Notes under the pieces: model-generated | Database searches by the model: none | Told to the model about the DNA's origin: nothing | The model's input: the letters and a program-made list of their open reading frames with translations, nothing else | Shown: in pieces, positions 1 through 64,000 of the stretch | How the letters are laid out: the number at the start of each line of letters is the position of its first letter | How positions within the stretch are numbered: position 1 is the first letter of the stretch | From: Candidatus Saccharimonadota bacterium | GTDB lineage: Bacteria > Patescibacteriota > Saccharimonadia > UBA4664 | Assembly: GCA_019352195.1 (NCBI GenBank) | Contig: JACAFG010000003.1 | Span: 64,956-128,955, forward strand | Direction of reading: 5' to 3' | DNA: 64,000 bases | Translations under genes and position numbers: made by a program

Positions 1-947
1 AAACGGCGGTAGGCGCCCTTAAAAGTTGCGGCTCCGGCGGCGATGTCACCGAAGCGCAAACCTTCACCAATGGCGACAGCCGCTGCGGCCAGACTATTGA
101 GAACGTTGTGGCGCCCGAACAGCGGCACCGCTAAGCGCCCAAGAACATGGCCGTCAATTTCGAGGTCAAATTCAATACCTGTCGCGGTATAACTGATATT
201 CCGGCCGACAACCGAACCCGATTGCAGGCCGTATAGCACTACTGGCGCCTTAGCATGCGCGGCAAGCTCTGTCACCGCCGCACTATCGGACCAGGCAATG
301 AGATGCCCGTTGGGTGGCATGGCAGCGATGACTTCAGCAAACCGGGCTTTGACGGCCGCCAGATCCGCAAAGACGTCCGGGTGATCCATTTCCACCGATG
401 TCAAAACCAGCACGTCGGGATGATAAAACTGCAGTTTGGAACGCTCATCAAGCGTTGAGGCGCGGTATTCGTCCCCTTCAATCACGACTATGTCGCTACC
501 AACCAGACGGGCGCTTGAGTCGAAATTAAACGGCTGAATACCAATGAGAAAGTCGGGCTGTCGGCCGGCTGACTCGAGTAGCCAGGTGATAAATGCGGTG
601 GTGGTAGTTTTGCCATGCGAGCCAGCCACACTAATGACTCGCTTATCTTTCGTGAGTTTACCCAAAAACTCGGCAAAAGATATGACCGGCAGGCCTCGTT
701 TGGCAGCTTCAACTAATATTGGGTCACTGGCGGCAGTCCCGCCCGAGATGATGACCTCGTCCACCCCATCTAGCAAAGCGGGAGAGCTAATATTGGTCCA
801 AACGAGGCCGTGCTCGTCGAGCCAATCGCTGCCAGGGGAAGTTGCCGGAACGTCGAGACCCGTAACTTGGTTGCCAGATTGCTGCGCGGCATACGCGAGC
901 CCGCGCATGGCGTGTCCGGCGATGCCAACAAAAAAGAGATGCTTCAT
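1..947 (-). CDS. Mur ligase family protein (MurC/Mpl-like); partial, 3' end lies outside the window
   Basis: The reverse strand translates from the ATG at 945-947 as MKHLFFVGIAGHAMRGL...VAGSHGKTTTTAF (Mur ligase N-terminal Rossmann fold plus GxxGKT P-loop). The ORF runs off the window start. Confidence 0.75.
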   Translation of the reverse strand, partial: MKHLFFVGIAGHAMRGLAYAAQQSGNQVTGLDVPATSPGSDWLDEHGLVWTNISSPALLDGVDEVIISGGTAASDPILVEAAKRGLPVISFAEFLGKLTKDKRVISVAGSHGKTTTTAFITWLLESAGRQPDFLIGIQPFNFDSSARLVGSDIVVIEGDEYRASTLDERSKLQFYHPDVLVLTSVEMDHPDVFADLAAVKARFAEVIAAMPPNGHLIAWSDSAAVTELAAHAKAPVVLYGLQSGSVVGRNISYTATGIEFDLEIDGHVLGRLAVPLFGRHNVLNSLAAAAVAIGEGLRFGDIAAGAATFKGAYRR

Positions 948-1004
948 AGGCAAAAGTTTAGCATGAGAACGACTAAAAGCTGCTGCCTTGAGTACGGTTA
1001 ACAT

Positions 1005-1032
1005 TGACTTATGTGTTGACGTCTTGTAAAAC
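1005..1032 (+). promoter_or_regulatory. Candidate sigma70 promoter: -35 TTGACT (1005-1010), 16-nt spacer, -10 TAAAAC (1027-1032)
   Basis: Hexamers read directly; located about 125 nt upstream of the 1158 ORF. Confidence 0.3.
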
Positions 1033-1157
1033 TGAGCTACCTGATTGCAGGCCCTGGCATTATGCCGCCACTCGCACCGCAAGGAGTTCATTGATAGTGC
1101 CCTCGCACTGACCTGATTCATGTACGTCTTTCGCCCTTCGAGACATGGAGGTCTCAC

Positions 1158-1454
1158 ATGCCCAAAAAGAATTTCAACGGCAAACCCAGACGAACATCAC
1201 TGGGCGAGCTGTTCGGCGGTCGCACAGCCCGAGGGGTTGATTGGGCATCGTTAGCCATCACTCCCTCCACACGTCGCAAGCCTCGCCCGCCGGTGATACT
1301 CGAGGACAACTGGCTCGCCTCACCACCGCCCCGAAGCACTTCGAGCTACACCGGCAAGAGGTGCAGATTCGGTCACGCCATCAAGTTCTCGCAGACTGAT
1401 GCTGACTGCACCGTGTGCCGTGAGCAGCGGTCCGGATTTAACTCGTTCAGGTAG
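1158..1454 (+). CDS. Hypothetical small basic protein (98 aa) with a C-terminal C-x15-C-x2-C pattern
   Basis: Strong SD GGAGG sits 6 nt before the ATG. The ORF ends just before a bidirectional terminator. No family recognised. Confidence 0.5.
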   Translation: MPKKNFNGKPRRTSLGELFGGRTARGVDWASLAITPSTRRKPRPPVILEDNWLASPPPRSTSSYTGKRCRFGHAIKFSQTDADCTVCREQRSGFNSFR

Positions 1455-1482
1455 ATTCTGACCCGACAACACACGCCCACAG

Positions 1483-1516
1483 AAAAAAGCCCACGGGAGT
1501 TTTCCGTGGGCTTTTT
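1483..1516. terminator. Bidirectional rho-independent terminator between convergent genes
   Basis: Stem gcccacgg (1489-1496) pairs with ccgtgggc (1504-1511). It is flanked by an A-run (1483-1488) and a T-run (1512-1516). Confidence 0.7.
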
Positions 1517-1538
1517 CTTAGGGGTTATTGCGGACTTC

Positions 1539-3215
1539 TTAGGCCGCTTCGACGGGGGCAGGGGCCGCAATTTCGACGACTTCGCCGCCCACTTTGCGAG
1601 TAAAGTAGCTATCGTGTGAAATATACAGCACGGCGCCGGTATAGCGTTCTAAGGCTTTTTCAAGCTCTTCGATGCTCGGCAAATCGAGGTGGTTGGTGGG
1701 CTCGTCCAAAATCAGCAAGTTCGGTTGGTGGCACAGCATCGCAATGAGCTGGAAGCGGGCTTTTTGGCCACCGCTCAGATGCGTGATGGGCAATTTGGCG
1801 TCTCCGGTGGGATCAAACAAATAGTCGCTTAGTAGCTGGCGCACGCGCTGATCGTTGACGGTAACATCGTGCTCCCGGTGGATGAGCGTAATGGCATCTC
1901 CGAGCGGCATTTGCATAAAGCGCTCGTCGATTTCTTGCTCGTAGACACCAATGCGCAGCTTTTGATCGACTTCAATCGTCCCAGCAAATACTTTCGAGCT
2001 GGCGGGGGTTCCGTCAGTGGCGGCGCGAATAGCCTTAACGAGCGTTGACTTACCCACACCGTTACGGCCATGGAATTCGATGCGCTCACTAACGGCAAGC
2101 GTGAAGTTAATGTCTTTAAACAGCGGCTCGCCATAGCCGAGCGATAAATCGCTCACGGTCAGCATGACGCGACGGCTGGCATCGTCGCCAGTTTTGGCGT
2201 TTATTTTGATGTTTTTGGCTTTGTAACGGTCGTATTTTTCAACGGCTTTGCCTTGCATCGTTTCCAACTGATCGGCGTCGATCCAAAATGTCGGCTTTTT
2301 GATCTTTTTGGCTAAATCGTCGTATTGGCGGGCAAACCGCTCTTCCATGATGCGGTAGCGTACGGCCCCATCGCCGCCGGACATGCCTTTCTTGCGGCGC
2401 GCTTCGAGCACTTGCTTACGCAGATTAGCTAACGTGCGCTGGTCGTATTCATACTGTTCAACCGCGTTCATGGTGGTTGAACCGTTTTGCTTCAGGTAAT
2501 CATCGTAGTTACCTTTAAAGCTCAAAGCTTCGTGATCTTTGATTTCAATGATGCGGTCGACGGTGCCAAGCACGTCGCGATCGTGGGTAATCACTACAAT
2601 GGCTTGCTGAGCGTCTTCGAACCACTCGATGAAGGCGTCTTTAGCGACGTAGTCCATGTGGTTTGTAGGTTCGTCGATGAGGGCTAAATCGGCATCGCTC
2701 AAGGTGACCTTCACCAGCTCGACGAAGCGTTTTTGACCACCCGACAAATTTTCGAATTTACCTTCCCAGTGTTTCGGCTCGAGCTGAAATGCCTCAAGCT
2801 CGCGTTTGGCGCGCTCTTCGATATCATAATAGCCGAGCTCGCCAAAGCGGGTTAGCGCATCGGTATAGGTCTCGATGAGTGCCATATCGTCGCCCATAGT
2901 ATCGGGATAGGTACTAATAATGTGGTGCAAATCGGCGTAATTGGGCAGGTTACCCAAAATGTAATCTAGCACCGTGATATCGCCCAAACCGTGATGTTCC
3001 TGCGAGGTGGATACGATGATGAGGCCGCGTCGCTTGTCGATTTGACCGGTAAACTCGGTATCGGTACCGTTCATAATGCCGAGCAACGTGGTTTTACCAA
3101 TGCCATTACGTCCTACCAAACCGACTTTTTCGCCGGGATTAATCGTGACGTCGAGGCCATCGTATAAATTTTTGGTGCCAATTGTTTTGGCGATGTTTTG
3201 CAGGCTGATGAGCAT
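1539..3215 (-). CDS. ABC-F family ATPase (translation-associated, EttA/Uup/YheS-like; two tandem ABC domains, no TMD)
   Basis: Two Walker A motifs (GRNGIGKTT, GRNGVGKST), two LSGGQ signatures and an inter-domain linker. SD AAGGA lies upstream of the ATG. Confidence 0.9.
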   Translation of the reverse strand: MLISLQNIAKTIGTKNLYDGLDVTINPGEKVGLVGRNGIGKTTLLGIMNGTDTEFTGQIDKRRGLIIVSTSQEHHGLGDITVLDYILGNLPNYADLHHIISTYPDTMGDDMALIETYTDALTRFGELGYYDIEERAKRELEAFQLEPKHWEGKFENLSGGQKRFVELVKVTLSDADLALIDEPTNHMDYVAKDAFIEWFEDAQQAIVVITHDRDVLGTVDRIIEIKDHEALSFKGNYDDYLKQNGSTTMNAVEQYEYDQRTLANLRKQVLEARRKKGMSGGDGAVRYRIMEERFARQYDDLAKKIKKPTFWIDADQLETMQGKAVEKYDRYKAKNIKINAKTGDDASRRVMLTVSDLSLGYGEPLFKDINFTLAVSERIEFHGRNGVGKSTLVKAIRAATDGTPASSKVFAGTIEVDQKLRIGVYEQEIDERFMQMPLGDAITLIHREHDVTVNDQRVRQLLSDYLFDPTGDAKLPITHLSGGQKARFQLIAMLCHQPNLLILDEPTNHLDLPSIEELEKALERYTGAVLYISHDSYFTRKVGGEVVEIAAPAPVEAA

Positions 3216-3368
3216 AATAGGTCCTTGTCGACGCCATGCGCCTAATAATTAGAGAATTAAAACTACGTTCGCGAGGCGAATCAGGCTGTGGGCGCGCGGT
3301 AGCGTAGCTTCATAGTGATATTATTATACCTGGTTTTGACCGGCTTGTCATCCGAGTAGTGAACGTGC

Positions 3369-3397
3369 TTGCTAAATATGACTTATTCGTTTATAAT
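3369..3397 (+). promoter_or_regulatory. Near-consensus sigma70 promoter: -35 TTGCTA (3369-3374), 17-nt spacer, -10 TATAAT (3392-3397)
   Basis: Perfect -10 and good -35 with ideal spacing. No SD-led ORF follows. Confidence 0.45.
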
Positions 3398-3403
3398 ATG
3401 CTG

Positions 3404-3611
3404 AACAAGTTTCCGTCGGCGAGCTTTACGCCCGTACGACTCGAACAGATCCTCGCGCGAACTGCCACAGTACCGACCGTCGCGATTACCATCAGCTATG
3501 GCCGACGCATCCGGCTGCATCCTGTCTATTCCACGGCGAGGCTGTAGCCCAAACTGTTCTACCCGCCACTCGGCCGCGACAATCGTCGCCTCCGAGTGGC
3601 GGTTTGTCGTT
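3404..3611 (+). ncRNA. Candidate ~200-nt small RNA (promoter-to-terminator unit without a convincing ORF)
   Basis: The predicted TSS is about 7 nt after the TATAAT. The unit ends at an 11-bp-stem hairpin (3563-3602) followed by TTTGTCGTT on the + strand. Confidence 0.3.
3563..3611 (+). terminator. Rho-independent terminator (ccgccactcgg / ccgagtggcgg stem + T-tract)
   Basis: Perfect 11-bp inverted repeat with the U-tract on the + strand. It also lies just 3' of the minus-strand Nudix gene. Confidence 0.55.
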
Positions 3612-3624
3612 ATGTCAGCAAATA

Positions 3625-4287
3625 CTAGAGATGATACGTCAGCTCGGTGAAGAAAAATTTCTCGTCAGCCGGCTCAATGAGGGCGATTAAATCGAGGACG
3701 CTTGGCATTACGTCAGGGTCATCGTAATGAGGGTTGGTCCAAAATACCTCCCCGTCGGCACTGCTGGGGACGAGTTGCCCGTGAATTTGAGAGGCGATAA
3801 ATAAGTGAAAGAAGATTTGCGAGACGGGCTCGTCGCCGATAAACGTTGTAATGTAGCCGTCGCCGCGATGAGTGAGGCCTGCCGACAAACCGGTCTTTTC
3901 TTTAAGCTCGCGAGCTGCGGCCTGGCCGATTGATTCGCCGAGATGAATTTTGCCATACGGAAAGTTGATTTTGCCAATCATGGGCTGGCGCTTACGTTTG
4001 AGAAGCAAATATTGGCCGGTCGCGTTACGGCAAACGAGCAGGGTCACCATGCGCGGCTGAGCGCGCGGAGTGAACGTTTTGAGGCTCAGGCTGTCGGCAT
4101 AGCGTAAGCCCTCGGGGGTCAGTTCGTAGCGCCCGTCCGCGCGTTTGGTAACCCAACCCGCCTTCATTAACGACCGCAAGTGATACATGAACAAGTTCCC
4201 TTCCACCTCGGTAGGCTTGAGCTCGGCGTAGCGGCGCGACGAGTGTCGAATAAGCTGGCTCAAAATGTGCTGCTGGAGTTGATGCAT
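3625..4287 (-). CDS. Winged-HTH + Nudix hydrolase domain protein (Nudix-family transcriptional regulator-like)
   Basis: N-terminal wHTH-like region (LSQLIRHSSRRYAEL...YHLRSLMKAGWV) and a Nudix box GKIHLGESIGQAAARELKEKTGL. Confidence 0.8.
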   Translation of the reverse strand: MHQLQQHILSQLIRHSSRRYAELKPTEVEGNLFMYHLRSLMKAGWVTKRADGRYELTPEGLRYADSLSLKTFTPRAQPRMVTLLVCRNATGQYLLLKRKRQPMIGKINFPYGKIHLGESIGQAAARELKEKTGLSAGLTHRGDGYITTFIGDEPVSQIFFHLFIASQIHGQLVPSSADGEVFWTNPHYDDPDVMPSVLDLIALIEPADEKFFFTELTYHL

Positions 4288-4372
4288 GGTGCTTACCCTG
4301 GCGGGATGATCCTCTGGGATTATTGGCTTGTTATGGTCATGAAGGTTCGGAGTTGTCTTAGCATGTGCTTAT

Positions 4373-4424
4373 AGTCAATTATATTTGACTCAAGGCTTTT
4401 CGACTAGCGTAATTATTGAGTCAA
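4373..4424. promoter_or_regulatory. Operator-like inverted repeats in the divergent intergenic region
   Basis: TTGACTCAA (4385-4393) and TTGAGTCAA (4416-4424) are inverted repeats separated by 22 nt. An extra AGTCAA half-site lies at 4373-4378, with the minus-strand TATAAT between them. Confidence 0.4.
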
Positions 4425-4471
4425 ACGCTACATTTAACGAGTCCAAGCGTGTTCGTTGACAGGAGGCAGCT

Positions 4472-4661
4472 CATGTACCAAATTACGACTGCAGATGCAC
4501 CCATCGACTTGTGGCCCGTTACAGCTGGGCTGTGGGGCCCAGAGGACCACGTGCCGTGCAACTGGTGGCCGTCCTATTACTCCCCTACCACCGACCCGAG
4601 TGTTCCCAACCTCGCTGCCGCCGAGTCCACGCGATTGGGCTGGCAGCAACTATTCGTCTAA
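4472..4661 (+). CDS. Hypothetical small Trp/Pro-rich protein (62 aa)
   Basis: Strong SD AGGAGG lies 6 nt upstream of the ATG at 4472. Shares a frame with track ORF 4416..4661. GC-rich patch. Confidence 0.45.
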
Positions 4662-4674
4662 AGTGTCAGCTTTT

Positions 4675-4703
4675 GTTGACATTACTAAGCGATAGTTTTA
4701 TGC
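4675..4703 (+). promoter_or_regulatory. Candidate promoter: -35 TTGACA, 17-nt spacer, -10 TATGCT
   Basis: Read directly upstream of the 4791 gene. Followed by a CTCGAC/GTCGAG inverted repeat. Confidence 0.35.
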
Positions 4704-4790
4704 TTGGTCTTATCTTGATCCAACCGGGATTGAGGTTTAGACCGCACGACTCGACCGAGCTTTAGTCGAGACCATCATGAGAGGGTCGCA

Positions 4791-5219
4791 ATGACCAGTA
4801 CCTTGGATGTATCCACAGCAATCGCGGATGTCGCAACCGAGCCGGTTGCTCCCACCCCCGAGCAGTATGCCAGGCCAAGCGACGAGACCGATGCTGATCG
4901 CCACGCGGTCCTGGCGTACCCCATGCAGTGGCTCCAGGAATTCCGCGACGGTGCCTGGCGGTTTGGCCGGCCGGCCGCGCATCCCACCTTCGTGGCTCGC
5001 ACGACCTGCACGGCAGCTACCCAGCAACAGAGCCACGACAAGCTCAAGGCCATCATCGTGGCGCGCATGAAGGCCATCGGCTTCGACCTGGAGGAGTTCA
5101 AGCTGTTCTGGGACTGGCCGGCCGGAATTCTCACGGCAACCCATCAGTCCGCCTCGACCGTCAGGTCATCAGAGCACTACAGTCTGGAGGACGAGCGCTC
5201 GATCATCTCCGGTCACTAG
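4791..5219 (+). CDS. Hypothetical protein (142 aa)
   Basis: SD GAGAGGG precedes the ATG. Ends 28 nt before a bidirectional terminator. No family recognised. Confidence 0.5.
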   Translation: MTSTLDVSTAIADVATEPVAPTPEQYARPSDETDADRHAVLAYPMQWLQEFRDGAWRFGRPAAHPTFVARTTCTAATQQQSHDKLKAIIVARMKAIGFDLEEFKLFWDWPAGILTATHQSASTVRSSEHYSLEDERSIISGH

Positions 5220-5246
5220 CGCCAACTGCACCTCATCGATCGCCAA

Positions 5247-5290
5247 CGACCGCCTCGCGCGTATGCGCAAGGCGGTCGTTTCGCGTTTTG
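5247..5290. terminator. Bidirectional terminator between the 4791 gene and rpsG
   Basis: Stem cgaccgcct (5247-5255) pairs with aggcggtcg (5270-5278), then TTTCGCGTTTTG follows. Confidence 0.6.
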
Positions 5291-5303
5291 TCGCGGCTAT
5301 TTA

Positions 5304-5780
5304 TTAGTAGCGAGCGAAGTGAGCAAAGGCTTTGTTAGCCTCAGCCATTCGGTGCGTGTCTTCACGCTTCTTAACGGCGTCGCCAGTATTGTTGTAGGCG
5401 TTGAGCAGTTCTTCGCCGAGGCGCTGGTCGAAGCCTTTGCCGCTCTTGGCATTGGCAGCAGCCAAAATCCAGGTCATGGCGAGGTGGACTTTGCGGTCGC
5501 CGCGAACTTCGGTTGGTACCTGATAGGTTGCGCCACCAATACGCTTAGCCTTTACCTGAACGGCCGGAGCAACGTTCTTGATAGCGGTTTCGAAGATTTC
5601 GACAGCAGGTTGCTTGCCTTTTTCTTCGATAAATTCGAGAGCGCCGTACATCAGGCCTTCAGCCAGGCGCTTCTTGCCGTCACGCATGATCTTATTGATC
5701 ATCTTGGTGACCATAACGTTGTTGTAGCGCAGATCGGGCTCGACAACGCGCTTGAGGGACTTGGTAGTTTTTCGTGGCAT
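5304..5780 (-). CDS. rpsG: 30S ribosomal protein S7
   Basis: Translation MPRKTTKSLKRVV...IKNVAPAVQVKAKRIGGATYQVP matches the uS7 family. Confidence 0.95.
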   Translation of the reverse strand: MPRKTTKSLKRVVEPDLRYNNVMVTKMINKIMRDGKKRLAEGLMYGALEFIEEKGKQPAVEIFETAIKNVAPAVQVKAKRIGGATYQVPTEVRGDRKVHLAMTWILAAANAKSGKGFDQRLGEELLNAYNNTGDAVKKREDTHRMAEANKAFAHFARY

Positions 5781-5887
5781 GCTTTTCTCTCCTTAAAGAT
5801 ACTCCCTGCCGCATGCTATACGCTTTACGGTACGGGTGATGCTTAAATTAATTCGAATCTGGAATCGGGATCCAGAGTCCCAAAGCT

Positions 5888-6073
5888 TTAGGCTTTAGAG
5901 CGATTGAAGAACATCCGATCAATCTGGTTATCAGCCAGAATCAACACCAAACCTACGCCTGATACGGTTAAAGCCCATGGGCGAGACGTAAGCACTAGCA
6001 AATTGCCCAGCAGCACGATTATCGCCCCGACAAGACGAATACGCCGAGTGTTATCCCAATATGGCTGACTCAC
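5888..6073 (-). CDS. Possible small hydrophobic protein (61 aa) between rpsL and rpsG; doubtful
   Basis: GTG start 3 nt after the rpsL stop, no SD. Two hydrophobic stretches. It fills an unusually long (296 bp) rpsL-rpsG spacer. Confidence 0.2.
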   Translation of the reverse strand: MSQPYWDNTRRIRLVGAIIVLLGNLLVLTSRPWALTVSGVGLVLILADNQIDRMFFNRSKA

Positions 6074-6076
6074 AGA

Positions 6077-6493
6077 CTAAGCCGCTTTTTCTTTCTTGGC
6101 ACCGTACTTAGAACGACCTTGCTTACGCTTGGCAGCACCGGCGGTGTCGAGCGCACCACGAACAATGTGGTAACGAACACCAGGAAGGTCTTTGACACGG
6201 CCGCCGCGGATAAGGACCACGGAGTGCTCTTGCAGGTTGTGGCCGATACCAGGAATGTAAGCGGTAACTTCCATACCATTGGTGAGGCGAACACGAGCAA
6301 TTTTACGAAGCGCCGAGTTAGGCTTCTTTGGCGTGGTGGTAGAAACCTTCACACAAACGCCGCGCATGAACGGCGAATTGAGGGCGTAGCTACGGTTCTT
6401 GAGCGAGTTGCGAATAGAACCCAAAGCCGGAGTCGACGACTTGTGCTTGGGATCTTGGCGCGGCTTGCGCAATAACTGGTTAATGGTTGGCAT
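6077..6493 (-). CDS. rpsL: 30S ribosomal protein S12
   Basis: [13 protein letters not shown]...[16 protein letters not shown] matches the uS12 hallmark region. Confidence 0.95.
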
Positions 6494-6593
6494 TGGTATC
6501 GGGATCCTAGTTTAAGTTGATCTGGGACCGTCTGGCCCCGTAGAGGGTTAATTCTCCACGGGGATGTGACGGTCTCACATACAAGCTGTTATG

Positions 6594-10460
<3,867 letters not shown>

Positions 10461-10462
10461 AT

Positions 10463-13400
10463 TTAGCCCTGTGCCTCCACGTTAGTTTCTACTTCTTCGG
10501 TCTCGGCCGCATCGGTTTCAGCTTCGTCTGTTTCAGCCGCGTCGAGGGCTTCAAACTGGTCTTCACCGCCTTCGGCAAGGTTAACGAGCGGCATGTCGGC
10601 GACGACAGCGTCACCTACGACGAGTTTTTCAGTCCCAAGATCGGTAATTTCTTCATTCAAACGAGCACTGATGACAGTTTCGGCATCGAGCTCTGCTTCT
10701 CCATCGACACCGTCGCGGGTGAGCTCTACGCCCAGACCCAGCGACTGCAATTCCTTAACGAGTACGTTGAAGCTCTCGGGAATGCGCGGTCCGCGGATTT
10801 CTTCGCTCTTAATGATGGCTTCGTAAGCCTTGGAGCGACCGACCACGTCGTCGGATTTAATGGTGAGGATTTCCTGGAGCGTGTTGGCAGCGCCGTAAGC
10901 TTCGAGCGCCCACACTTCCATCTCTCCGAAACGCTGCCCACCCATTTGCGCTTTTCCACCAAGCGGCTGCTGGGTGACCATAGCGTAGGGACCGGTTGAA
11001 CGAGCGTGGAGCTTGTCGTCGACCATGTGGTGGAGTTTCAAAAGGTACTTGTAACCAACGGTGGTACGTTCCTGGAATGGTTCGCCGGTTTGGCCGTCCA
11101 TCAACTGAGTCTTACCGTCTTCGGGCAGTCCAGCCTTCTTGAGCTCGGCCTTAATGTCTTCGAGTTTGACGCCGTCGAATACTGGCGAGGCTACGGTGTA
11201 ACCGAGGGCCTGAGCCGCCCATCCAAGGTGCGTCTCAAAGATCTGACCAATGTTCATACGCTTGCCCACACCGAGCGGGTTCAAGATTACATCAACAGGA
11301 GTACCGTCTTCGAGGTAAGGCATGTCTTCAACCGGGAGCACGCGGGCAATAACGCCCTTGTTGCCGTGACGGCCGGCCATCTTATCGCCCACCGAGATCT
11401 TGCGCATTTGAGCGACTGAGACGTGGTACTGCTCAATAACGCCAGCCTGGAGCTCATCGGCCTGCTCGCGGCTAAAGAGTTTAACCCCGACCACCTTGCC
11501 GCGCTCGCCGTTGTGGAGGCGGAGTGACGTATCTTTAACGTCGCGGGCCTTCTCGCCAAAGATGGCGCGAAGGAGCTTCTCTTCGGAGCTGAGCTCTTGC
11601 TCGCCCTTGGGAGTGATCTTCCCCACCAGAATGTCGCCAGCCGTCACCTCGGCGCCGATGCGGATGATACCGCGCTCGTCGAGGTCTTTGAGACTGTCTT
11701 CTGAGACGTTGGGGATGTCGCGCGTAACGACTTCCGGTCCCAGCTTGGTGTCGCGCACGTCAACCGTGTAGGTCTCAATGTGAATTGAGGTGTAGCGGTC
11801 GTCGCGGACGAGACGCTGCGAGAGCACGATGGCGTCTTCGAAGTTGTAGCCCTGCCAGTTCATGAAGGCAACCAGAACGTTCTGACCGAGAGCCAGCTCG
11901 CCGTGGTCGGTCGACATACCATCGATGAGCACGTCGCCCTTCTTGATTTCATCGCCAGCGGCTACGGTCGCCTTTTGGTGGATGGTGGTACCAACGTTTG
12001 ATCGGGCAAAGTTGGTGAGCTCATAACGAGCTTTGTCGCCATTCTTGTAGGTAACGTTGATTTCGCGGGCAGTTGCCGAATCAACCACGCCGTCCTGCTC
12101 GGCCAAAATGATCTGAGCAGAGTCGCGGGCCACGGTAGCTTCCATGCCGGTACCAACAATTGGAGCCTGAGGCTTAATGAGCGCCACAGCCTGTTTTTGC
12201 ATGTTAGCGCCCATGAGTGCGCGCTTAGCGTTGTCGTGCTCAACAAACGGGATGAGCGCGGCCGAAATAGATACAATCTGCTTAGAGCTGACGTCCATAA
12301 AGTCGACATCTGCAGTAGAGACTTCTTCGGCTTCGCCCTTCAAACGGGCGGCAACACGAGGAACGATGAAGTAGCCTTTGTCATCGAGCTCGGCGCCATA
12401 TCCGGCCACAACCGCTTTTTCTTCGTCGGAGGCATCGAGGTAGACGACGTCGTCGGTGACACGAGGCTTGATTTGTACAATTTCGACACCAGCCTTGGCC
12501 AACTTCTTCACATCGGCGTCGGTAATCACATCACCGCTTTTAACGATAACGTCGGCCCCAGCCTTGGCGGCACCGCGAGCGATTTCGCCAACGGCGTTAG
12601 CCGTGGTGGCTTCGCGGATAACTTTGCGGTAAGGCGTCTCAATGAAGCCATACTCGTTGACTGCTGCGTACGAAGCCAAGTTGGAAACGAGACCGATGTT
12701 CGGACCTTCCGGTGTTTCAATTGGGCACAACCGACCGTAGTGGGTCTTGTGCACATCGCGCACTTCAAAACCAGCACGTTCACGGCTGAGTCCGCCTGGG
12801 CCCATGGCGTTTAAGCGGCGCTTGTGGACGGTCTCAGCGAGCGGGTTGACCTGGTCCATGAACTGCGACAATTGACTGGAAGCAAAGAACTCGCGAACCG
12901 AGGCAACAATTGGACGCACGTTAATGAGCTGGCCCGGAGTAACAGTGGTGGGGTCATAAACCGACATGCGGTCTTTAACGATGCGTTCCATACGAGCCAA
13001 ACCAATGCGGAATTTGCTCTGCATGAGCTCACCGACCATCTTGAGGCGGCGGTTGGCCAGGTTATCAATGTCGTCGGGGCCACCGTTGCCGTTGTTGAGG
13101 CTGACGATCTCGGCGACAATTGCCACGAGGTCTTCACGGCTTAATACCCGGTGCTCGGCGGTATTAGGCGTATCGAGACCGAGGCGCTTGTTGAGCTTGT
13201 AACGACCGACTTTAGAGAAGTCGTAGCGCTTGAAGTCGAAGAACATACCTTCAATAAGACTCTTCGAGTTTTCAACTGTAGCTAAATCGCCAGGGCGAAT
13301 GCGGCGGTAGACTTCCATAAGAGCTTCAGCGGTTGAGGCGCTCGGGTCTTTTTCGAGGGTTTCCTCGATGTACTTGGTGTCACCAGTATCTACGTGAGCA

Positions 13401-14017
13401 AACATGGCCTTGATCTCGTCATCACTACCGTAACCAAAGGCACGGAGCAAGGTCGTGATAGGTAATTTACGCTTGCGGTCGATCTTAACCGAGATTACGC
13501 CGGCAGCTGAGGTGTCGAGCTCGAGCCAAGCACCACGGCTCGGGATAACTTTGGCACCAAATAATTCACCAGCCGAACCGCGGTCCGAGGTGAAGAACAC
13601 GCCAGGCGAGCGAACCAGCTGGGAAACGACGACGCGCTCGGCGCCATTGATGACAAACGTGCCGCGAGGAGTCATCCAAGGGTAGTCGCCCAAGAAAATT
13701 TCCTGCTCACGAACTTCGCCGGTCTCTTTGTTGACGAGCTCGGCCTTGGCACGCAAAGGCACCTCGAGCGAGGCGTTCTTGATTTTAGCGGTTTTTTCGT
13801 CGAACTTGGGCTCTTCGAAGTGGAAGTCACGCAGGTAAAGCGCTAGCGCCTTGCCAGTGAAGTCTTCGATTGGGTTAATTTCGGCAAACAACTCTTCGAG
13901 ACCTTCAGTGGTAAACCAGTCAAACGACTGTAACTGAATCTCGATCAGGTTTGGGAGAGCTAGAACATCTTTCGACTTGGAAAGATTTTTACGGGTACGC
14001 GCGCCAGGATTAGCCAA
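10463..14017 (-). CDS. rpoB: DNA-directed RNA polymerase subunit beta
   Basis: 1184 aa with conserved beta-subunit blocks. Stop lies 2 nt before the rpoC start. Confidence 0.97.
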
Positions 14018-14388
14018 GATAGACTCCTTATCCGGTATTAAGGGTGATGTGACTTGGTTTGAAACCGATGTTGCAATCGGTTTGGATGGGTGTGTTTGTT
14101 GCGGGTCTTGTATCTGAAACCATCGTTTTTCCAGATATAAAACTCGTGGTCGGAGGTTTTTCTAAACACGTAAAACAAGTGGCCGGATGTGGCCCTTGTT
14201 TGATTTAAGCATCCTCTTGAATTTATTTTGCTCGTTTCTAGAGTAACTGTCAACACTATTTATAAGGGATTGACAGGTTACGGCAAGAGGGTGTTATGAC
14301 TCGGTTTGGTGCCGGTTATAAGACAAGGGTCGGGCCATGTGAAGCCGCTACCCTGGTCAATTAGACTCGTCGTCGCTCTAAGTTCTAA

Positions 14389-15009
14389 CTACTTCGCTTT
14401 TTTGACATCGGTGGCAGTTTGAACAACGTGATCGATGAGACCGTACTTTTTGCTTTCATCGGCGCTCATCCAGTAATCGCGGTCGGTGTCGTGGTGGATG
14501 ATGTCGAGCGGCTTGCCGGTGGCGTCGGCCAGGAGCTGATCGAGCGTACCGCGGGCTTTGAGGACTTCACGAGCCGTAATTTCAATATCACTTGGAGTGC
14601 CTTCAAAACCAGCCGAACCCTGATGAATCATGATGCGCGAGTGAGGCAAGCTGTAGCGCTTGCCTTTAGCACCGGCGCCCAGTAGAACCGCGCCCATAGA
14701 GGCGGCCATACCGATACAAATCGTTGAAACGTCGGGCTTTACCAGGTTCATCGTATCCAAAATTGCCAAACCCGCGTAGACGGACCCGCCGGGTGAATTG
14801 ATGTAGAGCTTAATGTCGGCATCTTTGTCTTCGCTCTCGAGAAATAACAGCTGCGCCACAATGAGGTTGGCGACAGTGTCATCAACGCCGGTACCAAGAA
14901 AAATAATCCGCTCTTTAAGCAAGCGAGAATAGATGTCGTAGGCTCGTTCACCGCCGGCGGTCTTTTCGATGACGGTTGGGACCAAGATTGAGTTCATAGG
15001 GTTGGTCAT
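14389..15009 (-). CDS. clpP: ATP-dependent Clp protease proteolytic subunit
   Basis: Catalytic Ser in GMAASMGA, plus His (MIHQ) and Asp. 206 aa. SD AGGAG lies upstream. Confidence 0.95.
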
Positions 15010-15049
15010 AGGGGTTATCTCCTAGTAATCGAATTAATCTAAGACTATT

Positions 15050-15076
15050 TTAGCACTCAATGGCATTGAGTGCTAA
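15050..15076. promoter_or_regulatory. CIRCE element (HrcA operator), perfect consensus TTAGCACTC-N9-GAGTGCTAA, upstream of clpP
   Basis: TTAGCACTC at 15050-15058 and GAGTGCTAA at 15068-15076. It overlaps a candidate minus-strand promoter (-35 TTAGCA, -10 TAAAAT). Confidence 0.75.
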
Positions 15077-15133
15077 CTATTAATCGCGAGCCTGCTTGGA
15101 CAGCTGTTGCCTTAACCAATCGTTTTGTTTGGA

Positions 15134-15748
15134 TTACAGCTTGACTCCAAGCTTGGTGAGTTGCGCTTTAAGCTGGGCTAGGTTTTCGAACACAATCGGC
15201 CGAACTCCAATAAATTCTACCCCTGCCAGACTTGCCTGACGATCGTCCGTAAAAATCAGCTCGTGCGTGTCGACGCCAAGTTGGCCCGCAAACAGGCGGT
15301 ATAAATTGGGGTCCGGTTTGGCCAAGCCAACGTCGCCTGAGAGCATTACCACATCAAAATGGTTCGGCACACCTGCGGCGCGCATGCCTTCATCCCAAGG
15401 TGTTTCGGGCGCCAAGTTGCTGAGGAGCCCAGTTTTGTAACCTGCCGCACGGACTTTGTCGACAAAGGCAAGCATTTCGGGGTCGACTACGGGCAAATCA
15501 GCGGCAGCAGCGGCAAGGATCTTATCGATCTGGCCTGAGGCGTCTAATTCACTCGCAACGGCCGACCAGAGCTGATCTTTAGTGATGGATCCGACCTGAA
15601 AACCAGCGTTGTGCTGGCCATAAACGGCTTTGACTTCATCGAACGAGTGCCCCGTGATCTCACCCACTACATCAAAAATACTCGGGCCATTCAGGTGAGC
15701 CGTGACACCAATGTAATCGAACCCAACTGCCTTAATATCCATAACCAC
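15134..15748 (-). CDS. HAD-superfamily hydrolase-like protein (motif I deviant: D-Y-I instead of D-x-D)
   Basis: Motifs II (SNL), III (K...DPN) and IV (FTDD) are present. The first motif reads FDYIGV. Confidence 0.75.
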   Translation of the reverse strand: MVMDIKAVGFDYIGVTAHLNGPSIFDVVGEITGHSFDEVKAVYGQHNAGFQVGSITKDQLWSAVASELDASGQIDKILAAAAADLPVVDPEMLAFVDKVRAAGYKTGLLSNLAPETPWDEGMRAAGVPNHFDVVMLSGDVGLAKPDPNLYRLFAGQLGVDTHELIFTDDRQASLAGVEFIGVRPIVFENLAQLKAQLTKLGVKL

Positions 15749-15769
15749 CTTTCTGATAGCGTGCAGGTA

Positions 15770-17053
15770 TTACTCGGACTGTTCTGCAAAGCTAACGAGC
15801 TTGCCAATAACCCGGGAGGCCATGAGGTGGTTGTACACCTCTTCGCGCGTCTCCGGGCGATCGAGTTCGGCCCTGGTGGCCTCGTCCTTGTACTGGACCT
15901 TCATGCGCTCGATTTCGTCATCGAGCTCTTTGGCGCTAAGGGTGATGTTTTCCGCGCTGGCAACTTCAGTCAGAATCATGGCCAGACCAACGCGGCGCTC
16001 GGCTTCGGGCTTGAGCTCTTCAGTGAGCTCATCCTCGGTTTTCTTGCTCATCTCGAGATATTTGGGCAAATCGAGGCCACTGTAGGCCAAGTTTTGCTCG
16101 AGCTCGGCGCGCAATCGTCGCAGCTGCTGATCGAGCAGGCTTTCGGGAATGCTAAATTTGGTCTCTTCAAGGAGCTTGGCCAACACTTGCTGCTCGTAGT
16201 CACGTGTGGCGGCTTCGGCTTTTTCACTCGACAGTCGGTCGGCGATATCGGCTTTCATCGCATCAACCGACTTAAATCCGCCAACCTTATCGGCCAGAAC
16301 GCTATCAACGGCGGGCAAAATCAGCTCTTTGACGCTATTGATTTTGACTTTGAAAGTCACAACTTGACCGGCTAACGTGCTCTCGTGATACTCATCGGGG
16401 AAACGAATATCAAAGCTCTTTTCATCACCTTTTTTCATGCCAATGAGCTCGTCTTCAAAGCCGGGAATGAACAGGCCCGAACCAATAACCAGGGTTTGGT
16501 CTTTGGCGGAAGCACCGCGGACTGGCTGGCCGTCTTTCGTACCGTCGAAGTCAAAGACGACTTCATCGTCAGCTTCGATGGCGCGATCGGTGTCGAGGCG
16601 AACTGCCTCGCGGCGGCGTAGGTCGGTAATGGTCTGTTCAACCTCGGCTGGGTCTACGGCAATAACCGGGCGCTTAATACGTATATCCTGGTACTTGGGC
16701 AAGGTGAACTTCGGCATGAGCTCGACCGTGACTTTGTACTCTAGTTCCGTGTAGGGCACAAATTTATCGATCTGAACCTGCGGCGGAGCTACGATCGGCA
16801 GATTTTCAGCTTTTACGGCTTCACTGTAGCTTTCCTGAACCGCGTGCTCTAAGACCTCGTTTTGCACTAAGGCCGAACCTAAATCGCGCTCCACGATATG
16901 ATCCGGCGCTTTACCGGGGCGAAAACCGGCAGCTTTTACCCGCGGACGCAGGTCGTTAAGAACGTGCGCCACAATAGGCTTAAGTTTGGCTTCGTTAAGG
17001 CTAATTGTTAGCTGGGCCTGATTTTCGGTTCGTGAGGTAAGCTTGGTTTCCAT
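15770..17053 (-). CDS. tig: Trigger factor
   Basis: 427 aa with a ribosome-binding N-domain motif (GFRPGKAP), a PPIase middle domain and a C-terminal chaperone domain. Confidence 0.92.
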   Translation of the reverse strand: METKLTSRTENQAQLTISLNEAKLKPIVAHVLNDLRPRVKAAGFRPGKAPDHIVERDLGSALVQNEVLEHAVQESYSEAVKAENLPIVAPPQVQIDKFVPYTELEYKVTVELMPKFTLPKYQDIRIKRPVIAVDPAEVEQTITDLRRREAVRLDTDRAIEADDEVVFDFDGTKDGQPVRGASAKDQTLVIGSGLFIPGFEDELIGMKKGDEKSFDIRFPDEYHESTLAGQVVTFKVKINSVKELILPAVDSVLADKVGGFKSVDAMKADIADRLSSEKAEAATRDYEQQVLAKLLEETKFSIPESLLDQQLRRLRAELEQNLAYSGLDLPKYLEMSKKTEDELTEELKPEAERRVGLAMILTEVASAENITLSAKELDDEIERMKVQYKDEATRAELDRPETREEVYNHLMASRVIGKLVSFAEQSE

Positions 17054-17123
17054 AGGCTCCTAGGCTAGCATATCTAGCCGCGATTGTCATCGGTTGCTAC
17101 GTTCGGAACGCCAAAAATACCCT

Positions 17124-17166
17124 CAAACGAAGAACACCCTCGTCAAACCGTAGCCTGACGAGGGTG
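17124..17166 (-). terminator. Rho-independent terminator of the tRNA transcription unit
   Basis: Perfect 11-bp stem caccctcgtca/tgacgagggtg (17135-17166) followed on the minus strand by TTCTTCGTTT. Confidence 0.6.
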
Positions 17167-17292
17167 CGAACGAGCTGGACGTGGGGCATTTGAATAGTAA
17201 GAGGCGACACCAGCTTTACCAGGTGGACGCGGTTAAGCCATGGTCGCCGGCTACTGATGTGCTGAGGTGCAGTCTCAACACATCCTCGATCG

Positions 17293-17366
17293 AGCGGACG
17301 AAGGGACTCGAACCCCCCAACCGCCACTTCGACGAAGTGGTGCTCATCCAATTGAGCTTCATCCGC
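17293..17366 (-). tRNA. tRNA-Asp (anticodon GTC)
   Basis: Manual cloverleaf: 7-bp acceptor (GCGGATG/CGTCCGC), GCTC/GAGC D-stem, anticodon loop TCGTCGA, T-loop TTCGAGT. Position 33 is C, which is unusual. No CCA encoded. Confidence 0.6.
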
Positions 17367-17467
17367 AGCGAACCTGCGTAGCAAACTTCGAAACGAGAGC
17401 AAATTTGACCGCTAACGCCATTAAAACCGGAGGCAATTAGCAGTAATACGAACTTCGTTCCCTCGGC

Positions 17468-17538
17468 TGGACTTGAACCAGCAACCATCAGGAGCGCAGT
17501 CTGATGCTCTACCTTGAGCTACGAGGGATAAGCATCGC
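17468..17538 (-). tRNA. tRNA, probably Arg (anticodon GCG), with atypical features
   Basis: Arg-type D-arm TAGCTCAAGGTAGAGCA and T-arm GCTGG-TTCAAGT-CCAGC. Acceptor pair 1-72 is U-A and there is an A31-C39 mismatch. Anticodon assignment is tentative. Confidence 0.45.
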
Positions 17539-17691
17539 GAGGATGCTAGGGTAAAACGTTCACCAGACCAACTTCGGTCCTAACGTCTGACTGCGGCCGG
17601 CACCTAATGCGCCTGCTTGTCAGCTTGATCGGGATGTAGTTAGTGTGGATTGATCTTTGTTCGAAACGAGCGTGCGTCGAACAACTCGACT

Positions 17692-17720
17692 ACTTTAGCT
17701 GTTCGGTACTACTTGGTCAA
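17692..17720 (-). promoter_or_regulatory. Candidate promoter for the tRNA operon: -35 TTGACC, 17-nt spacer, -10 TAAAGT (minus strand)
   Basis: Hexamers read on the reverse complement, about 150 nt upstream of the first tRNA. Confidence 0.35.
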
Positions 17721-17724
17721 GCCT

Positions 17725-17765
17725 AAAAACGAGAAGACCCCGCCACGGCCCAAGCCGTGACGGGG
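17725..17765 (-). terminator. Terminator of the small-ORF array
   Basis: Hairpin ccccgccacggc...gccgtgacgggg (one mismatch) followed on the minus strand by TCTTCTCGTTTTT. Confidence 0.55.
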
Positions 17766-17801
17766 TCTGGTGAACTCGGGCGACGAACTCGATAAGGATC
17801 G

Positions 17802-17918
17802 TCAGATCAGCTTGCAGCGGTGGCCGCGCTTGACCGGCTGACTCGGGCGAGGCAGCGGTTCGCCAATGACACCGCGGCGCGGAGCGCCCGGCTTCTTGCC
17901 AAAATCCCAGAGGACCAT
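17802..17918 (-). CDS. Small ORF 3 (38 aa), third member of a paralogous small-protein array
   Basis: SD-like GAAAGG lies 8 nt before the ATG. N-terminus VLWDFGKKPG resembles GLFDFFGSTG of ORF 2. Below the ORF-track size cutoff. Confidence 0.3.
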   Translation of the reverse strand: MVLWDFGKKPGAPRRGVIGEPLPRPSQPVKRGHRCKLI

Positions 17919-17976
17919 TCGGGACGCCTTTCTGGAAGTCGGTGACGACGAGGGTTCTCGTCGCCAGCTGATGCGA

Positions 17977-18177
17977 TCAGTGACCGGTCACTGATCGGTG
18001 CCGTTTGAGCTTGGCGGCGGAGTCGAACTTCTTGCTGCACGACGATTTGGGACACGCGAACGCCACGGCCCGGCCGGTGATGGCACTGGTTCTGACCTTG
18101 GCCGCGGGAGAAATGAGACTTCCCGACGGGCGACCGGAACTGGTTCCCGTGCTTCCGAAGAAATCGAACAATCCCAT
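17977..18177 (-). CDS. Small ORF 2 (66 aa), CP-x3-CS-x2-F motif, C-x4-C-x12-H-x5-H pattern
   Basis: SD AGGGAG lies 6 nt upstream. The stop codon is embedded in a perfect 22-bp palindrome GATCAGTGACCGGTCACTGATC (17974-17995). Confidence 0.45.
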   Translation of the reverse strand: MGLFDFFGSTGTSSGRPSGSLISPAAKVRTSAITGRAVAFACPKSSCSKKFDSAAKLKRHRSVTGH

Positions 18178-18231
18178 GACTTACTCCCTAGAGAATCGGT
18201 GGAAATGCGGAGGGTACTGCGACCTGACGCG

Positions 18232-18435
18232 TCAGACGCGCCAGATACTTCGGGGCTTGGCGCCGTGCGCGGCCGCCAAGTGCTGTTCCAGCCTGATTTT
18301 GTCGATGCGTGCGCTCGTGCCGGGGCCGCCAAAATGCGCGGAACACGGTTGGCGAGGGCACATCTTCGACGGTGGATACGGCGTGTTTGACGCGGGCCGA
18401 AAAATTCCGCCCATCAAGCCGTCGAGCCAATTCAT
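18232..18435 (-). CDS. Small ORF 1 (67 aa), paralog of ORF 2 (motifs CPRQPCSAHF versus CPKSSCSKKF)
   Basis: SD GGGAGG lies 5 nt upstream of the ATG. The stop overlaps the 12-bp palindrome CTGACGCGTCAG. Confidence 0.45.
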   Translation of the reverse strand: MNWLDGLMGGIFRPASNTPYPPSKMCPRQPCSAHFGGPGTSARIDKIRLEQHLAAAHGAKPRSIWRV

Positions 18436-18458
18436 AAAAACCTCCCGAAAGTAGGAGT

Positions 18459-18482
18459 CCCCGGCGGCGCATGCCGCCGGGG
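18459..18482. terminator. GC-rich hairpin ccccggcggc-gcat-gccgccgggg, 15 nt 3' of the hydrolase gene
   Basis: Perfect 10-bp stem. The T-tract is not adjacent (GGTTTTTAT lies 20 nt downstream on the minus strand), so it may be a terminator or attenuator. Confidence 0.45.
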
Positions 18483-18496
18483 ACTTGACTGGGTAC

Positions 18497-21346
18497 TTAC
18501 TTACCGCCGCCCTGCGCCTTCCACGCGTAGGGGTTGGCGAAGCCGATAAGCCCGCCCCAGGTGCTGACGGTACTTATTTTGACTACGTCGCCGCTCTGGG
18601 GGGCGCTAATCATCTTGTCGCCGCCGAGATAGATTCCGACGTGACCGGGATTACCGGGACCACCGTCTGCGCCCGTAAAGAATACCAGGAAACCTGGCTG
18701 GGCGTGAGCTTCGTCGTAGACGCGGTAGTTCGCCATGTTGACCCACTGGTCGTTGGCGACCTGACCGATGTTGGGCATCCCGATCTGTCCGAAGACATAC
18801 CGAGTGAGGCCTGAACAGTCGAAACCGACGATATTGCAGTCGTTCTGGGCACCGTTAGGTCCACAAATGCCCGTGGACGGTCCGTTGACGCCGCCGCCGC
18901 CCCAAGAATAGTTCGTACCGAGCTCGGTTTTGGCAACAGCGATGACCTTAGCAGGATCACCGCCGGCGGCGGTGATCAGTTGACCCAGCACACCACCTTG
19001 ACCGGGGGAACCAGTGTCAGTGGTGCAGTTGGGGTCGGGTGTGGGACCGGAACCTCCACCGCCAAGCGCTTGGGCAAGATGCACTACTTGGTCGGCGTAG
19101 AGCTGGTAGACGTACTGGAACCTAGACGGGTCAGGGTTGCGAATACCCCCGCCGTAGCCGAAATCTTTTTGGCCATTGTACTGCTCGGCGGCTGCTCGCA
19201 GCGCCGCCATATTGGCGCCAACTCTCGCCCCGTCGTGGCCAATGTAGTTGGCCTCAGCGTAGGCTTCATCCGTGAAGTTGTTGATATCCGGATGACCCGG
19301 GACGGCGTAGGCCGCCCAGGCAGCTGGACCGAACTGAAACGGGCCCGTGAACCCGGGTTGTTGCGGCCACTCCCCCGTTGTCCCATAGGTGGCGAGGTGC
19401 CACTCGGGACTGGTGGTGGTCAGACTACTGAAGGCCGAGGGGTTGTGGTTGCTGTCGTAGTACTTGTACTCGAACGTGAAGCCATTTTGCTCAGTTAGAT
19501 ACATCGTCGCGACCGCTACCGGGGGAACATTTTCGGCTTTGGCAGCAGCAATCATGATCGAGCGCAGCGGCTCCGGTACCATCTTGGCATCAAGACCGCC
19601 AGGAATGGCACCCGTGGGACTGGTGAGACTACCCACCACGCCAGTGGTAGTTGTGCTTGGCGACGTGGTGGGAGCCGGCTTAGGCAGGGCTTGGATCAAG
19701 CCAAACTGCCACTTCTCGGCGAGCACGTGGCTATCGTCAACCTTGGTGGTAAGCGACTGAGCCAGTGCAAAATCAGCGGCAAACTCGTCGGACGAGCTGA
19801 CGTTGAACAGGGCTAGATCGGCCCCGGCGTTGAGCGAATCGGCGATGCGCTGACCCACCGGGCCAGTGCCAGCGCCCACCATTCCTCCGAGTTCATCGGT
19901 GATGGCGAGCCCTGAAAAACCGGTGACGTTACGCAGGTACGCGTAGGCGGCTGGACTCTCACTGGCGGGTTTACCGCTTGTGAGACCTGGAACGCTGAGA
20001 TGCCCCACCATAACCGACAAATTCTTGGTGCCGGCGAGGGTCTTAAAGGGCACTTCGTCAACGGTTGCCATTTGGGACTGGGGCGGGGTTACCGGCAAGC
20101 TGGTGTGCGAGTCGGCAGTGGTTCGCCCGTGTCCGGGAAAGTGCTTTACGACCGCCAGAACCTTCTGGCTAGCGAGCCCCGCAATGAAGGGAGCCGCCGC
20201 CCGGGAAATGACGGTCGGACTGCTGGAAATACCCCGGTCATACTGTCCGATGACCGGATTTGACGCCACCTGGAGGTCGACACTGGGCGCGAAGTCCATG
20301 TTGACGCCGGCGGCGGCCAGTCCGGCGCCCAAACGGGCACCTTCCTGACGAGCCAGATCGGCGCTCATGCTGGCGAGATCACTCGCCCGCTTGCCCGTGG
20401 CTAAGCCGAACGAGTTCACGCTCGACGTGTATTCCTGGTCGGTGGCGATAAGCAGCGGCGTCTGGGCGGCGGCCTGGAAGGACTTGATGCCGCTTTTCAG
20501 GTCGGAACTCACTCGTCCAGGGCTACCACTGCTTGGCAGAAAGAACCCGGCGACGTTGGGCTCGAGAGCCAAAATCGCCAGACCAGTAGCCGTATTGGGA
20601 ACGCCCACAAACAAATGCTGGGCGAACTGATCGGCCGTGGTTTCGGTGGAAGCGGTAACAAACGTAACTGCCAGTCCGTTGGCCCGCATGGTCGCCACCG
20701 ATTTGGCATACGCCTTTTGGATGGCGGCTGCCGTTGGGGACGCCGGAAAATCAGCAATCCCCGTGGCCGCGTTATAAGCCGTCTCTTCGGCCGCTTTGCC
20801 GGGGTTCGTTGCCCACAACGTTGGATCAACGTTGTGGGCCGCGTTCACGTAGCGAGGCAGCTCGTAGTTGGTGGCCTGAGCGGCGTTGAGAGCCTGGGCA
20901 ATGGAAATGCCCGCGTTGGCCCCCGAACCCGGGTCATAGAGCTGATCGACTCCGTACGCTCCGGCACGCACCAGCTTGGGACTACTCCCGCTGGTAAGCT
21001 CGGCGCCTACCAGCATAGCGAGGGTGATGTCGGAATTACCCGACGTATCTTCGATGATGGCCTGGACCAGCGTGTCGGTGGCCGGCGCGGTGCCAAGGGT
21101 ACCTGGCGGAATCGCGTTCGGATTGGGACACGCTAGGCCACCGATAGGATCTCCGGACGCCCATTGGAGCAGCGCCGTGGAGACCTGCATGAGGTCGGCG
21201 GGATTACCGCTGAGAGCTCCGGCCACCACTTCGGCGCCGTTGATGACTTTCTGGGCGATCGTAACTATCCCGACCGTAATGAACAGGATGAAAGCGACCA
21301 CGACGGCCGCAATCTTCATTAACAGACTACGGCGCATGCCGCTCAC
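18497..21346 (-). CDS. Multi-domain secreted peptidoglycan hydrolase: GH3 beta-N-acetylglucosaminidase (NagZ-like) + central lysozyme/transglycosylase-like region + C-terminal NlpC/P60 endopeptidase
   Basis: N-terminal TM/signal. KHFPGHG GH3 motif. C-terminal DCSGL...HVGIY...(NlpC/P60 Cys-His). The real start is probably the ATG at 21337 (SD AGGAGGTGA). Confidence 0.85.
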   Translation of the reverse strand: MSGMRRSLLMKIAAVVVAFILFITVGIVTIAQKVINGAEVVAGALSGNPADLMQVSTALLQWASGDPIGGLACPNPNAIPPGTLGTAPATDTLVQAIIEDTSGNSDITLAMLVGAELTSGSSPKLVRAGAYGVDQLYDPGSGANAGISIAQALNAAQATNYELPRYVNAAHNVDPTLWATNPGKAAEETAYNAATGIADFPASPTAAAIQKAYAKSVATMRANGLAVTFVTASTETTADQFAQHLFVGVPNTATGLAILALEPNVAGFFLPSSGSPGRVSSDLKSGIKSFQAAAQTPLLIATDQEYTSSVNSFGLATGKRASDLASMSADLARQEGARLGAGLAAAGVNMDFAPSVDLQVASNPVIGQYDRGISSSPTVISRAAAPFIAGLASQKVLAVVKHFPGHGRTTADSHTSLPVTPPQSQMATVDEVPFKTLAGTKNLSVMVGHLSVPGLTSGKPASESPAAYAYLRNVTGFSGLAITDELGGMVGAGTGPVGQRIADSLNAGADLALFNVSSSDEFAADFALAQSLTTKVDDSHVLAEKWQFGLIQALPKPAPTTSPSTTTTGVVGSLTSPTGAIPGGLDAKMVPEPLRSIMIAAAKAENVPPVAVATMYLTEQNGFTFEYKYYDSNHNPSAFSSLTTTSPEWHLATYGTTGEWPQQPGFTGPFQFGPAAWAAYAVPGHPDINNFTDEAYAEANYIGHDGARVGANMAALRAAAEQYNGQKDFGYGGGIRNPDPSRFQYVYQLYADQVVHLAQALGGGGSGPTPDPNCTTDTGSPGQGGVLGQLITAAGGDPAKVIAVAKTELGTNYSWGGGGVNGPSTGICGPNGAQNDCNIVGFDCSGLTRYVFGQIGMPNIGQVANDQWVNMANYRVYDEAHAQPGFLVFFTGADGGPGNPGHVGIYLGGDKMISAPQSGDVVKISTVSTWGGLIGFANPYAWKAQGGGK

Positions 21347-21349
21347 CTC

Positions 21350-22225
21350 CTAAGGGTGAAACGAAGTTAGAGTCCACGTACCATCGTGGAACTCCCAGTC
21401 GGACACCGGCCAACTGGCCGATGATGGGGTGTTGGTGGCGTAATTCGGCGTCATGAGCACGCGTCCTTTTGCCGACACTTCCTGAAACGACACCGGCATC
21501 TTGACGTTCATCTGATTACCGATGAGGGTGAACTGTGCCACCTTAAGATCGATGGCAGCGTTGGTCATGGACACACCTGCGGCCTTGAGCTTGTTCAGCT
21601 CGGTGCCCATATCGGTACCGAGCGGGAGTCCCTCCAAAACGCTCGGAGGAACCACCGCAGGACCTAGCTTGGCGATCCGCGCCTGACGCGATGCGACATT
21701 GTCGGAGGGCAAAACTTGGTAGTAGGCGGCCACAAAGTTCTCCAGGTTGACCTTCAGCAAACGAGTATCCGGCGTCCCGGCCGGAAAACCGGCCGGGATT
21801 GACGGAATAACGATCGCTGGCAGAGTCGGCACTGTTGTATAGGCCTCGATAGGCGGCACTGGGGCGTCGCTCGCAAGCTCCGCACCCGAACTGACTGCCG
21901 CCGAACTGGCCGGCACCGAACTCGTTTGGGACGTGGACGATGCCGGCACGGTCGAAGCTTGGCTGTGCGACTTACCGAGCAGCGTAATAACAATCACCAC
22001 GGTGAAAACCGCGAAGAGAGCTGCTACAGCGATTCTGCCATACTGCAGCTCTCGCCAGTCGAAACGGCCAGACTGGCGATTGCGCTTGGGCTGCTCGGTG
22101 CTCATACCGTCACTCCCGTAGCTTCGTACAGACCCGACCGAACATAGCGCGGGTCGGTTTGTTCGGCAAACGGAACGCGGTCGACCATCTGGTCGTTGGA
22201 CGAGTTGGCGCCGATGATATCCCAC
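21350..22225 (-). CDS. Bitopic membrane protein (VirB8-like topology: cytoplasmic N-terminus, one TM, Ser/Thr-rich linker, extracytoplasmic domain)
   Basis: The likely start is the internal ATG at 22105, overlapping the upstream stop as ATGA. The stop lies inside the SD of the hydrolase gene. Confidence 0.6.
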   Translation of the reverse strand: MGYHRRQLVQRPDGRPRSVCRTNRPALCSVGSVRSYGSDGMSTEQPKRNRQSGRFDWRELQYGRIAVAALFAVFTVVIVITLLGKSHSQASTVPASSTSQTSSVPASSAAVSSGAELASDAPVPPIEAYTTVPTLPAIVIPSIPAGFPAGTPDTRLLKVNLENFVAAYYQVLPSDNVASRQARIAKLGPAVVPPSVLEGLPLGTDMGTELNKLKAAGVSMTNAAIDLKVAQFTLIGNQMNVKMPVSFQEVSAKGRVLMTPNYATNTPSSASWPVSDWEFHDGTWTLTSFHP

Positions 22226-23586
22226 TCATCAGGCAACACTTTGTGAGTGAAAAAAATGGGATACGGTAGCGTCGACACCATCATGGCCCATTGACTTGGC
22301 CGAAGCTGATGGACAATGCGCATCTGGGCATCGTTGAAGCCCATCGCGCGGCAATCGGCAATCCCCTCGTCGTCGTTCTCTTCGAGGTGGCCGACGATTC
22401 GGGTGGAAATGGTCTGCCGCAAAATCTCGGCGTTGTTGTGATGATCAGTGCCATAGCCGCCGACACCGGTGATCTGTTGCGTATACTGCGCGATCTCGAT
22501 ATCCCAGGTGGGGAAACGGCGTGTAATAGCCGCTGATCGAGCTCGCATCGACGCGTAATCGGGGCTGGACATGGCCTGGTGGCCTTCGTCGTTGGCATTG
22601 ATATGCGGAATGAGGTGGTCAAGTTGGCGCAGGTGCGCCACCGACAACCACTGCCATTGCAGTGTTTCGAGCAGACCCTGGCCCTTGGCTGGCATACCCA
22701 GCCAATACCAGTTGGCAAAGCGGGCCCCGAGGAAATCGGCCATGCCGCCCATGTGACTGAACGTACGGCCAAAATCTTTGTCGAGGATGCGGTAAAAATC
22801 GGCCGCAAGTAAATGAGCCCGCGAAACAATTTGTCCAACCTCGTCATCGAGCCTGTCATCAGCACGAAACACGCGCTGTTTGATCTCGTAGTACAGGCCG
22901 GGATTGTGCTTGAACCGCTCGTGATAGATCTTGCGCTGCTCCTGGCGACCTTTGAGCTTGTTCGCTTCGACGTCGGCGCGAGAGACGGTGGACAGCGCGT
23001 CGGCAAAATATCTCAGCGACGATACTTTCGGTTTCGCCCACAGCTCATCGACCCCGACACTGATCGCGGCCAAGTCGTATGAGTCATACTCGCGACCCGA
23101 CGAACGTTGGCCCATGATCACAGCCGTCTCGATGTGATCGAAACGGTCGAGACCAATGTCCATAGCGAAGGGGTTAACCAACGGTTCGGTGGCCAGATTG
23201 AACGTTTTGCCACCGCACTTACGGGTTAGAGCGGCGTCTTCCGACTCCCCGTTTTCCGCCTTGCGGCTGTGATCGCGAATGCGCATCATCGCCACTGTAC
23301 CGTCGAGGTTCTTGCCGGCTTGGAGGCCGAGTGCCCGAGCGATAGTGGTCTTCTTCAGCGTCGATTTGCGCGCCTTGATCTGGGCGGTGATGAGCCACGT
23401 ATTGGCAAATGTCATGTCTTGGTCTTGCTGCAGCCACGGATGAACCGCAAACCGCCTGCGATTGTAAAACTCCGTCCCAAGGTATACACCCCGGGTCGAA
23501 AACGGCATGGGAGCCGTGTAGGGCCAGCTGAGAGCAAAACTCTCAAGCGTGCCCGGCAGCGTACGCATTTGGGACATGGAGTTCAC
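22102..23586 (-). CDS. Hypothetical ~490-aa soluble protein with a possible degenerate ParA-like P-loop (IKARKSTLKKTT)
   Basis: The likely start is the ATG at 23577 after SD AGAGGTG. No canonical Walker A. Confidence 0.6.
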   Translation of the reverse strand: MNSMSQMRTLPGTLESFALSWPYTAPMPFSTRGVYLGTEFYNRRRFAVHPWLQQDQDMTFANTWLITAQIKARKSTLKKTTIARALGLQAGKNLDGTVAMMRIRDHSRKAENGESEDAALTRKCGGKTFNLATEPLVNPFAMDIGLDRFDHIETAVIMGQRSSGREYDSYDLAAISVGVDELWAKPKVSSLRYFADALSTVSRADVEANKLKGRQEQRKIYHERFKHNPGLYYEIKQRVFRADDRLDDEVGQIVSRAHLLAADFYRILDKDFGRTFSHMGGMADFLGARFANWYWLGMPAKGQGLLETLQWQWLSVAHLRQLDHLIPHINANDEGHQAMSSPDYASMRARSAAITRRFPTWDIEIAQYTQQITGVGGYGTDHHNNAEILRQTISTRIVGHLEENDDEGIADCRAMGFNDAQMRIVHQLRPSQWAMMVSTLPYPIFFTHKVLPDEWDIIGANSSNDQMVDRVPFAEQTDPRYVRSGLYEATGVTV

Positions 23587-23755
23587 CTCTTTCGAAAATT
23601 GGACAAAAACGGATATATTGGACTTTCAATTTCAAGGTTCGAGACGCTGCTAGGCACCTCGGATATACGTTTTAAGCTAAAACATATATCTGAAGCGCTT
23701 AGCTGTCTCGGGTGGAAAAGCTCCACCCGAGACAGCGGCACGGACATGCAACTGC

Positions 23756-25597
23756 TTACATCATGGGAAGACCCAGATTGGCGCACTGGGCGGCGCGGAA
23801 CTGGCGTGCAGCGCCGGTGACACGCTTGGCCACGTGCTTCTTGGACTTGATGATATTCACGACCGTGCGGATGTCGGCCTCCAGTTGATCGTGCGAGGTC
23901 GCAAGAATCGAGAAGATCCGCGTGTAGTCGGCGCCGTAACCACTCTCGTGCAGCTCGACGCGGCGAGCTTCACCACGCTTGCGCCGATCCTTGGCCGCCA
24001 AGGTGTTGAGCCTCAACCCAGTTCCTTCGGAGAAAGCGTCCTTAAAGCCCGACGCCAGTGTGAGCCACAGAACCTGCAGCTGACTGTTGGTGCTCTCCGA
24101 GAGGGTGGCTTGCGAAAAGTGGATCTTCCGCGCGCCCAGATTGATTTGCCGGTAGTAGTCGGGCAGAACCAACTTGTCCTGCCGTTCGGTGGTATTGGCC
24201 GTGATGACCAAGGTAGCGATGAACGTGCCATCGACGATGCAAAAATCGCGTCCCTGGTAAATGTACTTTCTCGGCCAATGCGGTGACAGCGACTCTGCGA
24301 CAAGATCCTCGAAGTCGCTTGGGGTACCAACAAACTTGGCCCCCAGGCGTTTGCGCGTGTCTTCCTCGGTCTCGTTGACCGAGTCGAGGTGCTCCATACG
24401 CCACGCGTTGTACTCATCGGAATCCGTGATGTGGAGCCCGTTGTAGACGAAATCGCGAGTCTCGGCCAAATCGAGGACATGCGGATCCTCGATCGCGTTC
24501 TGCTCGAGGCCGCCGGTCACCGTATCGATGATCGTCTTGATGTCGGAGGCGCTGAAATCATCCAGCGCCAAACTCCTGCGCTTGGCAGCCCGACTCCATT
24601 CACCCGTACGGCGAATGGACCAAATAGTGACTTGGTCGATATCGAGCTCATTGAGCGCGGAGAACGCCACCGACTGCTGGTATAACCGCCCCGACAAGGC
24701 GAGTCCGTCACACTCCTGATCGGTAAATCCCTCCGCCAAGATCTCATAGGCCTCGTTGGAGAGATTGCCCACCGCGGGATTGATGAGCGCGATGGCCATC
24801 GGATGGTAGTCTTCCTGGAAATCACGTTGGAGCACGAACCGGTCGACCGGTCGAGACCGGTCAAGCGAGGTTACGCGCACCGAGAACTTGTGCTGACCTA
24901 GGGAGACTTCACGGACGACGTCGACGAAGCCGCGATTGCTGTCGGCGGCACTCAGCAGGTCCCAGTTCTTGGTACTGCCGGCGCCGGTCACCACGAAGTA
25001 GTCGGCTTTGGTTACGGGATCGTAAATGCAGGTGTAGACCACGCCACCAGACGCGACGTCATTGGGGTCACCAATGCGGTAAATCTTCAGCCGGATCGGC
25101 CGCCGATTGGGGAAGGGCCGGCGATGACGCTTGGGCTTTACTTCCTCGTTGTTACTGGGCGGTCGGCCCTTCTTTGCGTTAGACCGGGCCTTAGCTTTCG
25201 CCTTGGCTTCAGCCTTAGCTTGGGCTCTCGCTCTCGACTCGGAGTTGCGGTCAGTTTTGGCCGGAATTGGTATAACCCCATCGAAATCGGAAGACATCCA
25301 GAGGACGCCACCGTTCACGACCCCGTGCCACTGACTGACAAACCACTGGCCGAGAACTATGTACACCCGGCCAAAGGTCATCCGCAGAAAAAACATGATC
25401 CAGATTGCAATGCCGATCAACCAGCTATACTGTCCTGGAATGCGCAACTGGATGTAAAAGTCGAGTAGAACGAAGAAGACAAGCGCAATGTGATCACGCC
25501 GGTCGTCGAAACGGAGAAAATTCATCACCGTCCGAGCCGGTATTTTCACATACAATTCGCGAATGTCCCGGCCATCAATTTCTGTTGGACTTGTCAT
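23756..25597 (-). CDS. Large membrane protein (2 N-terminal TM helices, basic KAEAKAKAKA linker, ~450-aa domain)
   Basis: Strong SD AAGGAGG. No recognised catalytic motif. Confidence 0.65.
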   Translation of the reverse strand: MTSPTEIDGRDIRELYVKIPARTVMNFLRFDDRRDHIALVFFVLLDFYIQLRIPGQYSWLIGIAIWIMFFLRMTFGRVYIVLGQWFVSQWHGVVNGGVLWMSSDFDGVIPIPAKTDRNSESRARAQAKAEAKAKAKARSNAKKGRPPSNNEEVKPKRHRRPFPNRRPIRLKIYRIGDPNDVASGGVVYTCIYDPVTKADYFVVTGAGSTKNWDLLSAADSNRGFVDVVREVSLGQHKFSVRVTSLDRSRPVDRFVLQRDFQEDYHPMAIALINPAVGNLSNEAYEILAEGFTDQECDGLALSGRLYQQSVAFSALNELDIDQVTIWSIRRTGEWSRAAKRRSLALDDFSASDIKTIIDTVTGGLEQNAIEDPHVLDLAETRDFVYNGLHITDSDEYNAWRMEHLDSVNETEEDTRKRLGAKFVGTPSDFEDLVAESLSPHWPRKYIYQGRDFCIVDGTFIATLVITANTTERQDKLVLPDYYRQINLGARKIHFSQATLSESTNSQLQVLWLTLASGFKDAFSEGTGLRLNTLAAKDRRKRGEARRVELHESGYGADYTRIFSILATSHDQLEADIRTVVNIIKSKKHVAKRVTGAARQFRAAQCANLGLPMM

Positions 25598-25608
25598 GTC
25601 TCCCCTCC

Positions 25609-26682
25609 TTAGGGCTCGACGGTATCGGCTTCGGCCTTATTACGGTGGTGGTGGTGGACCACCATGAGAGCAGCAGCAGCGGTCCCCGAGAGGGGATTCG
25701 TTGATGATGCCAAGTAGACCGCCCCCTTGAGGGCGCCATAGGCCAATGCGCCGTGGACGACTTTCTTCGGAAGCGAGGTCGGCTTGTACTGGGGTTCAGC
25801 CGGCGGCATCATGTTTTGCGCGTAGTTGTTGTTCACCGTGTCCGCGCTCACTGCTGGCTGGCCGCGCCAATCGAACCTGGTTTGGCCGCTCATGCGCTGC
25901 CGGACCTGCTCAGTCTTGGTCGCCACATAGCTATGCGTCGACTTGAGCATGTAAAACAGGCCGTACCTCGCCACTGCCAGACCGGCGATGAGCGAGACGA
26001 TGGCACCGAACGAAGTGACCGTGGCGGTCTTGCCGCTCACGTACTCCGACAGCACCAGGCACCCCATAACAAAGGGGGCGCCAGCAAACAGCGACACAAA
26101 GCCGATGCTCACGAGCCAGTCGAACGCCGCCTTCATCTTCTGCGACACCACGCTCAGGACAAGCATGGGCAGAAACAGAATCTCGAAGAGGATGATGGCG
26201 ATGCCAAAGATGTAGAACATCACGATGAGGACAATGATGTACCACGACGCCGGCACGAGTCCGACCAGTCCGGCCAAAACACCCGGAATGCTGGGAATGG
26301 TGATGATGCCATTCAGGGGATTCGTCCCGCCCAGATTGAAGAAGTAGTCAGTAATTTTCTGACTGAGGCTTTGCAGCGAGTCACAGAAGCGGAAGAAGAC
26401 TCCCCCACCAATGACGGTCAGAAAAAAGAAGACAACCAACGACTTCACCGCGTACATGAGCCGGCGCTGCATAACAGCACCGATCATGAGCAATACCAAG
26501 GTGATACTCACGGAAAGCATATTGGCAAAGCTCCACGAAGCACCATAGAGCACGTACTGCCAGTCGCCTGGCGGAACACGCGGCGGCTTGATGAGAACCG
26601 CCTTGAGTGCGAGGTTGAGCGTTCGTACAAACGCGCCGACCATGGTCAGAATACCGGAGAGGATAGTACTGATTATGTCCAT
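25609..26682 (-). CDS. Polytopic membrane protein (at least 6 TM; VirB6/TrbL-like topology), His-rich C-terminus
   Basis: SD AGGAGGAGGTGA. Multiple long hydrophobic helices. Confidence 0.65.
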   Translation of the reverse strand: MDIISTILSGILTMVGAFVRTLNLALKAVLIKPPRVPPGDWQYVLYGASWSFANMLSVSITLVLLMIGAVMQRRLMYAVKSLVVFFFLTVIGGGVFFRFCDSLQSLSQKITDYFFNLGGTNPLNGIITIPSIPGVLAGLVGLVPASWYIIVLIVMFYIFGIAIILFEILFLPMLVLSVVSQKMKAAFDWLVSIGFVSLFAGAPFVMGCLVLSEYVSGKTATVTSFGAIVSLIAGLAVARYGLFYMLKSTHSYVATKTEQVRQRMSGQTRFDWRGQPAVSADTVNNNYAQNMMPPAEPQYKPTSLPKKVVHGALAYGALKGAVYLASSTNPLSGTAAAALMVVHHHHRNKAEADTVEP

Positions 26683-26758
26683 CGTTCACCTCCTCCTAGA
26701 GGACGAATGGCCTGGAGCGCGATCCGCACTCCAGGCCATATTCGACGGGACCGGAGTG

Positions 26759-27217
26759 CTAGTAGCAGCCGGGGACCTCTTTGTTGACGGCCGCCGTGAA
26801 GATCTTCAGGACGATCGCCAGAATCACGAGACCGATGGTCGCGAAACGAAGAGCGATCAACAGCGGTCGCAGCGTGACCAGGGCCAACAGTGCGCCACAG
26901 ACGAGTGCCATCAGGGCCACTGAGTAGAAGAGGATCGTCACAACGCCGTACGTCTCGCTGACCACTCCGATGAGTGGCAGCTTCATGATGTTGGCGGCGT
27001 CGCAGCTGCCGCTGTTGATGTAGGACCCCTGGTTGGGACCTCCGCCGCCCGTGGGTGCGGCCGGGACGGCCATGGCCATGGACGCGGAGGTCAACAGCAT
27101 GGTGAACATGCCGCCCAGAACGACGACGCCGCGGGCTGCGGCGGCGCGGAGCCGCACGTACGTTTCGATCATGGCACTACCTTCTTTCTGGTGGGGGTGG
27201 GTAAGACTGCAGCTCAC
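26759..27217 (-). CDS. Pilin-like small protein (signal peptide + two hydrophobic helices; VirB2/TrbC-like architecture)
   Basis: The likely start is MIETYV at 27172 (SD AGAAGGTAG). A signal ends ...SASMAMA. Cys residues sit near the mature N-terminus (SGSCD) and at the C-terminus (PGCY). Confidence 0.55.
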   Translation of the reverse strand: MSCSLTHPHQKEGSAMIETYVRLRAAAARGVVVLGGMFTMLLTSASMAMAVPAAPTGGGGPNQGSYINSGSCDAANIMKLPLIGVVSETYGVVTILFYSVALMALVCGALLALVTLRPLLIALRFATIGLVILAIVLKIFTAAVNKEVPGCY

Positions 27218-28859
27218 CGTAGAGGTTCACAGCTTGGAGCTGAGGGTGGTACCGCGTACCTGTTTCGGCCACCTGATCGATGTGAGAGATGTCGACTCCA
27301 CGCGTATCAGCGGAAATGCGCAGAGCCTGTTCGGCAACCTTCATGTAGGCCAAGAAGGTCTGCATGTCGATCGCGTTGGGGTCACACACGGTTCCCCGCT
27401 TGCTGGCGATGTACGGATCGTACGGGACGGTCATGCACTTGCCGGCGAACTTGTCGGTTGGTACCGCGTGGGCCGATTGGCGCGCAGTTCGGGTAAGTTG
27501 ATCAAAATCGATCTCCTCGCCCACACGAATGGCGTTCACGACCACGATTGATTTCTTGACCTTCTTAGGGGTCTGAACGAATCCTGGCTGGCCAGCAATC
27601 TCTGCCGGAGGCTCGGTGTCCGTTCGATACGCGTCCATCGTGCTCGTGAGCATGAGGCGCGTGATCTCGACGTCGGCCTTGCAGTTGAAGATGATCACCG
27701 TGGCTTTCCGGGCACCGGCCAGAACAATGCTGTCCTCGTTGACGTCGTCGTTGCCCGTATCGAGCCCCATCGTATGGCAGTTGGGGTAGAGGGCATCGAA
27801 CATCCGGTTGAATGTCTGCACCGTCAGCTCGCTGTGGTCGTTGATGACGCTGTTAGGGTTCCCCGAAATGACGCCGAGCCCGATCCGCGGAGTTGTGTTG
27901 ATGAAACTCCACAGCTTTTTGTTTGTCGGATTCGGATCGTCCTCGAGCAACTTCACCAACTTGCCGATGGTGAAGAGCACTTCGGAGTAGATATCGAAGC
28001 CGGCATCGTGTCCGGCCGTGCTCGTGGCGGAGTTCTTGGTGGTCGGAAGCAGGAGCGTGTCCTTGCCGCCAAACAACCTGATGATCGCCAGCACGTACAA
28101 CAACAGGGTGGTCTTGGCGGCCGTGCCCTTGATGTTGGCACTGAGAATGACCGGGTCGATCCCTGGAGTCTGGACGAGCGCGTAGATTCTGGCGCCCGTC
28201 ATGAAGACGTCGTTGTAGAAATCGGCGACTTTCTGGCGAGCTTCCCTCTGACGCGACTCTTCTGCTTGCTCGAGCAGCCGGCGCTGATGCTCCTCGGCGC
28301 TGCGGGCATGCCGAAGCGCCATGAGTTTGTCGATCTGTTCTTTGCTGAGCTTCAGGCTCTTGGGAAACTCTCTCGTTGCGCGGTCGGGGTGCAGCAAGAC
28401 GAACCTGCGTAGGGCGAACCAGTTGCCGAGCCCGCCGTCCTCCGCGATTCGGCGCTCGTCCGGATCCAGGGGATCTGGCTTGATGACCGGGGGTGGAGGC
28501 GAGGTGGGCACGGCCATGCCGTCCTTGATGGTGGGGATGGGCCCAGTCAGGGCATCACTCACCGTTCGGAGGTCGAGGGCCGGGTGCGGCTCAGAAGACT
28601 TGTCCAGAGACACGACCCTCTGGCCGACGGACGCCGCCTCTCCGGTAATGGCGGACACTGCCCGGAGTGTGGGCGATGCCGGTCGCACCACGGGTGCCGG
28701 GCCTCGACCCGTTAGCGCAATACTGGTATCTGGACGTGCGGCAGAGTCAGGACGGCGGCGAGGTAGCCGGTCGTCACGGGCTGGTTCGGACATGGCAAAA
28801 TCCCTTCGGAACGGTAAAAACCTTGGAAAATGGACGGAAGTTAAAATGCTGTAGAACAT
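27177..28859 (-). CDS. Protein with C-terminal ParA/MinD/CpaE-like domain bearing a degenerate deviant Walker A (KGTAAKTT) and an N-terminal Pro-rich/coiled region
   Basis: IKGTAAKTTLLLYVLAIIRLFGGKDTLLLPTTKNSATS parallels ParA [38 protein letters not shown]. The likely start is MSEPARDD at 28793 (SD GAAGGG). Confidence 0.6.
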   Translation of the reverse strand: MFYSILTSVHFPRFLPFRRDFAMSEPARDDRLPRRRPDSAARPDTSIALTGRGPAPVVRPASPTLRAVSAITGEAASVGQRVVSLDKSSEPHPALDLRTVSDALTGPIPTIKDGMAVPTSPPPPVIKPDPLDPDERRIAEDGGLGNWFALRRFVLLHPDRATREFPKSLKLSKEQIDKLMALRHARSAEEHQRRLLEQAEESRQREARQKVADFYNDVFMTGARIYALVQTPGIDPVILSANIKGTAAKTTLLLYVLAIIRLFGGKDTLLLPTTKNSATSTAGHDAGFDIYSEVLFTIGKLVKLLEDDPNPTNKKLWSFINTTPRIGLGVISGNPNSVINDHSELTVQTFNRMFDALYPNCHTMGLDTGNDDVNEDSIVLAGARKATVIIFNCKADVEITRLMLTSTMDAYRTDTEPPAEIAGQPGFVQTPKKVKKSIVVVNAIRVGEEIDFDQLTRTARQSAHAVPTDKFAGKCMTVPYDPYIASKRGTVCDPNAIDMQTFLAYMKVAEQALRISADTRGVDISHIDQVAETGTRYHPQLQAVNLYGELQSYPPPPERR

Positions 28860-28922
28860 GTTGTAAGCAGTTTTTCAAGGAGCTGGTCATTTAACCCATC
28901 TGGTGCTCAACTTCCGGATGGA

Positions 28923-28943
28923 GGTTGACCAATGGGGTTGACC
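28923..28943. promoter_or_regulatory. Tandem GGTTGACC direct repeats (13-bp period) in the divergent promoter region
   Basis: GGTTGACC at 28923-28930 and 28936-28943, within the 350-bp AT-richer gap between the operon and the divergent 29208 gene. Confidence 0.3.
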
Positions 28944-29207
28944 CGGATATTGCTACCCGGTTCCGGAAGCTGATTTTAGGCTTATATTGAGCTTAAAATC
29001 GTACTTGCAGAATCGATCAACAATAATCATTACGCTTGGCTCAAAATCCTAGCGAGACCGTACCACTTTTTATATTTGATGACAAGCACAACCGTCTAGC
29101 ATCTATTAATAGTTGCCATTTGAACATTAATATCGTATAAACCACCCATAGATGACCCAGTGAAATTGGTTCACCCACCTTCATAATCCAAGTCCTAGGG
29201 AGACCTC

Positions 29208-30596
29208 ATGACCGGTCCTACGCCGCCGGCACCATCGACACCACCCGAACCACCGAAACCACCGCGCCACCGACCGCAGTCGACTTTTCAAAGAATGTTG
29301 GAGCCCGAAACCGCCGAGCTGACCTTCGAAGATTACGTCGAAGGGAGCGAACGCAGAGGCCTGAACGCACTGTTGTGCAGCGGCGCCGTCGTGATGCTCG
29401 GCTTTCTTGTCTTCGTGCTCACCCAGCTCGCGTGGCTAAAAGCCACCATCCTGTCGGTTTGGTGGGTGAATGTGCTCATTTGGGCCGTTCTCAGCCTGAT
29501 TGCCGTGTGGATCATTCTGCGGGCGCGTGCTGAGATGGAGTGGATCAACCAAGATGTTGATGCTTTTGGCCGCTACGACGAGGCACAGCCCCCCGCCGAG
29601 CGGCTGCAGGTGAAGTACGAGTGGGTTCCACGCAAGTACACCATCCGCATCTTACTGGCCAAAGTCGCCGATCAAAAAGACCGCTTCGAGGCGATCACCA
29701 AACTGCCCGTAGACAACCTCATACTCGCTACCCGGCGCAAGAAGATTGTGATGTACGCACCCATCGGGGGCATGATTGTGTTTGGGGGCCTCGTCTTGTG
29801 GACTACCAGTTGGGCGTCGGTGTATCTCCAAAACGCGGTTTACAACGTTATGGTGACGCCTCCCGGCGACAATACGTCCGCCAACAGCTTCATCGATAGT
29901 TTGGTAGCCAAGGCCCAAAGCGCGGCCGTCAGTTTCAGCTTCGACTGGCACTGGCTCGTTGGGATGGCAATATTGCTAACCGCCGGTGTCTTCTTGTTGC
30001 GTTTGGCCGTGAGGCACGTTCGGCGTCGGGGCGATGCCAGACGAGCAGCTCGGAGCGAGAACGCGGTGAGGGAACCACATCTGGGCTACTGGACAATCAG
30101 CCTCCTCATTGCTTTGGCAGCGAGCGCAATTGTCGTGAATTTGTGGCACGCCATCGACGTGACTCAGGTTTACCGCAATACCTTCGAAGGCCAATCGGCG
30201 CCCCTCCACCATGTCTTTTCCGGCTTGCCCAGCTGGTTTGGTATCGGTGTCTGGGTATTGGTGGCGCTTTACGGTGTGGGCGCGGTGCTAAGGTGGATGA
30301 GCTTCGTCGTAGCGCTCATGACCACGAGCATTCAGCTGGTGCCCTTGTGGCCTGGCTGGTTGTTCTGGGTGGGGCGTAACCCGGCCATTTTGTACGTCGA
30401 CCGGATCGACCTCAACAACTACAAACAGTCGGTTTGGGGGCGCATCTTCAGATATTGCACTCTCATCATCGACTCACCGGCCCAAAAAGACCGGCAGTTC
30501 AACCACATTTTGGGCATGCCCAAACCCGACGTCATATTGGCCACTATCAACTCCATCGTGAAGGCCAGGCTCCTGATTCAACCGCCCTCAATCTGA
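29208..30596 (+). CDS. Polytopic membrane protein (462 aa) with a Pro-rich N-terminus
   Basis: SD AGGGAG. Many hydrophobic helices. Divergent from the envelope operon. Confidence 0.6.
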   Translation: MTGPTPPAPSTPPEPPKPPRHRPQSTFQRMLEPETAELTFEDYVEGSERRGLNALLCSGAVVMLGFLVFVLTQLAWLKATILSVWWVNVLIWAVLSLIAVWIILRARAEMEWINQDVDAFGRYDEAQPPAERLQVKYEWVPRKYTIRILLAKVADQKDRFEAITKLPVDNLILATRRKKIVMYAPIGGMIVFGGLVLWTTSWASVYLQNAVYNVMVTPPGDNTSANSFIDSLVAKAQSAAVSFSFDWHWLVGMAILLTAGVFLLRLAVRHVRRRGDARRAARSENAVREPHLGYWTISLLIALAASAIVVNLWHAIDVTQVYRNTFEGQSAPLHHVFSGLPSWFGIGVWVLVALYGVGAVLRWMSFVVALMTTSIQLVPLWPGWLFWVGRNPAILYVDRIDLNNYKQSVWGRIFRYCTLIIDSPAQKDRQFNHILGMPKPDVILATINSIVKARLLIQPPSI

Positions 30597-30600
30597 CCCA

Positions 30601-30640
30601 AAGGCCCGGCAGCGCGAAAGCGTTGCCGGGCCTTGTCATT
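30601..30640. terminator. Hairpin aaggcccggc...gccgggcctt between convergent genes
   Basis: 10-bp perfect stem (30601-30610 / 30625-30634) with a structured loop. Weak T-tract. Confidence 0.45.
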
Positions 30641-30655
30641 GGTGATCGCTATTAT

Positions 30656-31444
30656 TTAGGCGGCTTTACGCACGAGCAAAAACATACTGGGGCCAAAATT
30701 GGCGCTGGCGAGCGTGGTTTGCATGACGTTTTCGAGTCCCAGCATGAGCTGACGTGGCAAGACTTTTTTAAGTCCTGGGCTACGTAAGTTTGAGACCGAT
30801 AATTTGCGCTCCACGGTTAAACCGGCGGCAGCCAGCTGGCGTTCCACCGTCGCAGGATGGTGGTTAACAAAGGCAATGCCCCCGTCGGCTGTGCTGGCGG
30901 CGGAAGCCACGTTGATGGGCGTCGCGGGGATTTTTTCGCCTTTGAGCGTGGCCTTGATGCGGTTACGCGCATGGGTGGAGTTAGCGACTTCGAGAATGAG
31001 ATAGCCGCCCGGCGCTAGCACCCGGCTGAGCTCCGCAAACTCTGGCTCTGGCTTCGGTAGGTGGTGCATGACGCGGATCATGGTAATAAGATCAAGCTCG
31101 CCGTCGTTAAACTTGAGTTCGTCAGCCTGCATTTGGACGCGGTCGATCTCGGGGTGATCTTTGAGGAATTCAGCCCCAATATCAAGCTGCTGCTGGCTTG
31201 GTTCGGCGAGGGTAACGCGGTCGGCATATTGTTCCAAAAAGACGCATAAGCGCCCGTAACCACCGCCAATATCAGCGGCACGCTTAAAGTGTTTGCCGTC
31301 AAGCAGACGCGTAATGGCCATTCGTTCGGCCTCGTTTTCGTAGTCGCGGCCGTCCCAATAATGAAGATAATTATGGCTGGGATCATCGTACTGATTGGCT
31401 GGTTTGTGGGAAGTTGGTTCTGACATATTTGAGTATTTTAACAT
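30656..31444 (-). CDS. Class I SAM-dependent methyltransferase
   Basis: Motif I DIGGGYGRL, acidic motif II, 262 aa. Confidence 0.8.
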   Translation of the reverse strand: MLKYSNMSEPTSHKPANQYDDPSHNYLHYWDGRDYENEAERMAITRLLDGKHFKRAADIGGGYGRLCVFLEQYADRVTLAEPSQQQLDIGAEFLKDHPEIDRVQMQADELKFNDGELDLITMIRVMHHLPKPEPEFAELSRVLAPGGYLILEVANSTHARNRIKATLKGEKIPATPINVASAASTADGGIAFVNHHPATVERQLAAAGLTVERKLSVSNLRSPGLKKVLPRQLMLGLENVMQTTLASANFGPSMFLLVRKAA

Positions 31445-31550
31445 CCTGCTTGAGTTTTTCTAAATCTAAATTCGATCAAATTGACTTACTTTAGTAGTTA
31501 TGCTATAGCCGTAAAGTTAATTGGTAAAGCTCAGCCTAGCGAGGCAAGCT

Positions 31551-31820
31551 ATGACATACCCAATATGGCCCGAACGGACTATCCCGTTGACCATTAGCAA
31601 AGCCCGAACGTATTCGGATTTGCTGTCAGATCAACTCATCGATAGCCTCCGGTCTGAAGCGGAGAAGTGGGGCGCTCTGCTCGGTCGGCCCACTTTCATC
31701 GATGCAGACGGCGCGACGTTCAGCAGATCGCCCTCCTCCGGCTTGGCCTTGATGGCGTTGGTGACGGGCAGCTCCTGCTGCAAATCACGCACGAACAAAC
31801 GGACAGCGGCAGCCTGCTGA
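31551..31820 (+). CDS. Hypothetical small protein (89 aa) in a GC-rich patch; uncertain
   Basis: SD GAGG lies 6 nt upstream of the ATG. Overlapping ORFs are open on both strands (high GC). Confidence 0.3.
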   Translation: MTYPIWPERTIPLTISKARTYSDLLSDQLIDSLRSEAEKWGALLGRPTFIDADGATFSRSPSSGLALMALVTGSSCCKSRTNKRTAAAC

Positions 31821-32051
31821 GGTTCGCCATCATCAGCTACCCCCTGGACAGCGGAACCAAGCCCATCAGTTTTTCCGTGCTCTACCACCCGAGCGGTATC
31901 GTTGACCTGCTCGCGGTGATCGCCCCGAAGCTCCGGAGCATTCCCGGGCTGGTCCAGATCGCTACCTAGCGCCATACTCAGCTTCCGTCCTCCATCTTGC
32001 CCCGAAAGGAGCGCCAATTTTCGGCGAGCCCTTCGGGGCTTCGTCTTGTTA

Positions 32052-32086
32052 AAACACAAAAACAGCGCTATTGGCGCTGTTTTTGA
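32052..32086. terminator. Bidirectional rho-independent terminator
   Basis: AAAAACAGCGC-tattg-GCGCTGTTTTT. Perfect 8-bp stem with flanking A-tract and T-tract. Confidence 0.65.
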
Positions 32087-32157
32087 AGACTTAATTGCTG
32101 GTGCCCTTAAACGACATCCCTTCGAACAGCTAGTTGATTGGATCGATGTGATCGGAC

Positions 32158-32541
32158 TTAGCTTTGAATCGAATGGGAGTTTAGCCAGTTCGAAATTTCT
32201 TTAACATCGATATGTTTGGTAGCGATTTCGACTGCATAATTTTCAATCTCACCTGCTGTTGCCCGAAATTCAAGCTCGTTAAGTCGAAGTAAGGTTAAAC
32301 CTGCAAGTATGGCCGTACGCTTATTACCATCGACAAATGGATGATCGGCGATAATCCCCCGAATAATGGCAGCAGATTTATCAGTAATATTAGCGTATAG
32401 CTCCTCACCGAAGACGTTTTGGGTTTGCGTAGCAACCGCCGACTCCAGCCTACCAAGGTCGCGCAAACCCGAAGCGCCGCCAGTTTCGGCTAGCACAAGT
32501 GCGTGGATCTCAAGCAAATGCTCGAGCGAAAGCACAATCAT
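32158..32541 (-). CDS. doc: Doc (Fic-family) toxin
   Basis: Fic motif HPFVDGNKRTA. 127 aa. Confidence 0.9.
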   Translation of the reverse strand: MIVLSLEHLLEIHALVLAETGGASGLRDLGRLESAVATQTQNVFGEELYANITDKSAAIIRGIIADHPFVDGNKRTAILAGLTLLRLNELEFRATAGEIENYAVEIATKHIDVKEISNWLNSHSIQS

Positions 32542-32759
32542 CGCTGAGAGAGATTATCAAAATCCTGCTTGTAGTCGTTCAAGATGCCACGAGCAGTAGC
32601 AATGACTTTCTGGTCATCACTGTTAGGAGAGTGGACAGGGCGGACGATTACTTCAACTTCGTCACCAATCGCAATATTCTGACGCTTTAGGTCTTTGGCA
32701 GGAATAGTGACGCCCCCGCTTGAACCGATTTTGATAATTTTTTGGATGCTTTGAATCAT
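32538..32759 (-). CDS. phd: Phd/AbrB-type antitoxin (SpoVT/AbrB swapped-hairpin N-terminus)
   Basis: 73 aa. MIQSIQKIIKIGSSGGVTIPAKDLKRQNI is an AbrB/MazE-like fold signature. Overlaps doc by 4 nt. Confidence 0.8.
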   Translation of the reverse strand: MIQSIQKIIKIGSSGGVTIPAKDLKRQNIAIGDEVEVIVRPVHSPNSDDQKVIATARGILNDYKQDFDNLSQR

Positions 32760-32764
32760 AGAAA

Positions 32765-32794
32765 TATTATAACGTTGTTATAATACTATGTCTA
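32765..32794 (-). promoter_or_regulatory. phd-doc promoter/operator: inverted repeat TATTATAAC-GTT-GTTATAATA overlapping -10 TATAAT; -35 TAGACA
   Basis: Inverted repeat at 32765-32785. The -10 sits 7 nt from the ATG, which implies a leaderless or very short-leader mRNA. Confidence 0.45.
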
Positions 32795-32968
32795 GACCTA
32801 TTTAGTGTGATCTGGATGAGACACATTCAATCAAAGACTATATAAGCCCTCCGTGGAGGTCTTATATTAGAATAATTGTTATTCAATTGTCTTAAATGAT
32901 GCTCTTGAACGACACCTGTTCAAACCCTTAGTTGCGTGGCTCGACCGAATAAGGATCTACTGGGTGAA

Positions 32969-33307
32969 TTAGCCGCTTACTAAACTTTCAATTAGTCCTT
33001 GCGTTTTAGATATGACATTATCGCTGGCCCTCTCCTCATACGCTGGTTTTCGAGCTCGCCAATCAACATTTTTGATCTGATCGGCAAGAACAGCTCCCTC
33101 CATTTTTTTGGACTTGACGCGGACTTCGAATGGATAGCCTTTGATCTTAGACGTTATCGGGCAGGCCAACATCATACCTGAGCGTTCGTTGTAATTTCGC
33201 GACGAAATCACCAGTGCAGGACGCGTGCCAGCCTGTTCGTGGCCAATCTGGGGGCTAAAATCAAACCACACAATGTCCCCGCGGGCGGGGACGTAGTCCG
33301 CTACCAT
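32969..33307 (-). CDS. mazF: MazF/PemK-family endoribonuclease toxin
   Basis: 112 aa. Start MVADYVPARGDIVWFDF...PALVIS matches the PemK/MazF N-terminal signature. Confidence 0.85.
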   Translation of the reverse strand: MVADYVPARGDIVWFDFSPQIGHEQAGTRPALVISSRNYNERSGMMLACPITSKIKGYPFEVRVKSKKMEGAVLADQIKNVDWRARKPAYEERASDNVISKTQGLIESLVSG

Positions 33308-33549
33308 ATTTCATTCCCGACAGGAGCGCCCCAGTCCATTTCGCCGTGAATGTTTTCAGGGGTGATGCCCTTCACTAAGTCGTCCAATGATAACCTGGGC
33401 TGCTCGTCGCGTTTGATGGTAGCCGTCGTGCCGTCGCTGGTAATTTCGACCTGACAATCACTGGATAGGCCGAGATCCCGCGCTACACGTGAGGGAATAC
33501 GGATAGCCAGACTATTGCCCCACATTTTGACTTGGGTGGTAGTTTTCAT
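33301..33549 (-). CDS. mazE: MazE/PemI-type antitoxin
   Basis: 82 aa. WGNSLAIRIPSRVARDLGL is a SpoVT/AbrB MazE hallmark. Overlaps mazF by 7 nt. Confidence 0.8.
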   Translation of the reverse strand: MKTTTQVKMWGNSLAIRIPSRVARDLGLSSDCQVEITSDGTTATIKRDEQPRLSLDDLVKGITPENIHGEMDWGAPVGNEIW

Positions 33550-33573
33550 TGTTCGGCCCCATTAATGCTTAAA

Positions 33574-33595
33574 TTGTATATCTATGTATATACAA
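33574..33595. promoter_or_regulatory. Operator-like palindrome TTGTATAT-ctatgt-ATATACAA upstream of mazE
   Basis: 8-bp perfect arms, about 25 nt upstream of the mazE start. Confidence 0.4.
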
Positions 33596-33644
33596 TGTCA
33601 ATGCAAAAATGTGGAAAACGTAGTTGATTGGCAGAATATCGAAT

Positions 33645-33680
33645 ATCAAAATAAGCGCTTGGTTAAGCGCTTATTTTGAT
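33645..33680. terminator. Perfect 16-bp-stem hairpin ATCAAAATAAGCGCTT-ggtt-AAGCGCTTATTTTGAT
   Basis: Read directly. A/T-rich ends make it a plausible bidirectional terminator/insulator. Confidence 0.5.
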
Positions 33681-33840
33681 AATTTAATTTTCTAAATTGG
33701 TGCAGCTGAAGATAAAAGTTTTGAACCACATCTTACAGATATGGCTGACTGGTTTATAGATAATCCGGCGACTGATTGGCGGCAACGTTTAAGGGAGGCT
33801 GCCAAAGCGTCGCGTGATATTACATATTCCTACTAAACCA

Positions 33841-33868
33841 CTGGGGCTGTGGTCGGATTTTCGAACCT
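33841..33868. repeat. Direct repeat copy 1 (CTGGGGCTGTGGTCGGATTT + TCGAACCT)
   Basis: 20/20 identical to 34501-34520, with 6 of the next 7-8 positions conserved. Flanks the PD-(D/E)xK gene. Confidence 0.6.
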
Positions 33869-33920
33869 TTGCAGCTCCTCTAGAACGTACAAGTCTAATG
33901 AGGGGAAGAGCCTTGTTAAC

Positions 33921-34466
33921 CTAAGGTGCGTCAGGAAATATATCTTCACTATTGGGCGTAGTGGACGTACTTCGAACTTTTGACGTTGCAGTTTGGTTAA
34001 CTCTTGGTTCAAAATCTTTCAAAATCTGTAGGTATTCTAATTGAAGGGCATCCGGTATTTCTGCGAGCGGCGAAATGTTACCATTTTCAAGTATTATCTT
34101 GGTTATCTCGTCAAAATAAAATCCATCGAGAGTCGCAATAAATAAATATGATGGGTTCCACGAGGCATTCATCTTATTTGCCCGAGCTAGAACGTCGTTT
34201 GTATCTAGCCTCCAACGGTATTTAACCTCGATGAGTCGCACTTCTTTTGTATCTAGATTAATTACTGCAAAGTCGGGCGCAACACGGAGACTTTCAATAA
34301 TGGGGTTGTCATGGTTATAGTATTGACCTACCAATTGGGGGACTACCTTTTCGTACCCAAACTCAATTACAGTGTACCTACCGTTATGGCGAAACATTTG
34401 TGCGAATATTGTTTCAGCTATTCTGCCCTTAACGAGGTTCCTGGTGAAATCTATGTTTTCGCTCAT
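33921..34466 (-). CDS. PD-(D/E)xK nuclease-fold protein (restriction endonuclease-like)
   Basis: Motif ...APDFAVINLDTKEVRLIEVKYR (PD...E-V-K). 181 aa. Confidence 0.6.
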   Translation of the reverse strand: MSENIDFTRNLVKGRIAETIFAQMFRHNGRYTVIEFGYEKVVPQLVGQYYNHDNPIIESLRVAPDFAVINLDTKEVRLIEVKYRWRLDTNDVLARANKMNASWNPSYLFIATLDGFYFDEITKIILENGNISPLAEIPDALQLEYLQILKDFEPRVNQTATSKVRSTSTTPNSEDIFPDAP

Positions 34467-34500
34467 AGCTAAAATTCTAACACGTAGCGTTCATGTTTGG

Positions 34501-34527
34501 CTGGGGCTGTGGTCGGATTTCCGACCT
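34501..34527. repeat. Direct repeat copy 2 (CTGGGGCTGTGGTCGGATTT + CCGACCT); contains hairpin GGTCGG-attt-CCGACC
   Basis: Exactly 660 bp from copy 1. Confidence 0.6.
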
Positions 34528-34572
34528 ATTGAAGCTGTACCAGATTCTCCGTCGGCCAAGAGGGTGGCAACC

Positions 34573-34977
34573 TTATTGTCTCGCTAATTGTTGCTTATCG
34601 AGTTCGGTTTCAATAAATCCCCTATACGGCGGAATGTTGCAGGTTGTAATAATATTCTTTATTTGAAGCGTCGTGAACGGTCGTCCGCCTTGATATTTAT
34701 AGTTAATTAGCTCGATGGTCGGGAATGAAAATCGCGCATCAAGCTCCCGCCCCTCGTGCTGAATATGAAAGTGGCTTCCGTGGTCGTTCGAGTGAACAAC
34801 TATCTTGATTCCATTTCCGAATCTTTTTGAGGCTTCTTTGTTGATTACATTGCCAGTTGGCAGCTCGCGTGTCGTCTCAATCGCATTATTCAAGTGGTCT
34901 AGAAATAATGCCTCAATGTCGAGCTTTGATTGTTCGGGCATATTGCCTCCAATTGTTACAAATCTAGCTCTGGCCAC
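34573..34977 (-). CDS. Hypothetical protein, DUF4160-like (HxxHFH motif)
   Basis: HSNDHGSHFHIQ motif. The likely start is the ATG at 34941 (SD GGAGG), giving 122 aa. Last gene of the XRE-led operon. Confidence 0.5.
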   Translation of the reverse strand: MARARFVTIGGNMPEQSKLDIEALFLDHLNNAIETTRELPTGNVINKEASKRFGNGIKIVVHSNDHGSHFHIQHEGRELDARFSFPTIELINYKYQGGRPFTTLQIKNIITTCNIPPYRGFIETELDKQQLARQ

Positions 34978-35753
34978 AGATGCTTAACGTCGCGCTTATA
35001 TTGGTCGATAGCTATTCTTGTTTTTTGCATTTGTGCAGATGCAGAGAGCTTAACAGATAGTAGCTCGCTTGTTGTGCTTACTTGCGCATAAGCCTTATGA
35101 AATAGAAGTTGTGCTTCTATCAAAATACCTAAAGTGCCAGCAGTCATCTGATGGTTGGGTTGATTAAAGATGTTTAGCGTAACGCCCGTGTCCGTGCTAC
35201 TGAAATTACCTCGTAAAAACCCTGCGCTCTGATGCGAACCATATTCATTCAGCCCATCTTTTAGCCGCTTAATTTCGTCGCTCAAGTCAGCATCATATTC
35301 ATTAAGAATCTTCACGGCCATTTCTTTTAGCTTTTCATCGTTTTTATTAGTTTTCCGGCTCTTGTCGTTAAATAACGCATACATGGGCGCTGGTGAGCAG
35401 AGGATGCTTAAGGATATAGTAAAATTCTCCACCGCAAATCGAAGCTGAGATAGTGCCTGTGCGTAGTGCTTCCTCATTACGGATGTAATAACCAAGTATC
35501 CAGCCTCATCAGCTTGAGCCTTGTAGGCTATGCTTAGTTGAGCCATAGCCTTTAGATTCTCGAAATAATTGGGAGTGAAGATGGATTGCCACGCTTCGAT
35601 AGACAAATCAAGTATTGGCTTTTCGTGCTTGTAACTTTCGGAAAGCAATCCATGCTCATTATCAATAAGTTGGCGAAAATCTTTATCCATGTGACTGCTC
35701 TCCACTCCCAAGAAGCATTGGGGGGTGCAACTCAGGGTATATTGCGTAAACAT
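34956..35753 (-). CDS. Hypothetical protein (~244-265 aa)
   Basis: Tightly packed between neighbours. The likely start is the internal Met (MDKDF...) at 35690. No motif recognised. Confidence 0.5.
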   Translation of the reverse strand: MFTQYTLSCTPQCFLGVESSHMDKDFRQLIDNEHGLLSESYKHEKPILDLSIEAWQSIFTPNYFENLKAMAQLSIAYKAQADEAGYLVITSVMRKHYAQALSQLRFAVENFTISLSILCSPAPMYALFNDKSRKTNKNDEKLKEMAVKILNEYDADLSDEIKRLKDGLNEYGSHQSAGFLRGNFSSTDTGVTLNIFNQPNHQMTAGTLGILIEAQLLFHKAYAQVSTTSELLSVKLSASAQMQKTRIAIDQYKRDVKHLWPELDL

Positions 35754-37140
35754 CGTGCAGAATCCATTTCGTCAGCCTTGTCGCATCGAGTAATACATCA
35801 GCGTATGACCGCTCCCCCTCGACATTGGGTAGCAGGTGGAACCGATGCAAAGGGTTTGTGCAGACCATGAACACCTCTCTTCGAATCGCGCCCCATTGGC
35901 CGTGGGTGTAGTGTGACGGCCAGTCATAAAATGTATCGTAAATATCTTTCTCGTCGGCCTTTATCGCTCTATCGCGTAAGTTTGCGTCTTCCCAGTCCCC
36001 TAAGTTGATGCTATTAAATTCCATCCATCTGTCCTCATTGGCTTGCAGAAAAATATCGTCAATATCGACGAAAGTGAATTGTACGCCCGTATTCATCAGT
36101 TTTAGTAAAACTTTCTTTGCCTCGCCGGTTCCGTGGTTTCTGAATGATGCCCAGACTTCCTCTGGTGCGGAACGTAAATATGAGATATTGATGCTCACCT
36201 CAGTTAAGGTACGCAGCGCAAGACGGCCGAGAATGCCGGTGCGCGAGGCTTCATTATCGAGCAATTCATCCAGAATTTTAACCGCAAATAAGCCGGTTCC
36301 TACCGCAATATCAAGTTTTATGTCTTTCTTGTAGCTGCCAATGATATTACGTAGGAGAAACAGCTTTCGTCGTTCATGGCGGATGAAATCAGCCGTATCC
36401 TGAGTAGTGAAGCGTTCTTCATGAGGCGCTCCATAGTCATTTACAAAGCATTCTGTTGATTCAAAGCATCCCTCCCAAAAACTATCAGCCCAGTCGGAAT
36501 GTTGTACCCCCATATCGAACGCTATTTCCATAGAACGAATTGAGGGGCGGGTTTTACGCATATCCGCCACATCTGGATAGTCCAGAATGTCGTAGGGTGT
36601 TGAGCTGCGATGAATGAACGTTATTTTGTTGCTAATCATACCTATGTAGCACTTCGCCCATCGGCAGTCCGTTGCCTCTTGGGATTGATGGTCTAGTGTC
36701 TTGTGAATAGTTAGGCCAAGAGCCTCTCCGTCTGCCTGGTAATCGGGTTCTTCGTTAATGGCGGCTTTCCAGAGGTTATATTGAGGTAAATCTTCGAATA
36801 ATAATAACGGGCGTAGTGCGATGCGATGCTCGCGCGTAGAGCAAATGAAGTTGATTATACGTTCTGCCTTATCGTGCTCAATAGAGCCGAGATTTGTTAG
36901 CTCGATTGAGTTAATTCCCTGATACTCAAATTCATTGAGAATCGGTTTCAATACGTCCGTAAACGTTTGAAGCGCGTAAATGTTTCGTAGTAACGCCACC
37001 CATAAGACTTCGGGCAACGCCCTATCAAACCATGAGCGGTTGGTGAACGGGATTTCCGCGAATGAGCCAACAAGTTTATTTCGCTTCTTTTTTTGCTTGT
37101 TGAGCGGCGTAAAATTCAGATGCTTATAGCGGTCATTCAT
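35683..37140 (-). CDS. Hypothetical 485-aa protein with a Rossmann/MTase motif-I-like segment (KLDIAVGTGLFAV) but no motif IV
   Basis: Begins 10 nt after the XRE stop. No other family signal. Confidence 0.55.
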   Translation of the reverse strand: MNDRYKHLNFTPLNKQKKKRNKLVGSFAEIPFTNRSWFDRALPEVLWVALLRNIYALQTFTDVLKPILNEFEYQGINSIELTNLGSIEHDKAERIINFICSTREHRIALRPLLLFEDLPQYNLWKAAINEEPDYQADGEALGLTIHKTLDHQSQEATDCRWAKCYIGMISNKITFIHRSSTPYDILDYPDVADMRKTRPSIRSMEIAFDMGVQHSDWADSFWEGCFESTECFVNDYGAPHEERFTTQDTADFIRHERRKLFLLRNIIGSYKKDIKLDIAVGTGLFAVKILDELLDNEASRTGILGRLALRTLTEVSINISYLRSAPEEVWASFRNHGTGEAKKVLLKLMNTGVQFTFVDIDDIFLQANEDRWMEFNSINLGDWEDANLRDRAIKADEKDIYDTFYDWPSHYTHGQWGAIRREVFMVCTNPLHRFHLLPNVEGERSYADVLLDATRLTKWILHDVYAIYPELHPPMLLGSGEQSHG

Positions 37141-37149
37141 TTGTACATT

Positions 37150-37449
37150 TTACCCCTTAATGCGATACGGTGAGGCATGGGATGATTTTAGTGATACCAG
37201 CTCTGCAATCGGCACTCGCAGCTTTTGGCAAAGTGCCAAAACCTCGCGCAGCGTAATCTCTGGGTTCTCTCCCCTTTCAATTGCGTATAGCTTCTCAACT
37301 GATATGAATAAGCGCCTGGCAAGCTCCGCAGGTTCCCATTTTTGCTCAATTCTGGCGCGTTTGACCCTGCGCCCCAAATCAACTATCTCTGGATAATATG
37401 CCATTTCGGTTCCCCCTAATCCGCAGAGTATACCGAACATAGACCGCAC
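37150..37449 (-). CDS. XRE-family HTH transcriptional regulator
   Basis: HTH ...AELARRLFISVEKLYAIERGENPEITLREVLALCQKL. The likely start is MAYYPE at 37404 (SD AGGGGGAA). Confidence 0.75.
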   Translation of the reverse strand: MRSMFGILCGLGGTEMAYYPEIVDLGRRVKRARIEQKWEPAELARRLFISVEKLYAIERGENPEITLREVLALCQKLRVPIAELVSLKSSHASPYRIKG

Positions 37450-37532
37450 GAGTAAATAGAGATTTCGAGCGGCGGATGTCCGCCCGTAGGTTTAAACGGG
37501 TATAATGTCTTGATAACGAATGACGAATGTAA

Positions 37533-38417
37533 ATGGCGACCAAGTTTAAGACATTGAAGCTGTACGGCGACGTACTGCTAGACCCTGAGGATAGCGCCTC
37601 TCTCGAAAAGCTGCTTGCCTGGGGTTTTGTGGCCGACGGTGATTCGCTGATTCTCCCTGACGACCTGGCGGGAGCTTATTTAAACGGCGCTGGAACCAAA
37701 TTGCCACTCAATCTCAAGCACTGGCCACAGCGGCAAAAGCGTGGCTTCGAGGATGAATCAGGGCAGCCACAGGACTTTATCTTGCTTACCTACCCAGAAT
37801 CAATTGGCATACTTGAGAACGGGCATGACCTCGAATACTCACCGCGATATTATTCACACTACCCGCTTGAGGCTAGCGATAGAGTCTATCAAGCCGTGGC
37901 CGATGCCAAAATCGACACCCTAAGCGAATGGATTAACTTCCCTTTCAAACTAGACTATGTGCTTGAAAGGCCGTCCGAAGAGCATTTTGTATATGAGGCT
38001 GGAATTGTTCAGCACTTCAAGAACCAGCAGCGCCAGCTTATTAAGGATTTAGCATTCTTAGCCTCTGATGATGGTGACTACGAAATGAAACGGGCGCTCG
38101 TTAATCAACGAAAAAATGCTATCCGTCATACAGACCCTGATAGTCACGTTACGGGGAGAGATGAGCGCGGTAGGCCAGACGAGGAAGAATTATACGTTGC
38201 TGATTGGCGAGGAGTGCTTTTCTACGAGCTTGATTTACTTATCGCGAAAGTGAGCCGTATATCTGTCTGTCAGACCTGTAGGGGGCGCATCGACTTAAAG
38301 CCAAATGAGTGGAGAACTCAGCACACAAAAGATGAAAGCCCATCGTGCTTTAAAGCTTATGATGCGCAAAAGGCGCGAACCTATCGCAAAAATAAATCCC
38401 GAAAAACCATCACCTAA
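37533..38417 (+). CDS. Hypothetical protein (294 aa), C-terminal CxxC (CQTCRGR)
   Basis: Divergent from the XRE gene. TATAAT at 37502-37507 lies upstream. Confidence 0.5.
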   Translation: MATKFKTLKLYGDVLLDPEDSASLEKLLAWGFVADGDSLILPDDLAGAYLNGAGTKLPLNLKHWPQRQKRGFEDESGQPQDFILLTYPESIGILENGHDLEYSPRYYSHYPLEASDRVYQAVADAKIDTLSEWINFPFKLDYVLERPSEEHFVYEAGIVQHFKNQQRQLIKDLAFLASDDGDYEMKRALVNQRKNAIRHTDPDSHVTGRDERGRPDEEELYVADWRGVLFYELDLLIAKVSRISVCQTCRGRIDLKPNEWRTQHTKDESPSCFKAYDAQKARTYRKNKSRKTIT

Positions 38418-38597
38418 ACCGTCACGAAAACCATAGCGTACCTCTAGAAAGCTACGATTATGGTATGGGTATTCAGTCAACCAAATTCGCTACTGGATTA
38501 ACGCCGCTTCGCAAACGGTGTACTTTTGTTTGCCCTCCTTAAGGCTAAAACAACCCACACATTTACCCCACTTCAACATAAACCATAGGAGAATGCC

Positions 38598-39791
38598 ATG
38601 CTAGATATGGTAAGAGTAACACTATTTAGATTTACTTTAAACGACCCAAGCTTATTCACGGATAAGCACGGGAACCACCCAGAGTATATTGATACGCTTA
38701 AATCTGACAGTACAAACTCCAAAGCACGTTTTGGTGTTTATCGGTTCTATAAACTGAATCCCAGCATGGTAAATACTGCCAACGGGTACACCCCACATAT
38801 AACAATACGAATCTGCTCGAACCGTAGGAACCCATATTGGCTAACCGTCCATTGGTCGCCGAATAAGGCTGTATATGGACACAACTACTATGAAGCCAGC
38901 TCAGGCCAATTTGAAGAAATGATTGCAGCAACTATCGAAATGCTCAAGGACTGCGGCATTACGGTTCATCCCATCGACTTGAAGACCTGTCAAAAGATTG
39001 GTCGCCTCGATTACGGCCGTAACGTTTTGCTCACTAATATGTCCGCCAACACATTCATTAGAAATCTAATCTATTTCGAAAAGAATACGCGCTATAAGAA
39101 AGATGGGGAAATTTACGAGAAAGAGTTGACCGGCTCGTATATAGCTTTCTTTAATAAATCTCAGTACCTCATCTTTTACAATAAACCGGCTGAAATACTT
39201 CGCGTTCTTGAGAAGCCCGAAAAGTCGGATACGTCGCACTATCGTTTCGCATTGCAGCTCCGCGAGCATATTCGTAGTCAGCCGCTAGAGGTCATTCGGG
39301 TTGAGCATCGCTTACTCAATCAGACAGCAATAAAACGCGAACTAGAGCCATTAGTAGGCCATGTGTATCCGTTTACGCTTAAAGAGGTCTTTAGTCGGGG
39401 TTTTAGTGAGGCGATATTGCGCAAGCATATTACTCAGGTGACGGGCAAAGGAAGCATCCAGACGTTCGCCTTAGGAGAACTCGATACTACTATTGCTCAA
39501 CAGATGCTAGAAGATGCCTGTAAAGAGATTGGCATGAGAAAGCTCAAGCAGGTATGGCGGGATTATGCCGCAACTTTCCGTATCTCAGGAGAAAAGGCTG
39601 CGTTAAGCTTGATTCTAGAAGCATTGCCCAAGACAACCGCCGAACGTGGCCTCAAACGGTGGGAGGCTTTAATGAATGTACTTACGCTTAATCATGCGCT
39701 GATTCGTGCGAACTCGGAGATTCTATTAGATATAAGCCTACCCTATTCGAGCCTAAAGCTACTGAAACCTATAGAGACTCCCGTGCATTAG
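38598..39791 (+). CDS. Hypothetical protein (397 aa); possibly a replication-initiator-like protein of the integrative element
   Basis: Position (upstream of xis-int) and size only. No firm motif. Confidence 0.45.
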   Translation: MLDMVRVTLFRFTLNDPSLFTDKHGNHPEYIDTLKSDSTNSKARFGVYRFYKLNPSMVNTANGYTPHITIRICSNRRNPYWLTVHWSPNKAVYGHNYYEASSGQFEEMIAATIEMLKDCGITVHPIDLKTCQKIGRLDYGRNVLLTNMSANTFIRNLIYFEKNTRYKKDGEIYEKELTGSYIAFFNKSQYLIFYNKPAEILRVLEKPEKSDTSHYRFALQLREHIRSQPLEVIRVEHRLLNQTAIKRELEPLVGHVYPFTLKEVFSRGFSEAILRKHITQVTGKGSIQTFALGELDTTIAQQMLEDACKEIGMRKLKQVWRDYAATFRISGEKAALSLILEALPKTTAERGLKRWEALMNVLTLNHALIRANSEILLDISLPYSSLKLLKPIETPVH

Positions 39792-39909
39792 AGCCTGAAA
39801 AAAACTACGGTTCGTCTAATGATTCAGGATTACGGCAAGGAGTCACAATATTATAAGCGTAAGCCCTTATCAACCCATTTAAATAACTATTTAACTGCAA
39901 ATAACACCA

Positions 39910-39980
39910 CTATAAACTGACCTATTTACATATAGACCACAATAAACTATCATAAACACACATAAACTCACTAAAACTAT
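39910..39980. repeat. Helically phased ATAAAC repeats upstream of xis-int (39912, 39942, 39952, 39962; variant TAAAAC at 39972)
   Basis: Exact 10-bp periodicity for four consecutive copies. Typical of integrase arm-type/Xis binding sites or iterons. Confidence 0.45.
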
Positions 39981-39989
39981 AAAGGTTTT

Positions 39990-40199
39990 GTGACGGGAGA
40001 AATGATAGTGAACCAGCAGTATTTAACAATCGAAGAAGTGGCAGAAATGCTGCGTGTTAAAAGCACTACGGTGACTGCCTGGTGTAGGGCAGGAAAGCTG
40101 ACGGCATTCAAGCAGCCTGGGGGGAAACGCTGGCTAGTCAACGCTAAAGAACTCAGTGCCATGCAAAAGCAGCAGACAAAGAGCCACGGCAATGCTTAA
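39990..40199 (+). CDS. xis: Excisionase/MerR-like HTH DNA-binding protein
   Basis: LTIEEVAEMLRVKSTTVTAWCRAGKL is an excisionase-family HTH. GTG start after AAAGG. Confidence 0.7.
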   Translation: MTGEMIVNQQYLTIEEVAEMLRVKSTTVTAWCRAGKLTAFKQPGGKRWLVNAKELSAMQKQQTKSHGNA

Positions 40200-41058
40200 T
40201 GCGCACCTTGAAGCATTTCTATCTCACCTCGTGCAGGGTCGCGGTTTATCCGTTGCCACCCAAGCGGCCTATCGTTTCGAGTTAAGCAGATTCATTACGT
40301 TCGTAATGGATTCGGGAGTTGACGACCCCACGCTCGTAACATCAAACAGTATTGCGGATTACCTAGAGGGCATGACTGTAGCCCCTCCGACAAAGGCTCG
40401 TGCGAGAAGTGCAATAAAGTCGTTCTTTAGTTACCTTATCAAGCGCAAAGTGGTGGTGCTCGACCCCACGGTAAATCTCGACACTATCAAACTACCCATC
40501 AAGAGAAGCCCTTACCTTGTGAGGCGTGATTGGGAGCGCCTGTTAGCCGTGATTGAACAATCTGCCACCCCATACTTTCGCCAGCGCGACCTAACCTTGG
40601 TTCAGCTATTATTGATGACGGGGTTACGCCGTGGGGAAGTAGTGCGGCTCAAAGTGCAGGATATAGACCTCGACGAACTTATTATTCTCGTTACCCGCAA
40701 AGGTGGCTCAGAGGGCGTTGTGCCAATCCACCCTGAGCTTGCCAAGACACTCAGAGTGTATCTAGCGGGTACGATGGGCAAGCCGCATGAAGCACTGTTT
40801 ATGAGTAAACTTGGCAGCGCGTTATCGGCTGCTTCGGTCTGGCATATCGTTAAGCACTATGCAGGGCTAGCCGAATTGGATAGCAAATTAACTGTTCATA
40901 GCCTACGCCACAGCTTCGCGAGCCACCTGCTAGACCAAAACGTCGCACTCCCCCATATCCAAGGATTGCTCGGACACCGCAGCCCAGCCACGACAAGCAG
41001 GTACGTACACTTCAATAATCGTCAATTAGCGGCAGCTTTAACGAGCGTTAACTTCTAG
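40156..41058 (+). CDS. Tyrosine recombinase/integrase (XerC/D-like)
   Basis: C-terminal catalytic R...HxxR...Y (HSLRHSFASHLL...TTSRYVH). The likely start is the ATG at 40192, overlapping the xis stop. Confidence 0.9.
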   Translation: MPCKSSRQRATAMLNAHLEAFLSHLVQGRGLSVATQAAYRFELSRFITFVMDSGVDDPTLVTSNSIADYLEGMTVAPPTKARARSAIKSFFSYLIKRKVVVLDPTVNLDTIKLPIKRSPYLVRRDWERLLAVIEQSATPYFRQRDLTLVQLLLMTGLRRGEVVRLKVQDIDLDELIILVTRKGGSEGVVPIHPELAKTLRVYLAGTMGKPHEALFMSKLGSALSAASVWHIVKHYAGLAELDSKLTVHSLRHSFASHLLDQNVALPHIQGLLGHRSPATTSRYVHFNNRQLAAALTSVNF

Positions 41059-41328
41059 CTATAAATTGTTGAATAGCTCTTCGACCTTGATGCCCAGCGC
41101 CTTAGCTAGTCGGTACATCGTCGTAACAGTTGGCCTACGTAAGCCAGTTTCAATGTTTGCAATTGCTACGCGGTCAACACCTGCAGTATCGGCAAGCCGC
41201 TCTTGAGTTAAGCCTTTTTCGCGCCGCAAATCAGCTAGCCGCTTGGCTACGCTATTCAGAAAGGCTTTTTCATCTTGGTGTTCCATTGCCCAAGCATAGG
41301 AATAACCCAGATAGGTGGACATAATCAT
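41059..41328 (-). CDS. XRE-family HTH regulator
   Basis: KGLTQERLADTAGVDRVAIANIETG is a canonical XRE HTH. Confidence 0.8.
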   Translation of the reverse strand: MIMSTYLGYSYAWAMEHQDEKAFLNSVAKRLADLRREKGLTQERLADTAGVDRVAIANIETGLRRPTVTTMYRLAKALGIKVEELFNNL

Positions 41329-41393
41329 TTGATTACAGAGCCATTATCGTGTTCTAATGTGTGTAATCAAATGATTAAGGAGTTTTAACACCC

Positions 41394-41906
41394 GTGAAGA
41401 AGTGTTCCTCATGCCAAACCGAAATAGATGACAAGGCTAAGAAATGCCCAAACTGTAAATCTGACCAGCGCAATTGGTTCATGAAGCACAAAATCATGTC
41501 GACAATTCTCGTTCTCATCGTAATTGGCGTTATTGCCAGCGCGGCTGGTGGTTCCAAGAAAGCCGCAACAAGTGGCACGGGCGGTACAGCACAGCCGCAG
41601 ACGGCAACAGTTGTTGACGTAAAAGCATTCGGTGACGAATTTGATGCTAACCAGGTCGCCGCTGAGAACAAGTACAAGAACAAGCTCGTACAGTTCACCG
41701 CTCCTATTTCGAACATCACAGATACGGGCCTTTCGTTTCAGAACGTAACCTCAAAAGAGTTTTCGACCACTCAAATTAGCTGCAACATCAGCGACAAGAA
41801 CTCGGTTCTTTCACTAAAGAACGGCGAGAGTGCAACCGTAAAAGGCACGGTGACAGGCCAAACCATTGGCGTTATCGAACTCAACGATTGCTCTATCGTT
41901 AAATAG
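41394..41906 (+). CDS. Zinc-ribbon (CxxC...CxxC) membrane-anchored protein with an extracytoplasmic domain
   Basis: N-terminal CSSCQTEIDDKAKKCPNC, a TM helix, then a ~100-aa domain. Confidence 0.55.
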   Translation: MKKCSSCQTEIDDKAKKCPNCKSDQRNWFMKHKIMSTILVLIVIGVIASAAGGSKKAATSGTGGTAQPQTATVVDVKAFGDEFDANQVAAENKYKNKLVQFTAPISNITDTGLSFQNVTSKEFSTTQISCNISDKNSVLSLKNGESATVKGTVTGQTIGVIELNDCSIVK

Positions 41907-41951
41907 CATAATCAACCAGCAGCATCGGACGTTTAGAAAGGGGATGAAATT

Positions 41952-42446
41952 GTGGCATTAACGAAGCGACAATACATTTTTACTGCTTGTGCAGTCGCCA
42001 TACTTGCGTTTGCTGGCTTAGCCTTTAGCGGTCATATACCGTCCTCGCCTTTGCGTACTAGCTATAGCCTCGACAATCCCGCTGCGTCTGGTCCAGATTC
42101 ACGTGCATTCACGGCTAGCGTAACTAGCCCTACACCAAGTCCGTCTGCTAGCATTGACCAAACCGCACCAGCTCCCGCAGGAGGCATTCTAGGTGCTAAA
42201 ACGACTCCGAGTAACCCTAACGCTTCGGGCTTACAAGCTGGAAGCGTAATTGTGCCTAACCCAACCCCAACTCCAGCGCCGACACCAGCACCCACCAGCT
42301 ACACTCGTGAAGAGTTTAAGAACACGAACCCACCTCAGGGGGTTTATTATCTCTGTGGCGACACCTATCAAACGACGACCTGCGACCCTGGCTTGCAGCT
42401 CGTCCCCAGTAACCCTGACCCTAATGACACCACAGTTCAGAAGTAG
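41952..42446 (+). CDS. Secreted/anchored Pro/Thr/Ser-rich low-complexity protein
   Basis: GTG start. Signal-anchor followed by PTPTPAPTPAPT repeats. Confidence 0.45.
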   Translation: MALTKRQYIFTACAVAILAFAGLAFSGHIPSSPLRTSYSLDNPAASGPDSRAFTASVTSPTPSPSASIDQTAPAPAGGILGAKTTPSNPNASGLQAGSVIVPNPTPTPAPTPAPTSYTREEFKNTNPPQGVYYLCGDTYQTTTCDPGLQLVPSNPDPNDTTVQK

Positions 42447-42643
42447 GCACGTCCAAGCGGGACAATAAAGTAATATAGGCCCACCGGCCTTGCTTTCCAT
42501 CACAGCCCACTCCCGCCAACTAACCTATAGCTTATAGGGTCACAAACAAAAACGCCTACCCCGAAAAAACTAGGTAGCATTTTTCGAAAAGAGCAAAAAA
42601 TTTTCCCGCATTTTTTTTGAAATTCTACGCAGGTCGAACCTGT

Positions 42644-43567
42644 TTAAATAGCGAGGTCGAGCGGTAGGTCGCTAATATCTTTTAGGCGCTTACCCTCAAC
42701 CATGATATTCATTAGCTCAATTGAATCTTCGTTTCCAAGCGACTTGACCGCTTCCATCAACTCATAGAGAGCAAAGTGATAAACGCAATCAATATCGCCA
42801 GTACCCAGAGCTAGGGATGAAAGCCGACTAGGCAGCGGTTCGCCGGTAACGACCATGATATGCGGCAAATTGCCTTTGCGGTTGCGGATTAGATTTAACG
42901 CCTCAGACCGGCTATTCTGCGCTCTATCCGAACGCATTGTCCATTTGGCAGAAATCGAAGCGTGAAGCAGAGCCTCACCGCCGTTGCTCTTTCGTAAATC
43001 TGCCCTCAATGAAACAGAATCATCAACTAATTTTTCGTCGCTATTTATTTCTTCATCGGTTACCAGCTCGCGGGATATAACAATGTCGGGTGTAATTGTG
43101 TAGTCGCGTCCAAGGGCAACTGCTAAATCGGGATTGGTCATAGCCGCCTCTTTGAGGGCGATTAAATGCTTGTACTGCTCAAAACCCGCAATACCCTTAA
43201 CGCTCTTGTTGCCTATTTTTGAGATGGTAAATTCGCCTGGCCGTAGGCTGCCAAGGTGATGGAACGTAGCCTTTACAAAACTCGCGACAATTTCTTCAAA
43301 TTGACTACCACTTGTTTGCCCTGCAAGCTTCTCGTGTGTTTCAGACACAAGAAATTTAGCAATGTGTCCCGCGATTGCGATACTAGCCCCGTTTCCTTTG
43401 TCAGCATTTGAGGCAACCCCGTTCTCATCTATCGACAGGATTGTTTCAAGCAGCCGAGCGTGAAAGTTTTTCCGCTCACGAGCAATTAACACTTGCTCGT
43501 CTATGTTAGTCATTGGGACTTTGGGTATTTTCGGCATATTCTCGTCAGGTACTAAAGCGTCAGACAT
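42644..43567 (-). CDS. Type II restriction endonuclease (partner of the upstream m5C methyltransferase)
   Basis: Overlaps the methyltransferase stop by 8 nt. 307 aa with a PD...E-x-K-like segment. Family not assignable. Confidence 0.6.
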   Translation of the reverse strand: MSDALVPDENMPKIPKVPMTNIDEQVLIARERKNFHARLLETILSIDENGVASNADKGNGASIAIAGHIAKFLVSETHEKLAGQTSGSQFEEIVASFVKATFHHLGSLRPGEFTISKIGNKSVKGIAGFEQYKHLIALKEAAMTNPDLAVALGRDYTITPDIVISRELVTDEEINSDEKLVDDSVSLRADLRKSNGGEALLHASISAKWTMRSDRAQNSRSEALNLIRNRKGNLPHIMVVTGEPLPSRLSSLALGTGDIDCVYHFALYELMEAVKSLGNEDSIELMNIMVEGKRLKDISDLPLDLAI

Positions 43568-44555
43568 TACTTACTTCCTTTACTGTATTTAGTTTAACTG
43601 CACTAGCATCTTCCGACGCGTAGATAGCATCGGCAATCGCTTCTCCAACCGCTCGCGCAACTGGCGGCGGGAAAGCATTACCAATCTGGCGATAGGCGGC
43701 AGTTTTGCGACCTGCGAACAGCCATTCGTCAGGAAAGCCCTGAACACGAGCAGCCATCCGAACTGTAAGCTTCGGCAGCCCCTCATGGCCGATTCCTGGA
43801 ATGTCATCACTAATTCCCTTGCCGTTAACGCCCAACAACTCCCAAGCTGCTTTAGCTCGTGTAGGGCCGAGGTCAGGGCCGCCATGCTTTTTACTTCCGC
43901 CAACCAATGTAGGCGCAACTTTGTTAGCGAGCAAACGCCATTCGTCGGCTTTCTCCCAACCTTGGCTTGCCATCAAATCATGCAATGCCTCGCCTACCGT
44001 AACTTGCTTCGAATTGCCTATCGGCCATACAAAATACGGGAATATTTCTTTTTTTAGTGCCACCAATATAGCGCGGGGGCGAAGCTGCGGAACCCCAAAA
44101 TCTGAGGCGTTTAAAAGCTTCCACTCGCCCTGGTAGCCCATCTCATCAAGCTTATCGAGAATCTCTTTTCGATAGTCTATGAATCCTTTCGACATAAGCC
44201 CTTTGACGTTTTCGAGTAATACGGCACGAGGGTTTAATTCAGATACGAGGCGTAGGGCTGAGGGGAATAAATCTCTTTCGTCATCTGCGCCGAGCTGTTT
44301 TCCTGCAACAGAAAAGGGAGGGCATGGAACGCCGCCAGCAAACAAATCTACTCCCTCATATCCTTTGCCAGACATCTTTTTAACATCTGCAACAACAACA
44401 TTCCATTCCGGTCTGTTGAGAAGCAATGTTTCGCAGAATTGTGGCTCAATCTCGGCAACTAAAGTATGCTCGAAACCCGCAAGCTCCAAGCCTAGTGCTT
44501 GGCCGCCAGCCCCTGCACAAATCTCGATAGATGTTAATTTCTTCCTCTTTGCCAT
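43560..44555 (-). CDS. DNA (cytosine-5)-methyltransferase
   Basis: Motif I (CAGAGG), PC motif GGVPCPPFS, ENV motif LLENVKG. Confidence 0.9.
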   Translation of the reverse strand: MAKRKKLTSIEICAGAGGQALGLELAGFEHTLVAEIEPQFCETLLLNRPEWNVVVADVKKMSGKGYEGVDLFAGGVPCPPFSVAGKQLGADDERDLFPSALRLVSELNPRAVLLENVKGLMSKGFIDYRKEILDKLDEMGYQGEWKLLNASDFGVPQLRPRAILVALKKEIFPYFVWPIGNSKQVTVGEALHDLMASQGWEKADEWRLLANKVAPTLVGGSKKHGGPDLGPTRAKAAWELLGVNGKGISDDIPGIGHEGLPKLTVRMAARVQGFPDEWLFAGRKTAAYRQIGNAFPPPVARAVGEAIADAIYASEDASAVKLNTVKEVSNV

Positions 44556-44870
44556 ACTCCCCTTGCCTTTCGTTCGATTATACAGAGCATCTATCAGATA
44601 TGAAATGCCTATGCTTATGTTCGGTATGTGTACGGTATACTATACCACTCGCGCAACAATTGCGAGTCAGTTCAATGACTGATGCCGAGGTTGCCCTCAA
44701 TCTCTATTCTGAGCCATTTAGGGCCTACTAGAGGGCTTCTAAGCGGGTGGGCGATACTTTACCGGTTGACGGCACAACGAGGCTGTGTGACAGCTCTACA
44801 CACATTGCACGTTTCAGGCCGTCACTGATAGCGTCACCAAACTCAAAAGTGGGCCTACGGCCGGTAGGCT

Positions 44871-45080
44871 GTGATTATGTCGAGCCAAGTAACATTACCT
44901 AAAGAGAACGCCCCCAAGCTCAATCCAGTTATTGAGCTTGCTCGTCAAGCCGACATGGACGAGGCGGCTATTTGGGATGATTTTATTGAACTTCTGAAAT
45001 CTATTGATGCGGAGACTCCGCTGGCAAAACTGAACGAATCCACAATTATTGACAGAGACGGTGAGCGTATCGAGCTGTAG
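44871..45080 (+). CDS. Small hypothetical protein (69 aa), possibly a recombination directionality factor/regulator
   Basis: Position immediately upstream of the serine recombinase only. Confidence 0.3.
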   Translation: MIMSSQVTLPKENAPKLNPVIELARQADMDEAAIWDDFIELLKSIDAETPLAKLNESTIIDRDGERIEL

Positions 45081-45106
45081 GTTGGTTTAAGTGTTAAAAT
45101 TTTACC

Positions 45107-46696
45107 ATGTTAAGCCAAGAACCAGTAGACCTTACAAAACTTCGTTATGTACTTTATGCCCGTAAATCGACGGATGATAATAACCGCCAGGTTCGGTCTG
45201 TTCCCGACCAAATTAGAGATTGCCAGAAACTGGCAGATAGCATGGGGCTACGGGTTGTTAATATTATCCGAGAGAAAAAATCGGCTAAAAAGCCCAAAGA
45301 ACGAACCGAATTTACGCAGATGCTGCGTGACCTAGAAGCAAAGAAGTACGATGGGATTTTGTGCTGGCATCCAGACCGACTATGCCGCAATATGCTCGAA
45401 GGCGGCGAAATCATCAATATGCTTGATGAGGGGGTAATCAAGGATATTAGGTTTCATAGTCATCAATTTAGCAACGATGCCAATGGCAAGATGCTACTCG
45501 GTATGTTATTCGTCTTCTCGAAACAATATTCCGACGACCTTTCAGCAAAGGTAAGCCGAGGGGTTCAGGGCAACTTTGTTGAGGGTAAATCATCAGGAAC
45601 ACCAAAATGGGGCTACGACCGCGAAGATACCACAGGGCTTTACGAGCCGAACGATTCATTTGATTTGATTACTGAGGCTTGGAAAAGACGTGCGAGCGGC
45701 CAGACGCTTCAGCAAATTTTAGATTTTCTCCTTGAGAGCGGCTATCAACGAGTAACTAAAGATAAGCGCCACCGCATTATCAAGCCAAATATTAACGCGC
45801 TGAGCATACTGTTTCGTGACCCGTTCTATTATGGGAAGTTAATCCAGGCAAATCAGGAAGTTGACCTGCGTGAAATATATAACTTTGAAGCGATGATAGA
45901 TGAGGCGACTTTTAACGCTGTGCAGGTGATTGGTTATGGCAGGACGCAAGATGTCCACCCCAAGAAACGAGCGACTTTCTATCCGCTACATCGCTTTGTT
46001 TATTGTGCCATCTGCAATGACCCTAAGCCTATGTCTGTTGGGAAGAATAGAAATGGCAGCGGTCAGCACGTTCTGTCGTATCGTTGCGATAACCCTACCT
46101 GCACTCGCAAGCCCAAATCTATGAGGGCGAAAAATATCTTCAGCTCAATATATGTGATGTTAGAACGGTTTGAGCTGTCAGACGATGCCTACGACCGCTA
46201 CAGCCGCAGTATAGATAGTATGACCGACTCAAAGCTCGTGCGGCTCAAGCAGGACATACTGAGCCGTAGAGGAGCCTTAACGCACATCAAGAGCGAGCTT
46301 AGTGAACGAGCTTTGAAAATCGGACTAATTGATACCGACTCACCCACCTATAAAATTAACGAGAAACGTGTGAACGAGCTTGCCTTGCAACAGGGGGAGC
46401 TTGAAGATGCGATTAGCAGGATTCAAGAAAAGATTGTCGACCCCCAACGAATCAAGCTAGGCAAAGTTGAGTTTTTGAACTTGGTAAAAAACGCCTCTGC
46501 CAAGCTTAAAGCTGGGTCTGCCGTCGAGAAAGACGCACTATGCCGAATTTTGTTCTTGAACGTACGAGTTGATAGCGAAAAAGTGGTCGATTATATCTGG
46601 AGGGAGCCTTTTGCTAGTCTCGTAAAAGTAGTTGAATTATCAATTGGTGCGGATGATAGGAATCGAACCTACACGTCTTGCGACACCAGTACCTAA
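45107..46696 (+). CDS. Large serine recombinase (integrase)
   Basis: N-terminal resolvase catalytic motif YARKSTDD...R. 529 aa. The 3' end overlaps the tRNA-Leu 3' half by about 50 nt. Confidence 0.88.
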   Translation: MLSQEPVDLTKLRYVLYARKSTDDNNRQVRSVPDQIRDCQKLADSMGLRVVNIIREKKSAKKPKERTEFTQMLRDLEAKKYDGILCWHPDRLCRNMLEGGEIINMLDEGVIKDIRFHSHQFSNDANGKMLLGMLFVFSKQYSDDLSAKVSRGVQGNFVEGKSSGTPKWGYDREDTTGLYEPNDSFDLITEAWKRRASGQTLQQILDFLLESGYQRVTKDKRHRIIKPNINALSILFRDPFYYGKLIQANQEVDLREIYNFEAMIDEATFNAVQVIGYGRTQDVHPKKRATFYPLHRFVYCAICNDPKPMSVGKNRNGSGQHVLSYRCDNPTCTRKPKSMRAKNIFSSIYVMLERFELSDDAYDRYSRSIDSMTDSKLVRLKQDILSRRGALTHIKSELSERALKIGLIDTDSPTYKINEKRVNELALQQGELEDAISRIQEKIVDPQRIKLGKVEFLNLVKNASAKLKAGSAVEKDALCRILFLNVRVDSEKVVDYIWREPFASLVKVVELSIGADDRNRTYTSCDTST

Positions 46697-46728
46697 AACT
46701 GGCGTGTCTACCATTTCACCACATCCGC
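46645..46728 (-). tRNA. tRNA-Leu (anticodon TAG), type II with long variable arm, CCA encoded
   Basis: Manual fold: GCGGATG acceptor, GTGGTGAAATGGTAGACAC D-arm, anticodon loop TTTAGGT, variable hairpin GTC-GCAA-GAC, T-loop TTCGATT. Confidence 0.8.
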
Positions 46729-46797
46729 AGGCGTTGTGACTTAGCTATTATACCGATGCTGGGGCAAAACATAAGCCTAAGTTTGAGTCTCGGTATG

Positions 46798-47343
46798 CTA
46801 GGCGGCGGGGCGACAGTAAAAACTTAGCGCAGTGTCACCGTAGACTTTGGCTTTCACGAGCTCGGCGGCGGCCAAATGGGGGCTGGTTTGTTTTGAGGTA
46901 TGCGATACTACCAAGACACCGTCGGCGACCAAAAAACCAATGAGCCGCTCCAGCAGGTCGGGCTCCAGGCTGGCATATGGTGGGTCGGCGATGATGAGAT
47001 CGTAACGCGGCGTCGGTTCGTTGCCGGGACGCGCCAGCCATGAGGCTAGAGTTACAATGCGCAGGCTATAACCCCAATCGTAGCCGAGCGTTACGGCATT
47101 TTGTTCGATAACCCGTCCCACGCGCGCGTTCGCCTCAATGGCCTCGACTTGGGACGCCCCGCGTGAGAGCGCCTCAAACCCCGCCGCGCCACTGCCGGCG
47201 TAGACATCGAGTACACTTCTTGCCTCTACTGAGCCATACACATCGAAAATGGCGGCTCGTACTTTGTCGCTTAATGGCCGCGTTCCTGAGGTTGGTGGCT
47301 GCAAAAAGCTGTGCCCACGCTGGGCACCAGCAAGGATTTTCAT
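46798..47343 (-). CDS. rsmD: 16S rRNA (guanine966-N2)-methyltransferase
   Basis: DPPY motif (IIADPPYAS) and an N-terminal SAM-binding region. 181 aa. Confidence 0.85.
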   Translation of the reverse strand: MKILAGAQRGHSFLQPPTSGTRPLSDKVRAAIFDVYGSVEARSVLDVYAGSGAAGFEALSRGASQVEAIEANARVGRVIEQNAVTLGYDWGYSLRIVTLASWLARPGNEPTPRYDLIIADPPYASLEPDLLERLIGFLVADGVLVVSHTSKQTSPHLAAAELVKAKVYGDTALSFYCRPAA

Positions 47344-48155
47344 GACTTTTCGGCGGCGGCCGACGCGTCGAGCGCCAGTTCTTCACCCGCTTCTAACACG
47401 GCCAAGAGCCAAATCATACCTATAGTACGCGCGGTGAGCGGAGCGATCTGATTTTTGAGGGCGTTAAGGATTTCGGGGCTCCACCCCTGGACATAAAAGC
47501 GTTCGTACAAATCCAGCGCGGCAATGTTGCGGGCTTCAGCTTTAAAATATTCCAGCGCACCGAGCTGACGGGCTTTGGCGAGTTCATCGTCGGAGTAGGT
47601 GGCGCGAATAGGGTAACTCATAAGCGCCAAGGCAATGCCGCTTTCAAAGTAGAAATGCGTCGACATATGGCCTTTTACACCCCAAACGGCCCAGTATTTT
47701 TTGAGCGTAGCGGTAAATCGACTGGTGTCGGCGGCAATGTCATCGAGGGCGTCGCTGGCGGCCTCCGCCACTTTGGCCTCCAAGGGCCAGTGATGGGCCG
47801 GAGTGAGGCCATCGCAGATGTAGTGGGCTAACCACGAGGCCTCAAAGGCGCCACGAATACGGTCACCGGCTTGAATTGAACGCACCAAACCCGCGTAGTG
47901 GTTGGTAATGTGGAGCGGTACCTCGCCCTTATCATTAATCGGATCATAGAGGTGGCTGGGCTCGTTAACCCCGGGTGACTTAACTTTGAGCCCGTCGGGG
48001 CCATTGTAGCCTTCGAAATACACGATGTCTTTGAGCGTCGGAAAACCATGGGTCGGCAAATATCGCGCGATCATGTGAAAAGCGGCGGTGTCAAAACGCT
48101 GGTGGATGCCGACGCGGTTGATAACACGATGAGGAGTAACAAAACCTGAGTTCAT
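47340..48155 (-). CDS. Zinc-dependent phospholipase C / S1-P1 nuclease superfamily-like protein
   Basis: HYICDGLTPAHH matches the HYxxDxxxPxH zinc-ligand block. THFYFE. Family-level assignment only. Confidence 0.45.
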   Translation of the reverse strand: MNSGFVTPHRVINRVGIHQRFDTAAFHMIARYLPTHGFPTLKDIVYFEGYNGPDGLKVKSPGVNEPSHLYDPINDKGEVPLHITNHYAGLVRSIQAGDRIRGAFEASWLAHYICDGLTPAHHWPLEAKVAEAASDALDDIAADTSRFTATLKKYWAVWGVKGHMSTHFYFESGIALALMSYPIRATYSDDELAKARQLGALEYFKAEARNIAALDLYERFYVQGWSPEILNALKNQIAPLTARTIGMIWLLAVLEAGEELALDASAAAEKS

Positions 48156-48223
48156 ATCTGAGTACTAGCTTACCATGGACGCGCGTCGCGAACTTATATT
48201 TAGCTATTGAATTTTTCAGTTGC

Positions 48224-50278
48224 TTAGTCGAGCGATGTGACGGCTTTGAGGCCGTTAACACGGGCGGCAATGGCTGGATATTTCGTTAAACTGGCAGGGT
48301 CTGCCAAAAATGCTGCCGCCGAATTACGCACTGCCGCCAGCAGCTTGGCATCGCCGATGTCGGCCAGCTGTAAGTCGAGCGTCCCGTGCTGGCGCAGACC
48401 ATAAATTTGTCCCGGTCCGCGCAGTTCGAGATCGATTTGGGCCAAGCGAAAACCATCGTTGGTTTTTTCCAGGGCCTTAATACGTTCAAGGGTGCCGGGC
48501 GATTTGCTTTCGGCGACCAAGAAACAATAGCTGGCGTACTGACCTCGCCCAACGCGGCCACGGAGCTGGTGGAGGGCGGCCAAACCAAAGCGTTCGGCGC
48601 CTTCAATGAGCATCACGGCAGCGTTCGGGACATCGATGCCAACTTCGATAACGGTGGTGGCAACCAGAATATCCAGCTCGCCCGACGCAAACGCACCCAT
48701 AACCTCAGCTTTGTCATCGGCCGACATTTTTCCGTGGACCAGCCCAATTTTGCGGCCTTTAAACGGCCCCTTGCTTAAGCGTTCGTATTCGGCGACGGCC
48801 GAACGCGCCATTATTTGTTCGTTGGGCTCAATGAGCGAATAGACAATAAATGCCTGGCGGCCCTCGTCGAGCTGGGCGTTGACGAGCTTGTAGACCTCCG
48901 GGCGATTTTTGGGCTCGTAGGCCTTGGTCGTAATGGGCTGCCGACCCGGCGGAACATGTTCGATAATCGACAAATCAAGATCCCCGTACACGGTGAGTTG
49001 CAAACTGCGCGGAATCGGCGTGGCCGTCATGCTCAAAAGATGCGGCAAGCGCCCGCTTTTTTGCTTCAGGGCCTGACGCTGGGCGACGCCAAAGCGGTGT
49101 TGTTCGTCAATTACCACCAGGCCAAGGTTGGGAAAATCAACTTTACCGGACAATAAGGCCTGCGTTCCTATAACCAGTACCGGAGTTCCTTCGCCGATAC
49201 GCGCGGTAGCAATTTTTTTGTCGGCAGCCGACTGTTTGCCGAGTAGCGCCACAGCTTCGTATCCCAGGCGCGCCAAGAGCGGCGTCATGCTGGCTAGATG
49301 CTGCCGTGCCAAAATTTCGGTCGGCACCATGAGCGCCGTTTGATAACCGGCCGCAATCGCCATCACAATCGCCATGGTAGCTACCACGGTTTTACCTGAG
49401 CCAACGTCGCCTTCGAGCAGACGGTTCATCGGCTGCTCGTGTGCTAGATCCTGAAAAATCTCCCAGGCGGCGCGCTTTTGATCGGGGGTAGCCTCAAACG
49501 ATAGTTCGTCGAGCAAGGCTTTCACCGCCTCAACTTTGAACTCAATGAGCGGCGCTGCCTCGGTCTTGATCTCGTGTTTGATCACGAGGCTTGCCAGTAT
49601 GAGATACCACAGTTCTTCGAAGGCCAGCCGGTTGCGGGCTTTGGCGAGCATCATCGGGCTGGTTGGGAAATGAATTTCTGCTATGGCTTGGGCATAGGGA
49701 ATGAGGCCGGCGGAGGCCACGACTTCGGGAGGCAATGGGTCGTCCAGCGTCGCTGCCAGGGGCAGCAAGGGCTCGATGAGTGCACGTAGTTGGCGGCTCG
49801 ACAAGCCTTCGGTTTGCGGGTAAACCGGCACAATTCGGCCCGTATTACGGCCGGTAAGACCATCGTCGACCACGTCGATAGACGGCGATTGGAGAGCGAG
49901 GTCGTTGACTTTGAACTTTAGTTCACCACTCACTAATACGGGTGTGCCCGTCGGAATGGTTTTGGCCAAAAACGCCTGGTTAAACCAAACAGCTTTTACT
50001 GTGCCGGTGCCGTCGGTAATAATCGCCTCAGTTATATGGAGTTTGCGCGCGCGGGCATAGCGTCCCGCTACGCGCTCAATGGTGCCGCGAAACGTAACGT
50101 TCCCGGGACGCATATTGCGGATAGTGATGATCTGAGAATAATCGTCATAGCGGCGCGGAAAGTGCCGGATAAGATCGCCAGCCGTGCGCAAGCCGAGCCG
50201 CTCCAGCTTTTCGGCCATGACCTTACCAACTCCTTTGAGCGACCCAATGGGCCGCTGCTGCCAGTCGTATTCGCTCAC
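48224..50278 (-). CDS. recG: ATP-dependent DNA helicase RecG
   Basis: N-terminal wedge/OB domain, helicase motifs GSGKT and DEQHRFG. 684 aa. Confidence 0.9.
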   Translation of the reverse strand: MSEYDWQQRPIGSLKGVGKVMAEKLERLGLRTAGDLIRHFPRRYDDYSQIITIRNMRPGNVTFRGTIERVAGRYARARKLHITEAIITDGTGTVKAVWFNQAFLAKTIPTGTPVLVSGELKFKVNDLALQSPSIDVVDDGLTGRNTGRIVPVYPQTEGLSSRQLRALIEPLLPLAATLDDPLPPEVVASAGLIPYAQAIAEIHFPTSPMMLAKARNRLAFEELWYLILASLVIKHEIKTEAAPLIEFKVEAVKALLDELSFEATPDQKRAAWEIFQDLAHEQPMNRLLEGDVGSGKTVVATMAIVMAIAAGYQTALMVPTEILARQHLASMTPLLARLGYEAVALLGKQSAADKKIATARIGEGTPVLVIGTQALLSGKVDFPNLGLVVIDEQHRFGVAQRQALKQKSGRLPHLLSMTATPIPRSLQLTVYGDLDLSIIEHVPPGRQPITTKAYEPKNRPEVYKLVNAQLDEGRQAFIVYSLIEPNEQIMARSAVAEYERLSKGPFKGRKIGLVHGKMSADDKAEVMGAFASGELDILVATTVIEVGIDVPNAAVMLIEGAERFGLAALHQLRGRVGRGQYASYCFLVAESKSPGTLERIKALEKTNDGFRLAQIDLELRGPGQIYGLRQHGTLDLQLADIGDAKLLAAVRNSAAAFLADPASLTKYPAIAARVNGLKAVTSLD

Positions 50279-50286
50279 CGGTCCCC

Positions 50287-51462
50287 CTAGGTTACGTGCA
50301 ATTTGAGGTAGCGGCGCTTCCCTACCTGTAAAATCTGGCCGTCTGTTATGACCGCTTCATTACTAAACTCAACGACGTGATCATCGAGTTTGACGCCGCC
50401 TTGATCGATCAACCGACGCGCGTCGGATTTGCTGGAGGCCATACCTGTGGTAACCAGGATGTCTAAGAAATCGGCGGTTGGGTCAACAGTAATGGTCTCG
50501 ATTGTCTCCGGCCGGCCGCCATCACGAAACTGGTTGTTCCAATCAGCTTCGGCTTTTTCGCTGCTAGCGGGACCATGGTAGATACGCACAATTTCGCGGG
50601 CCAGCGAGGCTTTGGCGTCGCGTGGATTCGCGCCGGCCGCCAAGGTTTTGACCAGCTCATCAATAACGACAAGCTCTATTTCAGTGCAAAGTTTATAGTA
50701 AGGCGCAATGAGGTTATCAGGGATGCTCATAACTTTGCCGTACATATCGAGCGGCTCGTCGGTGATGGCAATGTAGTTATCGAGGCTTTTCGACATTTTC
50801 TTGACGCCGTCGGTACCAACGAGAAGTTCGGTGCAAAAAACGATTTGCGGGCGCTGGCCGAGTTTCTTCTGCAAGTTGCGGCCCGTTACCAGGTTGAACA
50901 GCTGATCGGTCCCGCCAAACTCAACGTCAGCCTCGAGTACGACCGAATCGTAAGCCTGCATTAACGGATACAAGAATTCGTGCAGTGACAGTTCCTGCCC
51001 GGTCGCCAAACGGTTTTTGAAGTCTTCGCGCTCAATAATCTGAGCCACGCTGAGGTTTGAGGCCAGACTCAAGAGGTCGGCAAAACTTAGTTTTGACAGC
51101 CACTCCGAGTTGCGACGGATCTCAACGTTTTTAACATCAAGGATTTGACCCACTTGATCGAGGTAGGTTTTAGCATTGGCGGCAATTTCATCGTCAGTGA
51201 GCATGGGGCGGGTTTTGCTGCGGCCCGACGGATCGCCAATTTTGGTCGTGTAGTCGCCAATCAGAAAAATGACGGTGTGGCCGCGGCGTTGTAGTTCACG
51301 TAGTTGACGCAGCAAGACTGCGTGACCGATGTGAATATCGGGGCGGGTTGGATCGACACCAAACTTGATGCGCAGCTTGCGGCCGCTCTTAAAGGCATCT
51401 TCGAGCTCGGTTCGGCCGATAATTTGATCGACCCCGCGGGATAGTAGTTCGTCATCACTCAT
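50287..51462 (-). CDS. tyrS: Tyrosine--tRNA ligase
   Basis: HIGH (PDIHIGHAV) and KMSKS motifs, plus a C-terminal S4-like domain. Confidence 0.93.
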   Translation of the reverse strand: MSDDELLSRGVDQIIGRTELEDAFKSGRKLRIKFGVDPTRPDIHIGHAVLLRQLRELQRRGHTVIFLIGDYTTKIGDPSGRSKTRPMLTDDEIAANAKTYLDQVGQILDVKNVEIRRNSEWLSKLSFADLLSLASNLSVAQIIEREDFKNRLATGQELSLHEFLYPLMQAYDSVVLEADVEFGGTDQLFNLVTGRNLQKKLGQRPQIVFCTELLVGTDGVKKMSKSLDNYIAITDEPLDMYGKVMSIPDNLIAPYYKLCTEIELVVIDELVKTLAAGANPRDAKASLAREIVRIYHGPASSEKAEADWNNQFRDGGRPETIETITVDPTADFLDILVTTGMASSKSDARRLIDQGGVKLDDHVVEFSNEAVITDGQILQVGKRRYLKLHVT

Positions 51463-51505
51463 ATTGGCTTAGTGTAGCAGATCGGGCTGGGTTTACTCCA
51501 GGCAG

Positions 51506-51964
51506 TTAGAGCGGCTTTTTCTCGTACCACACCAGATCTTCGCCCTTGGTAAAGCCATGAGCTTGAAGCAACTGCTGAATGCGCTCGTTCGTTGGCTGCG
51601 TGAGCCCATAGGCCCAATCGAGACCCAGCAGATGAGCGCGACTGAGGGTTTCTTCAAGCAAAGCTTTGGCAATACCTTGCCCGCGCCATTTTGGGTCAAC
51701 GACGATATCGGACAAATACAGCATGCGCGTGGGCGCGTGGACCCAGGTTAACTGGACTCCCACCACTTGGCCGTCGGCGTCTGCCACCAGGAGGATATCC
51801 TGCCCTGCGTCTACCCAACTTTGCAGCCTCGACTCGCCCCACCACAGCGATTGATCACTGACGGCTAATTCGCCGACGTTTTGACCAAGCGCTACTACAG
51901 CGGCAACGTCTGTGCTGGTCATACCACGAATAGTCATGGGGTTATTATATGACCTGCACGCCAT
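51506..51964 (-). CDS. GNAT family N-acetyltransferase
   Basis: Motif A RGQGIAKALL, about 150 aa. Confidence 0.7.
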   Translation of the reverse strand: MACRSYNNPMTIRGMTSTDVAAVVALGQNVGELAVSDQSLWWGESRLQSWVDAGQDILLVADADGQVVGVQLTWVHAPTRMLYLSDIVVDPKWRGQGIAKALLEETLSRAHLLGLDWAYGLTQPTNERIQQLLQAHGFTKGEDLVWYEKKPL

Positions 51965-52430
51965 ACGTCATATAGAGCATGAACAGGCCCCACAAAACTT
52001 CGGTGGCAATGCCGTAAGGTGATTCGCTCCACTGAATATTGTGATGCAAGGCCTTAAAACGCGGGAAAAAGCGTCGTTTGAAGAAAATTTCAGGTAAATA
52101 CAACAGGTCGGGGGCCACTGCACCCAGCCAGCCACAGGCAATTTGGACGCGGCGCGCGGGAAAGGCGTATAAGCCGAGTCCGAGCATGGTAAGAGCCCCA
52201 GCAAAATCTAAGCTTCCCATGAGAAAATTTACCGGCGTCTTAAAAAACGACCAGCCTGGAATGTCAGGGCCTTTTACTTTATAGGTGAGAAACGGCCTGG
52301 GGACCCAGGCAGCGTGGGGTGTCGAATCAAGCAAGAGGTGAGACGCTACACCAGCAGGCAACACGATCAGCGGCGATTCGATGACCGTGCCAAGCCAAAC
52401 GCCGGTAAGGGCGTGATTTGTTAGTAACAT
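51945..52430 (-). CDS. Membrane protein, DUF457/YdjM-like metal-dependent hydrolase family (tentative)
   Basis: 4-5 TM helices. N-terminal HALTG and SHLLLD motifs. Confidence 0.4.
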   Translation of the reverse strand: MLLTNHALTGVWLGTVIESPLIVLPAGVASHLLLDSTPHAAWVPRPFLTYKVKGPDIPGWSFFKTPVNFLMGSLDFAGALTMLGLGLYAFPARRVQIACGWLGAVAPDLLYLPEIFFKRRFFPRFKALHHNIQWSESPYGIATEVLWGLFMLYMTYGVQVI

Positions 52431-52503
52431 GAAATAAGCATAACAGCTGTCTTGAGAAGGCGTCGACTGTTATAATAAAGTCCGTAATTATCTTTGAGGG
52501 ATC

Positions 52504-55428
52504 ATGCCAACTAGCTCGCGACGAGTCGCAAAACGCAAGCCCGCCAAACCAATCTCAACGCCCACTGATCGTACCCCTGGCCTCAAAGGCCACCTCAAAC
52601 GTTTTTTTATGTCCTTTACCCCAAGCCGCTTTAAGGCCTACTGGCTGTCACGTGCTGGTATGGCTCGGGTGGGAAAGATTATTGGTGTCGGTGCACTGTT
52701 CGTGGTGCTCGTATTTTTGTGGTACGCCAAAGATTTGCCGAGCCCGTCAAAAATTAACGCACAAATTGGACTTACTACCACTTTTTATGCTCGAGATGAG
52801 CTCACAAACCCTGGCCACGGCACCAAACTTTACGAGGTTCATGGGAATGAGCAGCGTGTTGTTATCAACTTTGATCAAATGCCCGATAGCCTCAAGCATG
52901 CCACTGTCGCAGTTGAGGACCGTAATTTTTACAAAGAGGGTGCCTTTAGCTTTATCAGCATTTTCCGTGCCACGCTTACTGACCTTATTCATCATGGAGC
53001 TTACCAGGGTGGTTCAACTATCACGCAGCAGTATGTAAAAAACTCGCTGCTCACCAACGACCGCTCGATTTCGCGCAAAATTAAAGAGCTCATTTTGTCG
53101 GTGGAAATTAGCCAGTTCTACTCGAAAGACGACATACTGAAGCTCTATCTCAACGAAATTCCTTATGGCAACGGCGCTTACGGTGTCGAGGCAGCTTGTC
53201 GCACCTACTTTAGTAAGGCTCCAGCCAACTACGGTACGCAAAATTGTGCTCAGCACCTCAACCTTGGCCAGTCGGCACTGCTGGCCGCCATCCCCAATGC
53301 ACCGTCATACTACAGCCCTTATGGCGAACACAAAGCCGACCTCATTGCTCGTCAGAACGACATTCTGGACAAGATGGCCGCCCAAGGCTACATCACCCAA
53401 GCGCAGGCTGATGGTTCCAAGTGGACGCTGGCTCAGCTCGACACCTCAACCGCTGGTAACGCGACACGGCAAATCAACCAGTCGGCGGCCTTCTTCACTG
53501 CCGTCACGGCACCTAACTTTGTCTTTACCGTTCAAGATCAGCTTGAAGCCCAATACGGTGCCAGCACGGTGGAATCGGGAGGCTGGAAAGTTATTACCAC
53601 GCTCGACCCCAACCTACAAAAATGTGCCGAGTTATCAGTCTATAATCCCGGTAATGATACGTGTACGCCAGATGGCAAAACCGCCTTTAATCCGAACAAA
53701 AATGATGTCAACTATAAAAACTTAACGGCTCTTGGCGGTTCAAACGCAGCTCTCGTAGCGGCAGACCCCAAAACAGGCCAGGTCCTGAGTATGGTGGGAT
53801 CGTATTCATTCACTCAAGATCAAAACAACGTCGCGACGCTGAAGCGACCACCAGGATCGAGCTTTAAGCCCTATGTTTACGCGACTTTATTTGAAAAAAA
53901 TATGACAGCTGGTTGCACGAGTAACACGGCCGCCTGCGATACTTACGGCGCTGGCAGTATCCTTAACGACACCATTGCTGAAGGTGACTCATTTAGCTCT
54001 ACCTACCACCCGCGTGACTTTGGCGGTGGCGTCGAAGTTGGTGGGCCCGTAACTATTCGCACGGCCCTCAATGGCTCGCTCAACATCCCCGCGGTCCAAG
54101 CCCTCAAACTGGCTGGAACAACTGCCTCTATCGCCACGGCGCATAGCCTAGGAATTACCACTACCATCCCCGATAATGACCTGAGTATTGTGCTGGGTGA
54201 CGGCGATGTGAAGCTGGCCGATCACGTCAACGCCTATGAGAGTTTTGCTAACGGCGGGGTGCATTATGCCCCAACGATGGTACTTAAGATTACCGACGCT
54301 AAGGGCAATACCATTGAAGATGACACTAAACCCAAGACTCCCAAGAAAGTGCTCGACCCTCAAGCGGCCTATCTCATTGCCAACATTCTGAGCGACTCAA
54401 CCGCGCGTCAGTATGTCTTCGGTAGTTTGCTGCAAATCCCAGGCCACGTTGGTGGCAGTCAGGCCGGTCAGGGTGTAGCCGTAAAAACTGGTACCACCAC
54501 TGATGTTCGCGACGCCTGGACGATTGGCTTTTCGCCTTCAATTGTGGCAGGCGTTTGGGCGGGCAATGACAATAACGGGCCGATGTCAGACCAAGCCGTT
54601 AACATTTCTGGGCCAATCTGGACTGGGTTTATGACGGCTGCGCTGATGGGCAAGCCGATGGAGACCTTTGCCAAACCCGACGGACTGCAATATTTGCCCT
54701 TACCTGGACCAGCCTTAAAATCGACCTCACCCAACGACTACTTCCCCAAGTGGTACAAGGCGATCGTGCGTAAGATGGTTAATATTGATAAAGTCTCGGG
54801 CAAGCTGGCCACCAGCTGTACGCCGCCGCTGGCCATTCAGAACGTACTGGATACCGGTATTACTGATAGTGACGATGTCCACAGTTGTAATGACACCCAG
54901 CCGACCGTTCAGCTGTCGGGCCTCACGGGCGGTGGCCCCTACAACTTTACGGCCACCGTGGCGCTCGGCACGTTTGGAACCAGCAAGCCTGGGATTGGAA
55001 CTGCCCAACTGGTAGTAACGTTTAATGACCAGATTGTATCAACTCAAGACATATCGGCTTCGGGTAGCTACAACATTAGCTATACGCCGCCCAGCGACGG
55101 AACCTATATTGTGAAGGCAACGATCACCGATACGGGCTTGTATCAGGGCAGTGACCAGAAAACGGTGGTAGCGGGTGCAACTAGCTCGAGCTTTAAAGGA
55201 CTGACACCAAACTCGAGCAGTAGTCCGCCTGCTGGTAGCGTCGTCTTTAGCTGGACCGATGACAGTAAGGGGGCATACCAACTATTTGTCGACGGCAGTC
55301 CTAAAGGCGCACCTACCAACGGCACCGTCGAGTCGGCGCAGGTGCTTACCAAAAACGTCACGCATCATTGGTATGTTACCGATAGCGCCGGTAATTCGAC
55401 CGCTCCTATCGCGTTTACGGTTCAGTAG
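52504..55428 (+). CDS. Bifunctional class A penicillin-binding protein (GT51 transglycosylase + transpeptidase) with C-terminal Ig/FN3-like extensions
   Basis: GT51 motifs (EDRNFY, GSTITQQ). Transpeptidase motifs SSFKP, SLN, KTGT. Signal-anchor. 974 aa. Confidence 0.9.
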   Translation: MPTSSRRVAKRKPAKPISTPTDRTPGLKGHLKRFFMSFTPSRFKAYWLSRAGMARVGKIIGVGALFVVLVFLWYAKDLPSPSKINAQIGLTTTFYARDELTNPGHGTKLYEVHGNEQRVVINFDQMPDSLKHATVAVEDRNFYKEGAFSFISIFRATLTDLIHHGAYQGGSTITQQYVKNSLLTNDRSISRKIKELILSVEISQFYSKDDILKLYLNEIPYGNGAYGVEAACRTYFSKAPANYGTQNCAQHLNLGQSALLAAIPNAPSYYSPYGEHKADLIARQNDILDKMAAQGYITQAQADGSKWTLAQLDTSTAGNATRQINQSAAFFTAVTAPNFVFTVQDQLEAQYGASTVESGGWKVITTLDPNLQKCAELSVYNPGNDTCTPDGKTAFNPNKNDVNYKNLTALGGSNAALVAADPKTGQVLSMVGSYSFTQDQNNVATLKRPPGSSFKPYVYATLFEKNMTAGCTSNTAACDTYGAGSILNDTIAEGDSFSSTYHPRDFGGGVEVGGPVTIRTALNGSLNIPAVQALKLAGTTASIATAHSLGITTTIPDNDLSIVLGDGDVKLADHVNAYESFANGGVHYAPTMVLKITDAKGNTIEDDTKPKTPKKVLDPQAAYLIANILSDSTARQYVFGSLLQIPGHVGGSQAGQGVAVKTGTTTDVRDAWTIGFSPSIVAGVWAGNDNNGPMSDQAVNISGPIWTGFMTAALMGKPMETFAKPDGLQYLPLPGPALKSTSPNDYFPKWYKAIVRKMVNIDKVSGKLATSCTPPLAIQNVLDTGITDSDDVHSCNDTQPTVQLSGLTGGGPYNFTATVALGTFGTSKPGIGTAQLVVTFNDQIVSTQDISASGSYNISYTPPSDGTYIVKATITDTGLYQGSDQKTVVAGATSSSFKGLTPNSSSSPPAGSVVFSWTDDSKGAYQLFVDGSPKGAPTNGTVESAQVLTKNVTHHWYVTDSAGNSTAPIAFTVQ

Positions 55429-55445
55429 TCTGCCGAGTAGTAATC

Positions 55446-55475
55446 AAAAACCCCCAGCTCAGGCTGGGGGTTTTT
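55446..55475. terminator. Bidirectional rho-independent terminator AAAAACCCCCAGC-tcag-GCTGGGGGTTTTT
   Basis: Perfect 8-bp GC stem with an A-tract and a T-tract, between convergent PBP and yacL. Confidence 0.8.
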
Positions 55476-55489
55476 GATTAGCGCGAGTA

Positions 55490-56539
55490 CTAGTCGCGGT
55501 CGGTGGTGTCGTCGCTCGTAGCGGCAATAATACTGTCCTCAAGCCGGCCGGTCGGTGACACAGGTCCGCGTCCACGGCCGCCGCGGCGTCCACGTGAACG
55601 GCCCGGCTTCGTAGGAGCGTCGGCGCCCTCGGCCGCAACCGTGGCCATGGGCGCCATGGCAGCGTCCAACATAGCTTCAGGCGCTGCTTCATGTGCATCA
55701 TGCTTATCTTGTTTGCCGGCCTTAGACGACGCTCCTGAACCAACCGGAACGCGGGGCACGGCAAAGATCATTTTGCCCGCCACGGTTTGGAATACGCGCG
55801 TAACTTCAGTGGAAACTTCTTGTCCCATCAGCTTATCGCCATCTTCAACCACTATCATGGTGCCGTCAGCTAAATAGCCGACGCCTTGGCTGCGTTCTTT
55901 ACCTGGCTGCACGATCCGGACCGTGAGCTCTTCGCCGGGTAACACGACCGGGCGAATGGCATTGGATAATTCGTTAACATTAAGTACTCGTACCCCCTGA
56001 ATGGCAGCGACACGGTTGAGATTGTAGTCGGTCGTCAGAACATTGATTTCGTGACGCTGAGCGAGGGCTACAAGCTTGGCATCCACCTCTTTGATGGTTG
56101 AAACATCTTCATCGGTCACTTCCACTGTAATTCCGGGCGTTTCGCGCAAGCGGTTCAAGACTTCGAGTCCGCGACGGCCACGGCCTCGGCGCATGGCGTC
56201 GTCGGAGTCGGCAATGTTTTGGAGCTCGGCTAGGACAAAGCGAGGTACCACGAGGCGGCCGGGAATAAAGCCAGCGTGGGCGATATCGGCGATACGGCCA
56301 TCGATAATCGCGGAAGTGTCGACCAAAATGCCTGGCATGGAAGCGTCATCAATAATCGGCTCCGTGGTAACGTCGGCCATGGTCATAGCGGTAGCAGTCG
56401 TACTTGCTGAGTTGTCTGGTGACGAGGGGCGGGGAGCACCATCTCGCTGAATCACGCGATGGGCGAGGATGGTTCCGATAAACACGGCGGCAGTGATAAC
56501 TATGAATTGGAGGATTAATAAAATGGGGTATGCGAACAA
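55490..56539 (-). CDS. yacL: PIN and TRAM domain protein (YacL-like), N-terminal TM
   Basis: PIN acidic residues plus a C-terminal TRAM-like beta-barrel. Position directly after radA, as in Firmicutes. Confidence 0.8.
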   Translation of the reverse strand: MFAYPILLILQFIVITAAVFIGTILAHRVIQRDGAPRPSSPDNSASTTATAMTMADVTTEPIIDDASMPGILVDTSAIIDGRIADIAHAGFIPGRLVVPRFVLAELQNIADSDDAMRRGRGRRGLEVLNRLRETPGITVEVTDEDVSTIKEVDAKLVALAQRHEINVLTTDYNLNRVAAIQGVRVLNVNELSNAIRPVVLPGEELTVRIVQPGKERSQGVGYLADGTMIVVEDGDKLMGQEVSTEVTRVFQTVAGKMIFAVPRVPVGSGASSKAGKQDKHDAHEAAPEAMLDAAMAPMATVAAEGADAPTKPGRSRGRRGGRGRGPVSPTGRLEDSIIAATSDDTTDRD

Positions 56540-57997
56540 TTAAGTATCCCTTCGGTTAATAACTGGATCTTTTGATGGGTTGAGTAAGCGAACGGCATCG
56601 GCAACCGTGGCAACACCTTGGATGCCGGCCGCAGTACCGAATTTGGGACCAATAGCACGACTTAGACCGAGACGCTTGGCTTCGGTAAGGCGTTTGGCAA
56701 CTTGATTGACTGAGCGAATTTCGCCATTAAGGCCAACTTCGCCAAAGGCGACCAGATCACCGGGGACCGCAACGTCGCTGTGAGCGGAGGCGATTGATAG
56801 AATAATTGCTAAATCGGCGGCCGGCTCAGTAATGCGAAGTCCGCCTACTACGTTAACATAAATGTCAGCAGAGCTCAAGTTGAGGCCAGCCCGTTTTGTA
56901 AGAACGGCTACCAATAAATTGAGCCGGTTGAGGTCAAAACCAACGGCGGTGCGTTTGGGATAACCAAAACTTGTAGGAACCACCAGCGCTTGCACTTCGA
57001 CCAATAAGGGCCGGGTGCCTTCTAACGTTGCTAGTACTACCGACCCGGGGCCAGGTTGGCGCTCGGCTAGCAATGACGCCGAAGGGTTGGGCACGGGGAT
57101 AAGGCCAGAATCAACCATTTCAAAGATACCGACCTCACTGGTCGAACCAAAGCGGTTTTTAATCCCCCGTAACGCCTTAAAGGCCCCATACCGGTCGCCT
57201 TCCAGATACAACACCACATCGACGAGGTGCTCGAGAATTTTGGGGCCGGCAATGGTCCCGTCCTTGGTGACATGCCCAATAATGAGCAGCGAAATATGGC
57301 GCCCTTTGGCCACGCTTTGCAGCGCCTGCGAGCTGGCGGTAATCTGACCAACGGTACCGGGGGCGCCCGTGAGTATGTCAACGGCCATGGTTTGAATGGA
57401 GTCGATAATAACGAGATCGTACTGGCCGCCCGTAATAGTGGCGATAATGCTGTCGACGCTGGTTTCGGACAATAAGTCCAAACCATCAGCCGCCAATTTG
57501 AGGCGGTCGGCGCGGAGTTTAATTTGAGACGTGCTCTCTTCACCCGAAACATACAAGACATGCTTTGACTGAGCCAGGGCCGCCGCAATTTGAAGTACGA
57601 GGGTCGATTTACCGATACCGGGATCGCCCGAGAGCAAAATAACGGATCCTGGTACAATGCCGCCGCCCAGTACCTGGTCGACTTCATCGAGGCCCGAAGG
57701 GAATCTCGGCCTATCCCCCGCTTTTATGCTATCGAGGCGTTCAGTACGCACGGCCGAGGCAGCGACGGTTTTGCCGGCTTTGATGCTTGGTGCGGCGGCT
57801 TCTTCGAGCAGGCTGTTCCAAGCACCACAGCTTTCGCACTTGCCTACCCAACGGGAATAGCTAGCGCCGCAATTTTGGCAACTAAAATGAGTGGTAGATT
57901 TCGCCATTAGATCTATTGTAGCAGACACCGAACATAAGGCGTACAATTGAGTTGTCCTGCGCGGCATTCTTGCAGGCATTATATCACAGTAACACAA
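56540..57997 (-). CDS. radA: DNA repair protein RadA/Sms
   Basis: N-terminal C4 zinc finger, Walker A GDPGIGKST, KNRFG motif, Lon-like C-terminal domain. Confidence 0.93.
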   Translation of the reverse strand: MCYCDIMPARMPRRTTQLYALCSVSATIDLMAKSTTHFSCQNCGASYSRWVGKCESCGAWNSLLEEAAAPSIKAGKTVAASAVRTERLDSIKAGDRPRFPSGLDEVDQVLGGGIVPGSVILLSGDPGIGKSTLVLQIAAALAQSKHVLYVSGEESTSQIKLRADRLKLAADGLDLLSETSVDSIIATITGGQYDLVIIDSIQTMAVDILTGAPGTVGQITASSQALQSVAKGRHISLLIIGHVTKDGTIAGPKILEHLVDVVLYLEGDRYGAFKALRGIKNRFGSTSEVGIFEMVDSGLIPVPNPSASLLAERQPGPGSVVLATLEGTRPLLVEVQALVVPTSFGYPKRTAVGFDLNRLNLLVAVLTKRAGLNLSSADIYVNVVGGLRITEPAADLAIILSIASAHSDVAVPGDLVAFGEVGLNGEIRSVNQVAKRLTEAKRLGLSRAIGPKFGTAAGIQGVATVADAVRLLNPSKDPVINRRDT

Positions 57998-58047
57998 TAA
58001 AAATAAGTATTGTCAAATACAGGTAGCCTCGATATGATTACCTACAT

Positions 58048-59865
58048 ATGAAAACTATGTCGACATTTATCCATTCTTTTCGTCTCATTACGAGCAATTT
58101 TGGCCGAGTACTCAAGATGGCGTGGCAGGTATCGCCATGGATGTACATTGTCCAGTTTCTCATTCAAGCCATTACCGGACTCATTCCGCTGTTAACCGCG
58201 TTCTTAGCGGGTGCGGTTGTAAACAGCTTGGCGAAAGCTTTAGCTGAGCACAATTCTAACCTTACGCCGCTTTACTGGCTGGTTGGTGGTTTGGCGCTAG
58301 CGCAGCTCGTATTGAACCAGCTGGCTTATCTCGACTCATACCTTGATAGTATTTATGCGCTCAAATTTGACGGTTTCATTTGGGAAAATTTGTTGCACCA
58401 ATATACCCGACTCGACCAGACATATTATGATGACGCGGCCTTCAATGACAAATTTAATAAGATTGTTCAGAACGCCTTTGCAATGAGGAATCTATCGAGC
58501 CAATCTCAAAATCTATTTGGAAGCACGGTCCAACTGATTGCTGCCGCGGCAGCTTTGTGGACGCTGTCGCCGTGGCTTGTGCCGGTTATTTTGATTACCC
58601 TTGCGCCGGTGATGATTATTGAAGCGACAGCCAATGTTCGGCAATGGCACTATTACGATCGAAACGGCGAAGATTTCCGCATGCAGGTCTATCTACGTAA
58701 TTCGCTAACAGATAATACTAAAATTCGAGAGATTAAGCTTTACGGCATTAGCGGGTGGCTTACCGATCGATGGCGCAAACATTTCGAAATTGCGCGACGA
58801 GGCCAGGCCGAGATCCGCCAAAAAGCGCAGCGCCAGCTGGGAGTTGCCGGTATTCTGGACGCCGGCGTACAACTAGGTATCCAAATTTGGCTCATCAACC
58901 TCGTGGTTAGCCGAGGACTCGCAGGCATTGGGCAGTTTGTGTTTTATCGCCAGGTAGTCCAAAACTTCGCGTCGGCTGGCGCTGCGGCCACACGAATGCT
59001 GCAGCTGATGCAGGCAAATTCACTGTATGTGGACGATTATTTTGACTTCATGTCCCTGGAGCCTCGTCTGGTGCAGCCGATTTCTCCCCGATCGATCCAG
59101 GCGCAAGGGGCGCCGACGGTTGTGTTCGAGAATGTGTCGTTTAAGTACCCCAATGCCAAGCAGTGGGCACTGCGTCATCTAAGCTTGGAGGTCACGCCTG
59201 GTGAGGACGTAGCGCTGATCGGTGAGAACGGCGCTGGTAAAACCACATTCGTCAAACTGCTCATGCGACTCTACGACCCAACTGAGGGACGAATCCTAAT
59301 TGATGGGGTCGATATTCGAGAGATCGATTTGGAAGATTGGAATAGCCGTATCGGCGTTCTTTTTCAAGATTTTAATAAGTATGGACCGTTAACTCTCGGT
59401 GAGAATATCCAAACGGGTAAGGTTTCGCGTCCAGCAGTGCCGGCCGAACTCGATAAGGCGGTTGAGCAGGCTGGGGGTGACAACTTCCGTTCTGGCCTTG
59501 CTAATGGCCTCGACCAAATCTTAACTAATGCCTTCAAAGGAGGCGTCGACCTCAGCGGCGGCCAATGGCAGCGGGTAGCGTTGGCGCGGGCGTTTTACCG
59601 TGACGCGCCCATTTTGGTGCTCGACGAACCGACTTCGGCCATTGATGCTAAAGGCGAATATGAGATTTTTCAGCAGATTAAGCGGGTGCAAGCCAGTAAA
59701 ACCACGATTATCATTTCGCACCGGTTTAGTACCGTCCGTAACGCTCATCGCATCATTGTGCTTGAAAAAGGTCGGGTAACTGAATCGGGCAGCCACGACG
59801 AGTTGATGAAGCTAGCTGGCCGCTACCGCGAATTGTTCGAGCTGCAGGCCGCAGGTTACCGATAA
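58048..59865 (+). CDS. ABC exporter, fused permease-ATPase (MsbA/multidrug-type)
   Basis: 6-TM N-terminal domain. Walker A GENGAGKTT, LSGGQWQRVALARA, Walker B LVLDEPTSA. Confidence 0.85.
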   Translation: MKTMSTFIHSFRLITSNFGRVLKMAWQVSPWMYIVQFLIQAITGLIPLLTAFLAGAVVNSLAKALAEHNSNLTPLYWLVGGLALAQLVLNQLAYLDSYLDSIYALKFDGFIWENLLHQYTRLDQTYYDDAAFNDKFNKIVQNAFAMRNLSSQSQNLFGSTVQLIAAAAALWTLSPWLVPVILITLAPVMIIEATANVRQWHYYDRNGEDFRMQVYLRNSLTDNTKIREIKLYGISGWLTDRWRKHFEIARRGQAEIRQKAQRQLGVAGILDAGVQLGIQIWLINLVVSRGLAGIGQFVFYRQVVQNFASAGAAATRMLQLMQANSLYVDDYFDFMSLEPRLVQPISPRSIQAQGAPTVVFENVSFKYPNAKQWALRHLSLEVTPGEDVALIGENGAGKTTFVKLLMRLYDPTEGRILIDGVDIREIDLEDWNSRIGVLFQDFNKYGPLTLGENIQTGKVSRPAVPAELDKAVEQAGGDNFRSGLANGLDQILTNAFKGGVDLSGGQWQRVALARAFYRDAPILVLDEPTSAIDAKGEYEIFQQIKRVQASKTTIIISHRFSTVRNAHRIIVLEKGRVTESGSHDELMKLAGRYRELFELQAAGYR

Positions 59866-60479
59866 TGACGGCGGCTGATGTGAAGCAGGCTGAAGAAGCT
59901 TTAATAGAGCTTGACCCCAAGCTGGGGGAGGTCATAATTCGTCAGCGGCCGTTAGCACCCCGCGATCGCGGCGGTTATTTTGAATCGCTATGTCGATCCA
60001 TTATTGGTCAGCAAGTGTCAGTGGCGTCGGCCAGCGCCATTTACGGCCGCTTGGCGGTGGTGACAAGTCTCGACCCCATCAACGTTGCAGCGTTGGATGA
60101 GGCGGCAATGAAAACCATCGGCTTGTCGCGGCAAAAACTCAGCTACTTAGTTGATTTAGCCGTCCATTTTGTAGACCAACCCGATATCTATGATCATCTT
60201 GAAACAAGCGGCGATGACGAGGCGATAGACGAGCTCACGGCCATCAAAGGCATTGGCGTGTGGACGGCGCAAATGTTTCTCATGTTTACGCTGGGACGAG
60301 CGGACGTGTTTGCACCCGACGATGTTGGGCTGCAAAACGCCATGAAGCGCCTGTACGGCTGGGAAGTGCTGCCCAAAAAGGCGGAACTCACTGAGTTTGC
60401 GTTACGTTGGGCGCCGCATCGCACCACCGCGAGCTTGCATTTATGGGCCTCGCTCAACAACGCGCCAAATATTACTTGA
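59865..60479 (+). CDS. DNA-3-methyladenine glycosylase II-like (HhH-GPD family)
   Basis: HhH IKGIGVWTAQMF plus a catalytic Asp (APDDVGL). Confidence 0.8.
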   Translation: MTAADVKQAEEALIELDPKLGEVIIRQRPLAPRDRGGYFESLCRSIIGQQVSVASASAIYGRLAVVTSLDPINVAALDEAAMKTIGLSRQKLSYLVDLAVHFVDQPDIYDHLETSGDDEAIDELTAIKGIGVWTAQMFLMFTLGRADVFAPDDVGLQNAMKRLYGWEVLPKKAELTEFALRWAPHRTTASLHLWASLNNAPNIT

Positions 60480-61026
60480 CTTTATAGCATAACTAGTATA
60501 CAATGTAGTAATCACCTTGGAAAGCCAAGATCAGCCAGAAAAAGAAAGTCTGGAAGCTGACCCTAAGGGGCATCGTTCCTCCTGGTCATCCGGACCCGAT
60601 TTCGGCTTCCGAGGAGGCCGGCGATCCGCCCAACGATGTCGACGGCGAAGACTTCTGTTGGGACGCCCCGCCTATGGCCATGTTGTCCGGTCATCCCGGT
60701 GAGACCGGCGATGCCCGGTCACACGTAGAGCCCGACGCCAAGTTCTCCGAAGGCCCGTGGGGACGTCCGGGCGAATACGCTGATCCTGTGACGTACGCAC
60801 GCCTCAACCGTCTCCCGACGCCGGCTTCAGAGACGTCTGCCACTACCCACCAAGGTCCCGCTGACCGCGACCCCAACCCCTACGTCCCGGGCCCAGGCCC
60901 GAGATCGCACCGTGCGGGTTCAACCCCGCAGAACTGCTAGTCCTTGCTCGACCCGACCGTCACTGCCAGTGGCGGTCGGGGCACTACCCTAGTTTCCAAC
61001 TTCGTTGGAGATTGAGATGGTGATTA

Positions 61027-61059
61027 CAAAAAACTCTCCTGTTGGAGAGTTTTTTGTTT
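61027..61059. terminator. Bidirectional terminator CAAAAAACTCTCC-tgtt-GGAGAGTTTTTTG
   Basis: Perfect 12-bp stem with an A-tract and a T-tract, 14 nt 3' of clpC. Confidence 0.8.
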
Positions 61060-61072
61060 GGGCCTGGGGTGT

Positions 61073-63586
61073 TTATTCCGTGATCGTCTCGACTTCGTCA
61101 GCTAAGGCTTTGGTACGTTTGCCGGCTGTAAGCACGAGCTCGTCCCCTCGGCGCGTTAGGTTGATATTATCGCCTTCGGTAAAGCGGCCATCGAGCAGAC
61201 CCATTGCCAAAGGATCTTCAATGAGATCTTGGACCGCGCGACGCATCGGCCTGGCACCTTGTTCGACGTCATAACCACGCTCCATCAGCAAAGCTTTGGC
61301 AGTAGCACTGACCTTGAGCTTGAGCGACTGCTCGGCAATACGCTTGGCCAGTTCGGCCAGCTGCAAATTGAGTACTTTCTTGATGTCGTTTTGGCTGAGA
61401 GATTTGAACACCACAATGTTGTCGATACGATTGAGGAACTCGGGACGGAAGCTCTTTTTAAGCTCGCCGAGGACTTTCTCTTTCACGCGAATATGCGTGG
61501 CATCAAGCTGCTTCTCTTCGGCCGGGGTTTCGGTTTTGAAGCCAATGGTTGCCTCACGGTGCATTTCGGAGGCGCCAACGTTGCTGGTCATAATGACGAC
61601 CGTGTTGGTGAAGTCGACTTTGCGGCCTTTGGCATCGGTAACCTGACCATCCTCGAGAATTTGCAGGAGCATATTGAAGACGTCCGGGTGAGCTTTTTCT
61701 ATTTCATCGAACAATATGAGACTAAAAGGCTTGCGGCGTACTTGTTCGGTGAGCTGACCGCCATCGTCATAACCAACGTAGCCGGCGGGTGCGCCCACGA
61801 GCCTAGCCACATTGTGCTTTTCCATAAACTCCGACATGTCGATTTTGATGATCGCGTCGCGATTGTGGAACAACTCTTCGGCGAGTTGTCGCGCGAGCTC
61901 GGTCTTACCAACACCAGTTGGGCCCAAGAAGATAAATGAACCTATGGGGCGTCTAGAGTCAGAGATACCGGTGCGAGAGCGGCGAATCGAGCGAGCAATG
62001 ACTTCCACAGCCTCATCTTGACCAACCACATGGTATTTCAGTGAATCGGCTAATTTGAGCAGGCTTTCGACGTCGGTTTTGACCAGACGGTTAAGCGGAA
62101 TACCCGTCATAAGCGCGACGACGCTAGCAATATCTTCGGCACCAATTTTGACTGAACTATCTTCGCCGGCCTTGAGCTTGAGCTGACTGAGGCGGTTGGC
62201 AATAACGCTTTCGCGGGTTTTGAGGCGCGCGGCCAGCTCAAAGTCTTGATCGAATACGGCGTTTTCGATGTCGTCGCGAATTTCGGTGAGCTGCTTTTGC
62301 AAACCACGAGCCGGCTTGGGGCTGCCGCCGCGCTTAATGCGAGCCAGCGAAGCTGCTTCGTCAACCAGGTCGATGGCTTTATCAGGCAAGAAGCGGTCGG
62401 CCACATAGCGTTTAGCAAGTTTAGCCGCGGCCTCAATGGCCTCATCGGTGATTTCGACGTGGTGGTGCTCTTCGTACTTGGGCCGTAAACCTTGCAGTAC
62501 TTCGATCGTTTCTTCAACGGTAGCTTCGGGAACCTGAATGGGTTGGAATCGACGCTCCAAGGCGGCATCTTTTTCGATGTGCTTGCGATACTCTTCGAGC
62601 GTAGTGGCGCCGACTACTTGGATTTCACCGCGGCCGAGAGCCGGCTTTAAGATGTTGGCAGCGTCGATGGCGCCTTCGGCAGCACCCGCGCCAACTACGG
62701 TGTGGAGCTCATCGATAAAGAGAATAACGTCGGGCGAAGCTTTGGCCTCATCGAGAATCTTTTTGAGGCGCTCTTCGAACTCTCCGCGATACTTGGTGCC
62801 CGCGATAACCGAGGCTAAATCAAGCATCACCAGACGCTTGTTGTGCAAGGTTTCCGGAACATCATCGCCAGCAATTTTTTGTGCGAGGCCTTCGGCGACG
62901 GCGGTTTTACCAACGCCCGGCTCACCAATGAGAACGGGGTTATTCTTGGTACGGCGACCCAAAATTGAGATGACGCGGCCAATTTGAATCTCGCGGCCAA
63001 CTACCGGGTCCAACTGGTCGGCGCGAGCCTTGGCAGTGAGATCGATACCAAAATGATCGAGTGCGGGAGTTTTACTTTTGCCGCCATTCTTGGTGCGGGT
63101 GGCCGTAGCGGTGCGCTCATCATCGGCATAAAAGTACTGCTGGTTCGATAAATAGTTTTCAAGCTCGGTGCGAATAGCGACCGGGTCGACCTGTAAATCG
63201 TTTTTAAGCAGGCTGATGGCGCGGGCACTCTTTTCGCTTAAAATTGCATACAAAATGTGCTCGGTGCCACAATAGGGCTGACCAAACTCTTTCGCTACCC
63301 GCATCGAGTAAGTGAGCGTACGCTTGGCGGTTTCGGAGGCACCCTTGTATGAACCGGAGCCAAGTTGCTGACTAAAGCTTAAGACGAGTTGCGCTTTTTC
63401 AAACGTCACACCGGCGCTGGCGAGCATTTTGGCGCCAATGGAACCGTCCTGCTGCAACACGCCTAGCAGTATATGCTCGGTGCCAACATAGCTCGAGCCC
63501 ATTTGGCTAGCGATAGTTTCCGCATTCTCAAGGCTTTTGCGAGCGTTATCAGTGAACCGATCAAATTGTGAATTTAAATCTGCCAA
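61073..63586 (-). CDS. clpC: ATP-dependent Clp protease ATPase subunit ClpC (Clp-N repeats + two AAA+ modules)
   Basis: Walker A motifs GEPGVGKT and GPTGVGKT. 837 aa. TTG start after AGGGGA. Confidence 0.92.
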
Positions 63587-63677
63587 AGTGTCCCCTGCCT
63601 TCCTACTTCAATAATCCCATATCGGCGGCTCAGGTTCTAGGTGAAATCTGTAATAAGCCGCGCCGAGAACTAAACTA

Positions 63678-63717
63678 AGTATAGCACTTCTGGCACTCGG
63701 ATCAAGTGAGTGCTAAT
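63678..63717 (-). promoter_or_regulatory. clpC promoter (-35 TTGATC, 17-nt spacer, -10 TATACT) overlapping a CIRCE-like element cTgGCACTC-N9-GAGTGCTAA
   Basis: Right arm 9/9 and left arm 7/9 to the CIRCE consensus (63690-63717). Hexamers lie on the minus strand at 63701-63706 and 63678-63683. Confidence 0.55.
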
Positions 63718-63889
63718 TATTGTCTTCGCCAGAGAATCTTACCGATTGCGGTGTCATCGAACCGATAGGTAAACCCGGGCTCAAGCATATTGTTGCACTT
63801 ATGGTTGATGATAAAGGACAAGTGCTAACTCGAGGGGATCGACCAAACAAAAACCCCGCCGGAGCGGAGATTTTTGCAACCTGATGAAA

Positions 63890-64000
63890 TTATTTGGCGG
63901 GCTCTTCAGCGTCGCCTTCGGGCTCTTTACCGCTAAGCGCATCGGTCTGGCCGTCAGTGGCCTGCTCGTCCATTGAAGGATCAATACCTTCGGCGGGATC
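63890..64000 (-). CDS. Partial CDS (C-terminal about 36 codons, acidic tail ...GKEPEGDAEEPAK); 5' part outside the window
   Basis: Open to the window edge on the minus strand. Followed by a small hairpin plus T-run (63843-63875). Confidence 0.35.
   Translation of the reverse strand, partial: DPAEGIDPSMDEQATDGQTDALSGKEPEGDAEEPAK

What the first reader, a model, noticed from the sequence alone, without database searches (positions are those of the whole stretch)
17770..18460. Array of three paralogous small ORFs, each with a strong SD, two terminating inside perfect palindromes
On the minus strand, between the hydrolase hairpin and a clean terminator (17725-17765), three tandem ORFs (67, 66 and 38 aa) begin 5-8 nt after GGGAGG / AGGGAG / GAAAGG. 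They share an N-terminal G-L-x-x-x-F-G-like motif. ORF 1 and ORF 2 share CP[RK]x[PS]CSxxF and C-x4-C...H-x4/5-H spacing (zinc-ribbon/C2H2-like). The ORF 2 stop lies inside the 22-bp perfect palindrome GATCAGTGACCGGTCACTGATC, and the ORF 1 stop lies inside CTGACGCGTCAG. The patch is much more GC-rich (~65%) than its flanks. The layout resembles precursor-peptide or small-effector arrays, or a family of small zinc-binding proteins with palindromic processing or binding sites.
Basis: seen in the sequence. Interest (0 to 1): 0.65.

Follow-up and report, generated by a model that had tools for sequence, protein, structure and literature searches.

The report
Orphan small zinc-finger-like ORFs
Downstream of a cell-wall hydrolase gene in an uncultured Saccharibacteria genome lie three unannotated small ORFs, one ending in a near-textbook C2H2 zinc-finger motif that overlaps a rare 24-bp perfect palindrome; nothing like them is found in any other genome, so whether they are real genes remains open.

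Summary
They differ in weight.

More than chance:
- The 24-bp perfect palindrome (about 0.005 expected per window).
- The full classical C2H2 consensus in ORF2 (its only six-frame occurrence in 64 kb; under 0.02 expected).
- The tiling of ATG+SD ORFs (0.4% to 0.025% of composition-matched nulls).
- Coding scores of ORF2 and ORF3 above chance ORFs.

At chance level or overstated:
- The 12-bp palindrome.
- "Strong SD" for ORF2 and ORF3.
- Three-way paralogy (ORF1–ORF2 p about 0.03; ORF3 not significant).
- The GC contrast, which exists only towards the tRNA/tig side.
- Hairpin density, which matches the neighbouring CDS.

No homologue of any ORF was found in the protein-database searches run (ORF1 and ORF2), in the metagenome, viral or phage scans, or in related Saccharibacteria loci. 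The annotation on record calls no gene here.

Best reading (about 0.45): an operon tail of lineage-specific, basic micro-proteins. ORF2 is a single-finger C2H2 protein, ORF1 a degenerate paralogue and ORF3 uncertain. Main rival (about 0.3): chance ORFs in a non-coding spacer. The precursor-peptide reading is not supported. Interest is modest.

The parts
18456..18485 (-). 13-bp perfect GC-rich hairpin (loop AUGC), 11 nt after the hydrolase stop. It has no proper U-tract directly after the stem, so it is probably a leaky terminator or stabiliser.
   Evidence: I8; -35 kcal/mol with flanks; flags only weak terminator-like sub-hairpins at 18464-18445 and 18457-18442
18441..18446 (-). GGGAGG Shine-Dalgarno of ORF1, 5 nt before the ATG. 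It is the only strong SD of the three.
   Evidence: 6-nt GGAGGT match; at least 6 nt found at about 2% of background ATGs
18232..18435 (-). ORF1, 67 aa, basic. It has C26-x4-C31-x3-F35 ... H52-x4-H57, a non-classical spacing. Its coding score cannot be told apart from chance ORFs.
   Evidence: no homologue; no Pfam or PDB hit
18219..18248 (-). Imperfect RNA hairpin (about -17 kcal/mol) around the ORF1 stop. It contains the 12-bp palindrome CTGACGCGTCAG (18224-18235). Both are at chance level for this GC content.
18184..18189 (-). AGGGAG SD-like motif, 6 nt before the ORF2 ATG (moderate).
17977..18177 (-). ORF2, 66 aa, with a low-complexity N-terminal half. Its coding score lies in the top 0.2-5% of chance ORFs.
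17980..18060 (-). ORF2 residues 40-66: a classical CX4C-type C2H2 zinc-finger motif, F-x-C-x4-C-x3-F-x5-L-x2-H-x5-H. The last His is the last residue.
   Evidence: only occurrence in the six-frame window; under 0.02 expected; zf-C2H2 E=0.009, below cut-off; 5 Lys in 27 aa, p=1.3e-3
17974..17997 (.). 24-bp perfect palindrome CGATCAGTGACC|GGTCACTGATCG. It encodes R-S-V-T-G-H-stop of ORF2, and as RNA it forms a 9-10-bp hairpin with a CCGG loop.
   Evidence: I12; about 0.005 expected per window; unique in the window; absent from the metagenome and viral collections
17943..17966 (-). Second hairpin (GGCGACGAG-AACC-CUCGUCGUC) between ORF2 and ORF3.
17927..17932 (-). GAAAGG, a weak SD-like motif 8 nt before the ORF3 ATG.
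17802..17918 (-). ORF3, 38 aa, very basic, with no Cys/His finger. Its coding score lies in the top 0.7-1.9% of length-matched chance ORFs. Its N-terminus MVLWDFG resembles MGLFDFFG of ORF2.
17725..17768 (-). Strong intrinsic terminator (15-bp stem, 11 GC pairs, then UCUCGUUUUU) that closes the transcription unit.
   Evidence: (-40 kcal/mol with flanks)

Best explanation
The 690-nt stretch is the unannotated tail of the hydrolase transcription unit. It encodes two or three lineage-specific, strongly basic micro-proteins.

Transcription enters from the GH3+NlpC/P60 hydrolase gene through a U-tract-poor hairpin and stops at the strong terminator at 17735-17768 (inferred from the layout).

ORF2 (66 aa) is the best candidate for a real gene. 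It has a disordered N-terminal half followed by one classical Cys2His2 finger, which would fold around one zinc ion and bind nucleic acid or a partner protein. ORF1 (67 aa) would be an old, diverged paralogue with a stretched finger. ORF3 (38 aa) would be a truncated relative of ORF2 or a separate peptide.

The 24-bp palindrome that overlaps the ORF2 stop is a separate, selected element. It is either an intercistronic RNA hairpin or a dimer-binding DNA site. That the fingers bind it is speculation.

Shown here: the sequence features and their statistics. Inferred: translation, zinc binding, co-transcription and any regulatory role.
For: Layout: at least two non-overlapping ATG+SD ORFs of 60 aa or more arise in 0.4% of composition-matched nulls, and at least three tiled ones in 0.025%.

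Reading frames: the ORF1-3 frames are the best or tied-best of six, and none of the longer alternative ORFs (82-149 aa) wins in its own frame.

Coding scores: ORF2 lies in the top 5% / 0.2% of chance ORFs under the two models. ORF3 lies in the top 0.7-1.9% of length-matched chance ORFs. GC3 is 0.72-0.77, like the neighbouring genes.

Zinc finger: ORF2 carries the only six-frame match to the full classical C2H2 consensus in 64 kb, with under 0.02 expected. Pfam zf-C2H2 gives E=0.009. PDB fingers ZNF410, YY1 and TFIIIA give E=6e-6 to 9e-5. 46 multi-finger proteins hit at E<=1e-3 in 1.84 billion representatives, all through residues 36-63. The finger holds 5 Lys in 27 aa in GC-rich DNA, p=1.3e-3.

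Paralogy: CPxxxCSxxF is shared by ORF1 and ORF2, and all five identical residues use different codons, so the similarity is at protein level, not DNA level.

Translation and transcription signals: ORF1 has a 6-nt SD. No sigma-70-like promoter lies inside the patch, and the strong terminator comes only after ORF3.

Against a structured RNA: the inner patch folds no better than CDS controls and has no Rfam hit.
Against: No homologue of any ORF was found: the word-index search of 5.8 billion proteins, the exhaustive HMMER search for ORF2, six-frame pattern scans of metagenome and viral contigs, phage tblastn, and two related Saccharibacteria loci. Purifying selection therefore cannot be shown.

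The annotation on record calls no gene between the hydrolase and tig.

Coding scores are low for real genes, in the bottom 6-28% of real-gene pieces, and ORF1 looks like the null.

AlphaFold2 without an alignment gives pLDDT of about 54 and no fold.

The PDB and HMMER E-values are inflated by summing over repeated fingers; the best single-domain E-value is 0.37. ORF2's Pfam score of 16.8 is below the 25.2 cut-off.

ORF2 ends exactly at its last zinc ligand, uses the uncommon H-x5-H spacing, and that end is dictated by the palindrome.

The high positive charge is what chance ORFs give in this composition.

Confidence: 0.45

Rival explanations
1. The stretch is a non-coding spacer or 3' UTR. It separates the hydrolase operon from the tRNA-Arg/tRNA-Asp/tig unit in GC-rich, lineage-specific DNA. 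The ORFs, SD-like motifs and C2H2 pattern are coincidences picked out by a reader looking for them. Only the hairpins, the terminator and the palindrome are functional.
For: ORFs of at least 60 aa occur in 91% of composition-matched nulls, and five longer overlapping ORFs exist in other frames. There is no homologue anywhere and no gene call on record. ORF1's coding score is like the null and all three score below typical genes. The SDs of ORF2 and ORF3 are at background level. Three-way paralogy is not significant.
Against: The joint tiling of ATG+SD ORFs arises in 0.4% of nulls or fewer. The full C2H2 consensus with both hydrophobic core residues has under 0.02 expected per window. The finger is Lys-enriched, p=1.3e-3. 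The ORF2 and ORF3 scores lie in the top 0.2-5% of chance ORFs. The ORF frames are the best of six.
Confidence: 0.3
2. The ORFs are decaying remnants of one or more former genes, for example a longer protein with two zinc-binding modules. ORF1 and ORF2 lie in the same frame and are separated only by TGA...TAA. The present ORFs would be fragments that are no longer under selection.
For: ORF1 and ORF2 share a reading frame with only 18 codons and two stops between them (frame arithmetic). Coding scores are intermediate between genes and noise. ORF1's finger has a stretched spacing, ORF3 lacks a finger, and ORF2 ends abruptly at its last His.
Against: Each ORF has its own ATG and purine-rich SD at the correct spacing. 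Sharing a frame has a 1 in 3 chance. No intact homologue that could serve as the ancestor was found anywhere.
Confidence: 0.15
3. The patch is mainly a DNA-level element: an operator, recombination site or oriT-like site of the lineage-specific 17.7-31 kb block, with the 24-bp palindrome as its core. The ORFs are incidental.
For: The palindrome is perfect through its centre, which an RNA hairpin does not require, and is statistically exceptional. It lies at the edge of a compositionally distinct block of unknown membrane proteins plus a cell-wall hydrolase.
Against: There is a single copy, with no related half-sites or copies in the window or in the collections. No relaxase, integrase or recombinase is recognisable. 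The block ends share no repeats. There is no promoter nearby to be regulated.
Confidence: 0.05
4. The three ORFs form a RiPP or bacteriocin precursor-peptide array, or the patch is a structured non-coding RNA.
For: Tandem small ORFs on one strand; the whole-region fold gives z=-6.25.
Against: There is no shared leader or core and no maturation, transport or immunity genes. The z-score falls to -1.7, equal to CDS controls, once the two flanking terminators are removed. Hairpin density is 5.8 per kb against 7.0 per kb in the hydrolase CDS. There is no Rfam hit.
Confidence: 0.03

Closest known systems
Classical (TFIIIA/YY1/Krueppel-type) C2H2 zinc finger, Pfam PF00096
   Same: ORF2 residues 40-66 match the full consensus, including the aromatic residue two positions before Cys1, the CX4C knuckle, the F and L core residues and the two His. 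'AKLKRH' is identical to YY1-like fingers.
   Different: There is a single finger at the extreme C-terminus of a 66-aa bacterial ORF, ending on the last His, with H-x5-H spacing and no TGEKP linker. The Pfam score is below the gathering threshold. The known relatives are eukaryotic multi-finger proteins. Fold and zinc binding are unverified.
Small one-domain zinc-finger micro-proteins of archaea and bacteria (Brz of Halobacterium salinarum; Haloferax C(P)XCG proteins)
   Same: They are proteins under 70 aa with one Cys/His zinc motif. They are often unannotated, and Brz is encoded between annotated genes. Brz regulates transcription of a neighbouring gene (PMC2253796; PMC6562870).
   Different: [quoted passage not shown] ORF1 and ORF2 have CPxxxC (4 residues between) and H-x4/5-H, so they fall outside the definition. 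There is no sequence homology.
Ros/MucR prokaryotic C2H2 zinc-finger regulators
   Same: They are bacterial Cys2His2 DNA-binding proteins, and Ros binds an inverted repeat (PMC6562870).
   Different: There is no Pfam ROS_MUCR hit. From my own knowledge, the ligand spacing differs and Ros/MucR proteins are larger with a bigger globular domain. ORF2 looks like the eukaryotic type instead.
Intercistronic or 3'-end stabilising hairpins and leaky terminators in polycistronic mRNAs
   Same: Stable stem-loops sit at or just after each stop codon, and a true intrinsic terminator comes only at the end.
   Different: Hairpin density is not above that of neighbouring coding sequence. Only the 24-bp palindrome is exceptional, and its perfectly symmetric centre is not needed for an RNA hairpin.

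Membership tests
Classical C2H2 zinc finger (PF00096) | Sequence consensus (F/Y)-x-C-x2-5-C-x3-(F/Y)-x5-hydrophobic-x2-H-x3-5-H | tested here: met
   ORF2 FACPKSSCSKKFDSAAKLKRHRSVTGH matches fully and is the only six-frame match in the window. ORF1 does not: 20 rather than 12 residues separate Cys2 from His1.
Classical C2H2 zinc finger (PF00096) | Score at or above the Pfam gathering threshold | tested here: not met
   ORF2 scores 16.8 bits against a cut-off of 25.2, E=0.009. ORF1 and ORF3 have no hit.
Classical C2H2 zinc finger (PF00096) | Beta-beta-alpha fold | tested here: inconclusive
   AlphaFold2 without an alignment gives pLDDT 54.6 for ORF2 and 54.7 for ORF1, with no secondary structure. 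No alignment could be built because there are no homologues.
Classical C2H2 zinc finger (PF00096) | Binds one Zn2+ through 2 Cys and 2 His | not testable with these tools
   Needs the expressed or synthetic peptide and metal analysis.
CPxCG-related small zinc-finger proteins (Brz class) | Two Cys/His pairs, each separated by 2-3 residues, at least one pair CPxCG-like, the pairs 7-40 residues apart, and the protein under 100 aa (PMC2253796) | tested here: not met
   ORF1 and ORF2 have C-x4-C and H-x4/5-H (definition read). Only the size criterion is met.
Ros/MucR | Match to the ROS_MUCR domain | tested here: not met
   The Pfam scan at E<=1 returned only zf-C2H2-type models for ORF2 and nothing for ORF1 or ORF3.
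RiPP / bacteriocin precursor array | Copies share a conserved leader or core | tested here: not met
   ORF1-ORF2 p=0.02-0.04, confined to the Cys motif; ORF3 not significant. The three-way N-terminal comparison gives p=0.09.
RiPP / bacteriocin precursor array | Maturation enzyme, transporter or immunity gene nearby | tested here: not met
   The neighbours are a GH3+NlpC/P60 hydrolase and proteins with no Pfam, NCBIfam, PHROG or PADLOC hit.
Protein-coding gene (general) | Conservation of the open frame or purifying selection in relatives | tested here: inconclusive
   No relative carries the locus, so dN/dS cannot be computed. The organism has no close relative in the collections; the hydrolase's nearest homologues reach at most 60% identity over one domain.
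Protein-coding gene (general) | Frame-specific coding statistics above chance ORFs | tested here: inconclusive
   ORF2 is in the top 0.2-5% and ORF3 in the top 0.7-1.9% of chance ORFs, while ORF1 is at 18-36%. All three are in the lowest 6-28% of real-gene pieces.
Known RNA families (Rfam 15) | Covariance-model match | tested here: not met
   Only tRNAs reach gathering thresholds. Nothing credible appears at E<=1 in 17500-18600.
Intrinsic terminator (17725-17768) | GC-rich stem-loop followed by a U-run | tested here: met
   15-bp stem with 11 GC pairs, a 4-nt loop and the tail UCUCGUUUUU.

The most novel reading that the evidence does not exclude
A candidate-phyla-radiation bacterium carries a lineage-specific pair of micro-proteins built on a eukaryote-type CX4C C2H2 finger, either born de novo or acquired. 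As dimers, they recognise the 24-bp perfect palindrome embedded in their own locus. In this way they control the upstream operon of orphan membrane proteins and a cell-wall hydrolase, which may act in the episymbiont's interaction with its host. This would be a minimal one-finger bacterial regulator with its operator inside its own coding sequence.
Probability: 0.06. Interest if true: 0.6.

Novelty: new member of a known kind. Interest (0 to 1): 0.3.

Why it matters
If ORF2 is translated, it would be one of the smallest bacterial proteins carrying a eukaryote-style C2H2 finger, found in a lineage (Saccharibacteria) whose small proteome is essentially unexplored. It would also show that annotation pipelines miss such genes: the annotation on record calls no gene here.

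The practical value is limited. The locus is confined to one metagenome-assembled genome, has no homologues, and its function cannot be inferred from context.

The case also shows that in GC-rich DNA, long ORFs, hairpins, short palindromes and positive charge are all expected by chance and must be tested against composition-matched nulls.

Tried and rejected
- Homology for ORF2 and ORF1 in the 5.8-billion-protein word index: none.
- Exhaustive HMMER search of ORF2 against 1.84 billion representatives: only eukaryote-like multi-finger proteins, hit through the finger.
- Exact look-up of all three peptides as called genes: not on record.
- Synteny through the hydrolase: only two Saccharibacteria loci share the GH3 domain. 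They have different downstream genes, and no match to any frame or to the DNA.
- Degenerate six-frame scans with the ORF1/ORF2 alignment in viral and metagenome contigs: none.
- Palindrome search in metagenome and viral contigs, and relaxed in the window: unique.
- tblastn against phage genomes: ORF2 gave none. ORF1 gave two marginal hits (E=0.04 and 0.3), rejected because Cys26, His52 and His57 are not conserved and the target frame looks non-coding.
- AlphaFold2 on single sequences: uninformative, so no fold search was run.
- Structured-RNA idea: the whole-region z of -6.25 comes from the two flanking terminators. The inner patch gives z=-1.7, like CDS controls. Rfam gave nothing.
- Antisense 149-aa ORF and the other long alternative ORFs: none is best in its own frame, and none has an SD.
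- Mobile-element boundary idea: no shared 12-mers at the block ends and no integrase or relaxase.
- Defence-system and phage libraries for the neighbours and the ORFs: no hits.
- Another timed out after 7 of 8 control segments.
Full report
**Context.** The window comes from a Saccharibacteria (candidate phyla radiation) metagenome-assembled genome, GCA_017884045.1, contig JABBYD010000024.1. The finding lies on the minus strand. Upstream is a 949-aa membrane-anchored hydrolase with GH3 and NlpC/P60 domains (18497..21346). Downstream is a unit made of tRNA-Arg, tRNA-Asp and trigger factor. The gene calls on record list nothing between the hydrolase and trigger factor, and none of the three peptides is on record as a called gene.

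Several qualifiers do not hold.
- Only ORF1 has a strong SD. Its 6-nt match is reached by about 2% of background ATGs, while the 4-nt matches of ORF2 and ORF3 occur at about 32%.
- The patch (GC 0.59-0.63) is no richer than the hydrolase or the whole 17.7-29 kb block (0.57-0.62). It is richer only than the tRNA/tig side.
- The 12-bp palindrome is ordinary: 18 of that length were seen against about 14 expected per window.
- 'Three paralogues' is not supported. ORF1-ORF2 gives p=0.02-0.04 against shuffles and ORF3 is not significant. The three-way N-terminal motif gives p=0.09, with only ORF2-ORF3 marginal at p=0.016.

**What exceeds chance?** Composition-matched nulls were essential here, because 91% of random 691-nt sequences with this composition contain an ORF of at least 60 aa. 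Five longer overlapping ORFs exist in other frames. Hairpins of -18 kcal/mol or stronger are no denser in the patch (5.8 per kb) than in the hydrolase CDS (7.0 per kb). A net charge of about +7 per 66 aa is the chance expectation.

Four things do stand out.
1. The 24-bp perfect palindrome has about 0.005 expected per window. It is unique in the window even with 3 mismatches and absent from the metagenome and viral collections.
2. The tiling of ATG+SD ORFs is rare. At least two non-overlapping ORFs of 60 aa or more arise in 0.4% of nulls, and at least three tiled ones in 0.025%.
3. ORF2's C-terminus, FACPKSSCSKKFDSAAKLKRHRSVTGH, is the only six-frame match in 64 kb to the full classical C2H2 consensus, with under 0.02 expected. 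It has 5 Lys in 27 residues despite the GC-rich DNA (p=1.3e-3).
4. A 3-periodic Markov model was trained on the window's genes. Real 201-nt pieces score +0.043±0.046 and chance ORFs -0.044±0.021. The model puts ORF2 in the top 5% / 0.2% and ORF3 in the top 0.7-1.9% of chance ORFs. ORF1 cannot be told apart from chance.

The ORF1-3 frames are the best or tied-best of six, and none of the alternative ORFs, including the antisense 149-aa ORF that shares third positions, wins in its own frame.

**The zinc-finger signal.** Pfam zf-C2H2 matches ORF2 residues 40-63 at E=0.009, below the gathering score (16.8 against 25.2 bits). Against PDB sequences the same residues align to ZNF410, YY1 and TFIIIA fingers (E=6e-6 to 9e-5). 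Those E-values add up several fingers per target, and the best single domain has E=0.37.

The exhaustive HMMER search of 1.84 billion representatives found 46 proteins at E<=1e-3. All are long multi-finger proteins hit through residues 36-63, and none is a small full-length homologue. The ones that carry names are eukaryotic, and a Tara Oceans metagenome contig carries another with weak precomputed C2H2 Pfam hits. One hit reads FQCTHDGCGKRFLDNAKLKRHMLVHTGEKP, which shows how closely ORF2 follows the YY1-type pattern.

ORF1 keeps C-x4-C-x3-F and L-x2-H-x4-H, but with 20 rather than 12 residues between the second Cys and the first His. It has no Pfam or PDB hit. The five residues identical between the ORF1 and ORF2 motifs all use different codons. 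So the resemblance is at protein level and is not a recent DNA duplication.

**Comparative evidence: none available.** The sources checked were:
- the word-index searches;
- HMMER;
- degenerate six-frame scans of viral and metagenome contigs with the ORF1/ORF2 alignment;
- phage tblastn;
- two Saccharibacteria loci that share the hydrolase's GH3 domain.

None of these yielded a relative. Two marginal phage hits to ORF1 were rejected because the putative zinc ligands are not conserved.

The hydrolase's full architecture, and the seven upstream ORFs, are themselves unique. The nearest hydrolase relatives reach at most 60% identity over one domain, and the upstream ORFs have no Pfam, NCBIfam, PHROG or PADLOC hit, and several are multi-pass membrane proteins. 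Absence of homologues is therefore weak evidence, because the organism has no close relative in the collections and small ORFs are often not called. It does mean that purifying selection cannot be shown.

**RNA-level alternatives.** The 776-nt region folds with z=-6.25. This comes from the two flanking terminator hairpins. The inner 686 nt give z=-1.7, within the range of CDS controls from the same block, -1.65 to -4.7. Rfam finds only tRNAs. A structured ncRNA is therefore unlikely.

The layout is: the hydrolase stop, then a 13-bp hairpin with no proper U-tract, then the ORFs, then a textbook terminator at 17735-17768. No sigma-70-like promoter lies inside the patch, and the next promoter-like site (17720-17692) precedes the tRNAs. 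This layout suggests that the patch is transcribed as the tail of the hydrolase unit. That is an inference.

**Most likely explanation (about 0.45).** The patch is an operon tail encoding lineage-specific basic micro-proteins. ORF2 is a one-finger Cys2His2 protein, ORF1 a diverged paralogue and ORF3 uncertain. The 24-bp palindrome is an independent selected element overlapping the ORF2 stop, either an RNA hairpin or a dimer-binding DNA site. Its perfectly symmetric centre slightly favours a DNA-level role.

**Rivals.** These are chance ORFs in a non-coding spacer (about 0.3), decayed gene remnants (about 0.15; ORF1 and ORF2 share a frame and are separated by TGA...TAA), a purely DNA-level site (about 0.05), and a RiPP array or structured RNA (about 0.03).

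**Comparison with known systems.** ORF2 works like, and by sequence pattern belongs with, the classical C2H2 fingers, but it fails the Pfam threshold and its fold and metal binding are untested. It is analogous to archaeal and bacterial zinc-finger micro-proteins such as Brz. It falls outside their CPxCG-related definition, which requires 2-3 residues between the paired ligands (PMC2253796; PMC6562870). It does not match Ros/MucR.

**Verdict.** Novelty is modest. This is a possible new, orphan member of a known kind, confined to one MAG and unverifiable without expression data or sister genomes.

Noticed in passing
window 17700-31500: A compositionally distinct block (GC 0.57-0.62 against about 0.53-0.55 on the 1-17 kb side). 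It holds the hydrolase plus seven ORFs of 152-613 aa with no Pfam, NCBIfam, PHROG or PADLOC hit. Several are multi-pass membrane proteins (357 aa with 8 TM-like segments, 152 aa with 4, 462 aa with 6, 613 aa with 2 at the N-terminus), and none has a Walker A motif. The block is not conserved beside the hydrolase homologues of two other Saccharibacteria. It may be a lineage-specific envelope or host-interaction system.
   Followed up: partly
window 32000-47000: A low-GC stretch (0.43-0.50) directly follows the high-GC block, so the window is a three-part compositional mosaic. The genes there were not examined.
   Followed up: no
window 18497-21346 (-): The 949-aa hydrolase combines an N-terminal TM segment, GH3 and a C-terminal NlpC/P60 domain. 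This full architecture was found only in this genome among 5.8 billion proteins. The nearest relatives (43-60% identity over GH3) instead carry phage-tail-lysozyme and C39/C70-like peptidase domains.
   Followed up: partly
window 17457-17528 (-): ARAGORN reports the tRNA-Arg with anticodon GCG, at position 32 of a 72-nt tRNA. From my own knowledge, bacteria usually decode CGN with ACG (inosine-modified) and CCG tRNAs, so this may be worth a look.
   Followed up: no
window 17558-17569 and 17764-17775: A 12-nt perfect inverted repeat, GTTCACCAGACC / GGTCTGGTGAAC, 194 nt apart. It brackets the operon terminator and the promoter-like site that precedes tRNA-Arg (I10). It may be chance.
   Followed up: no
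window 17692-17720 (-) and 17134-17167 (-): A promoter-like site (TTGACC-17-TAAAGT) lies just after the ORF3 terminator and ahead of tRNA-Arg. A second strong terminator-like hairpin follows tRNA-Asp, ahead of tig. Together they suggest a separate small tRNA transcription unit.
   Followed up: no

Follow-up and report, generated by a model that had tools for sequence, protein, structure and literature searches.

What kind of machine is encoded by the eight-gene cassette found in a 64-kb stretch of the chromosome of an uncultured member of Saccharibacteria (64,000 nucleotides, hereafter the window)? The first-pass annotation took it for an undescribed envelope-spanning machine that matches no T4SS and has no VirB4-type ATPase. 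Our analysis leads to another answer. With a probability of about 0.7, the cassette encodes a chromosomal, fast-evolving T4SS of the monoderm actinobacterial lineage, which is kept by a minority of Saccharibacteria/Patescibacteria and is probably non-conjugative, with a cell-surface role.

The cassette consists of seven co-directional ORFs on the minus strand and one divergent gene, g0 (Table 1). The ORFs lie at the positions given beforehand, and with revised starts (g1, g2, g5, g6, and g7) the product lengths match the public gene calls for the contig. All seven have a strong coding signature (GC3 of 0.69-0.86 versus GC2 of 0.41-0.52), showing that the run of seven consecutive genes is real. 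The gaps at the successive junctions from g1 to g7 are 4, 76, 11, 178, -4, and 12 nt. The stop codon of g5 and the start codon of g6 share an ATGA overlap at 22102-22105, and the stop codon of g6 directly abuts the Shine-Dalgarno sequence of g7 (GGAGGTG). These two junctions agree with the coupled operon proposed earlier, while the 76-nt gap between g2 and g3 and the structured 178-nt spacer between g4 and g5 depart from it. Hydropathy reproduces the topologies described beforehand: a signal-like segment and two helices in g2, polytopic proteins in g3 and g0, two N-terminal helices in g4, and one N-terminal helix each in g6 and g7. It is also correct that standard libraries do not name most of these proteins. 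Nothing significant is found for g1 to g6 in Pfam, NCBIfam, or PHROGs, and g0 has a weak bPH_2-type match only.

Table 1. Features of the cassette, in window positions.
Feature	Position	Strand	Description
g0	29208..30596	+	462 aa, divergent polytopic membrane protein
g1	27177..28793	-	538 aa, ParA/Soj/MinD-family
g2	26759..27172	-	137 aa, small pilin-like protein
g3	25609..26682	-	357 aa, polytopic, candidate VirB6-like translocon subunit
g4	23756..25597	-	613 aa, two-helix hairpin and VirB4 N-terminal-domain fold
RNA spacer g4/g5	23578..23755	-	structured, 178 nt
g5	22102..23577	-	491 aa, VirB4 C-terminal (RecA-like) ATPase domain
g6	21350..22105	-	251 aa, bitopic, candidate VirB8/TcpC-like
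g7	18497..21337	-	946 aa, membrane-anchored multi-domain peptidoglycan hydrolase

The system is identified by g5 and g4. The AF2 model of g5 (pLDDT 91.8) has its best Foldseek matches to the VirB4 structures 4ag5 and 4ag6 (E about 1e-11), followed by DndH-C, Cagbeta, HerA, TrwK, and TrwB. The g5 family profile matches 4ag5 (E 8e-5), and hhalign aligns g5 with actinobacterial TraC at a probability of 99.7% (E 1.8e-25). The family includes 109 representative clusters, and NCBIfam VirB4_plasma is matched by 19 of 70 members. g5 is a VirB4 C-terminal ATPase-domain protein and a homologue of the actinobacterial "conjugal transfer protein TraC". It had been counted as one of two proteins with degenerate ParA/MinD P-loops. 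The 4ag5/4ag6 and TraC matches rule this out for g5, while the other protein, g1, is indeed ParA/Soj-like. For g4, whose predicted model is of moderate confidence (pLDDT 63.5), all 14 significant Foldseek matches are TrwK chains, and hhalign connects it to the SCO6880 family (E 3.1e-6). g4 is the VirB4 N-terminal domain, a SCO6880-family homologue, and the first half of a split VirB4. Its N-terminal two-helix membrane hairpin stands in a VirB3-like position.

Since g5 is the ATPase domain and g4 the N-terminal domain of VirB4, the system is a T4SS of monoderm actinobacterial type. A machine unrelated to T4SS is ruled out by these assignments (Foldseek, profile, hhalign, and NCBIfam for g5; the TrwK Foldseek matches for g4). 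What survives of the earlier proposal is a machine that spans the envelope and is built from secretion-system parts. It is not a new class of machine but a very divergent T4SS related to actinobacterial conjugation machinery, without DNA-transfer parts nearby.

The statement that the cassette has no Walker A/B ATPase applies to only one of the two motifs of g5. Walker B is intact (D330, E331), and Walker B, R353, and Q364 are invariant across the g5 family. Walker A is non-canonical in the window (AQIKARKST), while GK[ST] is present in 64 of the 70 family members. In the subclade of the window genome, Arg replaces the Walker A glycine, implying that ATP turnover is probably weakened or altered there. 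Without a canonical Walker A in g5, the motor may be inactive in the window genome.

Earlier guesses for the other parts (pilin-like, VirB6-like, VirB8-like, ParA-like, and VirB1-like hydrolase) hold to varying degrees. The g1 family profile aligns with H. pylori Soj (6iub) along almost the entire chain (E 8e-6), and then with other ParA, MinD, FleN, and MipZ chains. In g1, a long N-terminal extension is probably disordered, and Walker A is deviant and degenerate (KGTAAKTT in the window versus the family consensus KGGAxKTT, with KGGASK[ST] in several members). Its homologues are first in the cassette in eight loci. TadZ/CpaE and VirC1 are ParA-like proteins associated with pilus or secretion machines, and g1 resembles them in its ParA/MinD fold, atypical Walker A, and first operon position. 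ParA-like proteins of this kind localise or recruit the apparatus. Unlike Tad systems, the cassette has no TadA/PilB-type ATPase, prepilin peptidase, or Flp pilin.

g2 is a candidate VirB2/TrbC-type pilin, judged from its sequence. Its N-terminus is signal-peptide-like (..SASMAMA/VPA) and is followed by two hydrophobic helices, and G76 and the C-terminal Cys, C136, are invariant in the family alignment. In actinobacterial T4SS clusters, the matching slot before the polytopic gene is taken by a gene of 101-118 aa. In a pooled scan of g0, g2, g3, g6, and g7 homologues, two members, unnamed in the output and presumably g2 homologues, weakly match TrbC/VirB2 (PF04956; best E 0.0057). g3 and g6 are candidates for VirB6-like and VirB8/TcpC-like (NTF2-like, wall-spanning) subunits, respectively, by topology, gene position, and weak scores. 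g3 has at least six hydrophobic segments, and every locus has a copy, 17-32% identical to that of the window. It gives no direct match to VirB6 or TrbL. A weak co-linear hhalign match (E 0.001, probability 21%; controls 0.15-0.77) links it to the 343-355 aa polytopic protein encoded just upstream of SCO6880 in actinobacterial plasmids. In g6, a Ser/Thr/Pro-rich linker joins the transmembrane segment (25-43) to a C-terminal domain of about 130 aa that is conserved. L157, W237, and W244 are invariant in its family alignment, and in the PDB its profile weakly matches TcpC only (3ub1, E 0.099).

g7 is a peptidoglycan hydrolase, and multiple domains are present as described earlier. Pfam detects Glyco_hydro_3 (E 1.1e-40) and NLPC_P60 (E 3.2e-16), and NCBIfam assigns a DIP1281/RipA/RipB-type NlpC/P60 domain. 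The layout is an N-terminal lysozyme/SLT-like module, a NagZ-like GH3 domain, a second SLT-like stretch, and the C-terminal NlpC/P60 domain. In the pooled scan SLT is matched by one member, presumably a g7 homologue (E 6.6e-4). The N-terminal region of about 230 aa is the only part common to the cassette homologues tested, that of L008 excepted. Their C-terminal catalytic domains differ (M23, NlpC/P60, an M15-like motif recognised by eye, and Exo_endo_phos). By analogy, g7 may be the functional counterpart of VirB1.

The nearest known systems are actinobacterial conjugative T4SS cores such as those on the Citricoccus plasmid NZ_CP133844.1 and the Pseudarthrobacter plasmid NZ_CP047899.1. There, too, VirB4 comes as two proteins: one of about 530-550 aa, which is membrane-anchored and has the N-terminal domain, and an ATPase of about 510 aa. 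The Micrococcaceae plasmid clusters have the same order as the cassette (small-TM, polytopic protein of ~350 aa, SCO6880, TraC), and the actinobacterial plasmid clusters also encode a lytic transglycosylase or peptidase. While the VirB4 halves abut or overlap in the plasmids, they are separated by the structured RNA in the cassette, which is chromosomal. For g1, g0, g6, and the multi-domain hydrolase g7, the plasmid clusters have no recognised counterpart.

Patescibacteria are known to have T4SSs that are essential and lack a relaxase (PMC10633639, PMC12102498). The Southlakia epibionticum cluster SEML1_0006-0019 is, like the cassette, chromosomal and from the same phylum, with a monoderm-type (MPF_FATA-related) VirB4, VirB2-like pilins, no relaxase or coupling protein, and peptidoglycan hydrolases, there directly downstream of virB4 (PMC10633639, PMC12102498). 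Its VirB4, however, is undivided (612 aa), and the cluster further encodes a PrgI-family protein (PF12666), two large proteins (VirB6-like, ~1,090 aa; another T4SS protein, ~1,000 aa), and an array of six PF18895 pilins. None of these signatures is found in the cassette, which has a ParA-like gene beyond the Southlakia set. The cassette is therefore different from the Patescibacteria T4SS of the literature. Gram-positive MPF_FATA conjugation systems (pCF10 Prg, pIP501 Tra, pCW3 Tcp, and Thermoanaerobacter VirB4, 4ag5) share its minimal monoderm plan, with a VirB1-like multi-domain hydrolase, VirB3/4, and VirB6-like and VirB8-like (NTF2) proteins. They provide the best structural match of g5 (4ag5/4ag6) and the weak TcpC match of g6. 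In contrast to the cassette, their VirB4 is full-length, a coupling protein, a relaxase, and surface adhesins are present, and a pilin is usually absent.

As the first-pass annotation had suggested checking, gene order is conserved: nine further distinct loci (those named are from Saccharibacteria/Patescibacteria) have all eight genes in identical order, and their proteins are 17-36% identical to the window copy. Two of these loci, L010 and L014, have the same chromosomal neighbours. While UvrC and SecG are 58% and 62% identical between them, the cassette proteins are only 21-26% identical, implying a resident, rapidly diverging locus.

Does this locus transfer DNA? It is unlikely, but conceivable, that it is a working T4SS for conjugation or DNA transfer whose coupling protein, relaxase, and oriT lie in another part of the genome. 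In the plasmid clusters that hold the closest relatives of g4 and g5, a VirD4-type coupling protein directly follows TraC. In Patescibacteria most VirD4 homologues (t4cp) are far from virB4 (PMC12102498), and integrases and a rolling-circle Rep protein are encoded 9-17 kb from the cassette in the window. However, no coupling protein is matched in the window or any related locus, where the TraC positive control works, and no relaxase or T4SS DNA-transfer Pfam family is matched, either in the scanned ORFs of the window or in genes next to the cassette in eight related loci. The cassette lies amid housekeeping genes, in a position common to L010 and L014. The low-GC island of the window (0.44-0.49) is unlike the cassette (0.57-0.61) and is missing from the other loci. 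Since the cassette is accompanied by a coupling protein in none of the loci, and by a relaxase in none of those covered by Pfam, it is probably not a conjugation apparatus.

The spacer between g4 and g5 bears on whether the cassette is maintained. It has a minimum free energy of -68.5 kcal/mol (z-score -7.0 versus shuffles) and two hairpins: a GC-rich one of 15 bp at about 23702-23736 and a second at 23649-23702. On their 3' side are a CTTAACAAT-like motif (CCTTGAAATTG in the window) and then the g5 Shine-Dalgarno sequence. Equivalent hairpins are found in the 180-280 nt g4/g5 spacer of all eight loci examined, with compensatory changes in 14 of the 22 pairs of hairpin 2. The covariance model R1 recovers the held-out L018 (E 1.4e-7) and L017 (E 0.007), inside the g4/g5 spacer only. 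It has no match in the rest of the 266 kb searched, and its score is always higher on the sense strand. No Rfam family matches the spacer. Judging from sequence, the RNA probably sets the relative expression of g4 and g5, and it could be a terminator/attenuator or a processing element, with an internal promoter after it.

A decaying, non-functional remnant of an integrated actinobacterial-type conjugative element would explain the degenerate Walker A motifs of g5 and g1 and the rarity of the cassette in databases (clusters of 1-4 members). The cassette lies between tRNA genes and the mobile island with GC3 above that of housekeeping genes, which leaves room for a mobile origin. Decay is nevertheless highly improbable. 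All eight genes are intact and still have Shine-Dalgarno sequences and coupled junctions, and the compensatory changes in the spacer and the invariant Walker B, R353, and Q364 of g5 also speak against it. Order and content kept in ten loci at such low identity require long purifying selection.

Another possible outcome is domestication. Streptomyces coelicolor cmdABCDEF (SCO4126-4131), with its paralogous cluster SCO6871-6884, is a chromosomal set of co-transcribed membrane proteins with a VirB4-like ATPase, CmdB (PMC2782261). CmdB, CmdC, and CmdD correspond to SCO6878, SCO6880, and SCO6881. It is reported that cmd is a non-conjugative derivative, dispensable for plasmid transfer, which makes it a precedent for a domesticated T4SS (PMC2782261). 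The cassette is likewise chromosomal and, as judged via the SCO6880 family, shares the SCO6880/TraC lineage with cmdB and cmdC. It might similarly serve the cell itself, in envelope biology or division (segregating chromosomes, septation, or remodelling the wall), and not in host interaction. The ParA-like first gene, hydrolases resembling RipA/RipB and DipM-type division enzymes, and the lack of DNA-transfer genes nearby are in line with this. Cmd itself acts in sporulation and chromosome segregation of a filamentous actinomycete, and it has no reported ParA-like gene, pilin-like gene, or RNA spacer (PMC2782261). We consider a domesticated role of this kind quite unlikely for the cassette. 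It has a pilin-like secreted subunit and is found in a minority of lineages only. It also evolves much faster than the housekeeping genes next to it, as systems for the surface or for host interaction do more typically than the core machinery of division.

More likely, this T4SS works at the cell surface where it meets the host bacterium, in adhesion/pilus formation or protein transfer. In such a machine g4, with its membrane anchor, and g5 would form the cytoplasmic motor, which would dock on a membrane platform of g3 and g6. Cleaved g2 could be extracted from the membrane into a short pilus or conduit, with g7 opening the wall locally and g1 placing or licensing assembly at a defined site. 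g0 would be a conserved membrane accessory. It has about six hydrophobic segments, and its C-terminus gives sub-threshold signals for bPH_2 (Pfam, E 0.0025); the PHROG "membrane-flanked domain" is also matched below threshold (E 0.018). L005, L007, L008, L017 (E 5e-22), and L018 (E 2e-12) each have a g0 homologue, placed divergently as in the window.

The eight genes of the cassette, seven on the minus strand (g1-g7) and a divergent partner on the plus strand (g0), are listed in the table with other features of the window and of related loci from other genomes (L002 to L018). All eight open reading frames reported in the first-pass annotation exist, and the coding signature is clear in each of them (GC3 0.69-0.86 versus GC2 0.41-0.52), but four of the starts had to be moved to ATGs preceded by a Shine-Dalgarno sequence. 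After this shift the product lengths match public gene calls. The translational coupling proposed for the operon is also found only in part. g5 and g6 do overlap in an ATGA, the stop codon of g6 lies right against the ribosome-binding site of g7, and the gaps are as short as 4 nt between g1 and g2 and 11 nt between g3 and g4. However, 76 nt separate g2 from g3 and 178 nt separate g4 from g5, and the operon is therefore not coupled along its full length.

Coordinates of the cassette, its homologues and neighbouring features
Feature	Locus	Coordinates	Strand	Product or remark
g0	window	29208-30596	+ (divergent)	462 aa
g1	window	27177-28793	-	538 aa
g2	window	26759-27172	-	137 aa
g3	window	25609-26682	-	357 aa
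g4	window	23756-25597	-	613 aa
g5	window	22102-23577	-	491 aa
g6	window	21350-22105	-	251 aa
g7	window	18497-21337	-	946 aa
g7 homologue	L004	2868-4190		
g7 homologue	L005	12244-13959		
g7 homologue	L007	12138-13751		
g7 homologue	L008	12043-14343		
g7 homologue	L010	12048-13571		
g7 homologue	L013	7352-8509		
g4-g5 spacer	window	23578-23755	-	structured RNA
g4-g5 spacer	L002	4274-4533		
g4-g5 spacer	L004	457-733		
g4-g5 spacer	L005	9721-10000		
g4-g5 spacer	L007	9764-10000		
g4-g5 spacer	L008	9769-10000		
g4-g5 spacer	L010	9810-10000		
g4-g5 spacer	L013	5160-5339		
g4-g5 spacer	L017	~8858-8913		
g4-g5 spacer	L018	8862-8916		
RsmD-RecG-TyrS-PBP block	window	46798-55428		
RsmD-RecG-TyrS-PBP block	L004	5317-12227		
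MazE/PemK and MazE/Fic toxin-antitoxin pairs; DUF5677 protein	window			low-GC island
Phage_CRI-like rolling-circle Rep	window	38598-39791		low-GC island
Tyrosine integrase	window	40156-41058		low-GC island
NgoMIV restriction enzyme and C5 methylase	window	42644-44555		low-GC island
Serine recombinase	window	45107-46696		3' end overlaps tRNA-Leu (46645-46728) on opposite strand

The cassette is a type IV secretion system (T4SS), because its hallmark ATPase, VirB4, is identified in g5. At the consensus level, the g5 family shows the canonical Walker A motif GxxxxGK[ST] together with a DE Walker B, and one Arg and one Gln do not vary. The best PDB sequence match of the family profile is the VirB4 ATPase domain of Thermoanaerobacter (4ag5, E 8e-5), and NCBIfam VirB4_plasma is matched by 19 of 70 family members, Pfam AAA_10 by three, and TIGR00929 by two. 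The AlphaFold model of the window g5 (pLDDT 91.8) gives 4ag5/4ag6 as the top Foldseek matches (E about 1e-11), followed by DndH-C, Cagbeta, HerA, TrwK, and TrwB. g5 is thus a VirB4-family ATPase with the RecA-like C-terminal domain expected in a T4SS. The first-pass annotation was right in recognizing the gene set as a real finding, but its interpretation, that the set matches no T4SS, has to be corrected, since g5 matches both 4ag5/4ag6 and TraC, the ATPase of actinobacterial plasmids.

Walker A of the window g5 itself is not canonical and reads AQIKARKST (residues 65-73). Its two nearest relatives, each recovered from a different sample, have GQIGxRKS. Arg in place of the P-loop Gly before Lys is found only in these three proteins, while GK[ST] is present in 64/70 family members. 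The window g5 keeps the Walker B DE (D330 and E331, invariant in the family), R353, and Q364. ATP turnover may be altered or weakened in this subclade, and the Gly-to-Arg change provides a concrete handle on whether VirB4 ATPase activity is dispensable.

The other half of VirB4 is encoded by g4, which has two transmembrane helices at its N-terminus. In Foldseek with a model built on eight syntenic homologues (pLDDT 63.5, pTM 0.62), all 14 significant matches are TrwK chains and none is a RecA-like ATPase. g4 therefore corresponds to the N-terminal domain of VirB4, joined to a membrane hairpin that is VirB3-like, as expected for the membrane-tethered half of a T4SS VirB4. The two helices had also suggested a VirD4-like coupling protein, a reading that does not agree with a fold matching the VirB4 N-terminal domain alone.

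The same split is found in plasmids of Actinobacteria. Among plasmids, g5 has only four weak tblastn matches, all in Micrococcaceae and two of them on genes annotated as "conjugal transfer protein TraC". The gene order in these plasmids is a small transmembrane protein (101-118 aa), a polytopic protein (343-355 aa), an "SCO6880 family protein" (529-549 aa), TraC (507-510 aa), and a VirD4-type coupling protein. When profiles are compared by hhalign, the g5 family matches TraC with a probability of 99.5-99.7% (E 1.8e-25 at 99.7%) and the g4 family matches SCO6880 proteins with a probability of 88% (E 3.1e-6, 356 columns); mismatched control pairs give E 0.1-0.8. NCBIfam SCO6880_fam is matched by two of eight g4 homologues, up to E 0.009, which is below the curated cutoff, and the window g4 has no NCBIfam match. 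The match between g3 and the plasmid polytopic protein (E 0.001, probability 21%) is at most suggestive. As in the plasmids, the next gene after the SCO6880-family member of the cassette encodes a TraC-like ATPase (about 500 aa). The profile matches and the shared gene order thus make g2-g3-g4-g5 a collinear homologue of the core of the actinobacterial split-VirB4 T4SS. The known hosts of Saccharibacteria are Actinobacteria, and this kinship suggests that genes have moved from one phylum to the other. Streptomyces has been reported to carry a derivative of the lineage that is chromosomal and non-conjugative, cmdABCDEF, which resembles SCO6878/6880/6881 and affects sporulation but not plasmid transfer (PMC2782261). 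The cassette would be a further example of such a domesticated, non-conjugative T4SS.

The junction of the two VirB4 halves has no spacer in the actinobacterial plasmids, unlike in the cassette, where a spacer of about 180-280 nt exists in every locus examined. First comes an extended GC-rich hairpin, with no sequence relationship from one locus to the next, followed by a second hairpin in which the outer arms are conserved, and then a CTTAACAAT-like motif. The window spacer folds with -68.5 kcal/mol (z-score -7), and compensatory changes are found in 14 of the 22 pairs of the second hairpin. A covariance model built from seven loci recovers the two held-out loci, L018 (E 1.4e-7) and L017 (E 0.007), inside the g4-g5 spacer only, and has no other match across 266 kb; in every case the score of the sense strand is 9-26 bits above that of the other strand. 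A DNA-level inverted repeat of an oriT was considered as well, but many G-U pairs and the consistently higher score of the sense strand favour an RNA structure. A small VirB3-like ORF in the spacer is also rejected; the open frames are not conserved between loci and look like by-products of the inverted repeats. The spacer has no Rfam match, and a simple scan for promoters and terminators was uninformative. The RNA would likely serve as a terminator/attenuator or processing element, with an internal promoter, setting the ratio of the two gene blocks. As a conserved structured RNA placed between VirB4 halves, it is a new candidate for a regulatory motif.

The remaining genes encode the other components. 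The pilin-like g2 has a signal-peptide-like start and two hydrophobic helices. When homologues of g0, g2, g3, g6, and g7 are scanned as a pool, Pfam TrbC/VirB2 is matched by two members (E 0.0057), presumably g2 homologues. In the g2 family (alignment A11) an invariant Cys is the last or next-to-last residue, and in most members another Cys follows right behind the signal peptide; these cysteines could serve for a disulfide or another C-terminal modification. g3 is polytopic and keeps its syntenic position, with no match to TrbL or VirB6 profiles. In the bitopic g6 a Ser/Thr/Pro linker precedes a C-terminal domain that is conserved, and the only tie of g6 to VirB8-like (NTF2-fold) proteins is a weak match to TcpC (3ub1, E 0.099). 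We tentatively infer a VirB6 role for g3 and a VirB8 role for g6. The g1 profile matches Soj/ParA along the whole chain (best 6iub, E 8e-6), followed by MinD, FleN, and MipZ. Its deviant Walker A is degenerate, KGTAAKTT in the window and KGGASK[ST] (several), DGGAGKST, or KGAAATT in relatives. g0 is polytopic, has a weak bPH_2 signal, and is kept in the divergent position among related loci.

The wall hydrolase g7, a VirB1 analogue within the cluster, carries GH3 and NlpC/P60 domains. A recognized wall-hydrolase domain is found in the last cassette gene in 8/9 related loci; the L002 contig holds only the shared N-terminal module. This lysozyme/SLT-like module is common to every cassette hydrolase tested except that of L008, and the catalytic domains at the C-terminus are exchanged from one locus or lineage to the next: GH3 with NlpC/P60, NlpC/P60 with M23, M23 alone, or Exo_endo_phos with M23. 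An M15-like motif was also read by eye from the sequence.

The eight genes exist in the same order in L002/L003, L004, L005, L006/L007, L008/L009, L010-L012, L013-L015, L017 ("Patescibacteria group bacterium UBA6017"), and L018 ("uncultured Candidatus Saccharibacteria bacterium"), two of the contigs being partial. Their neighbours are housekeeping genes, which vary by lineage. The window setting is likewise chromosomal. Downstream, beyond g7, are rpoB, rpoC, clpP, a HAD hydrolase, trigger factor, and two tRNA genes. On the opposite side are a methyltransferase, a low-GC island (32-46.7 kb), and an RsmD-RecG-TyrS-PBP1 block. Note that about 970 nt from tRNA-Arg to the hydrolase stop (17529-18496) have no called gene or Rfam match, and that a strong intrinsic-terminator-like hairpin (15 bp and a T-run) is found on the minus strand between tRNA-Arg and g7 (17735-17768).

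The RsmD-RecG-TyrS-PBP block is common to the window and L004, directly downstream of the cassette in L004 and upstream of it, past the mobile island, in the window. RecG is 52% identical between the two and g5 29.5%, while TyrS, RsmD, and a 271-aa protein are only 28-39% identical. L010 and L014 share SBP-SecG-holin-UvrC upstream of the cassette; UvrC is 58% and SecG 62% identical, compared to 21-26% for the cassette proteins. With cassette proteins at 21-30% and RecG, UvrC, and SecG at 52-62%, divergence of the cassette is unusually fast. The common neighbours and this contrast therefore indicate a long-term chromosomal resident diverging much faster than its surroundings.

Because of this fast divergence, profile libraries miss the cassette. 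In direct scans of the window proteins, g1-g6 have no significant match in Pfam, NCBIfam, PHROGs, or PDB sequences, and g0 has only weak, sub-threshold bPH_2-type matches. A word-indexed search of 5.8 billion proteins retrieves g4 and g5 each by themselves alone, and nothing beyond the query with a 70-sequence g5 profile. The g5 family was found only by an exhaustive HMMER search, which yields 109 representative clusters; nearly all members are 450-550 aa long, and most matches are full-length with 20-37% identity. Sampled clusters hold one to three sequences each, all unnamed or "hypothetical". The family is real, yet rare and very divergent. A profile search with family alignment A3 found nothing in GTDB representative genomes; the narrower alignment A12 found two loci. 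Surveys with standard profiles could undercount such T4SSs, to judge from the profiles compared here, those of Pfam, NCBIfam, and PHROGs.

A conjugative T4SS would have a VirD4/TcpA-type coupling protein and a relaxase with the cluster, and this combination is found neither in the window nor in related loci. Two actinobacterial coupling proteins have no tblastn match in the 64-kb window or any related locus, and no Pfam match to a relaxase or T4SS-DNA_transf was found among the window ORFs scanned or the called flanking genes of related loci. No integrase, relaxase, or coupling protein lies closer than about 10 kb to any of the related cassettes. Nor was there a TadA/PilB-, EccC/FtsK-, or FliI-type ATPase with its cognate membrane components, as in Tad or type IV pili, ESX/T7SS, and flagellar export, respectively.

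In the one Saccharibacterium tested genetically, Southlakia epibionticum, a T4SS (SEML1_0006-0019) is essential for epibiotic life (PMC10633639, PMC12102498). It has a single 612-aa VirB4, a PrgI-family protein (PF12666), six PF18895 pilins, two large hydrolases, and two further T4SS proteins, one of them VirB6-like (about 1,090 aa) and the other about 1,000 aa long (PMC10633639 Tables S1/S2; PMC12102498). The window cassette shares with it the monoderm type, the lack of a relaxase, a pilin-like subunit, and a hydrolase after virB4, but its VirB4 is split, it has one pilin-like gene, its polytopic protein measures 357 aa, and there are no PF12666 or PF18895 matches. Although the overall logic is shared, the Southlakia signatures, judged from published feature tables, are absent, and the cassette is therefore regarded as a distinct T4SS lineage in the phylum. 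Its profile matches and gene order place it in the split-VirB4 lineage of Actinobacteria, which some Saccharibacteria have domesticated in their chromosome. Added to it are the gene for a ParA-like protein, the membrane partner encoded divergently, a multi-domain hydrolase that varies between loci, and an RNA element of its own. Some Saccharibacteria thus carry a different T4SS lineage, annotated as hypothetical proteins only. Its predicted role is most likely that of a non-conjugative, host-facing envelope machine.

A fuller scenario, to which we give about one chance in four, is that a Saccharibacteria clade carries a second, unrecognized T4SS lineage, which it either obtained from Actinobacteria or has in common with them and which was domesticated as a non-conjugative surface organelle. 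The VirB4 motor would be permanently split, its halves coupled via a dedicated cis-regulatory RNA, and would be a pseudo-ATPase in one subclade; the ParA-like protein would position the machine, and, driven by a host arms race, the cassette would evolve at about twice the rate of the chromosomal genes around it.

The low-GC mobile island (32000-46730, GC 0.44-0.49) could be taken to form one integrative element with the cassette, but the two differ in composition, att-like direct repeats were not found, and the island is absent from other loci. Within it, a 36-nt direct repeat (33841-33876 and 34501-34536, 86% identical and 660 nt apart) flanks a 181-aa ORF (33921-34466).

Follow-up and report, generated by a model that had tools for sequence, protein, structure and literature searches.

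A ParA/MinD-fold protein with a degenerate ATP site heads a conserved T4SS-like gene cassette of Saccharimonadia

Introduction

Actinobacteria are the hosts to which Saccharibacteria live attached, and envelope machines rank first among the candidate means of exploiting them. Some proteins of the ParA/MinD fold are tied to such machines. MinD, FlhG (YlxH) and FleN act on envelope machines or division sites, not on DNA, and share the order of their motifs: a P-loop with a signature lysine, switch I and Walker B. In MinD and Soj the switch-I aspartates D38 and D40 are needed for coordination of Mg and water and for hydrolysis, and D40-type mutants stay trapped as ATP dimers, without hydrolysis.

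TadZ/CpaE is a ParA/MinD-like protein with an atypical ATPase site, encoded in a secretion or pilus operon to which it is dedicated, and probably serves in localisation or docking, not as a motor. The N-terminal domain of TadZ is receiver-like, and its gene is located with those of CpaF/TadA and TadB/C. VirC1 of Agrobacterium, also ParA/MinD-like, is tied to a T4SS, to which it recruits the transfer intermediate; it has a canonical deviant Walker A motif, which is needed for function, and its partners are VirC2, the relaxosome and the coupling protein.

The T4SS of S. epibionticum has a full-length VirB4 that is recognisable by the DUF87/TraC models, a PrgI family protein and arrays of VirB2-like pilins, but no ParA-like gene. 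This pilin-bearing system is known to be essential in S. epibionticum. The canonical T4SS of Patescibacteria (MPF_FATA-like; SEML1_0006-0019 in S. epibionticum) is chromosomal and has no relaxase; hydrolases are encoded beside virB4, and there is a TrsD (VirB4-N-like) partner (PMC12102498, PMC10633639).

A different arrangement is found in the actinobacterial modules of the SCO6880 type that we compared: Rhodococcus pREC1, Arthrobacter plasmids, the Streptomyces SLP2 transfer genes and the chromosomal cmdABCDEF. Their shared order is small membrane protein, polytopic membrane protein, SCO6880 family protein, stand-alone VirB4-like ATP-binding protein, small protein and M23/CHAP hydrolase. The cmd genes are a chromosomal, non-conjugative derivative, and CmdB is a VirB4-like protein located at the membrane (PMC2782261).

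Here we describe a locus from a Candidatus Saccharimonadota bacterium. The window is a stretch of 64,000 nucleotides of contig JACAFG010000003.1. A first-pass annotation had noticed a ParA/MinD/CpaE-like domain with a degenerate deviant Walker A motif, encoded inside an envelope operon, and had suggested a protein deficient in nucleotide binding, with a positional or scaffolding role by analogy to TadZ/CpaE or FlhG, as well as a possible second pseudo-ParA paralog.

Results

The ParA-like gene (27177..28859, minus strand) encodes 560 aa when read from its first ATG. NCBI starts the protein at an internal GTG (493 aa; 'hypothetical protein HJC99_03260 [Candidatus Saccharibacteria bacterium]'), which leaves the true start uncertain. 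The ParA/MinD-like domain covers approximately residues 236-530 (27270..28154, minus strand), as judged from the secondary structure of an AF2 model, pLDDT above 90 and about 290 columns aligned to FleN, MinD and Soj. It is preceded by a long charged alpha-helix, residues 173-230 (28170..28343, minus strand; H24-81 of the model). The region N-terminal to this helix is rich in Pro and Arg; the model began at residue 150, and residues 150-172 have low confidence. These N-terminal regions vary across the family: their median proline fraction is 0.09 (the window protein has 0.11), and 18 of 123 members have a TM-like segment there.

Searched alone, the window protein has no match in Pfam or NCBIfam even at E<=1 and none in PHROGs, and a single-sequence search of the PDB sequences gives no ParA, only a spurious low-complexity match. 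A word-index search for homologs returned just one relative. With a two-sequence profile, made from the window protein and its closest relative, eight PDB sequences match at E<=10. All eight are of the ParA/Soj type and all fall on the same 38 residues, 243-280 (nt 28020-28133), with H. pylori Soj as the best (E=0.0029). The alignment of this stretch to Soj/ParA is free of gaps, in agreement with the position-by-position similarity described in the first-pass annotation.

The failure of the protein itself to match any family, or any ParA in the PDB, could be taken as a sign that the resemblance is a chance match over these 38 residues. Chance is ruled out by the fold search and the family profile search, and we give it a practically negligible probability. 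The AF2 model of residues 150-560 is confident (pLDDT 89.5, pTM 0.85), and its best 50 Foldseek matches in the PDB are all of the MinD/ParA/FleN/FlhG/Soj/MipZ/BcsQ type. The alignments span about 290 columns with a target-normalised TM-score of up to 0.72; the top matches are FleN (5j1j, E=1.9e-7, the best value), MinD (3q9l, target-normalised TM 0.72) and FlhG (4rz3). Further, a profile of the 123-member family matches ParA (8ray, E=1.7e-8) and FleN (3.8e-8), with alignments running from Walker A through Walker B, and Pfam matches appear among 111 relatives: AAA_31 in 33 (E<=0.01) and CbiA in 21. Since the family profile and the relatives match while the window protein alone does not, the homology to ParA holds at the level of the family and not by a curated threshold on the window protein. 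The gene thus encodes a real ParA/MinD-fold (SIMIBI-class) protein, and its ATP-site motifs are decayed.

The degenerate deviant Walker A motif (28107..28130, minus strand) reads K244 G245 T246 A247 A248 K249 T250 T251, as placed by sequence, profile and family alignment. Compared with the canonical KGGxGKT[ST], Thr stands in place of the second Gly and Ala in place of the Gly that precedes the Walker Lys, exactly as had been proposed; both lysines (signature and Walker) and the Mg-binding Thr are retained.

The Walker B and switch residues, which the first-pass annotation had marked for inspection, are in different states. The place of Walker B and switch II is L-D367-T-G-N370-D (27747..27764, minus strand), aligned to IIID of ParA 8ray and VVVD of FleN; the Walker B Asp is present, and D367 terminates a strand of the model (E214-218). 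The switch-I-equivalent segment is TLLLPTTKNSATST, residues 268-281 (28017..28058, minus strand), located by alignments to 6iub and 8jmj and by the family consensus. It contains neither Asp nor Glu. In the ungapped alignment L271 and T273 fall on the positions of the two switch-I aspartates in H. pylori Soj, which are equivalent to D38/D40 in B. subtilis numbering. The two references are wild-type H. pylori Soj (6iub, DFD) and its D41A mutant (8jmj, DFA), where the second aspartate is the mutated one. The lack of an acidic residue where MinD and Soj have D38/D40 argues against canonical hydrolysis.

Motif states were counted in 123 representatives of the ParA-like family. A canonical KGGxGK[ST] is present in 11 of them: degeneracy of the P-loop is a property of the whole family, not of the window genome. 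The exact motif KGTAAKTT is found in the window protein only. No member of the LPxT clade, which includes the window protein, has a switch-I Asp; the family consensus is LPxTxNxxTST. In a rough NJ tree the members that have both a canonical P-loop and the switch-I Asp, represented by P0099, branch basally, and they sit in the same cassette. This indicates that the degenerate forms are derived within the system.

Other residues of the site are kept. The signature Lys and the Walker Lys are each retained in 105 of the 123 representatives and the Mg-binding Thr/Ser (position 250) in all 123; Walker B D367 is present in 122/122, N370 in 118/123 and K433 in 112/123. The kept lysines, Thr and Asp suggest that the pocket is still under constraint, unlike a freely drifting dead site. 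It could be that the protein is a still working ATP-dependent switch: a non-canonical P-loop (KGTAAKTT here, KGGASKTT in relatives) would bind ATP, and dimerisation by the signature Lys, together with slow or partner-stimulated hydrolysis, would regulate the assembly or number of a machine, like FlhG/FleN and MinD. The best structural matches, which include FleN-AMPPNP and MinD-ATP dimers, fit such a switch. However, the Gly before the Walker Lys is replaced or absent in 72/123, the P-loop is shortened by a one-residue deletion in 37/123 and the Walker Lys is missing in 18/123, and members with a Lys-less or shortened P-loop all remain in the same operon. Further, neither the window protein nor its clade has an acidic residue in switch I, and no MinE/ParB-like activator is evident in the cassette. 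We consider a working switch unlikely.

The ParA-like gene is followed by six genes, all on the minus strand. These are a small membrane protein in a VirB3/PrgI-like position (152-aa ORF, 26759..27217), a polytopic membrane protein in a VirB6/TrbL-like position (357 aa, 25609..26682), a probable subunit of the SCO6880 type (VirB4 N-terminal-like/TrsD-like; 613 aa, 23756..25597), a predicted VirB4-like ATPase (494 aa, 22102..23586), a membrane-anchored protein of about 200-290 aa in the cassette in general (291-aa ORF here, 21350..22225), and a peptidoglycan hydrolase with Glyco_hydro_3 and NlpC/P60 domains (949 aa, 18497..21346). The genes are tightly packed, with gaps or overlaps of 4 nt: the likely ATG of the small membrane protein is at 27172, 4 nt after the ParA-like stop, and that of the 291-aa ORF is at 22105, where it overlaps the upstream stop by 4 nt.

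The locus search, made with a subset alignment of the ParA-like family, gave two genome loci and three short metagenome loci. The same gene order is found in L001, L002, L009, L010 and L015 as well as on the shorter contigs L003, L004, L008 and L016, and the homology was checked position by position with blastp. The loci lie in different chromosomal neighbourhoods; in every one the ParA-like gene comes first, translationally coupled to the membrane protein gene. The gene directly after it always encodes 85-138 aa (77 aa in one case, truncated by the contig).

Scans with Pfam, NCBIfam and PHROGs recognise the hydrolase alone and give no match for the other six proteins. The hydrolase genes of related loci are M23 or NlpC/P60 (+M23). 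The small membrane protein is assigned by synteny. For the 357-aa protein there are homologs in the same position in L001, L002, L003, L005, L008 and L010, and for the 291-aa ORF in L002, L010 and L011. The 613-aa protein itself has no NCBIfam match to SCO6880_fam; its syntenic ortholog in L002 matches this family (NF042935) with E=1.3e-4 and 21 bits, below the 60-bit cut-off. The position of the 613-aa gene also agrees with actinobacterial plasmids, where the SCO6880 family gene is directly upstream of the ATPase gene. Divergent from the cassette is a 462-aa multi-pass membrane protein with a weak bPH_2 match (29208..30596, plus strand). Weak homologs of it have the same divergent position in L010 and L004, and it is possibly an accessory of the cassette.

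There are no flagellar, min or tad genes near the ParA-like gene. The cassette is T4SS-like and of the actinobacterial type, and is not a pilus or flagellar system; the envelope operon of the first-pass annotation is the operon of an envelope machine of this specific kind.

ParA genes are common on conjugative plasmid elements, and the cassette resembles the T4SS modules of actinobacterial conjugative plasmids. The ParA-like gene might accordingly be a plasmid or ICE partition ParA, left behind by the mobile element that brought the T4SS genes and acting in DNA segregation. Against this, the cassette contains no ParB and no other centromere-binding partner, and no coupling protein (VirD4/TraM-recognition) or relaxase is found in the cassette and its immediate flanks in the window, L001, L002 and L010. 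The fixed first position and the coupling to a membrane protein gene across differing neighbourhoods, as well as the membrane anchor of some family members, also speak against a partition protein, and dynamic partition requires ATP hydrolysis. Nor is a ParA-like gene found, or any ParA annotated, upstream of the SCO6880-type modules of pREC1 and the A. alpinus plasmid: four upstream hypothetical genes scanned at the actinobacterial plasmid loci have no Pfam match, and tblastn of the ParA-like domain against plasmids gives no match. We rejected a partition ParA on the lack of ParB and relaxase partners, the fixed place in the operon and the membrane-anchored members, and regard it as very improbable.

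The fifth protein of the cassette had been suspected to be a second pseudo-ParA, from a weak echo of the Walker A motif near its N-terminus. The motif IKARKSTLKKTT is present, at residues 70-81 of the 22102..23586 ORF, and it does belong to a degenerate Walker A. The fold and the homologs, on the other hand, are of another kind. The best Foldseek match of the AF2 model (pLDDT 79.5) is the VirB4 C-terminal domain (4ag6_B, E=1.4e-11), and TrwK/VirB4 is matched as well. While a word-index search with a profile based on the window protein found only the protein itself, the same search with the L002 ortholog gave 24 homologs. These carry GxKxxGK[ST] and a DE Walker B; the L002 ortholog has weak AAA_10 and VirB4_plasma matches. 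Profiles of the 494-aa and 613-aa families give no meaningful match among the PDB sequences. On the model and the homolog motifs, the protein is a VirB4/HerA-FtsK-class ATPase domain, not a ParA, and a second paralog was rejected. All plasmid relatives of the Saccharibacterial VirB4-like ATPase lie in actinobacterial T4SS loci, where SCO6880 family, ATP-binding protein and M23 genes follow each other as they do here, and the ATPase looks actinobacterial in origin.

Where the homologs have GxKxxGK[ST], the alignment shows that the window protein has A68-Q-I-K-A-R73-K74-S-T (23359..23385, minus strand). The pattern GxxxxGK[ST] is present in 22 of the 23 homologs that cover Walker A; the remaining one has Ala at the first glycine, and one more homolog is truncated N-terminally. 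The window protein (AQIKARKS) is the only one of the 25 sequences in which the residue before the Walker Lys is Arg and not Gly (G73R).

As the VirB4-like Walker A is also spoiled, the whole cassette may be inactive or decaying in this genome. It would then be a relic, in which relaxed selection has cost both NTPase-like proteins their P-loop glycines and the ParA-like protein has no current function. That KGTAAKTT is unique among 123 and the Arg unique among 25 speaks for decay, as do the long branches of both proteins (about 26-37% identity to the nearest relatives) and the position of the cassette in a high-GC stretch (57-61%) adjoining two tRNA genes. However, all seven ORFs are intact and tightly coupled, without frameshifts or stops, and threading on the family alignments gives confident AF2 models of both proteins. 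D367, N370 and K433 of the ParA-like protein and the DE Walker B of the VirB4-like protein are all kept. The degeneracy of the ParA-like P-loop is, in addition, family-wide and not specific to this genome. We find a decaying relic rather improbable.

Discussion

The reading that we hold to be probable is that the ParA-like protein is a hydrolysis-incompetent ParA-fold adaptor or scaffold, heading a conserved seven-gene T4SS-like operon of Saccharimonadia. In the window protein and its large clade the ATPase apparatus is dismantled, by replacement of two P-loop glycines and loss of the switch-I aspartates, while the residues that would contact phosphate and Mg are kept: signature Lys, Walker Lys, Thr and Walker B Asp. 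A positioning switch driven by ATP hydrolysis would then no longer be at work. Instead the protein would most likely be a static adaptor, probably a dimer and possibly still bound to nucleotide. It may dock on the membrane complex from the cytoplasmic side and assist in the assembly, placement or loading of the secretion machine, a role analogous to that of TadZ, FlhG/FleN, BcsQ and VirC1 in other envelope machines. The same set of retained residues, Lys, Lys, Thr and Asp, speaks against the adaptor, as it could allow ATP binding and even slow hydrolysis by way of another residue.

Compared with MinD, FlhG and FleN, with which it shares fold and motif order, the window protein is about 14% identical, has KGTAAKTT and not KGGxGKT, and lacks the switch-I aspartates. 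It also has an extra N-terminal Pro-rich region, of low confidence where modelled, and a 58-residue helix. Given its place in an envelope-machine operon, the analogy to TadZ/CpaE, FlhG/FleN and other secretion-associated ParA-like proteins that was drawn in the first-pass annotation is reasonable. Membership in the TadZ/CpaE family is not: where TadZ has its receiver-like domain, the window protein has a low-confidence segment followed by one helix (in the model from residue 150), there are no tad genes nearby, and its partners are VirB4-like and SCO6880-like. The cassette likewise holds none of the VirC1 partners.

The identity of the cassette to the actinobacterial SCO6880-type modules is only 21-29%. 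The Saccharibacterial cassette differs from them by having no coupling protein, relaxase or DUF4913 and by adding the ParA-like first gene. Unlike the canonical T4SS of Patescibacteria it has no pilin array, and Pfam and NCBIfam match its hydrolase only. A term search of the S. epibionticum T4SS annotation tables revealed neither the cassette, nor a second VirB4-like protein, nor any ParA-like gene apart from the chromosomal Soj. From the differences in VirB4, pilins and the ParA-like gene, the cassette is separate from the published Patescibacteria T4SS, and the Tn-seq data of S. epibionticum, whose T4SS has no such ParA-like gene, cannot carry over to it.

In its evolutionary form the proposal goes further. 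A ParA/MinD-fold lineage would have given up its ATPase site repeatedly, through Gly loss, a shortened loop and the disappearance of the Walker Lys and the switch-I Asp. In parallel it would have turned into an indispensable structural subunit of a T4SS-like machine of Saccharibacteria that is host-derived, is of the actinobacterial type and has a split VirB4. On this reading the ParA-like protein might replace the missing coupling protein as a cytoplasmic docking platform. We offer this tentatively, as a doubtful possibility.

The definition of a conserved seven-gene T4SS-like cassette, in which six of seven proteins escape Pfam and NCBIfam, gives an annotation handle for about 125 clusters of 'hypothetical proteins'. 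Its first gene provides a natural ParA/MinD series, from canonical to fully degenerate ATP sites in one fixed genomic context, which is useful for studying the role left to a ParA fold after the loss of hydrolysis. If the reading as a structural subunit is true, the cassette would be a second secretion apparatus of these episymbionts, one that has not been described before and that differs from the pilin-bearing T4SS of S. epibionticum.

A ParA/MinD fold

The ParA-like gene occupies 27177-28859 on the minus strand, and its product (here the window protein) has 560 aa counted from the first ATG. The public record, for a contig of 160,867 bp, has a 493-aa call from an internal GTG under the name 'hypothetical protein HJC99_03260 [Candidatus Saccharibacteria bacterium]'. 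The protein has no match in Pfam, NCBIfam or PHROGs, and single-sequence phmmer against PDB returned nothing relevant. A ParA-type domain had been proposed in the first-pass annotation from the stretch IKGTAAKTTLLLYVLAIIRLFGGKDTLLLPTTKNSATS, residues 243-280. When a two-sequence profile, built from the C-terminal part of the window protein and its one close relative, was compared with all PDB sequences, eight matches were obtained at E<=10. All eight are ParA/Soj-type and align ungapped to this stretch, with H. pylori Soj at the top (E=0.0029).

An exhaustive profile search over 1.84 billion cluster representatives collected 125 family members at E<=1e-3, of which 44 score below 1e-30. With the family as alignment, AlphaFold2 models residues 150-560 at a mean pLDDT of 89.5 and a pTM of 0.85. 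The best 50 Foldseek matches of this model in PDB are MinD/ParA-type structures only (FleN, MinD, FlhG, Soj, ParA2, P1 ParA, McdA, MipZ and BcsQ). The lowest E is 1.9e-7; the alignments cover ~290 columns at ~14% identity, and target-normalised TM reaches 0.72. Further, a 123-sequence family profile matches ParA (8ray, E=1.7e-8) and FleN (3.8e-8), in alignments that start at the P-loop and reach the Walker B strand. Scanned singly against Pfam (E<=0.01), 33 of 111 relatives match AAA_31 and 21 of 111 CbiA. Given these ParA-fold matches the domain assignment stands, and model and profile together show a ParA/MinD fold for the window protein. That the likeness to ParA is due to chance is extremely improbable.

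The gene heads a conserved cassette

The ParA-like gene is the first of seven tightly packed minus-strand genes running from 28859 down to 18497. It is followed by genes for a small membrane protein (26759-27217, a 152-aa ORF whose likely ATG lies 4 nt past the ParA stop), a polytopic membrane protein (25609-26682, 357 aa), an SCO6880-like protein (23756-25597, 613 aa), a VirB4-like ATPase (22102-23586, 494 aa), a membrane-anchored protein (21350-22225, a 291-aa ORF whose likely ATG overlaps the upstream stop by 4 nt) and a hydrolase (18497-21346). Unusually, this 949-aa protein fuses a GH3 (beta-N-acetylhexosaminidase-like) domain to a C-terminal NlpC/P60 endopeptidase. At its position other loci carry enzymes of M23, NlpC/P60+M23 or NlpC/P60/CHAP type; lineages have thus exchanged one lytic module for another. 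Divergently transcribed from the cassette, 29208-30596 (+) encodes a multi-pass membrane protein with a weak bPH_2 (bacterial PH) match; weak homologs take the same divergent position in related loci L010 (3512-4828, minus strand) and L004 (1083-2063, minus strand), and the gene may be an eighth, accessory one.

The gene order is identical wherever a relative's contig is long enough. The full order is found in L001 (Patescibacteria UBA6017), L002 (Saccharimonadales), L009 with a Lys-less ParA-like variant, L010 on a 397-kb contig, and L015, whose ParA-like protein has a canonical P-loop; L003, L004, L008 and L016 show it in part. Position-by-position blastp confirmed homology for the ParA-like, polytopic, 613-aa, 494-aa and ~200-290-aa proteins, and gave no match for the small membrane protein. 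The chromosomal flanks vary among loci (metG, P-type ATPase, EF-G-like, Pif1 helicase), which makes the cassette the conserved unit. The genes rpoB/rpoC, clpP and tig sit upstream of the region, so it is chromosomal. The place of the ParA-like gene is fixed as first in a T4SS-like operon, and a ParA left over from a partition system is a very unlikely explanation of it.

The cassette is of an actinobacterial type

The top Foldseek match of the 494-aa protein (model pLDDT 79.5) is the C-terminal ATPase domain of Thermoanaerobacter VirB4 (4ag6_B, E=1.4e-11), followed by DndH, HerA, Cag-beta, TrwK/VirB4 and TrwB. Its family of 25 sequences has a Walker A of the form GxKxxGK[ST] and an invariant Walker B DE. 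The L002 orthologs add weak matches, to AAA_10 (E=0.005) and VirB4_plasma (E=0.0011) for the 494-aa protein and to SCO6880_fam (E=1.3e-4, below cut-off) for the 613-aa protein.

By tblastn against 72,556 plasmids, the ATPase matched 26 records, all from Actinobacteria, including Rhodococcus, Nocardia, Streptomyces and Arthrobacter. Rhodococcus pREC1 and an Arthrobacter alpinus plasmid share the order small protein, polytopic/hypothetical protein, SCO6880 family protein and ATPase gene, the last annotated 'ATP-binding protein' in pREC1 and 'hypothetical protein' in A. alpinus. A small protein and then an M23 peptidase come after the ATPase gene in pREC1; the A. alpinus plasmid encodes a CHAP hydrolase upstream of its module. 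Both plasmids carry a TraM-recognition coupling protein further on; coupling protein and relaxase are both absent from the Saccharibacterial cassette. The VirB4 structural match, the weak family matches and the plasmid gene order together identify the cassette as a T4SS-like module of the actinobacterial split-VirB4 type. A chromosomal relative of SCO6880-type modules, Streptomyces cmdABCDEF, encodes a VirB4-like CmdB located in the membrane (PMC2782261).

The published Patescibacteria T4SS was rejected as the identity of the cassette by its differing components: full-length VirB4, TrsD, a PrgI family protein, VirB6 and VirB2-like pilin arrays (PMC12102498, PMC10633639). Neither PMC12102498 nor PMC10633639 with its tables describes a ParA-like component of that system.

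A distant family member with canonical KGGVGKTT, P0114, is encoded at 10001-11266 of L014 (a Logan SRR22405825 contig), directly after a Firmicutes-type conjugative T4SS with TcpC, TcpE, an 831-aa VirB4/AAA_10, a TrbL-like protein and a CHAP hydrolase. This hints that the ParA-like/T4SS association is older than the Saccharibacterial cassette.

Catalytic motifs and their decay

The P-loop of the window protein reads K244-G-T-A-A-K249-T-T, compared with K-G-G-x-G-K-T-T. Ungapped alignment to Soj-type proteins bears out the first description exactly: Thr replaces the second Gly of KGG, and Ala the Gly preceding the Walker Lys. Signature Lys K244, Walker Lys K249 and Mg-binding Thr T250 are all retained, and the Walker B Asp is D367 within L-D-T-G-N-D, aligned with IIID of ParA and VVVD of FleN. 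With these residues in place the protein might be an active switch despite its odd P-loop, a possibility that we consider rather unlikely. Acidic residues are absent from the switch-I segment TLLLPTTKNSATST (residues 268-281), and in the ungapped alignment L271 and T273 occupy the places of Soj's two aspartates (DFD in wild-type 6iub, DFA in the D41A mutant 8jmj). MinD and Soj lose hydrolysis and stay trapped as the dimer with ATP bound when the second switch-I aspartate is mutated (D40 in E. coli MinD and B. subtilis Soj, D44 in T. thermophilus Soj). By analogy with these mutants, a switch I of this sequence makes canonical ATP hydrolysis by the window protein very unlikely.

P-loop degeneracy is a trait of the whole family. 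In a census of 123 representatives, the canonical KGGxGK[ST] is present in only 11; 37 have a one-residue loop deletion (K-SGGKT, K-SGSKT), 18 lack the Walker Lys (KGAAATTT) and 72 lack the Gly before it. Thr or Ser at position 250 is found in 123 of 123 (100%), D367 in 122/122, N370 in 118 of 123 and K433 in 112 of 123. Among the 123, KGTAAKTT occurs in the window protein alone, and Gly-to-Thr at the same place recurs on other branches.

In a rough neighbour-joining tree with the P-loop columns left out, a basal group has canonical P-loops and keeps the switch-I Asp (D-x-N-x-N..GT), and in a second clade (D-F-N-P-A-S-G-T) the Walker Lys is missing. The window protein falls in a large clade with the conserved switch-I replacement L-P-x-T-x-N-x-x-T-S-T; Gly-to-Ser and deletion variants nest within this clade. 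Parsimony over six crude P-loop states requires ~30 changes, so the P-loop is evolutionarily labile while the remaining pocket is fixed. The variable N-terminal region contains a strongly hydrophobic TM-like segment in 18/123 representatives (P0006, P0010, P0057, P0062, P0065 and P0082 among them) and none in the window protein.

A weaker echo of the motif in the 494-aa protein had been taken to suggest two pseudo-ParA paralogs. That pair dissolves, since IKARKSTLKKTT is part of the VirB4-like ATPase, as its Walker A. This motif is itself degenerate: AQIKARKST (A68-Q-I-K-A-R73-K74-S-T) at 23359-23385 on the minus strand, within ORF 22102-23586. Both glycines of GxxxxGK[ST] are present in 22/23 homologs covering the stretch, the first being Ala in one; the Gly before Lys is missing (Arg instead) only in the window sequence (n=25), which retains the Walker B DE. 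Both NTPase-like cassette proteins are thus P-loop-degenerate in this genome, which may reflect either that the machine as a whole has shifted in function or that selection has relaxed in this lineage. Every cassette ORF is intact, and a ParA-like protein decaying as a relic in this genome seems improbable.

Genomic surroundings

GC is 57-61% across the cassette region (profile 18000-32000), compared with 44-55% elsewhere in the window, and tRNA-Asp and tRNA-Arg genes lie just downstream of the cassette (17292-17366 and 17457-17528, minus strand). The tRNA neighbours and raised GC suggest an island acquired beside tRNA genes, and an actinobacterial source would fit this.

The low-GC stretch at ~32000-46730 (44-50%) looks like an integrated mobile element. 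It holds genes for a Rep-like protein of rolling-circle type (Phage_CRI, 38598-39791), a tyrosine integrase (40156-41058), an NgoMIV restriction enzyme along with a C5 methylase (42644-44555), and a serine recombinase (45107-46696), the last abutting tRNA-Leu (46645-46728). The same island encodes a DUF5677-domain protein of 485 aa (35683-37140, minus strand).

A putative static adaptor

Basal family members with canonical motifs occupy the same cassette. We consider it fairly probable that an ordinary ParA/MinD-type ATPase was recruited to a T4SS-like machine and that hydrolysis was then lost in most descendants, the window protein included. The protein would now act as a static adaptor that helps to assemble, place or load the membrane complex, probably as a dimer and possibly still nucleotide-bound. 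TadZ, FlhG/FleN, BcsQ and VirC1 fill such a role in their own systems, yet the window protein belongs to none of these families.

In the literature and curated libraries searched, this family, the breadth of its P-loop decay and its link to a split-VirB4 cassette of actinobacterial type in Saccharibacteria are undescribed. ParA-like proteins linked to envelope machines and with atypical ATP sites are a known kind; the novelty lies in this ParA-like family, its association with the Saccharibacterial cassette and the extent to which its P-loop has decayed.
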